This document shows positions 1 to 64,000 of a stretch of DNA of 64,000 nucleotides, one piece after another. The notes under the pieces are model-generated. The model did no database searches and had not been told where the DNA came from. It saw only the letters and a program-made list of their open reading frames with translations. Each line of letters starts with the position of its first letter. Position 1 is the stretch's first letter. The stretch is taken from the NCBI GenBank assembly GCA_964387555.1, contig CAYLXM010000014.1, forward strand, positions 8,901 through 72,900, in the 5' to 3' direction. The DNA comes from an uncultured Rhodothermales bacterium (lineage in GTDB: Bacteria; Bacteroidota; Rhodothermia; Rhodothermales; CAYLXM01). Both the position numbers and the translations under genes were made by a program.

Positions 1-229
1 CGGGCGCCACGTAGAGTCCCGAGGCATCGAATACCTCCTTCGCGCGCGCGGCGTCGATAGACGGCTCCACCGCGGCGACAATCGTGCCTGAAAGGGCGAC
101 GTCCATCTTCCGATCGATCCCGTTACGCGGGTCGATGACGTGTCCGCCTTTGATGAGGAAATCGAATTCCTGCGCGGAAACAGATCCGCCAAGAAGAACA
201 AGAAGCAGAATCCAGATCGTCTTTCTCAT
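1..229 (-). CDS. amidohydrolase-family protein, N-terminal fragment (gene runs off the left edge of the window)
   Basis: My own minus-strand translation from the ATG at 229-227 gives MRKTIWILLLVLLGGSVSAQEFDFLIKGGHVIDPRNGIDRKMDVALSG... This is a Sec signal peptide followed by the IKGG.V.DP opening typical of metal-dependent amidohydrolases/D-aminoacylases. No stop occurs before position 1. The ORF is absent from the track because it has no in-window stop. Confidence 0.6.
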   Translation of the reverse strand, partial: MRKTIWILLLVLLGGSVSAQEFDFLIKGGHVIDPRNGIDRKMDVALSGTIVAAVEPSIDAARAKEVFDASGLYVAP

Positions 230-242
230 GATTCCAGGTTTG

Positions 243-1451
243 TCAGGCGGCTGCGGCCGCCAGGATGTCGCGAAGCCGCTCGGCAACGATACGCTCCTCG
301 CCGGGACGCATCATCCAGGTGGTTATGTTTACGGTGCGGTCGCCGCCCTTCACTTCGATAGACGGATGTCCGCTGCGCAGGGCCTCGCGCACGTCCGGCG
401 CCGAAATCCGAACCCGTGATTCATCCCACGTAATGTCGAGGGAGGGAACGTGGTTGGCAATCTCCGGGACGAAGTGTTGGGATGCTACGCCCGGAACGCT
501 TTCCGCCGCATCCCCGATGAGCCGGGTCTGCCGCTCCCACAGGGCCCACTCGGCCTCATGGTCGTTCGCCAGATAGGCTTCGACCGCCGCCAGCATGCCG
601 ACGACCTCCTCTTTGTTCACCTTCATCCCCCTTCCAACGGTGTTGCCGCGGGGAGCGGCGTGGATGCGGGCAGCAGCGATGAGATCCTTTCGACCCAGCA
701 GCAGACCGGCGCTCTGGGGACCCCGAAGCCCTTTGCCGCCCGAAAAGCAGACGAGGTCGAATCCCATCTCGGTGTACTTCCAAAGATTCTCGACGGGAGG
801 TACATCCGCGGCGCAATCGTTGAACGTTGGAATGCCGTGCTTCCTGCCGATCTCGACGAATTCCTCATCCTTCACCGCGCCCTCATTGTTGGCAAAGTTG
901 ATGAAGAGCAACATGGCGGTCTTTTCGCTGATCGCGCGGAGCAGTTCGTCCCGCGTCTCAACGTACACCATCCGCACACCGGTATTGCGAATCGCATGGG
1001 TGTATCCGACATCATGGGACTTCTGGATGATGACTTCGCTTTTCATGCCGGTCACATCCGGGAGTTGGACTGCCTTGTTCTCATCCATCCCGGTCAGAAC
1101 GCCGGCTGTACCCAGTGTCATCGCCGAAGCGGCGCCCGAAGTCACGGTGGCGGCCTCGCAGCGGAGCAGTCGGGCGAGGCGGGCACCCACTGCATTCTGG
1201 ATTTCGTCCAGGTCCACATACTGGAGCGAGGCGTATTGGATTGCCTGAACGACCTCCTCTCGCATGAGAGAGCCGGTGAGTGCGGTGAACGTTCCGGCCG
1301 CATTGATGAACGTCCGGACGCCCAGTTCCTTGTAGAAATCGCGGTATCCGCCTGCAACCGCCGCTGCGCCGAGCGCCTGGTCGCGACCGAGCCAGGTTCC
1401 GACGAAGGGGAGGGAGGCCAGGGACCGCAGTAGCGTGCGTCGTGTAAGCAT
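243..1451 (-). CDS. SelA/DgaE-like fold-type I PLP-dependent enzyme with a twin-arginine signal peptide
   Basis: 402-aa ORF. The N-terminus MLTRRTLLRSLASLPFVG carries a Tat-type RR motif. FSGGKGLRGPQSAGLLLGRKDLI matches the SelA-family PLP-lysine region (FSGDKLLGGPQ.G). There is no SelA N-terminal tRNA-binding extension. Confidence 0.8.
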   Translation of the reverse strand: MLTRRTLLRSLASLPFVGTWLGRDQALGAAAVAGGYRDFYKELGVRTFINAAGTFTALTGSLMREEVVQAIQYASLQYVDLDEIQNAVGARLARLLRCEAATVTSGAASAMTLGTAGVLTGMDENKAVQLPDVTGMKSEVIIQKSHDVGYTHAIRNTGVRMVYVETRDELLRAISEKTAMLLFINFANNEGAVKDEEFVEIGRKHGIPTFNDCAADVPPVENLWKYTEMGFDLVCFSGGKGLRGPQSAGLLLGRKDLIAAARIHAAPRGNTVGRGMKVNKEEVVGMLAAVEAYLANDHEAEWALWERQTRLIGDAAESVPGVASQHFVPEIANHVPSLDITWDESRVRISAPDVREALRSGHPSIEVKGGDRTVNITTWMMRPGEERIVAERLRDILAAAAA

Positions 1452-1462
1452 GATGCGTGGGT

Positions 1463-1939
1463 TCAGTCGACTGCCGCAATGCAGTCCATTTCGACGAGGG
1501 AATCTCCGGGGATGCCGCCGTAACAGGCGACCGTCGTACGCACGGGTGGATTCGGACCGAACCGGCCGCGGAAGACCTCGTTCATGGCCCGGTAATCGGC
1601 GAGATCGGCGAGGTACACGTTGACCTTCAGGACGCGCTCCATCGAAGACCCGTTGCGCTCGAGTTCCTTTTGGAGTTCGTTGAGGACGTGGTCCGTGTGC
1701 GCCTTGATGTCGCCTTCGAAATGGGCGCCTTTGCCCGCGACGAACAATAGATTGCCGTGTTTGACCGCGCCGGAGAAGAGGGGAATCTCCTGGTCGGTCA
1801 CAATGTCGCCGACCACCTCTTTGCCCGAGTTCGATCGGCCGGCCGCTGCCGCCGTGGCGCCCCCGCCGATACCGAGTGCCGCCAGGGCGGATCCGATTCG
1901 CTTGACAAAGGTGCGCCTGTCTTTAGGTGTATGGTCCAT
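1463..1939 (-). CDS. RidA/YjgF-family reactive-intermediate deaminase with a twin-arginine signal peptide
   Basis: The ORF 1463..2206 was trimmed to the internal ATG at 1939, giving MDHTPKDRRTFVKRIGSALAALGIGGGATAAAAG, which has the near-consensus Tat motif RRTFVK. The C-terminal part (LFVAGKG...VKVNVYLADLADYRAMNEVF...RTTV) is typical RidA. Confidence 0.8.
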   Translation of the reverse strand: MDHTPKDRRTFVKRIGSALAALGIGGGATAAAAGRSNSGKEVVGDIVTDQEIPLFSGAVKHGNLLFVAGKGAHFEGDIKAHTDHVLNELQKELERNGSSMERVLKVNVYLADLADYRAMNEVFRGRFGPNPPVRTTVACYGGIPGDSLVEMDCIAAVD

Positions 1940-2209
1940 GGTGACAGTCTGGTTGGGGTGGAACTCGAAAACGGGCGTCAGAGGCGTCACAATCGGCCTC
2001 GAGGTCGAGGTCACCTCTGCAGCCCATGGAATGTAGCCCAAAAGAAGGGTCCCGATACACTTTGGCAAGCCCGACCGATTGGTTTCGCTAACGCGAGGGC
2101 GATTTTCCCGTGCCGTCTGGACGGGGCTGTACGCGATTGTGGACATTTGACGAATTGAACGCTGGACATTCCTCTTCTTCGCAGACGAGCCACATTTTTT
2201 CTTCAATCC

Positions 2210-2241
2210 TTTGCGAAATCTTGGCGCGTAATCTACATTTG
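2210..2241 (+). promoter_or_regulatory. candidate Bacteroidota-type promoter of subtilase 1 (-33 TTTG / -7 TACATTTG)
   Basis: TTTG lies at 2210-2213 and TAcaTTTG at 2234-2241, separated by a 20-nt spacer. The 13-nt string tttgcgaaatctt is identical to the one at 4213-4225 upstream of subtilase 2. Confidence 0.45.
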
Positions 2242-2757
2242 AAGATCGAAAGGCATGCGTTCAAGCCGCGCCGGTGGCGTTCGTAATGAGGCTGAAGACG
2301 TTGAACAGGGCGTGGAACGGGTGCATGCCTGTTTGAGATCATCAGAGTGTATTCTTGCGCTACAGATACGTGGCGTTGATGGAGGTCATGATTGCCACGG
2401 GGCCGTTTCTGGCGTCGTTTCTGAAAAGGAGGTCAGGCAGGTGAGGCTCAGGCGGGTAGGGGTTTGGTGCTGAAATACGTCCTGGGGCGAGCCTGGAATG
2501 TTGGACGGACTCTGGCGGGGAGATTGCAGTCGATTCGGTCCTACAGAGACGCCAATGACAAAATTTGGAGCATGTGAGAATTTGGCCTGATGTTTGATCT
2601 GCATCTCATCGAAGTGTTCGGCCGAACGTTCACGTTGAGTACACATCACACCATTATGTAATCCAATTGTCTCAGACAGGAGGCGAGCGCGTCATTCAAC
2701 ACAATGCTAATCCGCGGTACCTTTTTCACCCCAACACCAAACCCAACCAACACAACA

Positions 2758-4071
2758 ATGAAGACGTTGAAACTCACAGCCGCCGTCATGGCGGTATCCC
2801 TCATCTGGTCCGTATCACTGCTGGCCCAGGGGGACAAGGAACTTCCGGAAGTCGCACAGCAGGGCAAGCCCGATTTTTCGGCAGAGGAAGTGGTGGCGCC
2901 GGCCGGGACGGAGAAGCAGGAGAAGGTCATTCCGAACTCCTATATCGTTATCCTCAAGGCTGACAAGCATCCGCCCTTCCTGAACGGAAACAAGACGTTC
3001 GCGAATCGCGAAGAGCAGGCGGCCGAAGCCAAGAAGTACGAAGAGCGGGAAGCCAGAAAGATCAAGACGCTCGCTCGGGCAAAGTACAAGGTGGAAGAAT
3101 CCGCCATTCAGCACATCTTCACGAGCGGTTTCTCCGGATTCGTGGCCAACATCCCGGACGGCGAAGCCAAAGGCTTCATGGCCGGTGCGAAATCCGATGC
3201 CGACGTGGAGTCGTTCATCCAGGACTTCGAGGTGTTCGCCGATGCCACCCTGGAAGAGGTGATTCCGGCCGAAGAAATGCTGGCGCAGACCGTGCCGTGG
3301 GGCGTCGGTTTCACCGGCTGGGGCAATCAGTCCGTCGGAACCCGCTGGGCGTGGATCCTCGACACCGGAATCGACCTCGATCACCCGGATCTGAACGTCC
3401 AGACCAGCTCCACCTATGCCCGCTCGTTCATCTCAGGCCAGGGCGTCGATGATGGACACGGCCACGGCACGCATGTCGCCGGCACGGTCGGTGCCCGGAA
3501 CAACACCATCGGCGTTGTGGGCGTTGCTGCAAATACCTCGGTGATACCGGTGAAAGTCCTCTCGAACACGGGCAGTGGCTCATGGTCGGGTGTTCTTGCC
3601 GGTATCAACCACGTGTACTACTACCTCTGGGCCGGGGACGTGTTGAACCTCAGCCTCGGCGGAGCGGCTTCGTCCAGCTGGGACATTGAAAACAAGCTGG
3701 TTGCGGCTGGCCTGAAAGGGGCACACGTCGTGCTCGCCGCCGGCAATGAAAACGTACATGCCTCAACCAGGACGCCCGCTCGGGCCAACGGGATCAGGGT
3801 GTACACCATCTCGGCCATGGACAGCTACTGCCGGATCGCCAGCTTCTCGAACTACGGCAACCCGCCGGTCGACTTCACCGCTCCCGGTGTGTCGATTCTC
3901 TCGACGTACAAGGGCGGAGGATATGCCACGATGAGCGGCACGTCGATGGCGGCTCCGCACGTCGCGGGCCTCCTCTCCCTGACGGGTGGCGCGGTGCGCA
4001 GCCTCGGCTGCTGCTCCGGCGCGCTCTGCACGGACAAGGACGCCAGCAAGGACAAGGTCGCCAGAAGGTAA
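2758..4071 (+). CDS. secreted subtilisin-like serine protease (peptidase S8) with I9-type propeptide, paralog 1
   Basis: The ORF 2704..4071 was trimmed to the ATG at 2758, giving the signal peptide MKTLKLTAAVMAVSLIWSVSLLA|QGDKEL. The prodomain runs SYIVILKADKHP...FSGFVANI...FIQDFEV. The mature start AQTVPWGV resembles the subtilisin AQSVPYG. The triad motifs are ILDTGIDLDHPDL (Asp), HGHGTHVAGT (His) and SGTSMAAPHVAG (Ser), with the oxyanion Asn in AAGNEN. Confidence 0.92.
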   Translation: MKTLKLTAAVMAVSLIWSVSLLAQGDKELPEVAQQGKPDFSAEEVVAPAGTEKQEKVIPNSYIVILKADKHPPFLNGNKTFANREEQAAEAKKYEEREARKIKTLARAKYKVEESAIQHIFTSGFSGFVANIPDGEAKGFMAGAKSDADVESFIQDFEVFADATLEEVIPAEEMLAQTVPWGVGFTGWGNQSVGTRWAWILDTGIDLDHPDLNVQTSSTYARSFISGQGVDDGHGHGTHVAGTVGARNNTIGVVGVAANTSVIPVKVLSNTGSGSWSGVLAGINHVYYYLWAGDVLNLSLGGAASSSWDIENKLVAAGLKGAHVVLAAGNENVHASTRTPARANGIRVYTISAMDSYCRIASFSNYGNPPVDFTAPGVSILSTYKGGGYATMSGTSMAAPHVAGLLSLTGGAVRSLGCCSGALCTDKDASKDKVARR

Positions 4072-4104
4072 CCGAACCTCGGAAACGCGTCCCCTGCGTT
4101 TGAA

Positions 4105-4150
4105 GGTCTCCCCCCGTCCGGTTTGCCGGACGGGGGGAGACCTTTTTCTT
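4105..4150 (+). terminator. rho-independent terminator after subtilase 1
   Basis: A perfect 17-bp stem ggtctccccccgtccgg / ccggacggggggagacc encloses the loop tttg and is followed by tttttcttt. Confidence 0.85.
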
Positions 4151-4212
4151 TGCTCCCCGCCCACGTACACCCCCAAAGATGCACCGATCCGGAGATTTTT
4201 TCAGTCAATACT

Positions 4213-4244
4213 TTTGCGAAATCTTCAAGGATCATTTACATTAT
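4213..4244 (+). promoter_or_regulatory. candidate Bacteroidota-type promoter of subtilase 2
   Basis: TTTG lies at 4213-4216 and TAcaTTat at 4237-4244, with the same 20-nt spacer as at 2210-2241. The flanks are paralogous to the subtilase 1 promoter. Confidence 0.4.
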
Positions 4245-4737
4245 TTAATACATTGCATCCTGGAAGACAAGGTGAGCGATCCCTCGGGGAGGCAAACTGA
4301 GGGGTCCCCCTGCGACCAGTGGCAACGCATCGTTCTGTCTCGTTTCACGGGACCGATCCTGACGGTCCGCAACCCATCGGTTATTCAGGAAGTCTGTGGA
4401 GGAAGACTCATGAGGTTCGACCGGGACGGTATTCGGGCGTTCAGGGAGGAATTGATCAACGTGTCGTGAAGGGTAGTTTTGGGGCTGGGAGGTATGCAGC
4501 CCTGAGGGAGCGAGAGACCACACGGTCTTGAAGAAGGCGGTGGTCATGGTGCGGAGGGAGCGTGCGGTTGGAGGAGGGCCCGGGGGAAGTGGATGTTTCC
4601 GGTTGGCAGTGTGATTGAGTGCTTGCTTCGACACAACCGATCGTTGCTTCCGGCCGGTTGACCAGAATGACGCAATCGATTTCACCAGGTGGTTTGTGTC
4701 ATTCACATCATTCACATCCAATCCCAACCGTACTGCG

Positions 4738-6063
4738 ATGAAAGCATTGAAATCGATAACAGCCGCGATAGCAGTGTCACTGCTTTGGTCCCTCTCACTC
4801 TTCGCTCAGGGGGACAAGGAACTGCCCGAGAAGGCAGCGGAAGGCAAACCGGACTTCGCCGTCGAACAGGTTGCCGCACCGTCGGGCCAGACAAAAGAGG
4901 CGAAGCCCGTTCCGAACTCCTACATCGTCATCCTCAAGGAAGACAAACATCCGTCCTTCCTGAATGCCAACAAGGCCAAGAAATTCTCAACCCGTGAGGA
5001 GCAGGCGGCTGAGGCCAAGAAATGGGAGGAAAAGGAGGAACGAAAGATCAAGACACTGGCTCGTGCCAAGTACAAGGTCGCGGAGTCGGATATTCAACAG
5101 ATCTATACGGCCGGCTTTACCGGCTTTGCGGCCAACATTCCCGATGGCGACGCGAAGGGATTCATGGCGGCAGCAAAAACGGACGCGGATATCGACGAGT
5201 TCTTCCAGGACTTCGAGACCACGGTCGACGCCGTGCTCGAACGAGAAGTCCCCGCTGAAGAGCTCCTCGCGCAGACCGTGCCCTGGGGCGTCGGCTTCAC
5301 CGGATGGGGCAACCAGACCGTCGGATCACGGTTTGCCTTTGTGCTCGATACCGGTATCGATCTGTCGCACCCGGACCTCAGGGTCATGACGACGTACGGC
5401 GGCTTCTCCTGGGCGAGGTCGTTCATCTCGGGACAGAGTTATGCCGACGGACACGGACATGGAACGCACGTCGCGGGGACGATCGCCGCAAGAAACAACT
5501 CGATCGGGGTCGTCGGCGTGGCGGCGAATACGTACGTGGTGCCCGTCAAGGTGTGCACCAACACGGGCTCCTGCCCCTGGTCGTCCGTGCTTGCCGGGGT
5601 GAACCACGTATATACGTACGGATGGCCGCAGGACGTCATGAACCTGAGCCTCGGCGGGGCGGGAACGTATGGCACCCTGGAGAGCAAACTGGGGGCGGCC
5701 GGCTGGAGAGGCATCTACGTCAGTCTCGCCGCGGGGAACAGCAACATGCACGCGGGCGGATATACGCCCGCGCGGGCCAACGGCGTAAACGTCTATACGG
5801 TATCCGCCATGGACAGCTACTGCAGGATCGCCGGATTCTCGAACTACGGCAATCCGCCTGTCGATCGCACGGCGCCGGGCGTGAGCATTCTCTCCACCTA
5901 CAAAGGGGGCGGTTATGCCTATATGAGCGGCACATCAATGGCCGCACCCCACGTTGCCGGTTTGCTCGTGCTGACCGGGGGGAGCATGCGGAGCTTCGGC
6001 TGCTGCAGCGGCCGACTGTGCACGGACAAGGACACATCGAAGGACCTCGTTGCGCGAAAATAG
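4738..6063 (+). CDS. secreted subtilisin-like serine protease (S8) with I9-type propeptide, paralog 2
   Basis: The ORF 4615..6063 was trimmed to the ATG at 4738, giving MKALKSITAAIAVSLLWSLSLFA|QGDKEL. It is collinear with paralog 1 over its full length. Motifs are VLDTGIDLSHPDL, HGHGTHVAGT and SGTSMAAPHVAG. Confidence 0.92.
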   Translation: MKALKSITAAIAVSLLWSLSLFAQGDKELPEKAAEGKPDFAVEQVAAPSGQTKEAKPVPNSYIVILKEDKHPSFLNANKAKKFSTREEQAAEAKKWEEKEERKIKTLARAKYKVAESDIQQIYTAGFTGFAANIPDGDAKGFMAAAKTDADIDEFFQDFETTVDAVLEREVPAEELLAQTVPWGVGFTGWGNQTVGSRFAFVLDTGIDLSHPDLRVMTTYGGFSWARSFISGQSYADGHGHGTHVAGTIAARNNSIGVVGVAANTYVVPVKVCTNTGSCPWSSVLAGVNHVYTYGWPQDVMNLSLGGAGTYGTLESKLGAAGWRGIYVSLAAGNSNMHAGGYTPARANGVNVYTVSAMDSYCRIAGFSNYGNPPVDRTAPGVSILSTYKGGGYAYMSGTSMAAPHVAGLLVLTGGSMRSFGCCSGRLCTDKDTSKDLVARK

Positions 6064-6095
6064 CGCACGGTGAACGCTACGTCATCGGAGATCAC

Positions 6096-6145
6096 GCGGT
6101 CTCCCTCGCCCAGGCAACTCGGCGGGGGAGACCGCAACATTTTTG
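6096..6145 (+). terminator. rho-independent terminator after subtilase 2
   Basis: The stem gcggtctccctcgcc / ggcgggggagaccgc has one mismatch, encloses a 10-nt loop, and is followed by aacattttt. Confidence 0.7.
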
Positions 6146-6260
6146 GCACCTGCAATCGCCTGGAGCAGCACGTGCCGTGCGGTGGAAGATCAGTTCTTCC
6201 CTCTCCCTCTTGACAAGTCACGCTGCCACCAGCCATCTCACCAAAACACCGCGTCACCCA

Positions 6261-6292
6261 ATTGCACTTCTTCAAGTCTTCATGTACCTTGA
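6261..6292 (+). promoter_or_regulatory. candidate promoter of subtilase 3 (degenerate paralog of the two upstream promoters)
   Basis: aTTGCa lies at 6261-6266 and TAccTTGa at 6285-6292, again with a 20-nt spacer. cttcaag and taccttgaag echo the P2 and P1 sequences respectively. Confidence 0.35.
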
Positions 6293-6473
6293 AGCACACA
6301 CCGGATGGAGTGGTACGCTTCTGGAGGCCCTGGCAGAAGCGATGTGGTCCCAAAGGGACATTTGCGGTATTCGTGGAGCCGATCAGGCCGCGCAAAGAAC
6401 GAGGTGGCACGACCTGTTCACCGCTATTCGACGCGGCGCGCCGATTTTTCGCACCTCTTAAACTCAGGTAGCT

Positions 6474-7796
6474 ATGAAACGTCTCATCTGCACGGTCGGG
6501 GCTTTCGCATTCATGTTCTTCGGTGGGGCATCCCTGCATGCCCAGGGGGACAAGGAATTGAAAGAGAAACTCGACCAGGGGAAACCGGACTTTGCGGTGG
6601 AGCAACTGGCCACACCAGCGGGCGCCGCCAAGCAGGAGGCCGTGATACCCAACTCATACGTGGTGATGCTCAAAGCCGACAAGCATCCGCCCTTCCTGAA
6701 GGGCGCCAGAAAATTCTCTTCCAGGGAGGAACAGGCAGCCGAAGCTAAACGGTTTGAGGAGAGGGAAAAGAGGAAGATCCTCACGCTCGCACGGGCCAAG
6801 TACAAGCTGCAAGAGTCGGACGTCCTGGAGGTCTTCACAAGCGGATTTCAGGGCTTTGCCGCAACCATTCCGGACGGCGATGCCCGCGGTTTCATGAATG
6901 CCGCTAAATCTGATGCCGACGTCGAGTCCTTCTTCCAGGACTTTGAAGTCTCCATCGATGCCGTCGTGGAGCGGGAAATCCCCGCCGAAGACCTCCTCGC
7001 GCAGACGATCCCTTGGGGGGTGGCCTTCGTGGGATGGGCGGACGTGCCGGCAGGCCCCAGGATGGCATGGATCCTGGATACAGGTATCGACCTGGATCAC
7101 CCGGATCTGAACGTGGAGACCAATCCAACCTACGCCAAATCCTTCGTCAAGGGCGGCAAACTCGATGACGGCAACGGGCACGGCACGCACGTCGCAGGGA
7201 CCATCGGGGCGAAGAACAACACGATCGGTGTGGTCGGGGTGGCCGCCGGGGCCCGGGTGGTACCCGTCAAGGTGTTGTCAGACCGGGGCTCCGGATCCTG
7301 GTCCGGTATCCTGGCCGGCATCAACCACGTCTACATGTATGCCGTCGCAGGCGACGCGATGAACCTGAGCCTGGGGGGTGTCGGCAGCAATGCGGACGCG
7401 GAGGGCAAACTCGTCGCAGCAGGAGGGAAAGGGATCTTCGTGGCCATCGCCGCCGGCAACAGCAACGCCGACGCGAACAATTACACGCCGGCCCGAGCCA
7501 ACGGTGAGAAGGTCTATACCGTGTCGGCCATGGATTCCTACTGCAAACTCGCGTCGTTTTCGAACTACGGAAACCCGCCGGTCGATTATGCGGCGCCGGG
7601 TGTCGGCATCTTGTCCACGTACCGGCGCGGTGGGTATGCCGAACTGAACGGCACGTCGATGGCGTCGCCCCACATCGCCGGTCTGATGCTCCTCACCGGG
7701 GGAGCCGTCACGAGCTCCGGGTGCTGCGGAGCCGACGGCGCCTTCGTGTGTCAGGACAAGGACGCGGTCCTGGATCGCGTGGCCAGAAAGCCGTAG
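6474..7796 (+). CDS. secreted subtilisin-like serine protease (S8) with I9-type propeptide, paralog 3
   Basis: 440-aa ORF with signal peptide MKRLICTVGAFAFMFFGGASLHA|QGDKEL. It shares the prodomain architecture of the other two paralogs. Motifs are ILDTGIDLDHPDL, NGHGTHVAGT and NGTSMASPHIAG. Confidence 0.92.
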   Translation: MKRLICTVGAFAFMFFGGASLHAQGDKELKEKLDQGKPDFAVEQLATPAGAAKQEAVIPNSYVVMLKADKHPPFLKGARKFSSREEQAAEAKRFEEREKRKILTLARAKYKLQESDVLEVFTSGFQGFAATIPDGDARGFMNAAKSDADVESFFQDFEVSIDAVVEREIPAEDLLAQTIPWGVAFVGWADVPAGPRMAWILDTGIDLDHPDLNVETNPTYAKSFVKGGKLDDGNGHGTHVAGTIGAKNNTIGVVGVAAGARVVPVKVLSDRGSGSWSGILAGINHVYMYAVAGDAMNLSLGGVGSNADAEGKLVAAGGKGIFVAIAAGNSNADANNYTPARANGEKVYTVSAMDSYCKLASFSNYGNPPVDYAAPGVGILSTYRRGGYAELNGTSMASPHIAGLMLLTGGAVTSSGCCGADGAFVCQDKDAVLDRVARKP

Positions 7797-7829
7797 GGTT
7801 TTTCTTCGAAGGGTCTACCAGTTAGACAG

Positions 7830-7877
7830 AGCCCGCCCGCAGGAGACGATCAGACCCGCGGGCGGGATCTCTTTTTT
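7830..7877 (+). terminator. probable rho-independent terminator after subtilase 3
   Basis: The stem cccgcccgc (7832-7840) / gcgggcggg (7858-7866) is followed by atctctttttt. The loop is rather long at 17 nt. Confidence 0.55.
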
Positions 7878-7977
7878 CGCCGATCGGGTACAAAAACGTA
7901 TATGAAAGCGTGCCGGCTGACGCTGCACCGGCGCACGCTTCATCGAAAGACAAGGACTTTTTACTCAGAGGGACACC

Positions 7978-8472
7978 ATGAAGCGAACATTCATTCTACT
8001 CCTCCATACCCTGCTCTTCCTGTTTTTGGCGGGATGTGGAACGCAAAGCAAAACGCCGGACACCGATCTCGGAATGGGTAATGTGCCTGCCGATTCACCA
8101 GTCGATGCCCCCGACCGATACATTATCTTCCTCGATCAGGAGGTTTTCCCGTCCTTCAGCCACCCCAGTCAGCAGCGCGAATACAGCGACAGGGAAGAGC
8201 AGGGCCGGGCGGCCGAGGCCTATGAGGCCCAGATGAGCGAGAAGATTCGTGCCTACGCCATGGAGACGCTCGGACTGTCCTCCGATCAGATCGTGAATAT
8301 TATGGCAGCTGGTTTCTCCGCCATCGTGGCCAACCTGACCCCGGCTCAGGCTGCCGAGGTCGAGCAGTGGCCGCAGCGGTTTCCCGAAGTGGAGGAAGTG
8401 AATCGGGATTTCGAGTTCAGCATCGATCCGGGCGAGGTGATCATTGTCGATCCGGACACGCTGAAGCAGTAG
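7978..8472 (+). CDS. lipoprotein consisting only of a subtilase-prodomain (inhibitor I9-like) module
   Basis: 164-aa ORF with the lipobox LFLAGC. RYIIFLDQEVFPSF...DREEQGRAAEAYEAQMSEKIRAYAMETL...AAGFSAIVANL...EVNRDFEF is collinear with the prodomains of the three upstream subtilases (SYIVILKADKHPPF...REEQAAEAKKYEEREARKIKTLARAKY...TSGFSGFVANI...FIQDFEV). No catalytic domain follows. Confidence 0.8.
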   Translation: MKRTFILLLHTLLFLFLAGCGTQSKTPDTDLGMGNVPADSPVDAPDRYIIFLDQEVFPSFSHPSQQREYSDREEQGRAAEAYEAQMSEKIRAYAMETLGLSSDQIVNIMAAGFSAIVANLTPAQAAEVEQWPQRFPEVEEVNRDFEFSIDPGEVIIVDPDTLKQ

Positions 8473-8970
8473 CCCGACGGCCCGGCGGCCTCCGTCCGAC
8501 CGTTGCTGTAGCCGTCCGGACAAATCCAGGCCCCCCCGATCCGGTACGGCCCCGGCAGGCCATGTCCTGGCGGACCACGGCTCCCGACCACCTGGATCGG
8601 GGCGAGGGCGTGGTTTCGCCTTCGTTCGTCTGCTCTTCCCCGGGGTGGGCCAGTCGGAATCTCGGCACCAAGAAAGCAGCCCGAGACGCAAAGGGCGAAT
8701 CGAACGTCTCCTAAGCCCGCGCGACGAACCCCTGTACGATCCTGTGAGGGCACATTATAGGGCACGAGGATTTACCACATTGTTGGTTGCCAAAGCGCTT
8801 TCAGAGTAGTAGTTTTTGCTCGGCTGACCGGCAAAGTTCCACTACAGTTCTTTCCCTCCAATCGGAGGCGCCATGCGGTACATCCGAGCGGAGGCCCCAT
8901 CAACCCTATTAAACCATCGTCGCAGGGTGTTGAATTGGTTCCTGCGCATCAACCACCGGAGAAACAGTCC

Positions 8971-11900
8971 ATGAATCCAACCACACAACGAGGGCGGCGC
9001 GTTCTGAAGAGAACGGCCGGCGCGCTCGCGGTGATGCTGGCGTTTGGGGCTCAGGTGATCCTGGCCCAAATGCACACCGTGACGGGTACGGTAACGTCCG
9101 CCAACGACAACTCGGCGCTGCCGGGTGTCAACATTATCGAAGTCGGGACGCAGACCGGCGCTATGACCGATGCGCGCGGTCAGTACACGATTTCGATCTC
9201 CAGTCCCAACGCATCGCTCGCGTTCTCCTTTGTCGGCTATGAGACGCAGACGGTTGCGGTGGGTGGTCGTACCTCCGTTAACGTAGCCCTGGCCGAGGAC
9301 GTCCGCATGCTCGAGGAAGTGGTCGTGACTTCGTTCGGGATCGAACGACGCGAACGTGCTGTCGGCTTCTCAGTGAGCAAGGTGGACGGCGCCGAACTGG
9401 CCGAGATTCGCGAGACGAACATCGCGAACTCGCTGGCCGGCAAGGTCGCAGGCGTCATGGTTCAGAAGCCGGCAACAGGTTCCTCCGGCTCGAGCCGGGT
9501 CGAAATCCGCGGTTCATCGTCTCTCGGAAGCGGTCAGGACAACCAGCCGCTGTACGTGGTCGACGGTGTTCCGATCGACAATACCGTACTCGGTCAGGCC
9601 GGTATGTGGGGCGGTTGGGACGGTGGCGACGGCATCTCGAGCATCAACCCCGACGACATCGAGAACATCTCCGTCCTCAAAGGCCCTGCGGCCGCAGCCC
9701 TCTACGGCTCCCGCGCGAAAAACGGCGTCATCCTCATTACGACGAAGACCGCCAAGACCGGGACCGGGCTCGGCATCGAGTTCAACAGCAATACGACGTT
9801 TGAGAATATCCTGACCAGTACAGATTATCAGGATATTTACGGGCAGGGAAGCCGGGGCAATCGTCCCGTAACGGCCCAGGAAGCCCGCGATACGAACACC
9901 TCGGCCTGGGGGGCAAAAATGGACGGTGCGCCCACCATTCAGTGGGACGGCGTTGCGCGCCCCTACTCCGTTGTCGACAATAACCTCGGCGACTTCTACC
10001 AGACCGGGATCACGTCGACGAACACGCTGGCCCTGAGCGCTGCGACGCAGCAGTCGGCCACGCGGTTCAACGTGACCCACCTGACCAACCAGGGCCTCCA
10101 GCCCTATTCCGGCCTGGAACGCACCACATTCACCATGCGGTCCACCGCCAACCTTGGATCGAAGTGGACGGCGGACGCCAAGCTGAACTTCATCCGGGAG
10201 TATGTGAAGAACCGGCCGCGTCTCTCGGACGCCCCGGGGAACGCGAACTATGCCATCTACTCACTGGCGCCCAACGTCGGCGTTGAGCACATGAAGTGCC
10301 CAATTGATCCGGCGACCGGAGCGCCGATCCCGGAGGAGCAGTGCACGCCGGGTGTGGGCCTTGACGGAAAAGAATACACCATCTGGGACAACATCTACGC
10401 CCAGAACCCGTGGTTCGCCGCCCACAACATGAAGCAGACGGACGAAGACCGACGCCTCATCGGCTTCTTCTCCCTGCAGCATCAATTCACGGACTGGCTG
10501 TCGCTGATGGGCCGGTTCGGGGGAGACACCTATACCACGCGCCGTACCAACCTCGAGCCGTACGGACTGGCATACAACTCGCCGGGCAGGCTCTGGGAAC
10601 AGGAGTTCCGGATCAGTGAGGTCAACACCGACTTCCTCCTCATTGCGGACAAGGGCTTCGAAGCCGGTGGAAGCTCCTTCGGCGTGAACGCCACCCTGGG
10701 AGGCAACCTCCTCTACCGGCAAAGAGAGGACCTGACACTGGACGGCGCCGGGGGCTTCAACGTCCCCACGCTTGTAACCGTAGGCAACCAGCTCAACCCC
10801 CGAATCGGGTACGGCTACAACGAGAAGCAGATCAACTCGTTGTACGGATCGACGGAATTGTCCTACAACGACTACCTCTTCCTGACCCTCACGGCGCGGA
10901 ACGACTGGTCGTCGACCCTGCCGACGGACAACAATTCGTACTTCTACCCGTCGGTGGGCCTGAGCCTCGTGTTCAGCGACCTCTTGCAGATGCCGTCCTG
11001 GGTCACCTTCGGCAAACTGCGTGCGTCGTGGGCGGAAGTCGGTGGGGATACCGATCCCTATCAGCTGAGCTTGACGTACTCGTTGGCAGGTTCCCACCTC
11101 GGTCAACCGCGTGGCGTCGTGTCGCAGGGAACGATCCCCCTCGCCGGCCTGAAGCCGTCGGCACAGACAGGCGTCGAGGCCGGATTTGATATCCGGTTCT
11201 TCGACAACCGGCTGGGTATAGACCTCACCTACTACGACCAGTCGACCGCCAACCAGATTCTGGCGACCTCGATTTCGCAGACCTCCGGATTCGGCTCCGC
11301 TGTGATCAACGCCGGGGAAATGAAGAACTCGGGTGTTGAACTTCTGGTCACTACGACGCCGGTTCGTACGGCTGACTTCCGCTGGGATTTCGACGTAAAC
11401 ATCGCCAATAACAATAACGAGGTCGTGTCCCTCGCCGGCGAACAGACCACGCTGAACCTCGGGGAAGCCCGCAGCCGTAACGCATTCGTCGTGGCCGAGG
11501 TGGGTGAGCCCTACGGCACAATTCGCGGTTATAAGTTTCTCCGCGAAGTGGCATCGGGCGACGATCCCGACGATCCGTGTTCCTTCAGCGGCGCGATCAA
11601 GCATGACGCAGCCGGGCTGCCCCTGTCGAGCAGTATCTGCAACCTGGGTGTCGGTACGCCGAACATCATCGGCGGTATCAGCAACACGCTGCGTTGGAAG
11701 CGGCTCACGCTGGATATGCTGATCGACATGCGCTTTGGTGGGGACCTTTACTCCGCGACCAACCAGCTTGCCTACGGATCCGGACGGCATCAGCACACGG
11801 TCGAGTACACCCAGGAGGACGGCAGCGTCTGGCGGCGTGAGGATGGGAAGATCACGGGCGTCGGCGTGGGGCCCGACGGCAGCGCGAACACGGTGGCGGT

Positions 11901-12204
11901 TGATGCACAGGACTATTTCGGACGCATGTCCGGCATCACCGATCTGTTCGTCTACGATTCCAGCTTCCTGAAGCTGCGCGAAGTGCGACTGGGCTACCGA
12001 TTGCCGGACTCCTGGTTCGACAACACGCCCGTGCAGATGGCTTCCGTCTCCGTCGTCGCGCGTAACCTGCTGCTGCTTTACAGCAACATCGACAACGTCG
12101 ATCCGGAATCTGTGTTTGCGGTCGATAACGGAAACATCGGCTTCGAGTACTTCGGATCGCCTCAGGCCCGGAGCTTCGGCTTCAACGTCAATTTCCGTTT
12201 CTAG
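8971..12204 (+). CDS. SusC/RagA-family TonB-dependent outer-membrane transporter
   Basis: The ORF 8935..12204 was trimmed to the ATG at 8971, giving a signal peptide ending ...VILA|QMHTVTG. A CarboxypepD_reg-like N-terminal domain (TGTVTSANDNSALPGVNIIEVGT..TDARGQY) is followed by a plug (VVVTSFGIERRERAVGFSV) and the terminal barrel strand ...SFGFNVNFRF. Confidence 0.92.
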   Translation: MNPTTQRGRRVLKRTAGALAVMLAFGAQVILAQMHTVTGTVTSANDNSALPGVNIIEVGTQTGAMTDARGQYTISISSPNASLAFSFVGYETQTVAVGGRTSVNVALAEDVRMLEEVVVTSFGIERRERAVGFSVSKVDGAELAEIRETNIANSLAGKVAGVMVQKPATGSSGSSRVEIRGSSSLGSGQDNQPLYVVDGVPIDNTVLGQAGMWGGWDGGDGISSINPDDIENISVLKGPAAAALYGSRAKNGVILITTKTAKTGTGLGIEFNSNTTFENILTSTDYQDIYGQGSRGNRPVTAQEARDTNTSAWGAKMDGAPTIQWDGVARPYSVVDNNLGDFYQTGITSTNTLALSAATQQSATRFNVTHLTNQGLQPYSGLERTTFTMRSTANLGSKWTADAKLNFIREYVKNRPRLSDAPGNANYAIYSLAPNVGVEHMKCPIDPATGAPIPEEQCTPGVGLDGKEYTIWDNIYAQNPWFAAHNMKQTDEDRRLIGFFSLQHQFTDWLSLMGRFGGDTYTTRRTNLEPYGLAYNSPGRLWEQEFRISEVNTDFLLIADKGFEAGGSSFGVNATLGGNLLYRQREDLTLDGAGGFNVPTLVTVGNQLNPRIGYGYNEKQINSLYGSTELSYNDYLFLTLTARNDWSSTLPTDNNSYFYPSVGLSLVFSDLLQMPSWVTFGKLRASWAEVGGDTDPYQLSLTYSLAGSHLGQPRGVVSQGTIPLAGLKPSAQTGVEAGFDIRFFDNRLGIDLTYYDQSTANQILATSISQTSGFGSAVINAGEMKNSGVELLVTTTPVRTADFRWDFDVNIANNNNEVVSLAGEQTTLNLGEARSRNAFVVAEVGEPYGTIRGYKFLREVASGDDPDDPCSFSGAIKHDAAGLPLSSSICNLGVGTPNIIGGISNTLRWKRLTLDMLIDMRFGGDLYSATNQLAYGSGRHQHTVEYTQEDGSVWRREDGKITGVGVGPDGSANTVAVDAQDYFGRMSGITDLFVYDSSFLKLREVRLGYRLPDSWFDNTPVQMASVSVVARNLLLLYSNIDNVDPESVFAVDNGNIGFEYFGSPQARSFGFNVNFRF

Positions 12205-12250
12205 GACAGCCGAACCACACAGCCTGAGTAACTCTGAATTCCTGCAAATC

Positions 12251-13837
12251 ATGATTGTCATGAAGATGATGTTGAAGCATCTGGGATTGGCCGTCGTGTT
12301 GGTGGGTTTCCTTTCCCTGACGTCCTGTGATTCCATTTTCAAAATGGACGAGACGTTCGAGGAGATGAACATCAACCCGACCCAGGCCAGCCAGATCGAT
12401 CCAAACTTCAAGTTGACCGACATCCAGCTCCGTGTCTCCGGCGAGCGGTACGAGAACTGGCGGACCAACTTGATCTATAGCTCAACGATGGTACAGCACT
12501 TCGCCACCTATCCGACCTACTGGTCAGGTGACAAGTACCTGTATAACCGCGATTACTCGAAATCGATGTGGGACCGGTACTATCCCAACATCGCCAAGAA
12601 CCTGGAGGACCTGCTCGCGCAGACGGCGGCAGATCCCGCGCAGGTAAACATGAACGCCATCGCACGGGTGGTGCGGGTGTTCATGTACCACCGGTTGACG
12701 GACCTCTACGGGGATATTCCGTACTCCGAAGCCGGAAAGGGCTACCTGGAGGGTATCACCAAGCCGAAGTACGATACCCAGGAGTTCATCTACAAGGACA
12801 TGCTCAAGGAGTTGGATGAGGCGGCTGCGGCAATGGATCCTGCGCAGGCCTCCTTCGGCTCGGGCGATCTCATCTTCCAGGGCGATGTGGCCAAATGGAA
12901 GAAATGGGCCTACTCGATGATGCTCCGGCTGGCCATGAGGATCTCCGAAGTGGATCCCGCCACGGCACAGCAGTACGTACAGAAAGCCGTCGCCGGCGGC
13001 GTCATGCAGAGCAATGCTGACCTGGCGCGCGTTCCGCACGATTTGGCTGGCTGGACGAACGGGTACAGCGACGTCCTCCATACCGGTGGTGAGGCGAACA
13101 CGGCGAAGATCAGCAAGACCTTCATGGACTGGATGCTCGCCCACGGAGATCCGCGCGTGAACGTGTTCGGAAAACCCCGCGTCGCGGGCGCCCCTCCGGT
13201 GGGCCTGCCCAATGGACTGAACGCCAGTTCGACCGGCAACCCGGCGTCGCGCGAAGACGATCCGAGCTGGGTGCCGTGCGCCACCCCCGGTACGCCGGCG
13301 GCCGGTGAGATCTGCGAAGACCTGGTCTACTGGGTCTGGAATCCCGTCTTCCTCGATCGGGATGATCCGATGCTGTTCCAGTCCTACGCCGAAGTCCAGC
13401 TCCTGCTCGCCGAAGCCGCCGTTCGGGGATGGCATTCGGGGAACGCCGCAACGCACTTCGAAAACGGCGTGCGGGCGGCTATGGAGCATCTGTCGATCTA
13501 CGGGGCCGGCGCCTCTATCGCCGCCGCGGACATCGATGCCTACGTGGCCGCGAATCCGTTCGACGGGTCCATCAAGCAGATCGCCGAGTTCTACTGGTCC
13601 ATCCATATCCAGAACCACTACGAGGCATTTGCGAACTACAGGCGGACGGGCTTCCCTGAGTTGGTTCCGACCAACTACCCCGGAAACCGGACCAACGGGA
13701 CCGTGCCGCGTCGTCTCCGTGGCGATGATGGAGAAGTGGTGAGCAACACGGACAACTACCTGGCAGCGATGAGCCGTCAGGGGGTGGACGACAACAACTT
13801 CTTCACGGTGCCCCTGTGGTGGGACAAGCGGCCATAA
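12251..13837 (+). CDS. SusD/RagB-family nutrient-binding lipoprotein
   Basis: It lies immediately downstream of SusC. The start was trimmed to the ATG at 12251, giving MIVMKMMLKHLGLAVVLVGFLSLTSC with a lipobox. The length and motifs (NWRTNLIYS, YGDIPYSEAG, the W/Y-rich C-terminus ...PLWWDKRP) are typical of SusD. Starts at 12260-12269 are also possible. Confidence 0.88.
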   Translation: MIVMKMMLKHLGLAVVLVGFLSLTSCDSIFKMDETFEEMNINPTQASQIDPNFKLTDIQLRVSGERYENWRTNLIYSSTMVQHFATYPTYWSGDKYLYNRDYSKSMWDRYYPNIAKNLEDLLAQTAADPAQVNMNAIARVVRVFMYHRLTDLYGDIPYSEAGKGYLEGITKPKYDTQEFIYKDMLKELDEAAAAMDPAQASFGSGDLIFQGDVAKWKKWAYSMMLRLAMRISEVDPATAQQYVQKAVAGGVMQSNADLARVPHDLAGWTNGYSDVLHTGGEANTAKISKTFMDWMLAHGDPRVNVFGKPRVAGAPPVGLPNGLNASSTGNPASREDDPSWVPCATPGTPAAGEICEDLVYWVWNPVFLDRDDPMLFQSYAEVQLLLAEAAVRGWHSGNAATHFENGVRAAMEHLSIYGAGASIAAADIDAYVAANPFDGSIKQIAEFYWSIHIQNHYEAFANYRRTGFPELVPTNYPGNRTNGTVPRRLRGDDGEVVSNTDNYLAAMSRQGVDDNNFFTVPLWWDKRP

Positions 13838-13861
13838 GCCGTTCACCGTGACTGAAATCAG

Positions 13862-13900
13862 AAACAGGCGCCCGCCCTCCATGGCGGGCGCCTGTTTTCT
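13862..13900 (+). terminator. rho-independent terminator after susD
   Basis: A perfect 15-bp stem aaacaggcgcccgcc / ggcgggcgcctgttt encloses the loop ctccat and is followed by a T-rich tail. Confidence 0.85.
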
Positions 13901-13978
13901 TGTCGACCGCCCCCCGATGGGGAAACTCTGAGGCCTCTCCGGGTTTCACTATCCTGCATAATCAAGACGAGGTACCTT

Positions 13979-14380
13979 GTGAAAATCTTCCATCTTGCTC
14001 TTCTTATCCTACTGATTGCCCCGCTCGGGTGCGGAAGCGAAAAAGGCGCCGTCCGAAGCCGAACCGGCCCCATCACGGCCCTGGAGATCGAGGATTCCGG
14101 CCTCATTTTCAATGATGCCTACGATGTCGTGCGGCATTTCCGGCCAAACTGGCTCGTCAAGCGAGGGGTGGCACGCTTCCCCACCGCGACGAATACGGAA
14201 ATGCTCGACTACGTAGCCGTCTACGAAGATCGAACCCTGCTGGGTGATCCCGAAACCCTGCGCCAAATCAGCGTGCAGCGTATCGGGGAAATTGAACGCC
14301 TGTCACCGACCCAGACCCAGACGCTCAGCCCCTTCTTTCACGCGCACGGCGCGATCATTATCCACACGCGAGCCCGTTAA
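13979..14380 (+). CDS. hypothetical small lipoprotein
   Basis: 133-aa ORF with a GTG start and the signal/lipobox MKIFHLALLILLIAPLGC. I recognise no family. Its position between susD and the CRTAC1-like gene supports that it is real. Confidence 0.5.
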   Translation: MKIFHLALLILLIAPLGCGSEKGAVRSRTGPITALEIEDSGLIFNDAYDVVRHFRPNWLVKRGVARFPTATNTEMLDYVAVYEDRTLLGDPETLRQISVQRIGEIERLSPTQTQTLSPFFHAHGAIIIHTRAR

Positions 14381-14398
14381 TAGCCGCCGGTACGCCCC

Positions 14399-17300
14399 AT
14401 GCCGCTGACGACGCCATTGCGCCGCCCCTCGCTGCTTCATACGCTCGCGGTCTCGGCACTCCTCCTCGTATCGTCCTGCAGGCCCGGAGACCAGACCCCC
14501 GAGCAGCCCCTCTTCTCCCTGGTCCCCGTGGAGCGGTCCGGACTCGATTTCGTGAACGAAATCATCGAACAGGAAGCCTTTAACGTCCTCGAATACGAAT
14601 ACTTCTACAACGGCGGTGGCGTGGCCGTCGGCGATATCAACAACGACGGTCTTCCGGACCTGTATTTCACCGCAAATATGGGACCGGACCGGCTCTTCCT
14701 CAACAAGGGCAACCTGCAGTTCGAAGACATCACGGGCAGCACCGGCATCGTGGAAAACCCCAACTGGACTACCGGGGTGACCATGGCAGACGTCAATGGC
14801 GACGGTTTTCTGGATATCTATGTGTGCCGCTCCGGCAAGGTGAGCGAAGAACGCCGGCGCAACGCGCTGTACATCAACAACGGCGACCTCACCTTCACCG
14901 ATCGCGCCGCCGAATACGGCATCGACGACCCGTCCTACTCTACCCACGCCACGTTTTTCGACTACGACCGCGACGGCGACCTCGACCTCTTCCTCCTCAA
15001 CCACTCCATCGAACGCTACTTCCGCTTCAACGTCTACTTCATGAAGCAACAGCGGGACCCCCTCGCGGGCGACAAGCTGTACCGAAACGACAACGGGCGC
15101 TTCGTGAATGTGAGTGAAGAGGCCGGCATCATCGGCAACCCCCTGGGATTCGGCCTCAGTGCCATCGTATCGGACATCAACAAGGACGGCTGGCTCGACC
15201 TCTACGTGGCCAACGACTACGTGGAGGACGATTACCTCTATATCAACAACCGGGACGGCACGTTCCGGGAGGAAGTCCGCTCCTGGTTTGCCCATACCTC
15301 CTATTCGTCCATGGGATCGGACATCGGGGACTTCAACAACGACGGTCTACCCGACATCTTGACGCTGGACATGCTGGCCGAGGACAATCTCCGCCAGAAA
15401 CTGCTCAAGGGACCGGAGGATTTTCGGTTCTACGAGAATATGCGCTTGAACGGCTACCACGAGCAGTACATGCGCAACATGCTCCAACTCAACAACGGGA
15501 ACGGATCCTTCAGCGAAATCGGCCAGCTCGCCGGGATCGCGACCACCGACTGGAGCTGGGCCGCCCTCTTCGCCGACTTCGACCGCGATGGATTTAAAGA
15601 CATCCTGGTCACGAACGGCTACATGCGCGACTACACCAACATGGATTTCCTCGAGTTCACCCTCAAGGAAGCCTTCATGGAGGCGCAGCAGACCGGCAAA
15701 TCCCTCTCGGCACACGAACTCGTGCAGCACATGCCCACGTCTCCGCTCCGGAACTACATCTACCGGAACAACGGGCATCTGCAGTTCGAGGACAAATCCG
15801 TTGCCTGGGGGCTCGACCACTCCGGCCTGTCCAACGGCGCCGTCTTCGCGGATCTGGACCGCGACGGCGACCTCGACATCGTCGTCAACAACATCAACGC
15901 GGCGGCCTACCTCTACGAAAACCTGGCCGATGTACAACTCGATACACGCTTTCTTCAGATCCGTCTCGAAGGACCCGCCGGCGATCGCTTCGGGATCGGA
16001 TCCAAGGTCCAGGTGACGGGACCCAACGGAGAACAGTTCTATCGGGAAATGGTACCCTCGAGAGGCTACCTCTCGGCCGTCGAACCGGAACTCTTTTTCG
16101 GTGTGGGCGACCTCGATTCGGTAGAGGTGACCGTCGTCTGGACCGACCAGTCCGTCCAGCACCTCGAGGCCGTCCCGACCAACCAGTTCCTCACCCTGCG
16201 GCATGAAGACGCATCCCGGGACCTCCTGCCTCCGATCGACACGGTCGAGCCGAACCTCTTCGTGCAGGCCCCCGATGCCCGTGGGATTCTTTTCCGTCAC
16301 GCCGAGGACGGCATCGTCGACTTCGAGCAACAACCGCTCATCCCCCACGTGCTGTCTCGATTCGGACCTGCCCTCGCGCACGCCGATGTGAATCGGGACG
16401 GTCTGGAAGACATCTTCGTGGGCGGAGCCGCCGGACAGCCGGGAGCCCTCTTCCTGCAACAGATCGACGGCACGTTCCGGGAAGGCGCTGCTCCGGATTT
16501 CGTGACGCATGCCCCGTTTGAGGATGTGGCGGCGGTCTTTCTGGATGCCGACAACGACGGCGATGCAGACCTCTATGTGGTCAGCGGAGGCAATCTGATG
16601 ACCCGCGACGGGTCGATCATGCAGGATCGGCTCTATCTGAATTCGGGGTTCGGGATGTTCACCTACGACGAGACCGCGCTGCCCCAAATCGAGAGCAGCG
16701 GCGGAACGGCGGCGGCTTCCGACTATGATGGGGACGGGCGGGTGGATCTGTTCGTCGGGGGACGGGTCCTCCCGGGGCAATACCCCTTCGCTCCCCGCAG
16801 TTTCGTATTGCGTAACGAAGGTGGACGATTCACAGACGTCACCGAAGACGTGGCGCCGGACCTCGTGGCGCCCGGAATGATTTCGGATGCGATCTGGGCC
16901 GACCTGGACGGAGATGGCCGGTCGGAATTGGTGCTCGCCGGTGAATGGATGCCCCTGCGGGTCTTCTCGTTCGACGCGGGCCGCGGACGGTTCGTCGAGC
17001 ATACCCGCCAGGCGGGTCTCGATAGATGGTCCGGATGGTGGAATACCGTTCGCGCCGTCGACCTGAACGCGGACGGACACCTCGATCTGGTGGCGGGAAA
17101 CCGGGGGCTCAACTCCCTCATGGGCGCTTCTCCGAAAGAACCCGCGATTGTCGTGGCTTCCGACTTCGACAGAGACGGGGCAGTGGAGCCCATTGTGGGT
17201 TACTACATCCTCGGCCAACAGTATCCCGCGGCATGGCGCGACGAGTTGACTTCCGAGTTGCCCCATCTGATGGAACCCTTCTCCACCCACGAGGCCTACG

Positions 17301-17734
17301 CGCGGTCGACCCTGGATGAAGTGCTGTCGCACCTGGACACGGGGAAGGCACTGCGCCTCGAGGCGACCGAATTCGCCACGAGCCTGTTCGTGAATGACGG
17401 CGAGGGATCCTTTGAGCAACGCCGGCTTCCGCTGGAGGCCCAGTTCGCACCCGTGCATGCTGTCGTACCCGGCGATTTCGACGGCGACGGCAACGTAGAT
17501 CTCCTGCTCGCCGGAAATACGTTCTGGATCCGCTCCCAGTGGGGGCGCGACGACGCCGGACAGGGGCTCTTGCTTCGCGGCGACGGAGCATTCGGCTTTC
17601 GGCCTGTCTGGTCCAAGGACAGTGGATTCTTTGCCCCAGGGGAAGTGCGCCGCATGCTGCCTGTCTCTACCCCAGCCGGCCCCCTGATCATCGTCGCCAA
17701 CAACGACGACGCCGTGACGGTATTCGGGTTCTAG
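14399..17734 (+). CDS. CRTAC1/ASPIC-UnbV-family lipoprotein with FG-GAP/VCBS repeats
   Basis: 1111-aa ORF with the lipobox LLLVSSC. It contains many repeats of the D.N.DG..D (FG-GAP/VCBS) type, such as GDINNDGLPDLY, ADVNGDGFLDIY, FDYDRDGDLDLF and DFDGDGNVDLL. The central ...GSKV.V...G..QY.E....RGYLS segment is typical of the ASPIC/UnbV domain. Confidence 0.88.
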   Translation: MPLTTPLRRPSLLHTLAVSALLLVSSCRPGDQTPEQPLFSLVPVERSGLDFVNEIIEQEAFNVLEYEYFYNGGGVAVGDINNDGLPDLYFTANMGPDRLFLNKGNLQFEDITGSTGIVENPNWTTGVTMADVNGDGFLDIYVCRSGKVSEERRRNALYINNGDLTFTDRAAEYGIDDPSYSTHATFFDYDRDGDLDLFLLNHSIERYFRFNVYFMKQQRDPLAGDKLYRNDNGRFVNVSEEAGIIGNPLGFGLSAIVSDINKDGWLDLYVANDYVEDDYLYINNRDGTFREEVRSWFAHTSYSSMGSDIGDFNNDGLPDILTLDMLAEDNLRQKLLKGPEDFRFYENMRLNGYHEQYMRNMLQLNNGNGSFSEIGQLAGIATTDWSWAALFADFDRDGFKDILVTNGYMRDYTNMDFLEFTLKEAFMEAQQTGKSLSAHELVQHMPTSPLRNYIYRNNGHLQFEDKSVAWGLDHSGLSNGAVFADLDRDGDLDIVVNNINAAAYLYENLADVQLDTRFLQIRLEGPAGDRFGIGSKVQVTGPNGEQFYREMVPSRGYLSAVEPELFFGVGDLDSVEVTVVWTDQSVQHLEAVPTNQFLTLRHEDASRDLLPPIDTVEPNLFVQAPDARGILFRHAEDGIVDFEQQPLIPHVLSRFGPALAHADVNRDGLEDIFVGGAAGQPGALFLQQIDGTFREGAAPDFVTHAPFEDVAAVFLDADNDGDADLYVVSGGNLMTRDGSIMQDRLYLNSGFGMFTYDETALPQIESSGGTAAASDYDGDGRVDLFVGGRVLPGQYPFAPRSFVLRNEGGRFTDVTEDVAPDLVAPGMISDAIWADLDGDGRSELVLAGEWMPLRVFSFDAGRGRFVEHTRQAGLDRWSGWWNTVRAVDLNADGHLDLVAGNRGLNSLMGASPKEPAIVVASDFDRDGAVEPIVGYYILGQQYPAAWRDELTSELPHLMEPFSTHEAYARSTLDEVLSHLDTGKALRLEATEFATSLFVNDGEGSFEQRRLPLEAQFAPVHAVVPGDFDGDGNVDLLLAGNTFWIRSQWGRDDAGQGLLLRGDGAFGFRPVWSKDSGFFAPGEVRRMLPVSTPAGPLIIVANNDDAVTVFGF

Positions 17735-17739
17735 CGCAC

Positions 17740-17865
17740 GCCCACGCGCCCATTCGCCCACGCGCCCATTCGCCCACGCGCCCATTCGCCCACGCGCCCA
17801 TTCGCCCACACGCCCATTCGCCCACACGCCCCCACTCTCCACACTCTCCACACACTCCACACTCT
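17740..17865. repeat. intergenic tandem repeat: 16-bp unit gcccacgcgcccattc x5.9, then a ccacactct-type microrepeat
   Basis: Units are read directly at 17740-17755, 17756-17771, 17772-17787, 17788-17803, 17804-17819 (this one with g>a), and a partial unit at 17820-17833. The stretch actctccacactctccacacactccacactct follows at 17834-17865. Confidence 0.95.
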
Positions 17866-17981
17866 GGATGTAATCCGCCCCGATCCTATCTTCCACGCTT
17901 CGGGATCCGGCGGCGCGATGTGACACGACGCCGACCTGCCCGCACTGTCTACCGGAACGCTCCTCCAAACCCATCCCCACT

Positions 17982-19697
17982 ATGGGCACCAGCGTAGACC
18001 TGTCGGTCGTTGATTACGCGATCCTGAGCATCTACTTCCTCTTTGTCCTGGGAATCGGCTGGGCGCTCAAGCGCTACATGCGCTCCTCCACCGACTTCCT
18101 GCTCTCGGGTCGCTCCATCCCGGCCTGGATTGCCGGTCTCGCCTTCCTTTCCGCCAACCTGGGAGCACAGGAGGTGATCGGGATGGCCGCCTCCGGCGCC
18201 AAGTACGGGATCGCAACGGCCCACTTCTATTGGATCGGCGCCATCCCGGCGATGGTCTTTGTCGGCATCTTCATGATGCCCTTCTACTACGGCTCCCGGG
18301 CACGATCCGTGCCGGAATACCTCAAGCTGCGATACGACGAAAAGACGAGGGGCTTCAACGCGATTACCTTCGCCGCGATGACGGTCTTCTCGTCCGGCAT
18401 CTCCATGTACGCCATGGGGCTGCTCCTCCAACTGCTCCTGGGCTGGGACTTCAATTTCTCCGTACTCGTCTCCGCCATCATCGTACTCCTCTACATCTTC
18501 CTGGGCGGGTTGACGTCGGCGATCTACAACGAAGTGCTTCAGTTCTTCCTCATTGTCTTCGGCTTCATTCCCCTGGTGGTCATCGGGTTAATCGATGTGG
18601 GAGGATGGGAAGGACTCACCACGCGCCTCGCCACCATGTCGGCCGATATGGGCTATGCCCCGGGGGCGTGGACCAATTCCTGGCAGCACATGGGCGATCC
18701 TACCCACAATCCCATGGGTGTAGAGGTGTTCGGGGTAGCCATGGGCCTTGGATTCGTGCTGAGTTTCGGGTATTGGTGCACGGACTTTCTGGTCGTCCAG
18801 CGGGCGATGGCGGCCGACTCGATGGTTTCCGCCCGTCGCACGCCGCTCATCGCGGCCGTTCCCAAGATGCTCTTCCCTGCGCTCGTCATCCTTCCCGGAA
18901 TGATCGCGATCGCACTGACCACCCAGATGGGGGAGAGCGGATTTTCATTGCCTGCCAAGCCGGACGGCACGTACAACTACGACCTGGTCATCCCGATGAT
19001 GCTCGTCCACTACTTCCCGTCCGGGATGCTTGGGATTGGCCTCACCGCGCTCATGGCGTCCTTCATGAGCGGTATGGCAGGCAACGTGACGGCCTTCAAC
19101 ACGGTATGGACCTACGACATCTACCAGAGCTACATCAAACCCAACGCGTCCGACCAGCACTACCTGTGGATGGGGCGGATGACGACCGTCTTCGGCATCG
19201 CGCTGTCGGTCGGTACGGCCTATTTGGCCACCGAGTTCAATAACATCATGGATATGCTGCAGCTCGTGTTCGCGTTTGTGAACGCGCCGCTGTTCGCGAC
19301 GTTCGTACTGGGCATGTTCTGGAAACGTGCCACGGGTCACGGCGCCTTCACCGGACTGGTTAGCGGCACACTCGCCGCGGCCCTCCATCACGGTCTCAGC
19401 CTTCCTGTGGCTGCCTCAGTCGGCATTAAGGGGGGATGGATCTTGCCGGTCACCTCTTACGCCAGCGAAATGGCGCAGAACTTCTGGACCGCCATCTGGG
19501 CTTGGACCGTTTGTTTCGTCGTGACGATTGTCGTCAGCTTGATCACGAAGCCGCGCCCGGATGAGGAACTCCGCGGACTCGTTTACTCGCTCACCGAAAA
19601 GCAGCGTGACCACGAGCTTCACTGGTACAAGCGGCCGGCCACGCTCGGCGCGGTCATTCTGCTTGCGGCGCTCATTCTCAACATCATTTTCTGGTAG
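17982..19697 (+). CDS. sodium:solute symporter (SSS/SGLT family), probable Na+/galactose-glucose transporter
   Basis: 571-aa polytopic ORF. The N-terminal region DYAILSIYFLFVLGIGWALKRYMRSSTDFLLSGRSIPAWIAGLAFLSANLGAQEVIGMAASG is typical of SGLT-type SSS transporters. Its position next to galK/galT supports the substrate guess. Confidence 0.85.
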   Translation: MGTSVDLSVVDYAILSIYFLFVLGIGWALKRYMRSSTDFLLSGRSIPAWIAGLAFLSANLGAQEVIGMAASGAKYGIATAHFYWIGAIPAMVFVGIFMMPFYYGSRARSVPEYLKLRYDEKTRGFNAITFAAMTVFSSGISMYAMGLLLQLLLGWDFNFSVLVSAIIVLLYIFLGGLTSAIYNEVLQFFLIVFGFIPLVVIGLIDVGGWEGLTTRLATMSADMGYAPGAWTNSWQHMGDPTHNPMGVEVFGVAMGLGFVLSFGYWCTDFLVVQRAMAADSMVSARRTPLIAAVPKMLFPALVILPGMIAIALTTQMGESGFSLPAKPDGTYNYDLVIPMMLVHYFPSGMLGIGLTALMASFMSGMAGNVTAFNTVWTYDIYQSYIKPNASDQHYLWMGRMTTVFGIALSVGTAYLATEFNNIMDMLQLVFAFVNAPLFATFVLGMFWKRATGHGAFTGLVSGTLAAALHHGLSLPVAASVGIKGGWILPVTSYASEMAQNFWTAIWAWTVCFVVTIVVSLITKPRPDEELRGLVYSLTEKQRDHELHWYKRPATLGAVILLAALILNIIFW

Positions 19698-19764
19698 GAG
19701 ACGACCGACCCCGTCCCCGATGTGCCCGGCTGAACCCGTATTGTGACCCTGATCCTACAATGCC

Positions 19765-19980
19765 ATGGGACTCGACCTCAGACTGCCGATCGGACTCATC
19801 TTCTCAATCTTTGGAGTCATCCTCATCCTTTCCGGACTTCTCAGCAGCCCGGAAACCTATGCGCGATCCCTCGGCATCAATGTGAACCTCTGGTGGGGGT
19901 TCATTCTCCTTGTGGTGGGCCTCGTATTTCTTATTCTGGAAAGGAGAAGCGCCGCCGACAAACGCAGATCCAAGAAGTGA
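19765..19980 (+). CDS. small two-TM membrane protein (hypothetical)
   Basis: 71-aa ORF with two hydrophobic helices (IGLIFSIFGVILILSGLL and LWWGFILLVVGLVFLIL) and a basic tail. It fits exactly between the symporter and galK. Confidence 0.45.
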   Translation: MGLDLRLPIGLIFSIFGVILILSGLLSSPETYARSLGINVNLWWGFILLVVGLVFLILERRSAADKRRSKK

Positions 19981-20023
19981 TGCTTCCGTTCTGCGTCCAC
20001 CTCCAGGAACCCGGAAGATCGTC

Positions 20024-21190
20024 ATGAACCGCTCCAATTCCCCAACCGCCACCTTGGCGGAGAAGGTCTTTCACGAGCGTTTCGGCGAAGCTCCGCACCT
20101 CATCGTCCGGGCCCCCGGCCGGGTGAATCTGATCGGGGAGCACACCGACTACAATGACGGTTTCGTGCTCCCGATGGCGATCGAACGCGCCGTCTACATT
20201 GCGCTGCGCCCGACGGCGGACACCCACATCAGAGTCTTGTCTCTCGATTTTTCCGCGGAGCAGGCATTCGATCTGGGCGGTTTTGATCGTGGGGATCACG
20301 GGTGGATGGAGTACATCAAGGGAACGGCGTGGTCGATGATGGAGGTGGGGTTCGAACTGTCAGGGTGGGAGGGGGTCGTCGCCGGCGACGTACCCGTCGG
20401 AGCCGGCCTATCGTCAAGTGCGGCCCTCGAGATGGCGACTGCCAGGGCATGCTGCGCGGTATCGGAGATCCCCTGGGATGCTCCCGGCGTCGCGCTATTG
20501 GGTCAACGTGCGGAAAATGAGTGGGTCGGTGTGAATTGCGGCATTATGGACCAGATGATCTCGGCGTCCGCCGTTGCCGGATCTGCGCTGCTGATCGACT
20601 GCCGCACGCTGGAAACGACCCCGGTGCCGCTCCCGGCGGGGCACAGGGTGGTCGTGATGGACACCGCCACGCGGCGCGGGCTTGTCGACTCCGCCTACAA
20701 TGAACGCAGGCGTCAGTGCGAGAGAGCCGCGCGGTTCCTCGGCGTGGAGGCACTCAGGGACGTTTCTGTGGCGGAATTCGCGGGACGTGCCTCAGGACTT
20801 GACCCTCTTGCCCGGAAGCGCGCGCGCCACGTGATTACCGAGAACGAACGGACCCTGGCGTCCGCTGAAGCCATGAAGAGAGGGGATGCCGCAACAGTAG
20901 GCCGTTTCATGAATGAGGGACACGCCAGTCTCCGCGATGATTTTGAAGTGTCGTCCGAAGGCCTTGACACGATGGTGGCCATCGCGCGAACGCACCGCGG
21001 GTGCCAGGGGGCAAGGATGACGGGGGCCGGGTTTGGCGGTTGTGCGGTCGCACTCGTGCAGGCCGATTCGGCGGATGCGTTCGTGGAGTCGGTAGCCCGG
21101 CTCTATCAGGAAAAAACTGGGCTGAACGCTGCGCTCTATGTGTCAGGTGCCGCCGGCGGAGCCGAGGTTTTGCTGGATCGGCGCCCGTAG
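20024..21190 (+). CDS. galK: galactokinase
   Basis: The ORF 19910..21190 was trimmed to the ATG at 20024. The galactokinase signature [19 protein letters not shown] and the GHMP ATP motif [11 protein letters not shown] are both present. Confidence 0.93.
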
Positions 21191-21225
21191 AACACGGATC
21201 AGTACACCAGCGGCCGGATTGTGAC

Positions 21226-22278
21226 ATGGCGACCTTTTCGCTGTCCGAACACGTTCACCGGCGGTTCAATCCGCTGGCCGGCGAATGGGTGCTCGTCTCC
21301 CCGCATCGGACGCGCCGACCATGGCAGGGCCAGATCGAAGCCCCGCCGCCGGAGTCGCGTGCACCATACGACCCCGGGTGCTACCTGTGCCCCGGCAACG
21401 AACGTGCCGGCGGCATTCGCAATCCCGATTACCCGGAGACGTTTGTCTTTGACAACGACTTTGCTGCGCTGCGCGACGACGGGTCCCGTGAAACGGTCGT
21501 TCGGCCTTCGCTCTTACGTGCCGAACCCGAACGAGGGGTCTGCCGCGTCATCTGCTTTTCTCCCCGACACGATCTGACGCTGCCGGAAATGGATCTGTCC
21601 GCTGTTCGGCGCGTGGTGGATCTGTGGACCGACCAGACCGCAGAACTCGGCGGACGTCCAGACATCCGCCACGTTCAGATCTTCGAGAACAAAGGGGCCG
21701 TCATGGGGTGCAGCAACCCCCACCCACATGGACAGATCTGGGCGCAGGAGACCGTACCGGACCTTCCGGCGCGGGAAGGATCCAACCAGGCCACCTACTA
21801 CGCCGAGCGGGGAACGACCCTGTTGGGCGAGTATCTTCATCTGGAGTTGGAGTGCGAAGAACGCCTCGTGTACGCGAATTGCGACTTCATCGTGCTCGTG
21901 CCGTTCTGGGCGTTCTGGCCGTTCGAGACGATGATTGTGTCCCGCCGTGCGCACGCGTCGCTGCTCGATCTCTCCGACGACGAACGCACGGGATTCGCCG
22001 ATGCGATTCGGCAACTCACCATCCGCTACGATAACCTCTTCAACACCTCCTTCCCGTATTCAGCCGGCATCCATCAGGCGCCCATGGACGGAGACGCCCA
22101 TCCGGAGTGGCATCTTCATATGCACTTCTTCCCCCCGCTCCTCCGATCCGCTACCGTAAAAAAGTTCATGGTGGGATATGAAATGCTGGCCATGCCCCAG
22201 CGGGACATCTCACCGGAAACCGCAGCCGAACGACTCAGAGCCTGCCCGGACCGGCACTACAGGGCGGCTTGTGGCTGA
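21226..22278 (+). CDS. galT: galactose-1-phosphate uridylyltransferase
   Basis: The ORF 21001..22278 was trimmed to the ATG at 21226. It shows [23 protein letters not shown], a CYLCPGN zinc site and the active-site HPHGQIWA (HxHxQ). Confidence 0.92.
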
Positions 22279-22469
22279 GGTGGGTCGCTCAACCCCCGTT
22301 CACCGGAAATGCGGGAATCGGTATACAGCAAGGGGCGCTGCCCGGGTCCACGGTTTCTGGCCTTTTCCGGTGTATTTTGGACCCATAGAAGGGGGAAATG
22401 GGATCGAATCAGTTGCCAAACGGTTTTATGCGTTTAGATCCTCTTCAAGCAATCCCCAATCAAGCCGAC

Positions 22470-23054
22470 ATGACGCTTCTGCAACAGGGGATGGCGGCCA
22501 TCGCTGCCGTCCTGATTTTCACACTTCCGGTGCTTTCTCAGGATGCCACGTTGAACGTGGGAGACAAGGCGCCAGCGTTCGAGGCCATGGCCGATAACGG
22601 CAAGCTTTGGAAATCCGAGGACTTCGTGGGAGAGAAGATTCTCGTCGTCTACTTCTATCCGGCCGCGATGACGGGCGGGTGCACGAAGCAGGCTTGCGCA
22701 TTTCGTGACCACCGCACGCAGTTGACCCAGCTTGGGGCCGAAGTCGTCGCCGTAAGTGGCGATGAGGTGGATGGTCTGAAAGTCTTTAAGGGTGCCCACA
22801 ACCTGAACTTCCCTCTGCTGTCGGATGCCACCGGGAGTATCGCCCGAAAGTTCGGTGTCCCGGTGCGAGACGGCGGTGAAATCACTCAGACCGTCGATGG
22901 CGAAACAGTTACCCTCAAAAGAGGCGTTACGACCGCGAGGTGGACCTTCGTCATCGGGATGGACGGCAAGATCGCGTACAAGAATTCGGAAGTGAACCCG
23001 GAACGCGACAGCGAAGAAGTGATCGCGGCTATCCAGGACATGGTGGGTGATTGA
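22470..23054 (+). CDS. exported peroxiredoxin (Bcp/AhpC-TSA family)
   Basis: The start was trimmed to the ATG at 22470, giving MTLLQQGMAAIAAVLIFTLPVLS|QDATL. The peroxidatic Cys lies in the context YFYPAAMTGGCTKQACAF. Confidence 0.85.
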   Translation: MTLLQQGMAAIAAVLIFTLPVLSQDATLNVGDKAPAFEAMADNGKLWKSEDFVGEKILVVYFYPAAMTGGCTKQACAFRDHRTQLTQLGAEVVAVSGDEVDGLKVFKGAHNLNFPLLSDATGSIARKFGVPVRDGGEITQTVDGETVTLKRGVTTARWTFVIGMDGKIAYKNSEVNPERDSEEVIAAIQDMVGD

Positions 23055-23130
23055 CGTTGACGATGACGACCTTCAGGCCTGTCGAGACGGCGCATTCCAT
23101 GGCTCGACCGGTCATGTGCGGGGTGAGACC

Positions 23131-24339
23131 ATGATGACCCGTTCCGCCCCACAGCCGGCGGTTCGGCTTGCACGAGGTCGCGAAGCCTCTCTGCTTCGCC
23201 GCCATCCCTGGGTGTTTTCCGGGGCCATCGATCGGGTGGAAGGACAACCGGCGTCGGGTGATGCCGTAATCGTGCTCGATGCGGGCGGCAATACGCTGGG
23301 TGAGGGGACCTGGTCGCCGCAGTCCCAGATTCGCGTGCGGATGTGGCATTTCGAAAATGATAAGCGGATATCGGATGACTTTGTCCGCGAACGGCTGCGC
23401 CGCGCGATCGTTCGTCGCCATGACCTGCTGGCCGACCCACTCGGGGCGTGCCGTTTGGTCTTCAGTGAAGGAGACGGGCTTCCCGGGTTGGTCGTCGACC
23501 GGTACGGCAACTTTCTTGTCATCCAGTTCCTCAGTACGGGAACCGACGCACGGCGCGACACCATCACGGCGTACCTCTCCGAGGAACTCAATCCGGAAGG
23601 CATCTTCGAACGCTCGGAAGGCGATGCGCGGACCCGGGAAGGCCTACCACGGCGGGTGGGAACGCTATACGGTGACGAGCCGCCGGTCCCGATAGAATTT
23701 GCCGAGGAGGGCGTACGCTACCTCGTCGACGTGAAGAAAGGACACAAGACGGGCTTCTACCTGGACCAGCGAACGAATCGAGGCCTGGTAGCGGGCGTTG
23801 CGCGCGGGAGAACGATGCTTAACGCCTTCTCCTATACAGGGGGCTTCGGAATTGCAGCGCTGGTCGGCGGCGCCAGGCATGTCGTCGAGGTAGACACGTC
23901 GGCACCCGCCCTGGATACCTGTCGGTCGCACATGGCGCTCAATGGGCTGGATGCCCAGTCGGCCGATCACGTGGAAGGGGACGTCTTCCGCGTCTTGAGG
24001 GATTTCAAGGAGGCAGATAGGCGATTCGATCTCATCGTGCTCGATCCACCCAAGTTTGCTGACAAGAAAAGCCAGGTGGATAAGGCCGCGCGGGGGTACA
24101 AGGATATCAACCGACTGGCCTTTCACCTGCTTGAACCTGGTGGACTGCTCTTCACCTTCTCCTGCTCCGGTGCCATCTCAGCCGACCTCTTCCAGAAGAT
24201 TGTTGCTTCTGGCGCGCTCGATGCGGGCGTCGAGGCGACCATGGAAAGAAGACTGATGCAGGCCACGGATCATCCGGTGGATATTCATTTTCCGGAGTCC
24301 GAATACCTGAAAGGACTGGTCTGCCGTCGATTGGCTTGA
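23131..24339 (+). CDS. rlmI: class I SAM-dependent 23S rRNA m5C methyltransferase RlmI-like (PUA + MTase)
   Basis: The start was trimmed to the ATG at 23131. It shows the N-terminal LARGREASLLRRHPWVFSGAI, KTGFYLDQR, the SAM-site LNAFSYTGGFG and the DPPKF catalytic motif. Confidence 0.8.
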   Translation: MMTRSAPQPAVRLARGREASLLRRHPWVFSGAIDRVEGQPASGDAVIVLDAGGNTLGEGTWSPQSQIRVRMWHFENDKRISDDFVRERLRRAIVRRHDLLADPLGACRLVFSEGDGLPGLVVDRYGNFLVIQFLSTGTDARRDTITAYLSEELNPEGIFERSEGDARTREGLPRRVGTLYGDEPPVPIEFAEEGVRYLVDVKKGHKTGFYLDQRTNRGLVAGVARGRTMLNAFSYTGGFGIAALVGGARHVVEVDTSAPALDTCRSHMALNGLDAQSADHVEGDVFRVLRDFKEADRRFDLIVLDPPKFADKKSQVDKAARGYKDINRLAFHLLEPGGLLFTFSCSGAISADLFQKIVASGALDAGVEATMERRLMQATDHPVDIHFPESEYLKGLVCRRLA

Positions 24340-24512
24340 CGGTTCTGCGAGACCGGGCCGAGGTGGTCCAACCCGCGACCGTCTTGCCCGGCGCACTCAC
24401 GCCCAAGCCCATGCCCGGATCCGGCATCGTCTTCACACTACGCCGCTGCGTTTCGAAGATTGTCCAACGCGGGACGGTCTTCCCCGACACGTGTTCGCTG
24501 GATTTAGGCGGA

Positions 24513-25775
24513 ATGTCCCACGGCGTGTTCAACCCGCCGATCCTACTTCGGCGTTCCCTATTGTTCGTAATGGGGATAGCCGTCATGGCCTCGTGCTCGC
24601 CCGCCAACGAGCACGCCGGCCAAAACGCAGACTGGGAGTCGTGGGACGAGGTTGTCACCGCGGCGCGGGGGGCCACGCTCGATATCGGGATGTGGCGCGG
24701 CGATCCCTATATCAATGCCTTCATGGGAGATGTGGTGTCTTCGCGTCTCAAAAAGGATTTCGACATCGACGTCCGATTTATCTCCTCGCGCGGAAGTGAG
24801 TTGGTCTCTGCCCTCATCACGGAACTGGAGGCGGGATCGAGTGAAAGCGCCTTCGACATGGTCTGGATCAACGGGGAAACCTTCTTCCAACTGCGGCAAA
24901 TCGACGCGCTGTTCGGACCGTTCACCCACCTGCTCCCGCACATCGATCTGGTGGACTTTGAGGATCCCCTCATCGCCTTCGATTTCCAGCAGCCGATCGG
25001 CGGGTATGAAGCGCCATGGGGAACCGTCCAGTTCATCCTCATCTACGACACGCTTCGCGTGGGGAGCCCGCCGCTTACCACCGGCGACCTGGCGAAATGG
25101 GTGCAGAACAACCCGGGCAGGTTCACCTTCGACGCATCGTTCACCGGGATGACGTTCCTGAAATCCCTCCTGATGGAATTTGCCGATTCACCGGAAGCGC
25201 TGCAAGGGCCGTTCAATGAGGCCCGGTACGATGCCGCCGCGTCGAGATTGTGGGGCTACCTGCTTGAATTGAAGCCGCATTTGTGGAAGGGGGGAAGGTC
25301 TTTCCCGGCGGGCGTCGCCCAACTGCATCACCTGTTCGCCGGCGGAGAGATCGATTTTACGATGAGCAACAACGACGGCGAGGTCGACAACAAGGTGTTG
25401 CAGGGCGTATTCCCTCCGTCGACGCGAGGGTACGTGCCGGCGTTCGGCTCGATTCGCAATACGCACTACTGGGGTATTGTTCGGCATGCGAGAGACAAGG
25501 CCGCTGCTTTGGTCGCGGTGAACTTTCTGTTGTCTCCCGAGGCCCAGCTGCTCAAGCTTCGTCCGGAAATCTGGGGCGATGGAACGGTGCTCGATCCGGA
25601 GAAACTCGCTCCCGATGACCGGGATGCGCTGGCAGCCGCCTCCTTGCGCCGTCATGTCCCGCCGGCCACGGACTTGCGTCGGCGGGCCCGAATGGAACTC
25701 GCCCCGGAGTATATGATCCGGCTTTACGCTGATTTCAGGCGCACCCTGCTCGAGGAGTCATCCGACCGGCCATGA
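24513..25775 (+). CDS. ABC transporter substrate-binding lipoprotein (YnjB-like)
   Basis: The ORF 24336..25775 was trimmed to the ATG at 24513, giving MSHGVFNPPILLRRSLLFVMGIAVMASC with a lipobox. Its stop overlaps the next start (ATGA at 25772-25775). Confidence 0.75.
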   Translation: MSHGVFNPPILLRRSLLFVMGIAVMASCSPANEHAGQNADWESWDEVVTAARGATLDIGMWRGDPYINAFMGDVVSSRLKKDFDIDVRFISSRGSELVSALITELEAGSSESAFDMVWINGETFFQLRQIDALFGPFTHLLPHIDLVDFEDPLIAFDFQQPIGGYEAPWGTVQFILIYDTLRVGSPPLTTGDLAKWVQNNPGRFTFDASFTGMTFLKSLLMEFADSPEALQGPFNEARYDAAASRLWGYLLELKPHLWKGGRSFPAGVAQLHHLFAGGEIDFTMSNNDGEVDNKVLQGVFPPSTRGYVPAFGSIRNTHYWGIVRHARDKAAALVAVNFLLSPEAQLLKLRPEIWGDGTVLDPEKLAPDDRDALAAASLRRHVPPATDLRRRARMELAPEYMIRLYADFRRTLLEESSDRP

Positions 25776-26641
25776 TCCAAAAACGCAACGGAGTCGGCAG
25801 GGCTGTGGGGGCTGCTGGTTTCTGGGTATTCGTTTTGATAGCCGTCTTGCCCATTGCCGCGGGACTCGTCTACGCGCTCCTCTACAGCTTCGGACTGACG
25901 GGTCTGCTAAACGAGGGCTTCACCCTGTCCCACTGGCGCGCAGTGACGGGCTCGCTCACGTTCTGGTCGTCGCTATTCTGGAGCCTCTACATCGCGGGAT
26001 CAACGGTCGTTGCGACCGTCGCCATGGCGTTGGCACTTGCCCTCTGGCTGGTCCCGCAGCTCGAAGGGCGTCCCGTCCCTTTGGCCTATTACGTCCCCCT
26101 CACACTACCGGCTACCGTATCGGCGTTCCTGGTATTCCACCTCTTTTCCGCCACGGGACCTATAGCAGGGGCGCTGGCTCAGCTTGGCGCCTTTTCCGCG
26201 GACGCCCCGGTTTTTAGTCCGGTGCACGATGAGGCCGGGATCGGCATACTGCTCGCCCTGCTGGTCGTTACCATCCCGTTCTTCCTCATCCTCTTTTTAC
26301 AGATCTATCGCAATGAGCGACTGGATGAGATCAGTCGACTCGCCTCCTCACTGGGAGCGGGTCGCTATGCCCGAACGACGAGAGTGACGATCCCTGTCCT
26401 GCTTTTCCGGGCTCGCACGAACATCATTCTCCTCTTCGTCGCCGTCTTGGGCGCTTACGAAATCCCGCTTCTGGTCGGACGCCAATCGCCTGAGATGCTG
26501 TCCGTACTCACGCTTCGGAAGCTGGCCCACTACGACCTCACTGCCCGATCGGAAGCTTTCATCGCCGCCCTCCTGTATGCCGGCCTCGTGTTCGCCCTGC
26601 TTTTTCCTTTACTCAATAAGCAAGGGGAGGCCGATGGATAG
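25772..26641 (+). CDS. ABC transporter permease
   Basis: 289-aa polytopic ORF that is translationally coupled on both sides. The family call rests only on its size, its hydrophobic polytopic profile and its position between the binding protein and the second permease; I did not identify a specific signature motif. Confidence 0.8.
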   Translation: MIQKRNGVGRAVGAAGFWVFVLIAVLPIAAGLVYALLYSFGLTGLLNEGFTLSHWRAVTGSLTFWSSLFWSLYIAGSTVVATVAMALALALWLVPQLEGRPVPLAYYVPLTLPATVSAFLVFHLFSATGPIAGALAQLGAFSADAPVFSPVHDEAGIGILLALLVVTIPFFLILFLQIYRNERLDEISRLASSLGAGRYARTTRVTIPVLLFRARTNIILLFVAVLGAYEIPLLVGRQSPEMLSVLTLRKLAHYDLTARSEAFIAALLYAGLVFALLFPLLNKQGEADG

Positions 26642-27437
26642 TTCCCACTCCGGCACGGGAGGAAGGCTTCTGCCACGGTTCGCCCTCTGGGTTCTCGGGG
26701 GGCTCTTCGTAGCCCCCGTGCTGTACCTGGGCCTCGTCTCCGTGGCTTCGGACTGGCCCTATCCGAACGTGGTCCCCGCCGGATTGTCGCTGAAAGCATG
26801 GCGCCTCGCCTTTGGGACAGGATCCGGAATCGCGAGCGGCCTGGGCGTTTCGCTGTTGATTTCCGGGTTCGTCGGCCTGGCCTCCACGGCCGTTGGCTTT
26901 GTTGCATCCCGGTACATCGCCTATAGTCCGAATCGCCGCCGAATCGTGATCACGGCGTATGTCCCGTTCGCGATGTCCCCCGTTATCGTGGCCGCGATGT
27001 TGACGTACTTCTACATCCGATTGGGCCTCGCGGGCACCATCACGGGCGTAGTTCTCGCTCAGACCATGTTCGCGTCCGGTTTCGCCATCGTGTTCTTCCT
27101 GGCCTTCTGGAATCAGCGCCTCCGAGCCATAGAAGGCCTGGTACGCACGCTCGGGGGAACGAGCTGGGATGCCTTCCGCTTCGGTATCCTTCCCCTCTCT
27201 CGCGGTATGCTGATGACCTGCTTTTTTCAGACGTTCCTCATATCCTGGTTTCAGTATGGTCTCACCCTGCTCGTGGGCTCCGGTCGCGTGCAGACGCTGC
27301 CCTTGATCGTGTTCGGGTACCTCAACGAGGCGGGAGTAGCGCTGGCCGCGGTCGCGTCCTGTCTGCTCGTTGCCCCCCCGCTCCTCTTGCTCTGGATAAA
27401 CCGATGGTTCATATTCCGGGAGGGGTTTCGTCTCTGA
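26634..27437 (+). CDS. ABC transporter permease (second subunit)
   Basis: I prefer the ATG at 26634. It is preceded by ggggagg and overlaps the upstream stop by 8 nt. A start at 26577 is also open. The ORF is polytopic. Confidence 0.75.
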   Translation: MDSSHSGTGGRLLPRFALWVLGGLFVAPVLYLGLVSVASDWPYPNVVPAGLSLKAWRLAFGTGSGIASGLGVSLLISGFVGLASTAVGFVASRYIAYSPNRRRIVITAYVPFAMSPVIVAAMLTYFYIRLGLAGTITGVVLAQTMFASGFAIVFFLAFWNQRLRAIEGLVRTLGGTSWDAFRFGILPLSRGMLMTCFFQTFLISWFQYGLTLLVGSGRVQTLPLIVFGYLNEAGVALAAVASCLLVAPPLLLLWINRWFIFREGFRL

Positions 27438-27498
27438 GACTCCTTTCCACGCTCCGGGGCCTTTGGTCACCCGAATCCGCCCGTTCTCGACCCTTCCC

Positions 27499-28251
27499 AT
27501 GTTTCTGCAGGTTTCTCACATCACAAAATCGTATCGACACGAGGAGGTGCTACATGGCGTCTCCCTCTCGGTCGAGCGCGGGAAGACCCTGGCCATTCTG
27601 GGCCGCTCGGGGAGTGGGAAGACGACCCTGTTGAAGATTCTGGCCGGACTGGAGCATCCCGATGGGGGAGAGGCCTACCTCGACGGTCGCCCTCTGTTCG
27701 GTCTGCCGCCTCAACGTCGGCGCACGGTCTATCTCTACCAGGAACCCCTGCTCTTCCCCCACCTCAACGTATTTGAAAACGTCGCCTTCGGACTGCGCCT
27801 GAAGCGGGTTTCGAATGACGAGGTGACCGCCGGTGTGAGGTCGCTGCTCGCCGAACTCGAATTGAGTGACCATGCCGACAAGCAACCGGGTCAACTTTCG
27901 GGCGGACAACGTCAGCGCGTAGCCTTCGGCAGGGCCATCATCGTCCGCCCGGCGCTCCTTCTGCTCGACGAACCATTCGGGGCACTGGACGTCGACGTAC
28001 GGATGGCCATGCAATCCCTCTTCAGGCGGCTCTCAGCCCGATTTGAAATGACGACCCTGTTCGTGACCCACGACGTGAAAGAGGCGCTTACGGTGGGTGA
28101 CTCCGTGGCCCGCCTTGCCGCGGGTCGCCTCCACCAGTACGACTCCGTTGCACAGTTCGTGAACGATCCATCGTCAGGCGCTGCGCGGGAGATTGCGTTC
28201 TGGTCATCCCTGCCGTCCTCTGATTCATTGGGATCCCATGCTGATTCGTGA
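27499..28251 (+). CDS. ABC transporter ATP-binding protein
   Basis: The start was trimmed to the ATG at 27499. Motifs present are Walker A GRSGSGKTT, the signature LSGGQRQRVAFGRAI and Walker B LLLLDEPFGALD. Confidence 0.92.
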   Translation: MFLQVSHITKSYRHEEVLHGVSLSVERGKTLAILGRSGSGKTTLLKILAGLEHPDGGEAYLDGRPLFGLPPQRRRTVYLYQEPLLFPHLNVFENVAFGLRLKRVSNDEVTAGVRSLLAELELSDHADKQPGQLSGGQRQRVAFGRAIIVRPALLLLDEPFGALDVDVRMAMQSLFRRLSARFEMTTLFVTHDVKEALTVGDSVARLAAGRLHQYDSVAQFVNDPSSGAAREIAFWSSLPSSDSLGSHADS

Positions 28252-28348
28252 TGCCGAGGATAGCGGGTGGACGCAAAAATCCCGAGGATGGGCTCCGGCC
28301 ACGAAGGATTGATCCGGCGATCCTCCACATACTTCGAATACGTAACGC

Positions 28349-29152
28349 ATGAATGAGCCCTTGCCTACCGTCGGCGCCATCGTCGGCAGTGCGTTTTCAC
28401 TCGATTTTGTCGAGGCCCTGAACGGGCGTGAGGTTCGAATCGACACGCCATGGGGCGGATGGCGCCTGTGGGAAGTCATGGCGGATACGGGCACTGCGCT
28501 CCTGTCGTACCGCCACGAAATTCCTCACCGTTTTCTGCCGAATCAAATCCCCTACCGTGCCCAGGCGATCGCACTGGCCAGGGCGGGCTGCCGATCCCTC
28601 CTTGTGACCAGTTCAGTCGGGGTTCTCGACCCGGAACTGCCGCTCTATCAGCCACTCCTAGTCGGCGACATCCTTACCATGGACAATCGGCTGCCGGACG
28701 GCACCGCGTGTACGCTGTTCGACGAGCGGTCTGATCACCACGCCCATCTGGTACTCAAAGAGGGCCTCTTGTCGCGGCGTTTGACCGCAACCGTCGCAGA
28801 CATGTGTAAGGAGGAGGGTGCGCCGGCGTGCCAGGGCATCGTTTTTGGATACGCAGGCGGGCCGAGAACCAAGACGGCTGCCGAGAATCGGGCCTGGCGC
28901 CTGTTGGGGGCACAAGTGAACTCGATGACGGTTGCCCCGGAAGTGATTCTCGCCAATGAACTGGAGATCCCGTGCGCGGTGCTGGCAGTCGGCCACAAGT
29001 ACTCTCTGCCCTCCGGGACAGAGATGATAGATAATGCGTCCATCGCCCGTTCGCTCGAGGAGTCCGAGCGCGCCACCCGGCGCATCGTCAGCCGCTTCCT
29101 CCAATCGGCGAGACCGGTACCCTTCCTCAATGAACTCTATCGCTTTCGGTGA
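28349..29152 (+). CDS. MTAP-like nucleoside phosphorylase (PNP/MTAP family)
   Basis: 267-aa ORF. VGAIVGSAF...TPWG....L.YRHEIPH...PNQIPYRAQAIALARAGCRSLLVTSSVGVL...GP..KTAAE......GAQVNSMTVAPEVILANELEIPCAVLAV is collinear with the MTAP pattern (IGIIGGSG...TPYG...RHG..H..P..INYRANI.AL...G....SA.GSL...GP.FET.AE...GAD.VGMT..PE..LARE). Confidence 0.75.
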   Translation: MNEPLPTVGAIVGSAFSLDFVEALNGREVRIDTPWGGWRLWEVMADTGTALLSYRHEIPHRFLPNQIPYRAQAIALARAGCRSLLVTSSVGVLDPELPLYQPLLVGDILTMDNRLPDGTACTLFDERSDHHAHLVLKEGLLSRRLTATVADMCKEEGAPACQGIVFGYAGGPRTKTAAENRAWRLLGAQVNSMTVAPEVILANELEIPCAVLAVGHKYSLPSGTEMIDNASIARSLEESERATRRIVSRFLQSARPVPFLNELYRFR

Positions 29153-30258
29153 ATACACCTTTCTCACGGTCTGACTGGTCGGATGCGGACTATCTTGCCC
29201 GGCACCTCCCGCTCCTTGACCCAACGCTCGAGCCGATCGGGCGCCCGCAGCGTCTGGCGGGCGGACTGCTGAATATCGTATGGCGCGTCCCTACGCGCCT
29301 CGGCTATCGGATCATCAAGGTTGCTCCCCCCTTCATCGCCTCGGCGCCCGACATCGCGCTCGATTCCCGGCGGAGTCATTTCGAGGCCGATGCCCTTGCC
29401 CTCTTCTCGCACGGGGGAGCACTTGGTCGGCTCGCCGACGACCGGGTGCGTCCGCCGCGTCTCATCCGGTTCGTCCCGCAGGTTCCATTGCTCGTTCTGG
29501 AGGATCTGGGGGATCTCCCTGATCTGCAAAAAGCGGCCGGACAGGAGGTGCCGCTCGACGAACATGGCGCACACCTCGGCAGGTTCATCGGTGACCTCCA
29601 CGCTGTCTCGAGCGGGCTCCCGGAGCTCGGCGTTCGCTTTCGCAACACGGAGATTCAAACGACACGCCGAAGTATCCAGTATGCCGGCGTTGCGCAGGCA
29701 CTGGTGAAGCGCTTTGGCGAATCGATCGAACCATTGGGCAGTGCACTCGCCGACCTTGGGGATCGACTGCTCGGACCCGGCCGCTGTCTCACCATGGGAG
29801 ACTTGTGGCCCGCCTCCATTTTGATCGGGGGGCCCACCCTCCGTCTCATTGACTGGGAATTTGTTCATTTCGGTCAGCCCCTTCAGGATGCAGCGCACCT
29901 GCTGGCACACACCTGGATGCTCCGGCATCGTTCGCCCTCCCCGGCAGTCACACGTGGACTTGAAACGTTTGAGCGTGCGTTCCTTGATGCCTATCGGGAG
30001 GCGCTGGGCGAAAGGGTCTCTTTTCTCTGGGACGCTCCTGCGAGGCAGGACGCGGGCCTCCATTTCGCGGCAGAGATCCTCGTTCGCACGATCGGAGCGT
30101 TCAGCAATACCGGACCCTATGCCGGCGACACCGATGGGCCTGCGGTCGGAGAGGCTGTCGCCTTCGCGATCGAGATGGCGAAGGGCGGCGAAGAGCAGTC
30201 TCCCTTTGTCGGTCTGGCGAAAGCGGCCGAGCCTTTCAGTTCGCAGGCTCCAGAATGA
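29149..30258 (+). CDS. APH-fold phosphotransferase, 5-methylthioribose kinase (MtnK)-like
   Basis: The GTG start overlaps the upstream stop (GTGA at 29149-29152). The catalytic loop CLTMGDLWPASILI aligns by eye with MtnK LIHGDLHTGSI, which has Ser in place of the usual Asn. LRLIDWEFVHFG corresponds to the IDxEF metal-binding motif. Confidence 0.65.
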   Translation: MNTPFSRSDWSDADYLARHLPLLDPTLEPIGRPQRLAGGLLNIVWRVPTRLGYRIIKVAPPFIASAPDIALDSRRSHFEADALALFSHGGALGRLADDRVRPPRLIRFVPQVPLLVLEDLGDLPDLQKAAGQEVPLDEHGAHLGRFIGDLHAVSSGLPELGVRFRNTEIQTTRRSIQYAGVAQALVKRFGESIEPLGSALADLGDRLLGPGRCLTMGDLWPASILIGGPTLRLIDWEFVHFGQPLQDAAHLLAHTWMLRHRSPSPAVTRGLETFERAFLDAYREALGERVSFLWDAPARQDAGLHFAAEILVRTIGAFSNTGPYAGDTDGPAVGEAVAFAIEMAKGGEEQSPFVGLAKAAEPFSSQAPE

Positions 30259-31090
30259 GTTGGAGCATTCGAAGGATCTCATGGCGCATCTGGTGGCGAT
30301 GCACCACGCGGTCAACAAAACCCTTCTCCATCACGAACTCGGCGGTCTGGAACTCGGTCGGAAGATCCTGTCCGATCGTCTCGCGAATGACCCGGGGACC
30401 GGCGAAACCGATCAGGGCCTTCGGCTCGGCGAAATGGAAATCACCGAGCATCGCGAAGGAAGCGGTGACGCCGCCCGTAGTAGGATGGGTCAGGATGGAG
30501 AAGAAGGGCAGTCCCGTCTCCTGAAACCGCGCGAGCCAGGCGCTCGTCTTGGCCATCTGCATGAGGCTCAGGGCGCCCTCCATCATTCGTGCTCCACCGC
30601 TCTGAGCGACGATGATCAACGGCAGATGCTCTTCGCAGGCCCGCCGGATGGTGCGGGCAACGATTTCACCAACCACGGAGCCCATTGAGCCACCGATGAA
30701 ATTGAACTCCATGGCTGCGGCGGAGACCCGAAACGGGCCCACGTGTCCAATGGCCGACCGCACCGCATCATTTAGCCCGGTCTTCTTGCGCGCCGCATCA
30801 ACACGCTCGCCGTATGGTTTGCGGTCCCTGAACTCCAGCGGATCTCCCGGCAGGAGGTTCTCATCGTACAACTCGAAATCCCCGTCTCCAAACAGAAGCC
30901 TCAGATAACCAAGACTATCCATGGGGAAGTGGTGGTCACAGTCGGGACAAACACGCAGATTGTCCTCCCAATCGTGGCGGCTCAAAATTGCCTTGCACTG
31001 TGGACAATTGAGCCAGTATCCATCGGGTACCGTGTTTCGGTCGCGGGCATCGGTCGTGATACCGGCGACTTTGCGCTTGAACCAGGACAT
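30236..31090 (-). CDS. accD: acetyl-CoA carboxylase carboxyltransferase beta subunit
   Basis: It has the N-terminal zinc ribbon CPQC...CPDC and the carboxyltransferase core GGSMGSVVGE and SGGARMMEG. Confidence 0.93.
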   Translation of the reverse strand: MSWFKRKVAGITTDARDRNTVPDGYWLNCPQCKAILSRHDWEDNLRVCPDCDHHFPMDSLGYLRLLFGDGDFELYDENLLPGDPLEFRDRKPYGERVDAARKKTGLNDAVRSAIGHVGPFRVSAAAMEFNFIGGSMGSVVGEIVARTIRRACEEHLPLIIVAQSGGARMMEGALSLMQMAKTSAWLARFQETGLPFFSILTHPTTGGVTASFAMLGDFHFAEPKALIGFAGPRVIRETIGQDLPTEFQTAEFVMEKGFVDRVVHRHQMRHEILRMLQLILEPAN

Positions 31091-31153
31091 AGGGGGTAGA
31101 TTTGTGCTAGCCAGGGGAGAGGATATTGACGAAATGCAATCGTGCGCAAGGGC

Positions 31154-31891
31154 TCACGTGTCAGATTTGCGTACTCCGCCAAATCCAGGGACAGGTACGG
31201 TAGCGTGGAAGGCTTTCAGATAGAACGGCTCGAAGGAGTGAAGGTCCTCGACATGTCCTGCCTGAAGACGCTCGTTTCCGATATGGCCAACCCAGGAAGC
31301 GTCAAATCCCGGCACGGGTCCCGGAATGGTCCTTATGATGCTCGCTTTGTGGGCAATGGACGGCAAAAGCCGGGATGCGCCCTCCCCGACAAGCAGCACG
31401 GAATCGCCACGCGCGGGAAGCAGGGCGGAGAAATCCGAAACAGCGACGGCCAATCCATCGACCAGTGCATCGAGCCTACCGTTGTCCCTCACCCGATAGA
31501 CCGCAGCATACACCTCATCACGGCGTGACGGGAGTGCGCAGGCGACAATGCCCCCGGCAGGCAGGAAGGCCGCAGCCGCTCGGGCCCGGGCGTACAGGGA
31601 ATGTACCGCGATAAGCTTCGCCCCGATCGCAAACGCAAACCCCTTCGCGGCGGAGACACCGATTCGAAGTCCCGTGTAGGAACCCGGACCCGCAGAAACC
31701 GCCACAGCGGCGATGTCCGCCGGGCCGACGTTCGCCATCTCCAATGCGTCCCGAATGAGCAACGGCAGCCGCTCGGCATGCGCCCTGGGTAGCGAGACGG
31801 AAAGCGATGCAACGACTTCATTCGCCTTGAGGACCGATACGCTGCAGAGCTGGGCGGCGGTCTCAATCGCCAGAACTCCGGGTTCGCTCAT
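31154..31891 (-). CDS. tsaB: tRNA t6A37 biosynthesis protein TsaB (YeaZ)
   Basis: LAIETAAQLCSVSVL...IAAVAVSAGPGSYTGLRIGVSAAKGFAFA is the typical TsaB N-terminal ASKHA fold. Confidence 0.85.
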   Translation of the reverse strand: MSEPGVLAIETAAQLCSVSVLKANEVVASLSVSLPRAHAERLPLLIRDALEMANVGPADIAAVAVSAGPGSYTGLRIGVSAAKGFAFAIGAKLIAVHSLYARARAAAAFLPAGGIVACALPSRRDEVYAAVYRVRDNGRLDALVDGLAVAVSDFSALLPARGDSVLLVGEGASRLLPSIAHKASIIRTIPGPVPGFDASWVGHIGNERLQAGHVEDLHSFEPFYLKAFHATVPVPGFGGVRKSDT

Positions 31892-32121
31892 GGTCTGTAA
31901 TTTGGCCGGTCATTCACCCCGCGATCGCGTTTTCTACCCGCGTGGATATGGCGTCAATCCGCGATTTTGGCTGGAGATTTCCCGTCGTTGGGCTATCTTA
32001 TAATTCTGTGCCGTGGCTGATACGCGGCACTTCATCGCTGATTAGCCAGGCTCCCACCAGGAAGTCGATGGTTGGATGCCATGCACTTCCTTACGGCCTG
32101 GGTTACGAGTAATCAAAGAGA

Positions 32122-34251
32122 ATGGGTATGAACGTCTACGATGCCGGCAAGGTCCGCAACCTCGTCCTCGTGGGACACCAGGGAAGCGGAAAAACCCTCC
32201 TTACGGAGGCCATGCTGTTTACTTCCAAAGTCTTGAATCGCATGGGTTCCATCGAAGAGGGATCCACAGTAAGCGACTACAGGCCCAGCGAGAAGGAACG
32301 TCAAATGTCGGTTTTCGGATCGCTGGTCCATATTCCCTGGGAAGGCCACAAGATCAACGTGCTGGACACGCCGGGGTATCCCGACTTTGCCGGAGAGGTC
32401 ATTTCTTCCCTCAAGGTTGCTGATCTGGCTGTTTTCGTGATCAACGCAACGGAAGGCGTACAGGTCGGCACAGAGCTTTCATGGGAATATGCCGACCGGC
32501 ATATGAAACCCGCCATGTTCGTTCTGAACAAGATTGACAGCGTGGATGCCCCGTTTGATACGGTGGTCGATCCATTGCGCGCCCGGTTTGGCCATTCCGC
32601 TACGGTGGTTCAGTTTCCGGTCGGAGGAATCGGTACTCGGTCGCTGGTTGATGTATTGCTCATGAAACAACTGGTGTTCTCTGCAGACGGGCGGACGTTC
32701 GAGGTTACCGATATCGAACCCGAGCATCGGGAGCGGGCGGACACGCTCCATAACGAACTCGTGGAGAACATTGCGGAAAACGATGAGCGCCTGATGGAAC
32801 TCTACTTCGAAAAGGGCGAACTGACCGAAGATGAGATGAGACAGGGGCTGCATACCGCGATGGTGAAACGGCAACTCTTCCCCATATTCCTCACTGGATC
32901 GAAGTCCAACCTGGGAGTGGGCAGACTGCTGGATTTCATCAAGAATGTCGCGCCCTCTCCGCTTGATTTTCCGGAAGCGGAAACCATCGAAGGCACCATA
33001 GCCTGCGATGCCACCGCCGATCCCGCGGCGCTCGTGTTTCGGACCGTTTCAGAGCAGCACGTCGGCGACTATTCCTTCTTCAAAGTGTATTCCGGTACAC
33101 TCACGCAGGGACTCGATCTGGAAAACGCACAGACCCGTGAGATAGAACGACTCGGGCCCCTCTACCTCATGAACGGACACGACAGGGAAAACGTCGAGCG
33201 GATATCCGCGGGCGATATGGGCGCGGTGGTGAAGCTGAAGAACACGCACACCAACAACACCCTTCGCAAAAAAGGACTTAACGCGACCATCGCTCCGATC
33301 GAGTTTCCTGCACCCAAGTACCGCGTCTCCGTCCGTCCCTCCAAGGTGGGCGACGAGGACAAGCTGGCGCAGGGACTCAGCATGATCTCGGAAGAAGATC
33401 CGTCGCTCATCGTCGAGCACGACACCAGTCTGAGCCAGATGATTCTGGCCGGCCAGGGCGAAATGCACCTGAACATCGCCAAGAATCGGCTGAAGAGCCG
33501 ATTTGGGACCGATGTCGACTTCATGACGCCCAAGATCTCCTACCGGGAAACCGTCACGGGAAGAGGAGATGCGTCGTACAGACACAAGAAGCAGACCGGA
33601 GGCGCCGGACAGTTTGCCGATATCACGCTCTTCGTCGAACCGGGCAGTGAACCGTTCGATCCGCCCTCCAACATCAACGTTCGCAATACGGAGGTCCTGC
33701 AGACAAGCTGGGGTTCCAAAATTGAGTTCATCGACGCCATCGTCGGCGGCGTCATCGACATGCGACGGTTTTTCGGGGCCATCCAGAAGGGCATCGCTGA
33801 TGTACTTCAAGTCGGCCCCCTCGCAGGGTACCCGGTTGGAGACGTTCGCGTCGTGATCTACGACGGTGGCATGCACGCCGTAGACTCCAACGAAAACGCG
33901 TTCAAGACCGCGGCGAAGATGTGTTTCAAGGCGGCCTTCAACAAGGCCCAGCCGGTCATGCTCGAACCCATCCACGAATTGGAGGTCACCGTCCCGGAAG
34001 CCTACATGGGTGATGTCCTGGGTGACCTCAATACGCGCCGCGCCCGCGTCCAGGGCATGGAGGCGGAAGGCGTCTTTCAGAAAATCAAGGCCATCGTTCC
34101 CGAAGCTGAACTGCATCGCTACTCCACCTCCCTGCGATCCCTCACCCAGGGCCGTGGCGTCCACGCGTCAAGGTTCCTTCAGTACGAAGCCGTACCACGG
34201 CACGTACAGGACAAAATCATCGAAGAGTCGGCAAAAACAGAGTCGGAATAA
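32122..34251 (+). CDS. elongation factor G paralog (EF-G-like translational GTPase)
   Basis: 709-aa ORF with G1 GHQGSGKT, G3 DTPGYPDF and G4 LNKID. The C-terminal domains III-V are collinear with EF-G (...SYRETV...KKQTGGAGQFA...). It is not in an str-operon context. Confidence 0.88.
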   Translation: MGMNVYDAGKVRNLVLVGHQGSGKTLLTEAMLFTSKVLNRMGSIEEGSTVSDYRPSEKERQMSVFGSLVHIPWEGHKINVLDTPGYPDFAGEVISSLKVADLAVFVINATEGVQVGTELSWEYADRHMKPAMFVLNKIDSVDAPFDTVVDPLRARFGHSATVVQFPVGGIGTRSLVDVLLMKQLVFSADGRTFEVTDIEPEHRERADTLHNELVENIAENDERLMELYFEKGELTEDEMRQGLHTAMVKRQLFPIFLTGSKSNLGVGRLLDFIKNVAPSPLDFPEAETIEGTIACDATADPAALVFRTVSEQHVGDYSFFKVYSGTLTQGLDLENAQTREIERLGPLYLMNGHDRENVERISAGDMGAVVKLKNTHTNNTLRKKGLNATIAPIEFPAPKYRVSVRPSKVGDEDKLAQGLSMISEEDPSLIVEHDTSLSQMILAGQGEMHLNIAKNRLKSRFGTDVDFMTPKISYRETVTGRGDASYRHKKQTGGAGQFADITLFVEPGSEPFDPPSNINVRNTEVLQTSWGSKIEFIDAIVGGVIDMRRFFGAIQKGIADVLQVGPLAGYPVGDVRVVIYDGGMHAVDSNENAFKTAAKMCFKAAFNKAQPVMLEPIHELEVTVPEAYMGDVLGDLNTRRARVQGMEAEGVFQKIKAIVPEAELHRYSTSLRSLTQGRGVHASRFLQYEAVPRHVQDKIIEESAKTESE

Positions 34252-34275
34252 GACGACCTATCGCGCCACTGCCGG

Positions 34276-34315
34276 AGGCCGACGCGTACTCACTGCGCGT
34301 CGGCCTTCCCTTTTT
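34276..34315 (+). terminator. rho-independent terminator after the EF-G paralog
   Basis: The 11-bp stem aggccgacgcg / cgcgtcggcct is followed by tcccttttt. Confidence 0.8.
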
Positions 34316-34490
34316 AAGGAAGTTGAGATTTTGAGCCGTTTTTTCGAAGGCAGTACTGGCTTGTAAACGAAAAGAGAAGCGCTTCCACCTCATTTCACGG
34401 AGTTGACGCGACGAGGTGCCCGAATACGACGTTATATATAGGGCTCGAATAGTGTACCTGGAGTAATCCGTCAACGAGGAGCTTGAACCC

Positions 34491-37400
34491 ATGGCGGCTC
34501 ATTACCGTGCCGAAGATCCCGCTCAGGATCCTTCCGTCTCTTTCCGCCGACTCAGATGGGAAGATCGCCCCGAGCATGACGCATGTGCCATCGTAGCCCG
34601 TGTGCGAAAGGACGGCGTGCCGACCCACGGCAACGTGGAACGGACGCTGGCCGCGCTGGGGCACATGGCGCACCGAACCGGCGAGATCGATCAAGAGGGA
34701 GACGGGACCGGAATCCAGACCGACATCCCGCGCGACATCTGGAAACGCAAACTGGATAGCAAAGGCCTTCGCGAGGAGGTCGTCGTCCTGTCCTCTTTCA
34801 CGGTCGGGCACATTCTCATTCGCGACCGTGCCGCCGACGAAATGCGGGGCGCGCTTCGCAGCATCCGAGAGGTGTTGATGGAGCACGGCTTCGATGTGGT
34901 CTACATGGAGAAGGCATCCGTCCGCTCCGAAGCCCTGGGTCCCCTGGCTTCCGACATTGAACCGGTCTGGTTTCAGGTCGCCTGCGTTCCAAAGGCCTAC
35001 CGGCGGGTAGACTTCGTTGATTCGTACAATGCGTCACTGGCCATCGAGGGGCTCGCCGGCGGCATCCATGTCGCGTCCTTGGGCCACAACTCCGTAGTCT
35101 ATAAGGTCCGGGGAGATGTCAAGACACTCGGGACCTATTTCCCGGATCTGTCCGATCCCGGCTACAAATCGGCTATTGCGCTCGGCCATGGGCGCTACTC
35201 GACCAATACGTGCTCCGTTCACGAACGGGCTCAGATGTGTTCGACGCTCGGACACAACGGGGAGATCAATACGATCGCCCAACTCCGGCGCCAGATGAAA
35301 ATGCTGGGGCTGCCTGCCGCCATCGAGGGATCGGACTCGCAGGACGTTGACCGCCTGATTGAGGGGCTCATGTTCCGGTACGGCTTCTCCCTGATGGAGG
35401 CGATGGAGATCGTATTTCCTCCCGTTTGGAGCGAAGTGAAGAGGCTTCCTGAGAGCTTCCACAGCGCCTACCGGTATTTCCGGCGCGCACTTGGACTGAT
35501 GGCCCAGGGACCGGCCGCCATCATTGCGCGCCAGGGCGACGAGCTGGTTTTCTCCGTCGATGTACTCGGACTGCGCCCGCTCTGGGTCGGCGAGACAGAG
35601 AAGGAGTTCTTTGCCAGCAGCGAAAAGAGCGTATTCGGGATCGAAGCCATGGTTTCCGATCCCCAGCCGCTCGCCCCGGGAGAGAAACGGGCCTTCCAGC
35701 TCCGGCGACCCGAGGTCTCCATCAATCCGATGAACGGGTATCCGACCATCGTCCCGGGCGGCGTCACCGTTTTCGAAAACCAGGACATCCAACACTTCTT
35801 CTCCGAAGCCTTCAACAGGCGCCGCGGGAACGTCGTCGACCGTCTCCTCGAGCCGGAGGCCGCGTCGGGCACAGGACCCGTCCCGGCCGTTGTCCCCATT
35901 CCCGAAACCAAAACCAATGCCATGCTTTCGGCATTTGGGTGGCAGCGCGGGGACATCGAGATGGCGGTCGACATGGCCGGCTCTGGCAAGGAGGTGATCG
36001 GATCGATCGGATACGATGGACCGCTCGCGGTTCTATCCGACGATCTTTCCAATCTGTCCGATTTCTTCAAAGAGCGGGTTGCCGTCGTTACGAACCCGGC
36101 GATCGACCGCGTGCGCGAAGGGTCCCACTTCTCGACCGAAGTCTTTCTGGGCGGACGACCAGACCTGAGGTCGGACGATCCATCTCGGCTGGAGAGTCTG
36201 CAAATTCGCTTGAACTCGCCGCTGGTTCCGGCGGCTGCGACGTTCCATCAGAATTCCGAGGTGGAGCCACTGCTTCGGGAGGCATCCTCCAACCTGGGGG
36301 TCCTGACACTGGAGCAGATCATCGCCGGATGTCGAGACAATGCCGACGCGCCAACGGCAATCACGCTGTCGATCTGCTATCCGAGGAGCCTGCCGCTGGT
36401 GGATGCGCTTCGCCGGCTCGAACGCAAGGCGGTCGAGTCTGCGCGTGCGCATCGCACTTCTATTATCGTGCTGGACGACCGGGATGCATTCACGGGATCG
36501 GAAGGCGAGGAGCTGCTTCCCATCGATGCACACCTGGCGGTCGCCGTCGTCAACCGCGTGCTCGAAAATGAACGGCGCAGGTGGGACGTGGCGGATCTCG
36601 TCAGTCTCCGGCGGACGACGAGCCTCGTCCTGTGCACCGGAGCGATCCGGCACGTCCACGATGCCGTCGTCGCTCTCGGTCTGGGAGCGAACGCGATCTC
36701 CCCCTATCTGCTGATCGAACAGGCGCTGTCGACAGGGGAGGAGGGGCCAAACCAACTGGCGGCTGTCGTCCGGTTGCTCTCCTCATTAACCGAGGGTATT
36801 GAGAAGGTCATATCAACCATCGGCATCCACGAACTGGCGGGGTACTGGCATGGGTTCGCGTCGATCGGGTTGACCCACGAACTGGCAATCTTCCTGGGGG
36901 TCACGAATTATTGCGGACATGCAACCCGGGGATGGGGCATCGACGATCTTGAACGCACGGCCCTGCAGCGGCTGGAGCTTGCGCTGTCCGACCGGCTCGC
37001 CAAACCACCGGTCGAGGATCGACTTTATCCCAAGATATGGAAACTGGCAGGCGACGTGGCCCAGAGCCAAAAGAACTACACCGCCTTTATGGAGCGGGTG
37101 AAGAAATATGAAATCGAGGCCCCCGTCGCACTCAGGCACACCCTGGAACTGGCCGCGGCCGGTCCGGCGCTGACACCCGAGGAAGTCGATCTCACCATTG
37201 ACGGCTACGACGCTCCGTTTTACATCCCGGCGATGAGTTTCGGCTCACAGGGGGAGACCTCCTTTCGCGCGTATGCCGAAGCGGCACGTCGCCTGAATGT
37301 CCCCTGCATTAACGGAGAAGGAGGGGAGATCCCGGACATGATCGGGCGCTACTGGCGCCACAGAGGGCAGCAGGTCGCGTCCGGCCGGTTCGGCGTGAAC

Positions 37401-39386
37401 GCCCGCATGCTCAACAGCGGCCGGTTCATTGAAATCAAGATCGGTCAGGGCGCCAAACCGGGAGAAGGGGGACACCTGCCGGGCTTCAAGGTCACCGGTC
37501 AGATCGCCGCTGCCCGGCATACGAACCCGGGCGTCGACCTGATTTCGCCGAGCAACAACCACGACCTCTACTCCATCGAGGATCTTGCCCAGCTCATCGA
37601 AGAGCTGAAAACCGTCAACCCCGAAGCCAAGATTTCCGTCAAGCTTCCCTGCATCCCAGGAATCGGTGTCATTGCCACGGGAGTCGCCAAGGCCGGAGCG
37701 GACATCATCGGAATATCCGGCTATGACGGCGGCACGGGGGCAGCGCGCAAGCATGCTCTGAAACATGTGGGTTTCCCGGTTGAACTGGGCATCAAGGAGA
37801 GTCACAACGATTTGATCGAGAACGGGTTGCGGCACCTTGTCGAGCTCTGGGCCGATGGGGGACAGAAGACCGCGGAGGATGTGCTCCGCATGCTTTGTCT
37901 GGGGGCCGATCGCGTCGGGTTCGGTACGCTGTCAATGGTGGCCATCGGCTGCACCATCTGTCGCGACTGCTCGACCGGGACCTGCCACACCGGCATCACC
38001 GCCCATTTTAAGTCGGAAGAAGACGCACTCGAGGCCGGCCTTCGGCGGTACACGCCTCGCGATCCCGTGGGGTCGGTCGAGCGACTCGTTCACCTCTATT
38101 CGGCCATGCGCGAGGAAATCCAGGTCCGAATGGCACAGCTCGGGGTGTCCAGCGCTCGTCAACTCGTCGGGCGCAGTGACCTGCTGCAACAGGTGCGCCG
38201 TACCGACTCCCTGTGCCTCGATAGCCTGATTGACGTGCACCCGGCGACGGCCGAATGGCACCGTCGGCGGGAGAAAAAGGCGGGAGAGCGCGTCGTGTTG
38301 AAACGCCCGAGGACCTCGCTTACCCGCACGATTTCATCCCTCTTTGAAGGCGCCCTCGACGCAGGTCACTCCGACCTGGTCTACGTCGACGACGAGGTCA
38401 AAGGCAGTGATCGCGCAATCGGGACGTACTTCGCAGGCCGTATTTCCCGACCAGGCTTTAATCCCCCTCAACCACTTCGCCGGGCGCTCATTCGGATTTC
38501 AGGATCCTCCGTTCCCGGAAACGGTCTCGGCGCTTTCAGCTCTGAAGGCCTTGACATCGACGTGAGTGGCGGCGCCATGGATTCAACGGCCAAATGCGCG
38601 AGCGGTGGCCGGATTTCCATCCTCCGGGGCCCAAACCACAACGGACTGCTCATTGACGGATCGGTAGGCAAGGCGTTCGCCTACGGCGCACAGGAGGGCC
38701 TGTTCATCGTGCAGGGCGATGCAGATAGCCGTGCGGGCATTCGGCTGTCCGGAGCAGACCTCGTATTTGGAGGCACGCCCAGAGCACCCCTCGACGATCG
38801 CAGGGGAAACTGGGCCAGCCGCGCGAATCTCAAAGGGTTTGCCTTCGAGTACATGACCAGCGGGCGCGCTGTAGTTTTCGGCGACCCAGGTCCGTGGCTC
38901 TGTTCTGGCATGACCGGCGGGACCATCTTCTTCCGCCTGGATCCGACCATGGGCCTTACCGAAGACGCGATCCAGCGCAGATTCGCGAAAGGCGCTTCTG
39001 CCCGTCTGTCCCCAGTCTCGGACACCGGTCTCGAATCGCTTTCCGAACTGATCGATTCCTACGCAAAGGTCCTTTCAGCCCATCCTGCCCAGGAGCAGGC
39101 GGTGCGCTTTGTCGAGGCTCTCAAGGAAGACCTGCAAGGGTCATTCGTCCAGTGCGAGTCCCCAAAGACGAGCCTGACGTTCGCGCTCAAAGGATCCAAT
39201 GTCGCGAGAAAGGCAGAAAGCACTGTTCGGCCGACGGCGCCACCGCCCACTCCAGCCCGGCCCGCAGGGAGATCCGTGCCTCCCCGAATGCCCCCCGCTC
39301 TCAGTTCAGAGAGACAGAAGGCCTCCGTATCGGTCGGGAACTGGCAGAATGTCGAACCGAATGACCAGGCTACGGGTAAGACCTGA
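34491..39386 (+). CDS. gltB: glutamate synthase large subunit-like protein (Ntn amidotransferase + central + FMN + GXGXG domains)
   Basis: 1631-aa ORF. The candidate Ntn Cys lies in ...EHDA|CAIVARVRKDG after a leader of about 31 aa. GDGTGIQTDIP, an FMN/TIM-barrel region (IKIGQGAKPGEGGHLPG, ISPSNNHDLYSIEDLAQLI, GYDGGTGAA), the 3Fe-4S Cys cluster context (CTICRDCSTGTCHTGI) and a C-terminal beta-helix (GSSVPGNGLGAF...SGGRISI) are all present. Confidence 0.85.
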   Translation: MAAHYRAEDPAQDPSVSFRRLRWEDRPEHDACAIVARVRKDGVPTHGNVERTLAALGHMAHRTGEIDQEGDGTGIQTDIPRDIWKRKLDSKGLREEVVVLSSFTVGHILIRDRAADEMRGALRSIREVLMEHGFDVVYMEKASVRSEALGPLASDIEPVWFQVACVPKAYRRVDFVDSYNASLAIEGLAGGIHVASLGHNSVVYKVRGDVKTLGTYFPDLSDPGYKSAIALGHGRYSTNTCSVHERAQMCSTLGHNGEINTIAQLRRQMKMLGLPAAIEGSDSQDVDRLIEGLMFRYGFSLMEAMEIVFPPVWSEVKRLPESFHSAYRYFRRALGLMAQGPAAIIARQGDELVFSVDVLGLRPLWVGETEKEFFASSEKSVFGIEAMVSDPQPLAPGEKRAFQLRRPEVSINPMNGYPTIVPGGVTVFENQDIQHFFSEAFNRRRGNVVDRLLEPEAASGTGPVPAVVPIPETKTNAMLSAFGWQRGDIEMAVDMAGSGKEVIGSIGYDGPLAVLSDDLSNLSDFFKERVAVVTNPAIDRVREGSHFSTEVFLGGRPDLRSDDPSRLESLQIRLNSPLVPAAATFHQNSEVEPLLREASSNLGVLTLEQIIAGCRDNADAPTAITLSICYPRSLPLVDALRRLERKAVESARAHRTSIIVLDDRDAFTGSEGEELLPIDAHLAVAVVNRVLENERRRWDVADLVSLRRTTSLVLCTGAIRHVHDAVVALGLGANAISPYLLIEQALSTGEEGPNQLAAVVRLLSSLTEGIEKVISTIGIHELAGYWHGFASIGLTHELAIFLGVTNYCGHATRGWGIDDLERTALQRLELALSDRLAKPPVEDRLYPKIWKLAGDVAQSQKNYTAFMERVKKYEIEAPVALRHTLELAAAGPALTPEEVDLTIDGYDAPFYIPAMSFGSQGETSFRAYAEAARRLNVPCINGEGGEIPDMIGRYWRHRGQQVASGRFGVNARMLNSGRFIEIKIGQGAKPGEGGHLPGFKVTGQIAAARHTNPGVDLISPSNNHDLYSIEDLAQLIEELKTVNPEAKISVKLPCIPGIGVIATGVAKAGADIIGISGYDGGTGAARKHALKHVGFPVELGIKESHNDLIENGLRHLVELWADGGQKTAEDVLRMLCLGADRVGFGTLSMVAIGCTICRDCSTGTCHTGITAHFKSEEDALEAGLRRYTPRDPVGSVERLVHLYSAMREEIQVRMAQLGVSSARQLVGRSDLLQQVRRTDSLCLDSLIDVHPATAEWHRRREKKAGERVVLKRPRTSLTRTISSLFEGALDAGHSDLVYVDDEVKGSDRAIGTYFAGRISRPGFNPPQPLRRALIRISGSSVPGNGLGAFSSEGLDIDVSGGAMDSTAKCASGGRISILRGPNHNGLLIDGSVGKAFAYGAQEGLFIVQGDADSRAGIRLSGADLVFGGTPRAPLDDRRGNWASRANLKGFAFEYMTSGRAVVFGDPGPWLCSGMTGGTIFFRLDPTMGLTEDAIQRRFAKGASARLSPVSDTGLESLSELIDSYAKVLSAHPAQEQAVRFVEALKEDLQGSFVQCESPKTSLTFALKGSNVARKAESTVRPTAPPPTPARPAGRSVPPRMPPALSSERQKASVSVGNWQNVEPNDQATGKT

Positions 39387-39400
39387 CGAGGGCTCGCAAC

Positions 39401-39440
39401 AAAAAAGGGCCCGGACTGTACACCAGTTCGGGCCCTTTTC
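39401..39440. terminator. bidirectional hairpin terminator between gltB and the tRNA
   Basis: aaaaaagggcccgga...ttcgggccctttt is a GC stem flanked by an A-run on one side and a T-run on the other. It could therefore serve both convergent genes. Confidence 0.75.
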
Positions 39441-39441
39441 G

Positions 39442-39515
39442 TGGCGGGAGAGGGAATCGAACCCTCGACCTCCGGGTTATGAATCCGACGCTCTAACCGT
39501 CTGAGCTATCCCGCC
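39442..39515 (-). tRNA. tRNA with CAU anticodon (elongator Met or lysidine-modified Ile2; not initiator-like)
   Basis: The reverse complement reads GGCGGGA TA GCTC AGACGGTTA GAGC G TCGGA TTCATAA CCCGG AGGTC GAGGG TTCGATT CCCTC TCCCGCC A. This folds as a cloverleaf with a 7-bp acceptor stem and TTCGA in the T-loop. CCA is not encoded. Confidence 0.9.
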
Positions 39516-39522
39516 TAGCCAG

Positions 39523-39555
39523 TAAAAATACGACATTCTGGCGGATCTTTCCAAA
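39523..39555 (-). promoter_or_regulatory. candidate Bacteroidota-type promoter of the tRNA
   Basis: The minus strand reads cTTTGgaaagatccgccagaatgtcgTATTTTTActggcta followed by the tRNA 5' end. This is a -33 TTTG, a 21-nt spacer, and a -7 TAttTTTa ending 7 nt before the mature 5' end. Confidence 0.45.
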
Positions 39556-39664
39556 GACACGAATACCCCACGGACGGTTTCGGTTCTGGTCAGCATTTCC
39601 GATCTTCAGGCTGTACGTGAAGTGAAGCGTTTGTACTTGCTGACGATGTTGGAGGAACGGACCC

Positions 39665-40831
39665 ATGTCTTGGAGCAGCGTGATAGGGCAGGAACGGGTC
39701 GCCGGGATTTTGTCTCGGGCCATCGAGTCGCAGCGCGTGGCCCATGCCTATCTGTTTCATGGACCGGATGGAGTGGGCAAACGGGCCATGGCGCTGGAAT
39801 TCGCCCGTGCACTGGAATGTGATCGCGGCCGTTCCGAAGCGTGTGGAACCTGTGGACCCTGTGGGAAGGTGGCCCGTCTGGTGCACCCGGACGTGCACGT
39901 GCTGTTTCCGTATCCGACGGATACATCGGCGGAAGACATCGCCGAACGAACGCGCCTGCTGGCGGCGAATCCGTACGAAGAACTGGATTATGTGCGCAGG
40001 CCTTCGCTGGCCGATTCGGGAAAGGCGTCCAACAAACAAGTCATCTATACCATCGGCAGAATCCATGAGGAACTGCGGCGCGCACTCAGTTTCCGGTCGC
40101 ATGAGGGACGATACAAAGTGGCCGTCATGATCGACTGCGATGCCCTGCGCGTTGAGGCCGCGAATGCCCTCCTCAAGATCCTGGAGGAGCCAACCGATCG
40201 CACGGTTTTCGTTTTGACCACGACGCGGGTCGACAGGCTACTTCCAACGATCGTTTCGCGGTGTCAGCGGATTCGTTTCGAGGCGCTCACCGCCGAGCAA
40301 ATTCAACCGGCCCTCATGGCCCGTCTCGGAATTGACGAAGGGACAGCCGAGTTACCCGCCCGGATGGCGGACGGGTCCTTCACGCGGGCCCTTCGTTTGG
40401 CCGAGAATCCGGAACTGACGGAGCACCGCGATATGATCATTGACCTGCTTCGATCCGCATATGCCGGATTGGACGGGAAAACCATCGAATTGGCGGAAAA
40501 ATTCGCGGCCCTGGGCCGTGAACAATTGAAAGGAATCCTCCTGCTGATGCTTCAGTGGATACGCGACCTCCTGCTCGAAAGAGATCTCGGTGAGGATGCT
40601 ACCCTGGCGAATTTTGACCAGCGGGAAGTCATTTCCCGGTTTGTTGCCAATCTGCCGGATGCCGACCTGGAATCAATGGTATCGGTGATCGAATCGGCGC
40701 AACGTCTCATCGAGCGAAACGTTAATCTGACCGTACTGCTTGTGCACCTGGCCGATACATTGGCCCATTCGATGAAAGGTGAGGGAACGCCCGGGCTATC
40801 CGTATCGCTCATCGAATCCGACGTCGGATAA
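39665..40831 (+). CDS. holB: DNA polymerase III delta-prime subunit
   Basis: It shows AHAYLFHGPDGVGKRAMALEFARAL, the zinc module CGTCGPCGK, and the LLKILEEP / SRCQ motifs. Confidence 0.9.
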   Translation: MSWSSVIGQERVAGILSRAIESQRVAHAYLFHGPDGVGKRAMALEFARALECDRGRSEACGTCGPCGKVARLVHPDVHVLFPYPTDTSAEDIAERTRLLAANPYEELDYVRRPSLADSGKASNKQVIYTIGRIHEELRRALSFRSHEGRYKVAVMIDCDALRVEAANALLKILEEPTDRTVFVLTTTRVDRLLPTIVSRCQRIRFEALTAEQIQPALMARLGIDEGTAELPARMADGSFTRALRLAENPELTEHRDMIIDLLRSAYAGLDGKTIELAEKFAALGREQLKGILLLMLQWIRDLLLERDLGEDATLANFDQREVISRFVANLPDADLESMVSVIESAQRLIERNVNLTVLLVHLADTLAHSMKGEGTPGLSVSLIESDVG

Positions 40832-40881
40832 TCCTGTTCGCACCTCAACCGGTGCTTCTTCACCCGATCACATCCTTACCC

Positions 40882-41820
40882 ATGGAATCACCGACTGGAC
40901 GTTCTTGCGGCACCTGCGGAACCGGCGCAACCGGATGTGGCTGTGCGGACAAAAGGGCCTTTAATTGGCTGCAAGGCCTCGAGGCCCCGGCATACGCCGG
41001 TTTCCCCGGTGTTGTGGAAGTGCGATTCAAAGGGAAACGAACCAACTTCTATCTCAATGCGGATCGTCTCGACCTCGTTTCAGGAGAGCCGGTCGTCGTG
41101 GAGGCGGAACGGGGCGTCGATCTGGGCTTCGTTCACCTGACGGGCGAACTCGCAGAAATGAGGCGACTTAAGGAGGACAAAAGCGATCCAGGCGGATTGC
41201 CTCGTATCGTACGCATCGCAACCAGCCGGGATACGGAGAAATACCGTTCCAATGCGGAAAGAGAGAGCGAGGCGTTTGAGATCGGCAGACAGATGGTGGA
41301 GCAGTTCAACCTCCAGATGAAGATCGCCGACGTGGAGTGGCAACTGGATCGCAACAGGATCACGCTTTACTTCACGGCCGAACGGCGGGTCGACTTCCGG
41401 AAGCTCGTTCGTGAGCTGGCCGCCAAATTTCGCACCCGGGTCGATCTTCGCCAGATCGGAGCGCGTGACGAGGCCGGGAGGCTTGGAGGACTCGGATCGT
41501 GCGGGCGCGAGCTGTGTTGTTCGACCTGGCTCCACGAATTTGCACCGGTAGCGATGCACGCGGCAAAAGTGCAGGATCTTCCGCTGAATCCCGTCCGACT
41601 CGGCGGGCAGTGCGGCAGGCTGAAATGCTGCCTCAACTACGAGTTGGAACAGTATGTGGCTGCCCTTCGTGACCTGCCCAGAGTCGGAAAGGCCATAACC
41701 ACCAGCCGGGGGCGAGGGCAGGTCGAAAAGGTCGACATATTTCGAGACCGCGTGCTCGTCCGGCACTCCGACGGCTCTGTCGAAGATCTAGCAGCCGAAC
41801 AGATCAAGAAACGCCCATAG
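40882..41820 (+). CDS. ricT: PSP1-domain protein RicT/YaaT-like
   Basis: The start was trimmed to the ATG at 40882. It has the PSP1 C-terminal domain with the Cys cluster GSCGRELCCSTWL...GQCGRLKCCLNYE and sits in the conserved holB-yaaT gene order. Confidence 0.85.
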   Translation: MESPTGRSCGTCGTGATGCGCADKRAFNWLQGLEAPAYAGFPGVVEVRFKGKRTNFYLNADRLDLVSGEPVVVEAERGVDLGFVHLTGELAEMRRLKEDKSDPGGLPRIVRIATSRDTEKYRSNAERESEAFEIGRQMVEQFNLQMKIADVEWQLDRNRITLYFTAERRVDFRKLVRELAAKFRTRVDLRQIGARDEAGRLGGLGSCGRELCCSTWLHEFAPVAMHAAKVQDLPLNPVRLGGQCGRLKCCLNYELEQYVAALRDLPRVGKAITTSRGRGQVEKVDIFRDRVLVRHSDGSVEDLAAEQIKKRP

Positions 41821-41947
41821 CGCAGCCGGTCTTTGGATCGTTTGGCCCAATGGGACCGAAACCGATTGTGCCTGAACCCGATCCGAGCCCCGATATGCCG
41901 CCCCGAACATCCGAGCGCCCCGGATTCGAAGCATGGTCCTTCAGGAT

Positions 41948-42808
41948 ATGGCCTATTCTGCAGAAATAAGCCGGTCGAATCCAGGCGCCCTCCTTTTTCT
42001 GGTTGACCAATCGGCCTCGATGCTCGATCCGTTTGGCCGGCGATCCGGCGAATTGGGATCCGAAGCATCCAAGTCCCGCGTACTTGCCGAGACGCTCAAC
42101 CGGCTGATACAAGATGTCATACTTCGTTGCGCCAAAGAGGAGGGCGTGCGCGATTATTTCCACATCGGCGTAATTGGCTACGGCGAAAAAGTCGATTCCC
42201 TCCTGGGACCCGGATCCGAACCGTCGGGTACCTTCGTATTGACGCCGATCAGCGTGCTGGCCGAGCAGCCACTACGCCTGGAGAAGCGCGTCCGCCACGT
42301 GGCGGACGGAGCGGGCGGAATCGTGGAGCGAAGCACCGTCGTTCCGGTGTGGATCGACCCGCATGCGAAGAACGGCACACCGATGTGTCATGCGTTGGCT
42401 CTGGCGCATGAGGCCGTGCTTGCCTGGATCGATGGCCACCCTGATGCATTTCCTCCGGTCATCGTCAACATAACGGATGGGGAGTCGACCGATGGTGATC
42501 CACTCCTCCATGCGGACAAGCTGCGAAGAGAAGGTACCTCCGATGGAGAGGTGCTGCTGTTCAATATCCATCTGTCGGAATCCGAAGCGGATCCGATTTT
42601 GTTTCCCGACTCGCTCTCCAGGATGCCGGACGCCTACGCCCGGTTGTTGTACCGCATGTCGAGCCCACTGCCGAGCCCGATCCGGGACACCGCCCGACAC
42701 GAAGGATTCAAGTTGGGCCCCGATGCCCGCGGGTTCCTGTTCAACGCCGACCCCTCCGCACTGGTGCGCTTTCTGGAAATTGGTACCCGTCCTGCCAACC
42801 TGCGCTGA
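41948..42808 (+). CDS. von Willebrand factor A (vWA) domain protein with intact MIDAS, TerY-like
   Basis: Start is the ATG at 41948, or alternatively 41933. The MIDAS motif DxSxS reads LFLVDQSASM, with a downstream GTPM Thr and ITDGESTDG. The protein is about 290 aa with no signal peptide or TM segment. Confidence 0.85.
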   Translation: MAYSAEISRSNPGALLFLVDQSASMLDPFGRRSGELGSEASKSRVLAETLNRLIQDVILRCAKEEGVRDYFHIGVIGYGEKVDSLLGPGSEPSGTFVLTPISVLAEQPLRLEKRVRHVADGAGGIVERSTVVPVWIDPHAKNGTPMCHALALAHEAVLAWIDGHPDAFPPVIVNITDGESTDGDPLLHADKLRREGTSDGEVLLFNIHLSESEADPILFPDSLSRMPDAYARLLYRMSSPLPSPIRDTARHEGFKLGPDARGFLFNADPSALVRFLEIGTRPANLR

Positions 42809-42812
42809 TCCC

Positions 42813-43508
42813 ATGGACTTCTCAGGCGCCATCTATTTCACGCCACGTCCGGGACACACGCCGGATGAATACGAGGATGCCTGGGAAGGGCCGGCCCGGG
42901 TCGGACGACACATCCGGGCGGCAGTCGCCGATGGGGCGACCGAGACGATCTTCGCCCGAACGTGGGCACGTCTCCTGGTACGCGAATTCGTGCATGCAGG
43001 GGCGGAATTCCTGGGCAGTAACGAACTGGGGCTCCATGCGATTCGAATGGCATGGCAGCATGCGATTCAGCCGGCCGCTGCTGATGCGGCATGGTACGTT
43101 CGTGCCAAGGCTGAACTTGGTGCTTTCGCGGCGCTGCTCGGTCTAGAAGTGGAAGAGTCGGGAGCTTGGACCGCCCTCTGTGTGGGTGACTGTTGTCTCT
43201 TTCACGTTCGCAACCGAGACTTGGTACGCGCCTGGCCGTACGACCACGCCTCGGCTTTCGGGTTTCGGCCCGCCCTGATGGGAAGTGCCACAGGGGGATC
43301 CAGCCCCGAGATTCGGCGCATTGACGGCTCGGCACAGCCCGGGGATCAGTTCCTTCTCGCCACGGATGCAGCGGCAGCGCATCTCCTGAGAATGCCGCAG
43401 GATCTCCTCCTTGCCTGTGCATCGGGCGCAGTCAGCGCACTTGATGGATCCAGGCCGCAACCGGATGACATCACGCTCATGCAGATTGAATTGATCACCC
43501 CCGCATGA
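42813..43508 (+). CDS. PP2C-family (SpoIIE-like) serine/threonine phosphatase, minimal form
   Basis: The ORF 42477..43508 was trimmed to the ATG at 42813, 4 nt after the vWA stop. The upstream part of that ORF overlaps the vWA gene out of frame. PP2C-like acidic motifs are EDAW, AVADGATE, VGDCCLFHV, LLATDAAA and PDDITLMQIEL. Confidence 0.75.
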   Translation: MDFSGAIYFTPRPGHTPDEYEDAWEGPARVGRHIRAAVADGATETIFARTWARLLVREFVHAGAEFLGSNELGLHAIRMAWQHAIQPAAADAAWYVRAKAELGAFAALLGLEVEESGAWTALCVGDCCLFHVRNRDLVRAWPYDHASAFGFRPALMGSATGGSSPEIRRIDGSAQPGDQFLLATDAAAAHLLRMPQDLLLACASGAVSALDGSRPQPDDITLMQIELITPA

Positions 43509-45268
43509 GAATACCCAGCCCGAGCGACTTCCAGGAGGCATTTCAGAACCCCTCACTTTCCCTCCTCGATCCCGACCTTGCGGCCGGAGAGGTTCGCCTG
43601 AACGCCCTTGGTCTGCCGCAACCGATCGCTGGAGCCTTCGCGGTTGTTTTTTCGGTAGATGCAGCGGGCGGTCGCTTTGCAGCACGATGCTTCCTAACCG
43701 AACCGAGGGACCACGAGGCCCGTTATGCGGCGATCGGTCGCTTCCAGAAGCGGAATTCGTTGCCATTCCTGGCCGACGTCGAGTATCAGAAGAAAGGGAT
43801 TCGGATCGGAGAGGACGTGTATCCCATCCTGAAGATGGCATGGGTTCAAGGATCACCGCTTAACCACTACGTGGCGAGTCGACTCGATCGCCCGGAGGAA
43901 CTGGCCTCTCTCGCCCGAGCCTGGTTGGCGCTCGTGCTACGGATGGAGGACGTCGGCATGGCACACGGAGACCTCCAGCACGGAAACGTCCTCGTACAAG
44001 AAGGAATGGACGGCGAGGCCATCCTGGGGCTGGTCGACTACGACTCGATGTTCGTCCCGGAACTGCGTGGCAAGCAAAGCCGTGAAATCGGCCATCGCAA
44101 TTATCAGCACTGTGAGCGATCATCACGGCACTTTGATCATCGTGTGGATCGTTTCTCCGCGCTCGTAATCTACCTCGCATTACGTGCGCTGGAGGTTCGT
44201 CCAGATCTGTGGACCAGGTATGACACCGGCGAGAATCTGCTTTTTCAGGCGGACGATTTCTACCGCCCCGGCCAATCGCACCTGCTCTCAGAGTTGCGGT
44301 TGGTGGAGCCTGTTGCGGCGCTTGCAGTTGCGCTGGAGCGGGCCTGTCTCATAGGTCCGCTGGAGGCTCCAGCCCTTGGCCAGGCCACGCATGAAGGGGC
44401 GGTGCCTCAATCGGCGCTCGCTCCTGGACCAAAGCCGGTTCACGCGACCGAGGGCCGGCGTGACCCATTCGAGAAGGCAGCGGTTTGGATGCTTCCGGCG
44501 ATTCTCGCGTTCAGCTACGTGGTGTCCATCTGGAATGAAACGCTTGGCCTGGCCTGTTTTGTGGGCCTTTTCCTCGTCGCCTCCGGGCTGTTCATACACC
44601 GCCTGGCTACGCACGAGGTGATCATCCGAAGAAGACGTCTTGCCGGAGAGATGGGGCAGATTCGGAGGATCTGCTCTCAACTTGAAAGGGAACTGGAGAT
44701 GCTCGAGACGGAACGGCATAGACTTTCGGCACGCCAGGCTGCAATCAGACAGCAGCGTCTGGAGGAGCTTCAAAACCAGGAATTGCAAGATCTTCTCCGA
44801 TTTCGATTCATCAGCGAGTTAGAGCACGTGGACGGGATTTCGCACAAGTCCGTCGTAAAACTGAAAAGGGCCGGTATCAGAACGGCGCTGCACGTCACCC
44901 GGGAACGACTGGAGGGCATCCAGGGGCTGGGTCCGGTCAGCCGCGGCCGCATTCTGGAGTGGCACGACGGCATCGTAGCGGAACTTCTGCTCAGAAGGGT
45001 GTCGACAGAGCTCCCGGAAAGCGAGTCGCGCCGGATCGATCGGGAAATCGTCCGCAGGAGGGATGAACTGGCCCAGGATGCGGACAGAATGCGTCAGAAG
45101 GTGCTCATTCAATCCCGGGAGCAGGAACGCGTTCGTGCTCGATTGAACGACCTTCCCGCACCGTCCAGCGTCAGGTACCTCGCCTTTCTGCTCCGCCTGT
45201 CCGAACGAAATCCTCTATCGACCGATCCCGGGGCTCCTGCCGCGTCAGGTTCGCTCGCTCCCCGATGA
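43505..45268 (+). CDS. membrane-anchored protein kinase-like protein with coiled coils and tandem helix-hairpin-helix motifs
   Basis: The start overlaps the PP2C stop (ATGA at 43505-43508). It has a Gly-rich loop (IAGAFAVVFSV), the catalytic loop AHGDLQHGNVLV, and the metal-binding LVDYDSMF. Two hydrophobic helices (AAVWMLPAILAFSYVVSIW and LGLACFVGLFLVASGLFI) are followed by a heptad-rich segment. Next come HVDGISHKSVVKLKRAGI and LEGIQGLGPVSRGRILEW (HhH x2), then a second charged helical segment. Confidence 0.8.
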   Translation: MRIPSPSDFQEAFQNPSLSLLDPDLAAGEVRLNALGLPQPIAGAFAVVFSVDAAGGRFAARCFLTEPRDHEARYAAIGRFQKRNSLPFLADVEYQKKGIRIGEDVYPILKMAWVQGSPLNHYVASRLDRPEELASLARAWLALVLRMEDVGMAHGDLQHGNVLVQEGMDGEAILGLVDYDSMFVPELRGKQSREIGHRNYQHCERSSRHFDHRVDRFSALVIYLALRALEVRPDLWTRYDTGENLLFQADDFYRPGQSHLLSELRLVEPVAALAVALERACLIGPLEAPALGQATHEGAVPQSALAPGPKPVHATEGRRDPFEKAAVWMLPAILAFSYVVSIWNETLGLACFVGLFLVASGLFIHRLATHEVIIRRRRLAGEMGQIRRICSQLERELEMLETERHRLSARQAAIRQQRLEELQNQELQDLLRFRFISELEHVDGISHKSVVKLKRAGIRTALHVTRERLEGIQGLGPVSRGRILEWHDGIVAELLLRRVSTELPESESRRIDREIVRRRDELAQDADRMRQKVLIQSREQERVRARLNDLPAPSSVRYLAFLLRLSERNPLSTDPGAPAASGSLAPR

Positions 45269-45326
45269 GATTTCGGTCGCGCAGGCGGAGATACCCGGGA
45301 GCCTCGATATCCGCCGGGATGTGGGA

Positions 45327-45698
45327 TTACCGGTAAAGATCCCGCTCATCCGGCTGATCACGGAGCAGTGCGAGGATCTGATGGTGCGGGATGATGAGGA
45401 GGCGTTTGCCCTCATACTCAATCTCAACCGCCTCTTTGCGAAGGAAATACGCAAAATCGCCTTCCCTGGCCTGGAGCGGCAGGTAGCGAGCAGCCGAGCG
45501 GGCGGACGACCACGGTTCGTCTTCGATGAATTCAGGATTCGGCATGACATAACCGGGTCCGACAGCCACCACATGACCGCCCTGGACCTTCTCCCGTTCT
45601 TTCACGCCGGCAGGAAGGTAGAGTCCGCTGCGCGTCTGGTTCTCTTCGCTGTCCGGCGCAATCAGAACGCGGTCGCCGACCAGGATCAAGTCGCTCAT
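45327..45698 (-). CDS. GroES (Cpn10)-fold protein with an inserted loop
   Basis: 123-aa ORF. LVGDRVLIAPDSEENQTRSGLYLPAGVKEREKVQGGHVVAVGPG and the C-terminal YLPLQAREGDFAYFLRKEAVEIEYEGKRLLIIPHHQILALL are collinear with GroES (RPLHDRVLVKR.EEE.KTAGGIVLP...KEKPQEGEVVAVGPG ... PLDVKVGD.VLF.KY.GTEVK.DGEEYLI..E.DILAVI). An extra MPNPEFIEDEPWSSARSAAR lies between the two segments. The start overlaps the upstream stop (ATGA). Confidence 0.75.
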   Translation of the reverse strand: MSDLILVGDRVLIAPDSEENQTRSGLYLPAGVKEREKVQGGHVVAVGPGYVMPNPEFIEDEPWSSARSAARYLPLQAREGDFAYFLRKEAVEIEYEGKRLLIIPHHQILALLRDQPDERDLYR

Positions 45699-47014
45699 GA
45701 CATCTGCCGGCTCGTGGGCAGAATCACCTGCTCGGTTTCGTCTTCGATAGGCTCTCCCCGGGCGAATGCGCGGAGCAGCACGTCGAAGCGTTTGATAACG
45801 GACTCACGGTCGTAAGCCCTTGACCTGTCGAGCGCTCTCTGTTGTCTCTGCGCGAAGTCTTCATACTGATACGGCAGGGTTTCCAACAAGCCACCGACCT
45901 CGTGACTGCGGTCCCATGGGAACCAGTACCCCGCGTTGGACTGCGTCATCTCGGTACCGAGCGGACTATCCGCATCACAGATGGCGAGAATCGGGGTGGC
46001 GGTGGCCATTCCGGGGACCATCTTGCTCGGAATGAAGGCGCCGACACTATTGGCCACTTCCGTGATAACGAACAGGTCCGTGTCGTGTAAGGCCCGTGCG
46101 AACTCGGGCTCCGACAGAAAGGGGGCAAACGAGAAGCGCGTGTCATTAATGTCCTTCACCCAGCGCGCCACGTGGAGGGCCGCACTTCCATTCCCATGGA
46201 TTTTGAATCGAAACTGAGACGAACTCTGCTGGAGGATTCGGCAGAAGTTCAGGAGCCCCTGTTTGTCGCCGATATTGCCCGCATAAAGAAGGTTCACGGG
46301 ACTGTCCGGATTTCGTCCAACCTTTGGGGGGAGGCGTTCGATCTCGGTCTCCAGCGAGCGGTTGAGCCAATTCGGGAGGAATACGATGGGCTGTCCCCTC
46401 CGACGAATGCGATCGAGTTTGTCGATCATCACGGGTGAGATCGAACTCCATACCTGCGCCGAATTGAACAACCGGTTCTGGATACTTTCGAGAAACCGAT
46501 TGACGCGTCGAAAACGCGATATCCCGCTTGCGGCAGCCGCATGAGCAGAAAGGTCCTGGACATTCAACCAGAGCGGTTTCCGGTGAACCCACCGGTTGAT
46601 CTGAGCAAAGGCAACTGAGCCCACGAGTGGACAGTACACCATCGTAGCGTCGAAATCACGTCCTCTCGGAAGGGATCTTAACACGGACAGGAGAAACGAC
46701 CCTTCATAGAGGATGCGCTGGAACAGCGATTGGGGATCCCGTGGAATGAAGATTCCGTACCGCTCGACGTGAACGCCCTGGTCATCGAAGTGCTCGATCC
46801 TCCACCCATTTCGCCCGCTCTTGTCTCGCCACTCCGGGTAATACGGATAGGCGCACCGGACCGTTACGTCGAAGCCCCGCCGCGCCAGGCTGTAACAGAG
46901 GTCGCTGAATACTGCAGCGCCCCCGCCACGGTCCGGGTGAAACACATTCAGAATGACGAGCAGGCGCGGCCCGCTAGACTTCGGCGGCATGGAGTCGACG
47001 TTCCCAACTTTCAA
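45695..47014 (-). CDS. glycosyltransferase (GT-B fold, GT4-like)
   Basis: 439-aa ORF with the N-terminal [18 protein letters not shown], which resembles the GT4 glycine-rich loop. The overall length and profile fit a GT-B enzyme, but I did not confirm a C-terminal E(x7)E-type motif. The start is uncertain, and the ATG at 46990 would shorten the overlap with the upstream gene. Confidence 0.7.
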
Positions 47015-48035
47015 TGATTTCGACGAACGTGGTTCGTAGATCCTTCGTGATACCCCATGCCGGGTAGTGATCCTGCATCTTTGACAGATCGGAGTAATAG
47101 CAGATGTGGTCTCCTGCCCTGTTCGTCTCTGAATAGCTCCAGTTCATTGAGCGCCCACTGAGCGATTCCGCCAGCTGGAAAGCCTCCAGCATGGAGATCG
47201 AATTGGCCTTACCACCTCCGATATTATACACTTCGCCGACGCGAGGGGAATTGACGAAGGCCTCCATGAACCGAACAACATCGAATGAATGGATATTGTC
47301 GCGAACCTGCTTGGCCTTGTAGCCGAATACGGTGTAATGCCGTTGCTCGAGGTTACACTTGATCAGGTAGGAAAGAAATCCGTGTAACTCCACTCCGCTG
47401 TGGTTTGGACCCGTGAGACAGCCGCCGCGAAGGCAGCACGTAGGCATGCCGAAATAGCGTCCGTATTCCTGCACCATGACGTCTGCGGCTACCTTGGAAG
47501 CGCCGAAGAGCGAATGCTTCGACTGGTCTATTCGAAACGTCTCCGGTATGCCGTTTACGTAGGTCGGATCGGCATACTCCCACCGGGTCTGAAGTTCGAC
47601 GAGGGAAATTTCATTGGGGGCGTCGCCATATACCTTGTTCGTGCTAAGGTGCACAAACGGCGACTCCCCGGAGAAGCGGCGGTTTGCCTCCAGGAGGTTC
47701 AGCGTTCCGACGGCGTTTACGTCGAAATCATCGAAAGGAATGGCCGCAGCCCGGTCGTGCGACGGCTGGGCCGCACAATGGATGACCGCGTTGAATCGCT
47801 CGGTCTCGAAGAGATCAAGTACGCGGGACCGGTCGCGAATGTCGATTTCAAAATGGCGAAACGAAGCGAGCGTTCGCCGCAGTTGCTCGGTCACCCAACT
47901 CGTATCCCCGTGGGGACCGAAAAAGGCTCTCCGCATGTTGTTGTCGATGCCGGCGACGTCATGTCCTAGGCCGGCAAAGTGCCGAACGGCCTCGGAGCCG
48001 ATCAGCCCGCTCGACCCGGTTACGAGTATCTTCAT
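46974..48035 (-). CDS. NAD-dependent sugar-nucleotide epimerase/dehydratase (SDR, CDP-paratose 2-epimerase-like)
   Basis: The start was trimmed to the ATG at 48035, giving [17 protein letters not shown] with a Rossmann GxxGxxG. The STNKVYGD context contains the catalytic Tyr. Confidence 0.85.
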
Positions 48036-48079
48036 GAAAGGATGATGGTGCGTCCGGCCGGAAGAGGAGAGGCTCGGGT

Positions 48080-49960
48080 TCACTCAGAAGCCAGTATCGG
48101 CTGTTTGTCCTTTCTCCCCAGGTGCCAGTACAGGAACAGTGCGCAGGCTACCGCACCCAAGATGCACAAAATCCCGGTGAGCGTACGGTGAAAAAGCAGA
48201 TGACCCGTCCCAAAAAGGGTCAAATAGACCATCGCTGTACCGGCAGCCCAGTCGAGAAGAAGGGAGCCAATCCCCTGGTCACGCTGGACGTCGGGGTGGC
48301 GCTCAGCAAATCTTGCCCAGCCACGTCCGCCCGGCCTGGTACGCCGGAAGAACGCGTCGAGTTTTTCCTGGTCTGTCGGTTTGGTCACCATCGTAACCCC
48401 CACCCATACGACAGTCGTGATGAGCACGACCGCGAAGAGATTCTCGGGGAAGGGCGCAAGAAGACCTGGAACGGGGACGCCGATTAGCGCGAGGAGGACG
48501 AGAAAGATCGGCGTCAACGTGGCTGCCAACTCACTCCAGGCGCTGATTCGCCACCAGTACCAGCGCAGGATGAGAACAAGTCCCAAACCCGCAGAAGCGG
48601 TGAGAACGAGTCCCCACGCTTGCGAGATGGATCCCAACTGTGTGGTGATCGCAACCGAGATGAGCCCCACGATGAATGTCATGATGCGTGATACGAACAC
48701 GTAGTGCCGTTCATCCCTGTTTGGACTCACGAATCGACGCCAGAAGTCATTGACGAGATACGACGTGCCCCAGTTGAGCTGGGTCGCAATCGTGCTCATA
48801 AACGCGGCGAAAAACGCCGCGACCATCAGACCCATAAGCCCGCTGGGGAGGACGTCCCGCATGACGAGCACGAACCCGTCGCGCGGATCGGCAAGTCCAG
48901 GATAGAGGATCAGAGAACTGAGCGCGACCAGAATCCAGGGCCACGGACGGAGACAGTAGTGGGCGATCGTGAACCATAGGGTGGCTGCCAGGGAGTGGTT
49001 CTCGTCTTTGGCACTCATCATCCGCTGGGCAATATAGCCGCCCCCACCCGGCTCGGCGCCCGGGTACCAGCTCGACCACCATTGCACCCCGATATAGGCG
49101 ATGAATGCGGGGACCGTCAGGGCGAGGACGCCGACACTTTCCGCCACGGACCCAATGGTGGGGAGGAATCTGAACGTGCTGTCAGGGAGCTGATCCAGCA
49201 GGCCTTGAATACCGCCCACTGCAGGCGCATCCAAGGCGTAGACGGCAAGGAAGATGGAGCCCGTCATGGCCACCACGAACTGGAATGCGTCCGTCACAAC
49301 AACGCCCCAGAGGCCGGACAGCAGGGAATAGAAGGCCACGAAAAGCAGCAGGATCCCGACCATAGCCAGATGGGCGCCGAACTGTAGACCGAGAATGGAG
49401 AAAGACGTCTGCCCGAACAACGTCAGGTCCGGAAAAAGGATGCGGAGCACCGTTTCCATGGCGAGCGATACCCAGCCCATGATGATGCAGTTCATCAACA
49501 GACCGAAATACAATGCCTTGATGCCCCTCAGCCATGCAGCGGGACTGCCACTATACCTCAATTCGATGAACTCCACGTCCGTAAGAACGCCGCTACGCCG
49601 CCAGAGCCGTGCAAAGAAGAACACGGTCAGCATGGCGCCGAGCGCAAAGTTCCACCAGAGCCAGTTCCCGGCGATGCCGTTCTGCGAAACAAGTTCGGTG
49701 ACGGCGAGTGGGGTGTCGGCCGCGAAGGTCGTTGCGACCATGCTCGTCCCGGCAAGCCACCAGGGCATCGCCCGGCCGGAGAGGAAGAATTCCGACGTAC
49801 TCTTTCCGGCTCGCCGATAATAGTAAATGGCGATCCCGAACGAGAACACGAAATAGGAGACGATCAGCAGCCAGTCTAGTCCTGACAGGATCATGGTGAA
49901 TACCTGCGTGGATAGGGTGGACCAAGCGAGTTGCGCGATGGCGGGAATGGGTGCAAACAT
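48080..49960 (-). CDS. sodium:solute symporter family transporter
   Basis: The start was trimmed to the ATG at 49960. The ORF is polytopic and shows [33 protein letters not shown], typical of SSS transporters. Confidence 0.8.
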
Positions 49961-50109
49961 AAACCTCCGGCGCCCTTCGTGCAATCCGCCGGAAAAGGTT
50001 AATCCTGCACCGACCAATCGAAAGGCAACGAGGCGCGTTCCGAATGCTTTGGCACCCGATGGATGCTTGTGGACTCAAGTGCGCCAAACTGGGCCGGGAC
50101 GGCACTCGT

Positions 50110-51612
50110 CTACCACTCGAACTGTTCCTTTCTGGTCTGCATGTTGACCGGAACCGGGTATTTCGACGTGAAGCATGCGGTACAGTATCCGGCGCCAGTC
50201 GGGTTTGCGGCTTGTACCGCCTTGAGGAGCCCATCGGCGGACAGGTACGCCAGCGTGTCCACTCCCAACCATTGCGCCATATCCTCCAGATCGGAATCGA
50301 AACGCGGCGCCAACAACTCCTCCTTGCTTGGGAAGTCCATCCCATAGAAACAGGGACTGACAACAGGGGGAGAGGTAACCCTGAAATGGACAGCCGCGGC
50401 GCCCGCCTGTCGGATCATCTTGACGAGCAATCGACTGGTCGTACCCCGAACGATGGAGTCATCGACCACCACCACCACCCGGTCCTTCAACACGCCCTCC
50501 ACCGTATTGAACTTGCAACGGACCTTCAATTCGCGCTGGTTCTGTCCCGGGGCGATGAATGTCCTTCCAACATAGTGATTCCGGATGAGCCCGATCTCAT
50601 AACGGCAGCGGAATCCCAGCTTGTTACACTCCGTGACGTAGCCGAGCGTGGCCGTATTTGACGAGTCGGGAACAGAGATAACAATTGGAGCGGGATCATC
50701 TTCCGGTACGACCGGAACCGGTACTTCGTGAGCCAACTGCTTACCGATCTTTCGTCTCACCTTGTCGGTCATCTCGCCGAAGATCTTTGAATCAGGTCGC
50801 GCGAAGTAGACGTACTCGAAGATGCACTGACTCGTCCCATAGGGCTGCTCGAGCCGGTGGCTCTGAAAATTCCCCGTAACGCAGCCCTTTCGGTCGATGA
50901 CCAGCACCTCGGCGGGCTCGATGTCGCGCACATACTCTGCGCCGATCAGGTCGAACGCGCACGTTTCGCTGGCGACCACGTATCCGGCGCCACCAGGCGT
51001 ATCCGCGCTTCCCAGGCGGCCCAGACAGAGGGGTCGGAAGCCGTTGGGATCCCGCACCGCGATGAGATGCTCGTCGGTAAGGATGACCAGCGAGTAGGCG
51101 CCCTCAACTTGCTCAACTGCGTCGAGAATGCGTTCGATGTGGGAGTCCTTTCGGCTCTGCGCAATCAGGTGCAGAATGAGTTCGCTGTCACTCGTCGTCT
51201 GGAAGATCGTACCCTTTTCCTGAAAGCGATGATGGAGCTGCTCCGTATTCGACAGATTCCCGTTGTGTGCCAGCGCAAGATTCCCCCCGCGATAATGGAC
51301 GACGAAGGGCTGGATGTTGGCGGCATTGCGGGACGAGCCGCTCGTCGAATACCGGTTGTGTCCGATAGCAGCGTTGCCCAGCAACTTTTCTTCGAACAGC
51401 TTCTTATCCTCGAATACATCAAGCACGAGTCCGGCGCCCTTGTGCACAGGCATCACCCAGCGCTTTCGGGTTTCGTCATACGTGGAAGTCACGATGCCGC
51501 ACGATTCCTGCCCGCGATGCTGGAGCGCGTGAAGTCCGTAGTACGTCATCTCCGAGGCGTTCGGTACGTTAAACGCCCCGAATATTCCGCAGTAGTCGTG
51601 TGGTTTGTCCAT
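50110..51612 (-). CDS. purF: amidophosphoribosyltransferase
   Basis: MDKPHDY|CGIFGAF has the Ntn Cys after a short propeptide. The PRPP loop VVVVDDSIVRGTT and a C-terminal Fe-S Cys context (GYCTACF) are also present. Confidence 0.93.
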   Translation of the reverse strand: MDKPHDYCGIFGAFNVPNASEMTYYGLHALQHRGQESCGIVTSTYDETRKRWVMPVHKGAGLVLDVFEDKKLFEEKLLGNAAIGHNRYSTSGSSRNAANIQPFVVHYRGGNLALAHNGNLSNTEQLHHRFQEKGTIFQTTSDSELILHLIAQSRKDSHIERILDAVEQVEGAYSLVILTDEHLIAVRDPNGFRPLCLGRLGSADTPGGAGYVVASETCAFDLIGAEYVRDIEPAEVLVIDRKGCVTGNFQSHRLEQPYGTSQCIFEYVYFARPDSKIFGEMTDKVRRKIGKQLAHEVPVPVVPEDDPAPIVISVPDSSNTATLGYVTECNKLGFRCRYEIGLIRNHYVGRTFIAPGQNQRELKVRCKFNTVEGVLKDRVVVVVDDSIVRGTTSRLLVKMIRQAGAAAVHFRVTSPPVVSPCFYGMDFPSKEELLAPRFDSDLEDMAQWLGVDTLAYLSADGLLKAVQAANPTGAGYCTACFTSKYPVPVNMQTRKEQFEW

Positions 51613-51651
51613 CTGGCAGATTGGTGGATTCCGGATTCCCCGGAGTGGTCG

Positions 51652-52194
51652 TCAAAGAATCAGAATGAAACCGGCTGCGGTCAACATACCCAGGCCATTC
51701 GCCAATAGATCGAGCCGACTGAAGCAGGGAGGGTCTCCGTTCTTCTTGTCATATACCTCCTTTGCCACACCAAGCGCCGCAACCGCTCCAATCGAAATCG
51801 CCAACGCCGGCCCCTTGGATAGGCCGGCGCCTCGCTTCAAAATCAGGTAGGAGGATCCAGTAAACGCGGCGCTGAGGAGGAAGTGCCTCCGCTTGTCATG
51901 CCAGGTGCGGCGCTCGCAAGAGGGCAGTGCGGCTATAGACACGACACGGCTCGGGCCCAGAGCCGCCGCGCGCGTCAAGGGTGCGACGGGAGCCATGAGA
52001 TCCGTGGGGGGGCGGCGCGACGTGGAAAGCACAAAACCGGAAATGTGTTCAGATGGCGAGCACGCACTCAGTAGACCGGACTGCGCGAACCCCCGATTCT
52101 CGGACGTCGTCGCCAGAAAGAAAAGGCACATCGTACCGAGGGCGCGGAGCGGCTGGGCGGAGCATATCGCATTGAACCGTAACAGTGTGCGCAC
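51652..52194 (-). CDS. hypothetical membrane/exported protein
   Basis: 180-aa ORF with a hydrophobic C-terminal pair of helices (GPALAISIGAVAALGVA and LANGLGMLTAAGFILIL). I recognise no family and the start is uncertain. Confidence 0.4.
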   Translation of the reverse strand: MRTLLRFNAICSAQPLRALGTMCLFFLATTSENRGFAQSGLLSACSPSEHISGFVLSTSRRPPTDLMAPVAPLTRAAALGPSRVVSIAALPSCERRTWHDKRRHFLLSAAFTGSSYLILKRGAGLSKGPALAISIGAVAALGVAKEVYDKKNGDPPCFSRLDLLANGLGMLTAAGFILIL

Positions 52195-52206
52195 TTCGTA
52201 TTCCGA

Positions 52207-53580
52207 TCAGAAGTAGGTTCCCGTGAACACAATAAACAGAAGGATCAGCGCGATCGCGATAGGACAGACATAGCGGACAAGGAAACCAACCACAGCGCTG
52301 AGCGGCAATCGATGGCCACCTTCCTCGAGCGAGGCGCGCATCCGCGTCCATCCCCATGCCCAACCAGCGAATGTGCAGACCAGCAGAGCGCCCAGGCTCA
52401 GCGAGTAGTTCCCCCAGATGATGCTCTGCACACTTAGAAAGTCCAGCCCCTCACCCAGGAAGGACGTGAATATCTCGCTGCCCCCCTGAGACAGGGCAGA
52501 TGGGATGGCGATCACAAAACACCCGAGCCCCACCAGCCAGGCCGATCGGTTCCGAGTCCACCCGCGCTCGTCAACGAGATAGGAGACAACGACCTCCAGC
52601 AGGCTGATCGTGGAGGTCAACGCCGCAATGGCGAGCAACAGGTAGAACGCGAAGGCGAAGAGGGAGCCAGCGGGGAGCGTTCCGAATATGGTGGGCAATA
52701 CGACGAAAACCAGGCCGGGACCAGCGTCCGGGCGGACACCCGCAGAGAAGAGTGCCGGGAAGATGATAATGCCCGCAAGGACGGCAATCAGGGTGTCAAA
52801 CGCCGCCACCGACACGCCGGCCGACACGATGTCTTCCTTCTTGGCGAGGTACGACCCGTACGTGATCATCGCGCCCATACCGAGACTGAGGCTGAAGAGC
52901 GCTTGCCCGAGGGCCCCCATGATGACACGCAGTGTCAGCTTGTCAAAGTCAGGCTTGAAAAGGTAGACCAACCCCTCCCACGCCCCGGGCAGCGTCAACG
53001 AGCGAGCCGCAAGAATCAAGAGGATGAGTAACAGCACGGGCATGAGGACCTTTGTCGTGCGCTCGATTCCCCCTGCCACGCCGCCTCTTACCACTACGAC
53101 AGTCAGAAAAAGGAATAGGCCGGTCAAACCGATTGCTATTCCGGGATTCCCGATCAGTTCGCCGAAAAGCAGCGTCGAATCCCCTGCCGTTACAGGGGTG
53201 GAAAAGGCGCCTGTCACAGCCTTGAACAGATAAGCAAGCGTCCAACCGGCGACAACACTGTAGAAGGCCAGAATTCCGAATCCGGTGATCACCCCAAGCC
53301 CTCCAACCCAGGACCACCACGACTGCTTTGCGAGCGCCCGAAATGCCCCGACAGGGTTGCGCTGTGTCGCGCGCCCTATGGCCAGTTCCGCGAAAAGAAC
53401 GGGCAGGCAAATCAAAGCCACAAAGAAGAGATAGACCAGCACGAACGCGCCGCCGCCATTCTCCCCTGCGGTATAGGGGAAGCGCCAGATGTTGCCGAGT
53501 CCGATTGCAGAGCCGGCAGCGGCGAACACGAATGCAAGCCGTGATCCCCATTGTCCGCGTTCGATGGAAGTCGATTGCAT
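52207..53580 (-). CDS. sodium-dependent transporter, NSS/SNF family
   Basis: The start was trimmed to the ATG at 53580. It shows WGSRLAFVFAAAGSAIGLGNIWRFPYTAGENGGGAF, which is the NSS signature. Confidence 0.9.
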   Translation of the reverse strand: MQSTSIERGQWGSRLAFVFAAAGSAIGLGNIWRFPYTAGENGGGAFVLVYLFFVALICLPVLFAELAIGRATQRNPVGAFRALAKQSWWSWVGGLGVITGFGILAFYSVVAGWTLAYLFKAVTGAFSTPVTAGDSTLLFGELIGNPGIAIGLTGLFLFLTVVVVRGGVAGGIERTTKVLMPVLLLILLILAARSLTLPGAWEGLVYLFKPDFDKLTLRVIMGALGQALFSLSLGMGAMITYGSYLAKKEDIVSAGVSVAAFDTLIAVLAGIIIFPALFSAGVRPDAGPGLVFVVLPTIFGTLPAGSLFAFAFYLLLAIAALTSTISLLEVVVSYLVDERGWTRNRSAWLVGLGCFVIAIPSALSQGGSEIFTSFLGEGLDFLSVQSIIWGNYSLSLGALLVCTFAGWAWGWTRMRASLEEGGHRLPLSAVVGFLVRYVCPIAIALILLFIVFTGTYF

Positions 53581-53737
53581 AGAAATGCTTAATGGGTCAG
53601 TGTACGCCCGCTCCGGTCCTACGGGCCAGAAGCACATGAAGCCAGAACCGGCCGCCCGGTCTGTGGAGGCGGAGCGAAAGGCGAAAACTAGCGAATTCGA
53701 GGAGAAAGATCAGCACGAATCAGACAGCCGGAGATGC

Positions 53738-55099
53738 CTATTCGATATCCGCCCCGTGCTGCTCAGGTACCTGCTCGCGGATTCGAACGAGAACGTGCCC
53801 GATCCGATGCTGCTCAACATCTTCCACCTGCATGTGCAGGTTATTCCAGTCCACCTCAATACCGGACATCGGCACCGACTCGGTTAGATGCTGGATCAGC
53901 CCGCCAAGGGTTTCGAAGTCGAATTCGTCGGTGTCCAGGAAGAGATCCAACCCCGTTGATTCCTCGAGCACAACGACGAATTCATCGAGGTCGATCCTGG
54001 CGTCAAATCGGAAGAGTCCTTCCTCGATGCGTTGGTACAGATCGGGCTCGTCGTGGTCAAACTCATCGCGAATGTCGCCCACAAGCTCCTCTATGATGTC
54101 CTCGAGCGTGACCAGGCCCTCGGTACCCCCGTATTCGTCGACCACGATGGCCATGTGCATGCGTTTGACCTTGAAGGCGCGGAGCAATTCCACAATGGCC
54201 TGGTCTGCCGAGACGAGCAGAGGTTCTCTCGCCATGCTCGTCCAATGCTCCACTTCCTCTTCGGCCTTCTTTGTGAGCAGCGGAAGGAGATCTTTCACGT
54301 AGAGGATGCCCTCGATGTGGTCGAGGTGGTCGCGGAAGATGGGCAGACGGGAATGTCCACTGCGGCTGATGGTCTCCACAACATCAGCCAGCGTAGCTGT
54401 TCTCGAAATGGCCACGATGTCCATCCTGCTGGTCATGATCTCGCGAACCTCGGTTTCCCGGAATTCCGCGATGTAGTCGCCAAGTTGCTCTTCATCTTCT
54501 TCAAGCACCCCCGTCTCGATATCCTCTGCTTCGGAAATTAGGTCTTCTCCCGCCTTGATTTGGGCCGCCACCGTGCGAACGACTGCAAGCCTGCTCAAAG
54601 GAGCCGAAATCAGAAACAGAACCGAGGAGGCAGCGGATGTGAGGAACTGAAGGATGTGCGAGGGCTTCTCGGCTGCAGTCCGGGCAACGAAGCGCTTGAT
54701 GAGCAGATCCGCAAGGGAAAACGCGAGCGCCATGATGATGGATATGCCGAGAATGAACAACCAGGCCGGCCCGCCTCTCAACAATACAGCCCCAGCCGTC
54801 ATCCATGCAGCCCAGACGACTGCCAGAAGCCTGAATAGACCGGATGCCAGACCCAGGCTTATGCCTGTTACGACTGTTCGGTCGACCCTCGCAATTGATC
54901 GCTTCCCTGGCTTGTCTTCACTCGGCGCCCACTCTGAACGCCAATAGCTGGTTTGGACGTTGAAGGAAATGTGGGCGTAACGGTACAGGGCAGCCAGAGC
55001 GGCCAGAATCAGGAGGATGACGGACGCGACCAATCCGCCCCCGGAAGCCGGCACGTCCGCGAGAGGGAGGAGAAGAGAAGCGGAGGTATCGACTTCCAC
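53738..55099 (-). CDS. CNNM/HlyC-CorC family transporter (DUF21 + CBS pair + CorC_HlyC)
   Basis: 453-aa ORF with an N-terminal multi-TM DUF21 region, a CBS pair (VREIMTSRMDIVAI...SRLPIF..HLDHIEGILYVKDLL) and a C-terminal transporter-associated domain. Confidence 0.85.
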   Translation of the reverse strand: MEVDTSASLLLPLADVPASGGGLVASVILLILAALAALYRYAHISFNVQTSYWRSEWAPSEDKPGKRSIARVDRTVVTGISLGLASGLFRLLAVVWAAWMTAGAVLLRGGPAWLFILGISIIMALAFSLADLLIKRFVARTAAEKPSHILQFLTSAASSVLFLISAPLSRLAVVRTVAAQIKAGEDLISEAEDIETGVLEEDEEQLGDYIAEFRETEVREIMTSRMDIVAISRTATLADVVETISRSGHSRLPIFRDHLDHIEGILYVKDLLPLLTKKAEEEVEHWTSMAREPLLVSADQAIVELLRAFKVKRMHMAIVVDEYGGTEGLVTLEDIIEELVGDIRDEFDHDEPDLYQRIEEGLFRFDARIDLDEFVVVLEESTGLDLFLDTDEFDFETLGGLIQHLTESVPMSGIEVDWNNLHMQVEDVEQHRIGHVLVRIREQVPEQHGADIE

Positions 55100-55187
55100 G
55101 ATTCGCGTTCAGGGATGAGCGTACGCAACCAGAAGAATACGAAAAGAAATGTACGGCTGCGACGCCAACACACGAAGTGGTTGCGAT

Positions 55188-56249
55188 TTATGCGTCCGAT
55201 AGCCTGAGGCGACCGGAAACGGAGATCCGCGGAAGCCCGCGCGAAACAATGCCCAACTCTCCAATGGGTTCGTCGAACGCGTGAAGGCCATGCGAGTGCA
55301 GGACGTCCCGCACGCGTTCGATTTCTGAGGGCCCGACGGCCAGGAGGAGCCCTCCACTGGTCTGCGGATCACAGAGCACCCACCTGGTCCGATCTGCGAG
55401 CGCCGCAACCTGAGCACCATATGCTGACCAGTTGCGGTGCGTTCCCCCTGGCGTACACCGCTGACTGAGGTAGAAACCCAGATCGGTAATGAGGGGAATC
55501 TGATCCAGCCAGAGCTCAGCACGCACGTCGCTTCCCTCGCAGATCTCCAAAAGATGGCCCAGGAGACCGAACCCCGTCACGTCGGTGACGGCGTGAACGC
55601 CGTCGATCGGCCCGAGAGCTTCCCCTATGCGATTAAGAGTCATCATTTGACGTGCGGACAGCCCCACGTCCTCGGGCCGCAATACGCCACGTTTCTCCGC
55701 GGTGGTAAGTATGCCCACCCCCAATGGCTTTGTGAGCAGCAGAAGATCTCCCGGCCGGGCCGTGTCGTTCCGCTTGAGATGACGCAAGTCGACCAGACCG
55801 TTGACGGCCAGGCCGAAGATGGGCTCGGGACTGTCGATGCTGTGGCCGCCGGCCAGTGCGATTCCGGCTTCCGCACAGGCGAGTCGCCCGCCTTCGATCA
55901 CCTGACCGGCGACCTCTGCCGGGATCTTGTCGATCGGCCACCCGAGAATCGCAATGGCCAGAATCGGGCGACCGCCCATAGCATAGACGTCGCTGATCGC
56001 ATTGGCAGCGGCGATGCGTCCAAACGTCTGCGGATCGTCTACGATGGGCATGAAGAAATCCGTCGTGCTGATCAACCCTTGCCCGTTCTCCAGATCGTAC
56101 ACAGCGGCATCGTCGCGCGTCGAGTTGCCCACGATGAGGCGCCCATCACCGTGCGCCTTTTGCTCCGACAAGATATGCTCCAGAACTCCGGGTGCGATTT
56201 TGCATCCGCACCCGGCGCCATGACTGAATTGTGTCAATCGAAAATGCAT
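55188..56249 (-). CDS. selD: selenide, water dikinase (selenophosphate synthetase), Cys-type
   Basis: The N-terminal [14 protein letters not shown] carries the active-site Cys/Lys. An AIR-synthase-like fold follows. Confidence 0.9.
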
Positions 56250-56260
56250 CAGAAGAGCTC

Positions 56261-57310
56261 CTACATATCGGAAAGAAGCGCTTTCGCTCTGTTGATCAAT
56301 AGGTCGGCATTGCGGTCAGCGTCGATGGCCTCTGCCGCCAGGCGCATCACCTTTTCGGCTGGACGCCGGGATAGCGCGTGCATGTAGGTACGGTCGTAGT
56401 AGCTGAGGAGGATTTCGGCGGCATCGAGTACCTGTCCATCCGCTACCGCTTTCTGCGCCCGCTGTGTCTGCTCTCCCCCAAGTCGCTTCTGGATTCGGTA
56501 AATCGCGGCGGAGGCCTCAGTGACGGGGGAATCGCGGTAGCCCGACACGACATGAGCCAGCCGCGCCGGCTCGGGTAGATCGAGGAACAGCACCAGCGAT
56601 TGCCGCATCCGTTCCCAGAGTGGAGCGGGGACCTGGCACTGGCCGATGAGCCGGCTCTCGTCCTCCAGCCACACGCGCCGCCGCCGATCGATCGTTCGGA
56701 GCGCCTCCCCCAGAAGATTCTCGAAGTGCTCCTGACCGGGTTGGGGTGGGCGACCGATCCCGCCAAATGCAGAGCCCCGATGCCCGGCCAGATTTTCGAG
56801 GTCGATCACCTGTTCCCCCCTCTGTCGCAGCGCTTGCAGCACCTCGGTTTTTCCGGATCCCGTCTTGCCGCCGACGAGACAAAACTGCTGAAACGGCAGG
56901 TCGAACATCGTTGTCACGAGGCGGCGGTAGGCCTTGTATCCCCCCCGCAGAACGGCGGCAGGACGTCCGAAGAAACGAAGCAACTCTGCAACCCCGGCCG
57001 ACCGCATTCCCCCTCGCCAGCAATAGAGGAGCAATGGGCCTGTCCCGGAGCCAAGAATCGCCTCGACCATCTTTCGGGCCCGAGGTCCTACGAGCTCCAG
57101 GCTGCGCAGCATGGCGGGCTCTCTGCCCGATCGCTTGTAGACCGTGCCCACCTCGGCGCGCTCCGCATCGGAGAAGAGCGGGATGCTTGCCGCCCCGGGA
57201 ATATGACCACGCAAATACTCCGCGGGGGTCCGGACGTCACACAGTAGGGAAGAAGCCCTCCGCGAGAGGAACTCCTCCACGTCAAGAACCTCTACCATAG
57301 GATGTGGCAA
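56261..57310 (-). CDS. selU: tRNA 2-selenouridine synthase
   Basis: It has a rhodanese domain ([22 protein letters not shown]; catalytic CWRGGMRS) followed by the P-loop GGKTGSGKT. It lies adjacent to selD. Confidence 0.88.
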
Positions 57311-57445
57311 GAGTCCTGGCGAACCTCCGTCGGATCAGAACCCCATCCTCGACGCAGGTAGGCAAGAAGGTTTCCCCGTGGAGCCCGAATGGCGTTGGAA
57401 AATGCCGGTCTCGGAACGCTGCTCCGACACGATGCGCCGCTTGCA

Positions 57446-57901
57446 CTAGAACGGCAGATCATCTTCCCCGGTGTCGTCACCCCCTGCAGGCTCGGGCCGG
57501 GGGGAAGGCCCCTGACGCGTGCGTCCGCTCTGGGAGGACGGGAAGTCTTTCGGCCCTTCATCCGACCCACGTCCCCCAAGGAGCAACATCTCTCTGACCT
57601 TGATTTCCGTGGAGTACCGTTTGTTTCCGTCTTTGTCGTCCCAGCTGCGCGTCTGTAACGATCCTTCGAAATACGCCTGTGAACCCTTCTTCAGAAACTC
57701 GTTGCATATTTCTGCCTGACGCCCCCAGGCTACCACCGTATGCCACTCCGTACGCTCGACATTCTGATTGTCATTGTCTCGATACACTTCCGTCGTGGCC
57801 AGACGCATGTTGCATACCGCTGTACCATTCGCTGTGTAGCGTAACTCAGGATCCTGGCCCAGATTCCCGACCAGAATAACCTTGTTGACTCCGCGTGCCA
57901 T
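57446..57901 (-). CDS. ssb: single-stranded DNA-binding protein
   Basis: The start was trimmed to the ATG at 57901. [23 protein letters not shown] opens an OB fold. A Gly/Pro-rich linker and the acidic tip DDLPF follow. Confidence 0.93.
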
Positions 57902-58215
57902 CGAAATCTCCACTTATGAATTAGGACCGTCACTCTGGACACCTTCGCGCATCTCGCGAAACGCACAGGCGCACCCTCTATCTTGAATAGACGCAGCACG
58001 GGCCGAAACATAACCCGCCCTGTCGCCAAATACACAAACTACCACGACAGACCATCGGTTTCAACCGATATGCACATATTCAGCATATATGTTCGGCGTT
58101 CGATAGAGCCCGGCGATCGGCCGGGGAAAGGTTTGGTCTCCGCGATGGAACGGGGAAGGGGGAGGACCGCGTTGCATGGGAATTCCATATCAAACATCCA
58201 TTCCGGACATCCCAA

Positions 58216-59040
58216 GTGAGAAACGACAGTAACGTGCACCGACGCCTCGACGAGTCGGGCATACAAAACTCGCCTCGTGTGGCTGAAGCGTTCGACACGT
58301 TCGTACGTGTGGTGAGACTCCTGCGCCAGGCCTGCCCGTGGGACCGGGAGCAAACCCACGCGTCAATCCGCCACCTGCTCATCGAAGAGGCCTATGAGAC
58401 CGTCGAAATGATCGACGAGCAGAACTGGACGGGGCTTGGCAAAGAACTCGGAGATATCCTGTTACATGTGGTCTTTCACGGGGTCATGGCGGAGGAGCAG
58501 GGTCACTTCGATATGGAGGAACTCATTGATGCCGAGACCGGCAAACTCGTCATCCGACACCCGCACGTGTTCGGGGACACCCCAGTCGAGGGAACGGAGG
58601 ATGTGCTGCGCAACTGGGAGCGTATCAAGATCACGTCCGGAGAGAAGAAGTCCCTGCTGGGCGGAGTTCCTGCCGACCTGCCTGCGCTCTTGAGAGCCCA
58701 CCGCATCCAGGAGAAGGTCGCGGGAGTCGGCTTCGATTTTGCGGATAGCACGGCGGCATGGGTCAAGGTCGACGAAGAACTCGCCGAATTCAGGGCAGCC
58801 GAAGATGATTCCGACCCCGACAAGGCCGAAGAGGAATTCGGTGACCTGCTGTTTGCCCTCGTCAACTACGCCCGCCTTCGCGGCCTGAACGCGGAAAACG
58901 CGCTGCGGAGGTCTAATGAAAAATTCCGCCGGCGATTCCAGCAGGTCGAGTCCGGCATACTCGAAAGAGGCCGATCGTTGCACGAGTCAAGCCTGCAGGA
59001 AATGGATGCACTCTGGGAGGATGCGAAACGTGCGGAGTAA
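58216..59040 (+). CDS. mazG: nucleoside triphosphate pyrophosphohydrolase MazG
   Basis: GTG start. LRQACPWDREQTHASIRHLLIEEAYE and a second EEFGDLLFALVNYAR module show the tandem MazG domains. Confidence 0.85.
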   Translation: MRNDSNVHRRLDESGIQNSPRVAEAFDTFVRVVRLLRQACPWDREQTHASIRHLLIEEAYETVEMIDEQNWTGLGKELGDILLHVVFHGVMAEEQGHFDMEELIDAETGKLVIRHPHVFGDTPVEGTEDVLRNWERIKITSGEKKSLLGGVPADLPALLRAHRIQEKVAGVGFDFADSTAAWVKVDEELAEFRAAEDDSDPDKAEEEFGDLLFALVNYARLRGLNAENALRRSNEKFRRRFQQVESGILERGRSLHESSLQEMDALWEDAKRAE

Positions 59041-59191
59041 GATGCGCCACCGTCTGTCGGAGGCGACGGTTACCCATTCATCCACTTTTTCATGTTCGCA
59101 TTGGCTCCCTGATCCTACTCTGGACAAGACCAATCAGGCAGACTTCCCATTCAAATCGGCCTGAGACCGCTCCCACAGAATCACGCTCGCG

Positions 59192-59884
59192 ATGCCGATC
59201 ATTCATGCCTCCGAAATTCCGCCGGGAGAACTTTACAAACTCTTTGTCGGCTCCGTTCAGCCTCGCCCGATTGCCCTGGTTTCCACCATCAGCGCCGACG
59301 GGCACCTCAATCTTGCGCCGTATTCATTCTTTAACGTCGCCTCCGTAAATCCTCCTGTCCTCTCGTTTTCCGCCCAACTGGCACAGACGAAAGGAAGCGA
59401 GATGGGACAGTCGAAAGACACGCTGACGAACATCAGAGAAACCCGCGAGTGTGTCATCAACATCGTCTCCTATGCAATGCGCGAGCAAATGAACATTTGC
59501 GCTGCGCCCTGGCCCCGCGACGTGGACGAGTTCCTTCGTTCAGGTTTTTCTCCCGTTCCCTCCCACACCGTGCGCCCTCCTCGCGTCGGCGAAGCCCAGG
59601 TCGCCTTCGAGTGCAGGCTCGACCAGATCATTTCCTGGGGAGACCAGCCGCGATCCGGAAACCTCGTCCTGGTGCGGGTCGAAACCCTCGTGATCCACGA
59701 CGCGGTCTATCGCGACGGCAAGATCGATGCACAGGCGTTGGATACGATCGGCCGCCTGGGCGGCCCAACTTACACACGATCCCGAGAAGGGCTCTTCCAC
59801 ATGGAACAACCCATGGAGGACTGGGTGAGGCGAGCTATGGAAGTCCACGCGCCCGAGGATCGAGAACGCTCAAACAGCGAATGA
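59192..59884 (+). CDS. flavin reductase-like domain protein
   Basis: RPIALVSTISADGHLNLAPYSFFNVAS is typical of the FMN-binding split-barrel flavin reductase family. Confidence 0.75.
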   Translation: MPIIHASEIPPGELYKLFVGSVQPRPIALVSTISADGHLNLAPYSFFNVASVNPPVLSFSAQLAQTKGSEMGQSKDTLTNIRETRECVINIVSYAMREQMNICAAPWPRDVDEFLRSGFSPVPSHTVRPPRVGEAQVAFECRLDQIISWGDQPRSGNLVLVRVETLVIHDAVYRDGKIDAQALDTIGRLGGPTYTRSREGLFHMEQPMEDWVRRAMEVHAPEDRERSNSE

Positions 59885-59894
59885 CGCCACTGCC

Positions 59895-60707
59895 GTGTGG
59901 ACCAAACAGACGTTGGACGAACTGGTGAACCGCTTTGAGCAGCCGGCCTTCATTGCGTGCGACCCCATTGCCATTCCGCATTCCTTCGATGATCCGGACG
60001 ACCAGGAAATCGTCGGCTTTTTCTCCGCACTGCTCGCCTGGGGGCGACGGGACACGACCCTGTCGAAGATGCACGAACTCTGTGAGCGGATGGAGTATCG
60101 CCCGGGACAGTTCGTCAGGGACTTCAACCCGCGATCGGCAGAGCGCCTGGCCGGGTTTAAGCACCGGACGTTCCAGACTGAGGACGCACTCCATCTTTTC
60201 GCGGCGCTACAGTCGGTCTTGAAGCGGCACGGGCGTCTCTCCAGATTGTTTGCGACAAACGTGCATCCGAGCCACGAACACGTCGGCTCAGCCATCGAGG
60301 GCGCCGTCTCTGAGTTGCTGGATCAACCGGAGATGCCCATCAGAATGAGAAAACACCTGGCTCGCCCGTCCACCGGATCTGCCTGCAAGAGGATCTGCCT
60401 CTATCTACGTTGGATGGTCCGGCCCGGCCCGGTCGACCTGGGTCTGTGGAAGGGCATCCGTAGCAGCCAACTCGTGCTACCGCTCGACGTCCATTCTGCA
60501 TCCACGGCCCGGCGCGCGGGGATCTTGACGCGCCGACAGAACGACTGGCAATCGGCGCTCGAACTTACCCGGGCTTGCCGCACGCTCGATCCAGACGATC
60601 CATGCCGATACGACTATGCCTTCTTCGGACTGGGCATCGACAGCACAGGATCCGCGCCCCCACTTGATGAGCCGCCAGACTACACCGGAGGACCTACCCG
60701 CCGGTAG
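59895..60707 (+). CDS. TIGR02757/DUF2400-family protein
   Basis: 270-aa ORF. DPIAIPHSF..DQEIVGFFSALLAWGRRD, ...RKHLARPSTGSACKRICLYLRWMVR and PLDVHS resemble that uncharacterised family. The assignment is from memory and no search was run. Confidence 0.55.
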   Translation: MWTKQTLDELVNRFEQPAFIACDPIAIPHSFDDPDDQEIVGFFSALLAWGRRDTTLSKMHELCERMEYRPGQFVRDFNPRSAERLAGFKHRTFQTEDALHLFAALQSVLKRHGRLSRLFATNVHPSHEHVGSAIEGAVSELLDQPEMPIRMRKHLARPSTGSACKRICLYLRWMVRPGPVDLGLWKGIRSSQLVLPLDVHSASTARRAGILTRRQNDWQSALELTRACRTLDPDDPCRYDYAFFGLGIDSTGSAPPLDEPPDYTGGPTRR

Positions 60708-61183
60708 TGCCGGTCATGATAGAGGAGCGGATGAGGTTCCCCGTCTCCCTCAATGATCTGCTCCACTTCGCCGATCACGAGCTGGTGATCACCCGCCGGT
60801 ACGCGCTGAACGATGCGACATGTCAGAGCACCCAAGGTATCAACCAGGATGGGAACGCCACCCTCAGTCAATCTGTGAGGCCAGAGATCGAACTGTTCGT
60901 GACCGGTAAGGTCGGGAAGGGCGAAATAGGCTGCGAGGGGCGCCTGGGCTTCCGACAGGACGTTGACGACGAACGTCTCTGCCCCAGATAGGGCTACGTA
61001 CATCTGGGAGCCCAACGCCACATTAAAACTGACCAAAAGGGGTTCGAGCGAAAGGCTGGTGAACGAGCCGGCCGTCATCCCGCGCACCTCCACTTCCCCC
61101 CTGGTAGTGATGACGACAACAGGCGCCGCAACACGGCGCATGAAGCGTCGGAAACGTTGATCGTCGGGATGCTGGAGAGGCAT
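60680..61183 (-). CDS. flavin reductase (HpaC/NADH:FMN oxidoreductase-like)
   Basis: FRRFMRRVAAPVVVITTRGEVEVRGMTAGSFTSLSLEPLLVSFNV is a typical flavin-reductase domain. It overlaps the 3' end of the upstream + strand gene convergently by 28 nt. Confidence 0.8.
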   Translation of the reverse strand: MPLQHPDDQRFRRFMRRVAAPVVVITTRGEVEVRGMTAGSFTSLSLEPLLVSFNVALGSQMYVALSGAETFVVNVLSEAQAPLAAYFALPDLTGHEQFDLWPHRLTEGGVPILVDTLGALTCRIVQRVPAGDHQLVIGEVEQIIEGDGEPHPLLYHDRHYRRVGPPV

Positions 61184-61218
61184 GGGGAGAGACGGTCTGC
61201 TTCGGCGCTGCCTGGCCG

Positions 61219-62379
61219 CTAGCCGACGATGGCGTCTTTGACGCGGCTGAAAAAGGACTTCCGCTCAGACGCATTACCCGGCTTTGGAACCATCGATGGC
61301 GACGATCGCATCTGCTCGATCAGCTCGCGCTCTTTCGCCGAAAGCGAGACCGGGGTCCACACGTGGACGCGCACCATCTGATCACCGCGCGTCGATGAAT
61401 TCAGTTCGGGCAGTCCCTTTCCCCGCATGCGAAGGACTTTGCCGGACTGGATACCCGGATCAATCTCCAATCGGGCGGTACCCCGGAGCGTCGGCACCTC
61501 GACGACGGTTCCCAGGGCGGCATCCGGAAAGGAGACGAACAGGTCGTGGTAGATGTCGCTTCCGTCGCGCACGAAATGGGGATGATCCACCTCTTCGATT
61601 TCGACGCGGAGCCGACCTGACGGCCCGCCCCGGACGCCCGCATGGCCCTTTCCGCGCATGTCGAAGTAGTTTCCCTCCGACACTCCGGGAGGAACCGCGA
61701 TGGTGATGACTTCCTCGCCCAGCACCCGGCCTTCCCCCGAGCACGATTTGCACTTGTTATCCAGGGTTCGTCCCTCACCCTCGCAAGCGGGACAGGGCCG
61801 GACATTCACGAACTGACCGAACGGCGTCCGACTCACCTGCCTGAATTCCCCGGTGCCCTGACACGTCGGACACGCAGAGTAGCGCGGTACGCCGTCCTCG
61901 GCCCCGTTGCCCCCACAGGCCTCACAGGGGATTTGTTTGCGGACTTTGATCTTTTTCTCCGTTCCCTCGGAGATCTCCTCAAGGGAGAGTGGAAGCGTAA
62001 TCCTCAGGTCGCCGCCCGCCTGTCCCTGCTGAGGGCCCCTGCGACCCCGGCCCCGCCCGCCGAAGACATCCTCAAAGATCGAACCGCCCCCGAAAATGTC
62101 GCCGAAAGCGGAGAAGATATCCCCCACGTTGTTGAAGCCGCCTGCATCGGAGCCCGCACCCCGCAAACCGGCATGCCCAAACCGGTCGTAGTTTCGTCTT
62201 TTCTCAGGATTGGACAACACCTCATAGGCGTTGGCCGCCTCCTTGAACTGCTCCTCGGCCTCATGGTCGCCAGGATTGCGGTCCGGATGGTGCTTCAGCG
62301 CAATCTTCCGATACGCTTTCTTGATCTCGTCCGCCGACGCCTCGCGCGACACTCCGAGAACCTCGTAGAAGTCTCTCAT
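61219..62379 (-). CDS. dnaJ: molecular chaperone DnaJ
   Basis: It has a J domain ([33 protein letters not shown]), a G/F region and four CxxCxGxG zinc motifs. Confidence 0.95.
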
Positions 62380-62410
62380 ATAATCCCTGGATTCTAGCTC
62401 GGATGTCGGA

Positions 62411-63085
62411 TCAGAGCGCCACTATGACTTTGCTGTGGCGCAGAACACGGTCTCCCAGCCGGTATCCTCGCTGGACTTCAGAGAGGATTGTTCCGGGCTG
62501 AACGCCCTCCGGCGGGGGCTGCCGAAGCAGGGCATCGTGGAGGTTCTCATCAAACACGCTCCCTTCGGCTTCAATGGGCTCCACGCCCAGTTTCTTCAAC
62601 TCGGAGGCAAACTTGTCGACGACGAGCGAGACGCCGCGGCGGATGCTCTCGAGAGGAGCCCTCGGGTCCTCTTCATCCGCAGGGTTTTCCACGGCCTCCA
62701 TCGAGCGGCGAAGATCATCGAACACATCCAGAAACCGGGAAATGACTTCGGCCTTGCCGTACTCGAGCGCAGAGCTACGCTCGTTCGCAGTCCGCCGGCG
62801 ATAGTTCTGGAATTCCGCTGCCGTCCGGAGGAGCTGATCGCGCAAGGCTTCGACCTCGGCCTGGAGTGATACGACCACCTCCTCCAGGGACACGTCTTCC
62901 TGCGAGGGCAAGCCCTCGTCCGCTGCTTCCACCGAACGCCAACCGCCGTCGTAGGCATCGGGCCGGCTTTCCGGCGGAACCCCGGCATCCGCCTCTGGGC
63001 CCTGATCCGGTTCGGTTCCAAGGCCGGCATCGCCGGAAACGTGCTCTGATTCTCCCTCGGCAAAGGGCATATTGGTGTTAGGCAT
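62411..63085 (-). CDS. grpE: nucleotide exchange factor GrpE
   Basis: The coiled-coil [13 protein letters not shown] motif and the C-terminal beta domain ...[16 protein letters not shown] are both present. It lies between hrcA and dnaJ. Confidence 0.92.
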
Positions 63086-63115
63086 AATGACGAAAATGGG
63101 GGAGGAGTTGACGCG

Positions 63116-64000
63116 TTATCCCTGCACCACGCTGCCACCGGCCAGGCCGTCCGGCGAGCGACCCAGCAGCGTCGCCATGTTCTGAACCAGCGCGATGATG
63201 CGGGCATAGTCCATCCGCATCGGACCCAGAACCCCAACGGTTCCTGTGGTATCGCCCAGTTCAAAACTGGCCGTTACGATCGAATACGGACGCGCCTTCT
63301 CGTCACCGTGCTCTGCGCCAATGGTGACACGCACCTCGCCCGATTCCTCTTCCGTTGCCGGCCTCTCGACAAGTCGCACGACAATCTCTTCGTCCTCCAA
63401 CAACTCCATGATGTTGCGCAGGGACTCGGGATCGTGGAATTCGGGATGGGCGACGATATGCTGAGCACCACCGACGGCGATTCTTCTTGACTCCGGCGCC
63501 TCGTCGAACAACACGGAGGCGTGCTTCATAACCACGCCTACCACGCCCGATGGCTCTCCGGCCAGGTCCCTGAGTCGATCCGAAAAGGTGGTGCGAATCT
63601 GCTCCAGCGTGAGTCCGGCGAGTCGCTCGTTCAGGATGGAGACCATTTCGGCTACCCGATCGCGGCCGAGATCAAGCGCCGCCTCCAAAACGATCGTCTT
63701 CACCAGACCGCTTCGAACGCTGATCACGAAAAGACTCCGCGTTGACGACAGGGGTAGAACATCGATGCGGCTGAAAACACCCTTCGACATCCTGGGGGTC
63801 AATACGATGCCCAGCAGATTGGAGAGCCTGCCCAGCAGCCTGGAACTCTCCCTCCACAGTTCACTGTTTTCTCGCACGATACGGACAAGCTCCGCATAGA
63901 TCAGCGATCGCTCCACGGCGGACAACATGGGGGGATTCATCAGATCATCTACATACGTCCGGTAGCCGACCGCCGTAGGAACCCTGCCTGCAGAGGTATA
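63116..64000 (-). CDS. hrcA: heat-inducible transcription repressor HrcA (5' end beyond the window)
   Basis: The track ORF starts at 63940, but the frame stays open to position 64000. The extra codons read YTSAGRVPTAVGYRTYVDDL, matching the conserved HrcA HTSAGR.PT..GYR.YVD segment. The true start therefore lies outside the window. Confidence 0.88.
   Translation of the reverse strand, partial: YTSAGRVPTAVGYRTYVDDLMNPPMLSAVERSLIYAELVRIVRENSELWRESSRLLGRLSNLLGIVLTPRMSKGVFSRIDVLPLSSTRSLFVISVRSGLVKTIVLEAALDLGRDRVAEMVSILNERLAGLTLEQIRTTFSDRLRDLAGEPSGVVGVVMKHASVLFDEAPESRRIAVGGAQHIVAHPEFHDPESLRNIMELLEDEEIVVRLVERPATEEESGEVRVTIGAEHGDEKARPYSIVTASFELGDTTGTVGVLGPMRMDYARIIALVQNMATLLGRSPDGLAGGSVVQG

What the first reader, a model, noticed from the sequence alone, without database searches (positions are those of the whole stretch)
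2200..8472. Tandem triplication of a secreted subtilase, each copy an independent transcription unit with a paralogous promoter, ending in an orphan prodomain gene
Three collinear S8 genes (2758-4071, 4738-6063, 6474-7796) share the same signal-peptide end (A|QGDKEL), the same enlarged I9-like prodomain and a compact catalytic domain. That domain ends in a Cys-rich tail (GCCSG.LCTDKD..D.VAR[RK]; GCCGADGAFVCQDKD in copy 3). Each copy is followed by its own strong hairpin terminator (4105-4150, 6096-6145, 7830-7877). Each is preceded by a recognisably paralogous TTTG-N20-TAnnTT(T)G promoter-like element (2210-2241, 4213-4244, 6261-6292; 13 nt are identical between the first two). The duplication unit was therefore promoter + leader + gene + terminator, and the three copies can be regulated separately. 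None carries a recognisable T9SS C-terminal domain or any extra binding domain. The array sits directly upstream of a SusC/SusD pair.
Basis: seen in the sequence. Interest (0 to 1): 0.6.

Follow-up and report, generated by a model that had tools for sequence, protein, structure and literature searches.

The report
Three subtilase genes plus inhibitor-like lipoprotein
An uncultured Rhodothermales-like bacterium carries three old, diverged copies of a subtilisin-type protease gene, each apparently with its own promoter and terminator, followed by a small conserved lipoprotein that is a free-standing copy of the protease's own prodomain and most likely acts as a built-in protease inhibitor.

Summary
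Three intact S8A pro-subtilisin genes (2758-4071, 4738-6063, 6474-7796; 64-73% aa identity) each end in a strong hairpin plus T-run. Each is preceded by TTGC-N19-TAC(A/C)TT. That pattern occurs only at these three sites in the 64 kb (0.08 expected) and is kept upstream of both orthologues in the syntenic relative L001.

The array is old, not a recent triplication. dS is saturated, dN/dS is 0.07-0.2, and both duplications predate the split from L001, which has only two copies. Outside the CDS, only the promoter island and the terminator stems are recognisably paralogous; the leaders (about 510, 490 and 180 nt) are not. Sites that differ between paralogue lineages are enriched in substrate-binding segments (p=0.001). 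The Cys-rich tail is probably a disulfide staple, not a sorting signal. Export beyond the periplasm is unproven.

The "orphan" (7978-8472) is not debris. It has a lipobox, is conserved in L001 (dN/dS 0.12-0.14) and has no catalytic remnant downstream. In related loci the same slot holds a Kazal inhibitor gene or a Kazal-prodomain fusion lipoprotein. It is therefore most likely a dedicated, membrane-anchored propeptide-like inhibitor. This kind is characterised only in eukaryotes, to my knowledge, and is functionally akin to Tannerella potempins.

Interest is moderate.

The parts
2210..2241 (+). Promoter-like element of copy 1 (TTTG-N20-TACATTTG; also readable as TTGCGA-N17-TACATT)
   Evidence: Exact pattern hit at 2211-2239. 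It is 85% identical over 46 nt to L001 3598-3643, the only conserved island in the distal intergenic DNA.
2246..2757 (+). Putative 5' leader of copy 1 (about 510 nt). The distal 290 nt are not conserved. The proximal ~215 nt (about 2539-2757) are conserved with L001-A and include the palindrome GTTCGGCCGAAC (2616-2627) and a C/A-rich stretch before the ATG.
   Evidence: Alignment A3. tblastx similarity is equal in all frames, so the region is non-coding. No Rfam hit. Fold z = +0.75, so it is not unusually structured. The palindrome is unique in the window.
2758..4071 (+). S8A pro-subtilisin copy 1 (437 aa): signal peptide 1-23/24 (A|Q), prodomain about 25-175, catalytic domain 176-437
   Evidence: Pfam S8 at 1.3e-35. 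Subtilisin Carlsberg aligns from query residue 175/176, which equals mature residue 1. AF2 pLDDT 88.6. The best fold matches are unprocessed pro-Tk-subtilisin and pro-subtilisin E. D32/H64/N155/S221 equivalents are present.
4102..4155 (+). Intrinsic terminator of copy 1 (20-bp stem, T-rich tail)
   Evidence: Terminator scan. Fold -49.6 kcal/mol, z = -7.4.
4213..4244 (+). Promoter-like element of copy 2 (TTTG-N20-TACATTAT)
   Evidence: Pattern hit at 4214-4242. The 13-nt exact match to copy 1's element was reached by 0 of 100 shuffles.
4738..6063 (+). S8A pro-subtilisin copy 2 (441 aa). It has an extra Cys pair (C268/C274 equivalents) in the substrate-binding strand.
   Evidence: The Cys pair co-occurs in 7 of 7 family members that have either Cys.
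6096..6145 (+). Intrinsic terminator of copy 2
   Evidence: Inverted repeat 6096-6135. Fold z = -5.3. The stem is paralogous to the terminators of copy 1 and L001-A.
6261..6292 (+). Promoter-like element of copy 3 (ATTG-N20-TACCTTGA)
   Evidence: Pattern hit at 6262-6290. The orthologous element is kept upstream of L001-B. Pairwise similarity to copies 1 and 2 alone is not above background.
6474..7796 (+). S8A pro-subtilisin copy 3 (440 aa), orthologue of L001-B
7828..7877 (+). Intrinsic terminator of copy 3 (hairpin plus TTTTTT)
   Evidence: Fold z = -2.3. The orthologous hairpin in L001 has z = -5.4, and the stem and T-run are conserved.
7978..8472 (+). Stand-alone propeptide-like (I9-type) lipoprotein, 164 aa. 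It has a lipobox FLAG|C (Cys20), a disordered linker (about 21-45), a prodomain core (46-143) and a flexible C-terminal tail (144-164). It is the predicted protease inhibitor.
   Evidence: Matches S8 prodomains at E 1e-9 to 1e-15. The orthologue in L001 is 71-74% identical with dN/dS 0.12-0.14. [quoted passage not shown] The top fold hits are subtilase propeptides, but weakly (E >= 0.05). There is no hairpin terminator after it.
8787..8815 (+). Promoter-like element of SusC (TTGCCA-N17-TAGTTT), followed by a ~155-nt strongly conserved leader
8971..13837 (+). SusC-like TonB-dependent transporter (8971-12204) and SusD-like lipoprotein (12251-13837). They are syntenic neighbours; their functional link to the proteases is unproven.
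   Evidence: Pfam. Synteny with L001.

Best explanation
The locus is an old, three-member family of pro-subtilisin (S8A) genes in an uncultured Rhodothermales-related bacterium. It arose by two successive tandem duplications that predate the split from its nearest sampled relative.

Transcription (inferred). Each gene is most likely its own transcription unit. Each has a Bacteroidetes-type -33/-7 promoter motif (TTGC-N19-TAC(A/C)TT) far upstream, a long leader and a rho-independent terminator.

Proteins. Each product has a Sec/SPI signal peptide ending A|Q. It has a roughly 150-residue I9-type prodomain that should fold and then transiently inhibit the enzyme, with autoprocessing predicted before AQT(V/I)PWG. 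The subtilisin-like catalytic domain has a short C-terminal tail that appears to be pinned by two disulfides and an invariant D-x-D-x3-D motif.

Divergence. The paralogues have been kept under purifying selection. They have diverged preferentially in the S1/S4 substrate-binding segments. The array therefore most likely supplies three proteases of different specificity that can be expressed separately.

The last gene. The gene at the end of the array encodes a lipid-anchored, free-standing copy of the prodomain fold. It most likely binds the mature enzymes as a cleaved propeptide does: its sheet docks on the two surface helices through the retained D-F-E motif, and its C-terminal tail lies in the active-site cleft. 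In this way it would act as a dedicated membrane-anchored inhibitor, a safety catch that protects the cell envelope from its own proteases.

Shown versus inferred. Shown: gene structure, homology, fold, conservation, selection and synteny. Inferred: promoter use, processing site, disulfides, localisation and inhibition.
For: Genes and fold.

Separate units:
- Hairpins with T-runs follow each gene.
- The motif occurs 3 times in 64 kb, all upstream of the three genes, against 0.08 expected.
- The motif is conserved upstream of both L001 orthologues.
- The relaxed motif TTG-N19-21-TAnnTT has 8 hits, 7 of them fully intergenic although intergenic DNA is 13.8% of the window. One of these is a conserved site upstream of SusC.

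Age and selection:
- NJ tree with 500 bootstraps: (w1, L001-A) 100%, (w3, L001-B) 100%, w1+w2 as sisters 0%.
- dS is 1.3-1.8 and dN/dS is 0.07-0.2.

Specificity divergence: lineage-fixed differences are 13/52 in substrate-binding segments against 19/242 elsewhere (odds ratio 3.9, p=0.001). An example is E versus S at BPN' position 156.

Tail: Cys358 is present if and only if the tail has 3 Cys (25/25 against 0/65). D426, D428 and D432 are near-invariant.

Inhibitor role of the orphan:
- It is homologous to the prodomain.
- It has a conserved lipobox and is under purifying selection.
- Its length ends within about 1-3 residues of the position equivalent to the prodomain/mature junction.
- A gene for a known inhibitor type sits directly downstream of S8 genes of this family in 5 further lineages. 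Four have Kazal (L005/6, L009, L010/11, L013). One has a Kazal-prodomain fusion lipoprotein (P0127 in L008), which is the orphan's nearest stand-alone relative.

Precedents:
- Stand-alone propeptide-like inhibitors, including Plasmodium SUB1-ProM, which is encoded next to three subtilase genes (PMC6993865).
- Outer-membrane lipoprotein inhibitors genetically linked to secreted peptidases in Tannerella (PMC9890683).
Against: - There are no transcript data. By classical sigma-70 criteria the motifs score only 8/12, and the tool's scan did not call them.
- Copy 3's motif resembles the others only at pattern level, and the pattern was derived post hoc.
- The roughly 500-nt leaders have no explained function. 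A proximal promoter within the conserved last 215 nt cannot be excluded.
- Pfam I9 scores are below the gathering threshold for all four proteins.
- The orphan model's matches to propeptide structures are weak (E 0.05-1).
- The alignment of the orphan's tail to the junction is ambiguous; MAFFT placed it against the S8 C-terminal tail.
- Four related lineages have no downstream inhibitor gene.
- No complex model could be computed.
- The list of substrate-binding residues and the BPN' sequence came from memory. Only the positions of the catalytic residues were checked.
Confidence: 0.6

Rival explanations
1. The orphan gene is the decaying 5' remnant of a fourth subtilase copy that lost its catalytic domain. 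It is a pseudogene fragment with no function of its own.
For: It lies collinear at the end of the array and is homologous only to the prodomain. MAFFT aligns its last 12 residues with the S8 C-terminal tail. This could hint at an internal deletion.
Against: - dN/dS is 0.12-0.14 against the L001 orthologue, with the full ORF, start and stop kept.
- It has gained a lipobox instead of the SPI A|Q site.
- No catalytic-domain remnant is found downstream in either genome; all such hits have E >= 0.2.
- It is only 24-29% identical to the neighbouring prodomains and scores slightly better against distant family members.
Confidence: 0.05
2. The stand-alone prodomain is not an inhibitor. One version makes it a trans-acting foldase (intermolecular chaperone). 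The other makes it a surface tether that holds the mature subtilases on the outer membrane next to SusC/SusD, forming a protein-utilisation machine.
For: - Subtilisin propeptides can act as folding catalysts in trans (established knowledge; reviewed in references of PMC6993865).
- The gene sits between the proteases and SusC/SusD in both genomes.
- After the lipid-modified Cys comes K-T-P-D-T-D. This loosely resembles the K-(D/E)2 surface export signal (PMC5080379) and the K-M-D-E of the neighbouring SusD.
- The S8 proteins lack their own anchor or T9SS domain.
Against: - Each S8 already carries its own complete prodomain, so a trans foldase is redundant.
- Binding through the propeptide face normally blocks the active site.
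- Relatives place bona fide inhibitor domains (Kazal) in the same slot, and one protein fuses Kazal to this prodomain.
- The association with SusC/SusD is limited to this lineage.
Confidence: 0.17
3. The three genes, with or without the orphan, are transcribed mainly as one read-through polycistron, or from proximal promoters. On this view the conserved upstream TTGC...TACATT islands are binding sites for a shared regulator, or chance similarities, rather than promoters.
For: - The motifs lie 180-520 nt from the start codons, which is unusually far.
- They fail the tool's sigma-70 threshold.
- The last ~215 nt before copy 1 are also conserved and could hold the true promoter.
- A second motif occurs inside leader 2 at 4452-4479.
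- There is no conserved promoter before the orphan gene, so read-through of terminator 3 is likely there.
Against: - Strong, conserved hairpin terminators with T-runs follow every copy.
- The motif geometry matches the Bacteroidetes -33/-7 type. The relaxed motif is almost exclusively intergenic and points at downstream genes.
- It is conserved in the orthologue while the surrounding DNA is not.
Confidence: 0.18

Closest known systems
Bacterial pro-subtilisins of subfamily S8A (subtilisin Carlsberg/BPN'/E, Tk-subtilisin)
   Same: - Same order of catalytic residues and the same motifs.
- The mature N-terminus AQTVPWG corresponds to AQSVPYG.
- About 40-43% identity in structural alignments.
- An I9 prodomain is docked as in unprocessed pro-Tk-subtilisin and pro-subtilisin E.
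   Different: - The prodomain is twice as long (about 150 aa against 77). It has a disordered N-terminal part, a 27-residue first helix and an extra strand.
- The N-terminal helix segment (BPN' about 9-19) and a C-terminal helix are missing.
- The tail is short, with a D-x-D-x3-D motif, and in this clade has a four-Cys pattern.
- The host is diderm, and the export route is unknown.
Stand-alone subtilisin propeptide-like inhibitors, MEROPS family I9 (POIA1, yeast PBI2, Arabidopsis SPI-1, Toxoplasma MIC5, Plasmodium SUB1-ProM)
   Same: - A small separate gene product with the propeptide fold and no catalytic domain.
- SUB1-ProM is likewise encoded in a syntenic locus next to three subtilase genes, and it inhibits one of them (PMC6993865).
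   Different: - All characterised examples named in PMC6993865 are eukaryotic.
- This one is bacterial and lipid-anchored.
- It is demonstrably homologous in sequence to its neighbours' prodomains (E down to 1e-15) rather than a mimic without sequence similarity.
- Inhibition has not been tested.
KLIKK-peptidase/potempin system of Tannerella forsythia (PMC9890683)
   Same: - A Bacteroidota member with genes for exported peptidases, including the subtilase mirolase.
- Each peptidase gene is genetically linked to a small outer-membrane lipoprotein inhibitor that protects the cell's own envelope.
   Different: - Potempins are beta-barrels (OB-fold or eight-stranded), not propeptide-like.
- They lie upstream of the peptidase and are co-transcribed with it.
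- KLIKK peptidases carry a T9SS C-terminal domain.
- There it is one inhibitor per peptidase; here one gene follows three peptidase genes.
Kazal-type (MEROPS I1) inhibitor genes downstream of the same S8 family in other Bacteroidota (seen here in L005/6, L009, L010/11, L013)
   Same: They occupy the same position and strand, directly after one or two S8 genes of this family. They are small exported proteins. A fusion protein (P0127, in L008) joins this Kazal module to the orphan-type prodomain.
   Different: The fold is unrelated. The stand-alone Kazal proteins have SPI-type signals rather than a lipobox. I found no description of them in the literature searches run.
Polysaccharide-utilisation-locus-like SusC/SusD loci with peptidases
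   Same: A SusC/SusD pair lies adjacent to genes for exported degradative enzymes, and the synteny is kept in the relative.
   Different: The enzymes are proteases without surface anchors. No linked regulator was found. More distant S8 relatives are not next to SusC/SusD, so the link may be incidental.

Membership tests
Peptidase family S8, subfamily S8A (subtilisins) | Asp-His-Ser catalytic triad in that order within the DTG / HGTH / GTSMA motifs, plus the oxyanion Asn | tested here: met
   In the alignment with BPN', the D32, H64, N155 and S221 columns are conserved in all three copies and in both L001 orthologues. These positions are invariant in 90 family members.
Peptidase family S8, subfamily S8A (subtilisins) | Profile match above the curated threshold, and a subtilisin fold | tested here: met
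   PF00082 scores 119-125 bits against a cut-off of 21.8. The AF2 model has pLDDT 88.6. Foldseek gives E 1e-24 to pro-Tk-subtilisin and about 1e-21 to subtilisin Carlsberg.
Peptidase family S8, subfamily S8A (subtilisins) | Proteolytic activity and autoprocessing of the propeptide | not testable with these tools
   The processing site before AQT(V/I)PWG is inferred from homology to the mature N-terminus of subtilisin Carlsberg.
I9 propeptide domain within the three S8 precursors | Pfam Inhibitor_I9 match above the gathering score | tested here: not met
   Scores are 18.0-19.2 bits against a cut-off of 21.2 (E 0.002-0.005). Shorter relatives of the same family do carry precomputed PF05922 hits.
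I9 propeptide domain within the three S8 precursors | [quoted passage not shown] | tested here: met
   Model elements are E57-66, H84-110, E117-121, E127-131, H134-144 and E150-160. Alignments of 384-393 columns to unprocessed pro-Tk-subtilisin and pro-subtilisin E cover both domains.
Stand-alone propeptide-like inhibitor (MEROPS I9 type), for the orphan gene | Propeptide homology or fold without a catalytic domain in the same gene | tested here: met
   BLASTP/tblastn E values are 1e-9 to 1e-15 to S8 prodomains. The ORF ends at 8472, and nothing S8-like follows in either genome. The orthologue has the same length.
Stand-alone propeptide-like inhibitor (MEROPS I9 type), for the orphan gene | Curated profile or structural match to I9 | tested here: inconclusive
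   PF05922 scores 15.8 bits, E 0.024, below the cut-off. The AF2 model has pLDDT 81. The top Foldseek hits are propeptides of the Aspergillus alkaline protease, PAM protease, cucumisin and PC1/3, plus POIA1, but at E 0.05-1.
Stand-alone propeptide-like inhibitor (MEROPS I9 type), for the orphan gene | Inhibits a cognate subtilase | not testable with these tools
   Support is indirect only: Kazal genes and a Kazal-prodomain fusion occupy the same slot.
Bacterial lipoprotein (SPII substrate), for the orphan gene | Lipobox [LVI][ASTVI][GAS]C at the end of an N-terminal hydrophobic segment | tested here: met
   The sequence is FLFLAG|C in the window and FFLFA|C in L001, with the Cys and the following GTQSKTPDTD invariant. 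Whether it faces the surface or the periplasm is undecided, because the match to the K-(D/E)2 export signal (PMC5080379) is imperfect.
T9SS cargo | C-terminal sorting domain (Por_Secre_tail or related) | tested here: not met
   No such Pfam or NCBIfam hit is found in any of the four proteins. The proteins end 29 residues after the last catalytic-domain helix.
Rho-independent terminators | G+C-rich hairpin followed closely by a T-run | tested here: met
   Only the first passes the tool's strict loop and tail rule. The other two have larger loops or a 4-5-nt gap before the T-run. The orthologous hairpins are conserved in L001.
Bacteroidetes-type housekeeping promoter (-33 TTTG / -7 TAnnTTTG) | Both motifs at 19-21-nt spacing upstream of the gene | tested here: inconclusive
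   Copy 1 matches fully. Copies 2 and 3 match TAnnTT but not the final TG, and copy 3 has ATTG at -33. The relaxed motif is strongly enriched in intergenic DNA. The consensus is recalled from the literature and was not verified for Rhodothermales. No transcription-start data exist.
SusC/SusD-based utilisation locus | Adjacent SusC-like TonB-dependent transporter and SusD-like lipoprotein, with linked degradative enzymes | tested here: met
   Pfam Plug, TonB_dep_Rec, CarbopepD_reg_2 and SusD-like_2. Synteny with the S8 array is kept in L001. Co-regulation and substrate are not testable.

The most novel reading that the evidence does not exclude
This Bacteroidota S8 family carries a modular inhibitor slot directly downstream of the protease gene(s). 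Non-homologous inhibitor modules have replaced one another in that slot: Kazal, a Kazal-prodomain fusion, and a prodomain alone.

On this reading, the window's lipoprotein would be the first bacterial stand-alone I9 inhibitor known to me. It would be a single membrane-anchored propeptide mimic that controls three paralogous subtilases of different specificity, at the envelope, next to a SusC/SusD importer. That would amount to a protein-utilisation locus with a built-in safety catch.
Probability: 0.3. Interest if true: 0.6.

Novelty: new member of a known kind. Interest (0 to 1): 0.4.

Why it matters
Tandem protease paralogues are ordinary. This locus is a clean natural example of two things.

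1. Paralogues that kept separate promoter and terminator signals while diverging in their substrate-binding loops.

2. A bacterial protease array that ends in a free-standing, lipid-anchored copy of the enzyme's own prodomain. The stand-alone propeptide-like inhibitors characterised so far, as listed in PMC6993865, are all eukaryotic. Lipoprotein inhibitors linked to exported peptidases have been characterised in Tannerella (potempins, PMC9890683), and those have unrelated folds.

If the inhibitor role is confirmed, three consequences follow:
- Diderm bacteria would be shown to have reached the same self-protection solution by recycling the propeptide.
- The Kazal / fusion / prodomain series in relatives would document how one inhibitor type replaces another.
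- The pair would offer specific inhibitors for a widespread, uncharacterised environmental subtilase family.

Tried and rejected
- Close genomes. The genome-contig scan with copy 1 found only a 32%-identical Bacteroidales hit, so copy number could be compared with a single syntenic metagenome contig (L001). The exact-sequence look-up for copy 1 found no record.
- Known RNA elements in the leaders. Rfam at E<=1 gave only two sub-threshold hits on the terminator hairpins.
- Unusual leader structure. Fold z-scores are +0.75, -1.2 and +0.35, so this was rejected.
- Small conserved ORFs in the leaders. tblastx similarity is equal in all six frames, so the conservation is at nucleotide level only. 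Rejected.
- A shared operator. The palindrome GTTCGGCCGAAC is unique to leader 1 and to the L001 leaders, and is not found in leaders 2 or 3.
- L001-A as a copy 1/copy 2 recombinant, which would explain the loss of a copy. The sliding-window and informative-site analysis shows no clear switch. Unresolved and not claimed.
- Relic of a fourth catalytic domain after the orphan. None was found.
- Site-wise dN/dS in the substrate loops. dS is saturated, so I used lineage-fixed amino-acid differences instead.
- Wider family of the orphan. The word-based search found only the L001 orthologue. The full HMM search of 1.84 billion representatives found 11 hits. Most are S8 precursors. Two apparent stand-alone hits are truncated or frameshifted S8 genes, and one is the Kazal fusion.
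- Literature on bacterial Kazal/S8 pairs and on protease loci next to SusC/SusD. The searches returned nothing directly relevant.

Full report
**1. What is there**

The ORF list and alignment confirm three collinear genes at 2758-4071, 4738-6063 and 6474-7796.
- Their proteins are 73% (1 vs 2), 67% (1 vs 3) and 64% (2 vs 3) identical.
- DNA similarity (67-70%) starts about 20 nt before the ATG and ends within the 3' part of the CDS.
- Each protein hits Pfam Peptidase_S8 at E about 1e-35. Each hits Inhibitor_I9 only below the gathering score.
- The closest solved relatives are subtilisin Carlsberg/KerA. Query residue 175/176 aligns to residue 1 of the mature enzyme (AQTVPWG vs AQSVPYG). This implies a signal peptide (1-23/24...A|QGDKEL), a roughly 150-residue prodomain and a 262-residue catalytic domain.
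- An AlphaFold model of copy 1 (pLDDT 88.6) matches unprocessed pro-Tk-subtilisin and pro-subtilisin E over both domains (E about 1e-24).
- The prodomain is an I9 fold. It is enlarged by a disordered N-terminal part, a 27-residue first helix and an extra C-terminal strand.
- No T9SS domain, lipobox or other module is present.
- The A|Q cleavage site fits the Bacteroidetes Q-rule (PMC5837995).
- EF-G in the window is 64-66% identical to Rhodothermaceae/Rhodothermales sequences. The host is therefore a divergent, uncultured Rhodothermales-like member of the Bacteroidota in the broad sense.

**2. The C-terminal tail**

- Across 90 family members the D-x-D-x3-D motif of the tail is near-invariant.
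- The three tail cysteines occur if and only if Cys358 (DSYC) is present in the catalytic domain: 25/25 against 0/65.
- The tail is thus best read as a short segment stapled to the catalytic domain by two disulfides, possibly with a bound cation. This is an inference. It is not a sorting signal.
- Copy 2 has an additional co-varying Cys pair in the substrate-binding strand (7/7 co-occurrence).

**3. Transcription signals**

- All three genes are followed by stable hairpins with T-runs (z -7.4, -5.3, -2.3).
- The stems are paralogous, and they are conserved in the orthologous locus.
- Upstream, the 13-nt identity between copies 1 and 2 exceeds all 100 shuffles. Copy 3 is not above background in an unbiased pairwise search.
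- A five-way alignment with the two upstream regions of the syntenic contig L001 shows a common TTGC-N19-TAC(A/C)TT.
- That pattern occurs exactly three times in the 64-kb window, all at these sites, against 0.08 expected. The pattern was derived post hoc.
- Between the window and L001, the element upstream of copy 1 is the only conserved island in the distal intergenic DNA (85% over 46 nt).
- A relaxed form (TTG-N19-21-TAnnTT) has 8 hits in the window. Seven lie wholly in the 13.8% of the window that is intergenic. Six of these point at a gene 123-519 nt downstream, including a conserved site before SusC.
- This is good in-silico support for real promoters of the Bacteroidetes -33/-7 type. 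It is not proof.
- The implied leaders are about 510, 490 and 180 nt, and the orthologues keep these lengths.
- The leaders share no similarity with each other. They match no Rfam family, are not unusually structured and contain no conserved ORF.
- Only the last ~215 nt of leader 1 are conserved with L001.
- The claim that the duplication unit was promoter + leader + gene + terminator is therefore only partly recoverable from the sequence.

**4. History and selection**

- L001 (JGI metagenome contig, 15.7 kb) has the same neighbourhood but only two S8 genes.
- In a bootstrapped NJ tree, copy 1 pairs with L001-A and copy 3 with L001-B (both 100%). Copies 1 and 2 are never sisters (0/500). A third organism's fragment (P0003) sits near the copy 1/2 node.
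- Synonymous distances are saturated (dS 1.3-1.8) and are larger for the 1-2 pair than for 1-A.
- Both duplications therefore predate the split, and the L001 lineage most likely lost a copy. A test for a recombinant 1/2 gene in L001 was inconclusive.
- dN/dS of 0.07-0.2 shows that all copies are maintained.
- Positions fixed differently in the copy 1 and copy 3 lineages are enriched in the segments that line the S1-S4 pockets in subtilisin: 13/52 against 19/242, p=0.001. They include the equivalents of BPN' 62, 156, 217 and 218.
- The residue list and the BPN' sequence are from memory, checked only by the positions of D32/H64/N155/S221.
- This supports sub-functionalisation in specificity.

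**5. The 'orphan' prodomain gene (7978-8472)**

- It matches S8 prodomains at E 1e-9 to 1e-15. [quoted passage not shown]
- Its best structural hits are subtilase propeptides, but weakly.
- It begins with a lipobox (FLAG|C) that is conserved in L001.
- It is 71-74% identical to its orthologue, with dN/dS 0.12-0.14. No catalytic-domain remnant lies downstream.
- It is slightly more similar to prodomains of distant family members than to its neighbours. So it is an old, functional gene and not debris.
- It keeps the D-F-E motif. This aligns with the region that holds the helix-capping acidic residues of subtilisin propeptides (compare PMC6993865).
- Ungapped, it ends within one residue of the position equivalent to the prodomain/mature junction. 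This is what a pre-cleaved propeptide mimic would look like, although the alignment of the tail is ambiguous.

**6. Comparative evidence for an inhibitor role**

- A full HMM search of 1.84 billion representatives found only 11 hits to the orphan profile. One is P0127, a lipoprotein that fuses a Kazal domain to this prodomain.
- P0127 is encoded directly after an S8 gene of this family in L008.
- Stand-alone Kazal genes sit directly after S8 genes of the family in four further lineages: L005/6, L009 (after two tandem S8 genes), L010/11 and L013.
- The Kazal module of the fusion is 59% identical to one of them.
- In all, 7 of the 11 lineages inspected have an inhibitor-type gene in this slot. 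Four have none.
- Position and fusion both point to inhibition as the orphan's function.
- Precedents exist for both halves of the idea. Stand-alone propeptide-like inhibitors are known; all named examples are eukaryotic, and Plasmodium SUB1-ProM is encoded beside three subtilase genes (PMC6993865). Outer-membrane lipoprotein inhibitors genetically linked to exported peptidases are known in Tannerella (PMC9890683).

**7. What remains open**

- Promoter use and independent regulation.
- The function of the long leaders.
- Whether the enzymes leave the periplasm.
- Which membrane face carries the lipoprotein. Its post-Cys sequence only loosely resembles the K-(D/E)2 export signal (PMC5080379).
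- Whether one inhibitor serves all three enzymes.
- Whether the proteases feed the adjacent SusC/SusD importer. The synteny is conserved only in this lineage.

**8. Verdict**

The subtilase array itself is ordinary. The conserved, lipid-anchored stand-alone prodomain, and the Kazal / fusion / prodomain series in relatives, are the parts worth following up. I rate novelty as a new (bacterial, lipoprotein) member of a known kind, and interest at 0.4.

Noticed in passing
window 243-1451 (-) and 1463-2014 (-); L001 342-3364: Two genes lie divergently upstream of the array: a SelA-like PLP enzyme and a RidA/L-PSP protein. Both have twin-arginine signals (TRRTLL, DRRTFV). Both are conserved in L001, together with an amidohydrolase. 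This looks like a periplasmic amino-acid deamination set, which would fit a protein or peptide scavenging island.
   Followed up: partly
window 8758-8970; L001 8038-8250: The ~210 nt before SusC are about 90% conserved with L001, far more than any S8 leader. They include a promoter-like TTGCCA-N17-TAGTTT (8787-8815) and an upstream GGATTTACCACATT box. This may be a regulated leader.
   Followed up: partly
window 13979-14380 and 14399-17734: A 133-aa lipoprotein with no family match lies between SusD and a 1111-aa FG-GAP/ASPIC (UnbV) protein. Both are conserved in L001. A sodium:solute symporter and a galactokinase follow.
   Followed up: no
window 2616-2627; L001 about 4013-4024 and 5799-5808: A perfect 12-nt palindrome, GTTCGGCCGAAC, sits in leader 1. 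It is kept in the leader of L001-A and partly (GTTCGGCCGA) in that of L001-B. It is absent from leaders 2 and 3 and is unique in the window.
   Followed up: partly
window 4452-4479: A second promoter-like motif (TTGATC...TAGTTT) lies inside leader 2, 259 nt before the ATG of copy 2.
   Followed up: no
window 7907-7940: An 11-13-bp inverted repeat (AAGCGTGCCGG...CCGGCGCACGCTT) lies between terminator 3 and the orphan's start codon. It has no T-run and is not conserved in L001.
   Followed up: no
window 2758-8472 compared with its flanks; L001: Synonymous divergence between the window and L001 is 1.3-1.4 for the S8 genes and the orphan. It is only 0.46-0.76 for the flanking SelA-like, RidA and SusD genes. 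The protease block either evolves faster or has a different history from its flanks.
   Followed up: no
L008 8575-10684: An S8 gene of the family, split by a frameshift into 216-aa and 232-aa ORFs, is followed by a lipoprotein that fuses a Kazal domain to a prodomain (P0127). A T9SS lysyl endopeptidase comes next. The contig also carries RepA/ParA-like genes, so it may be a plasmid.
   Followed up: partly
L009 2533-5717: Another Bacteroidota MAG has two tandem S8 genes of this family (448 and 449 aa) followed by a 74-aa Kazal gene. This is an independent case of an array plus a terminal inhibitor gene.
   Followed up: partly
alignment A7 (90 family members): 23 of 90 family members have Cys instead of Gln at the end of the signal peptide. 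These are a shorter clade (about 414 aa) with a canonical Pfam I9 hit and are probably lipoprotein subtilases. The family therefore switches between SPI (Q-rule) and SPII export.
   Followed up: no
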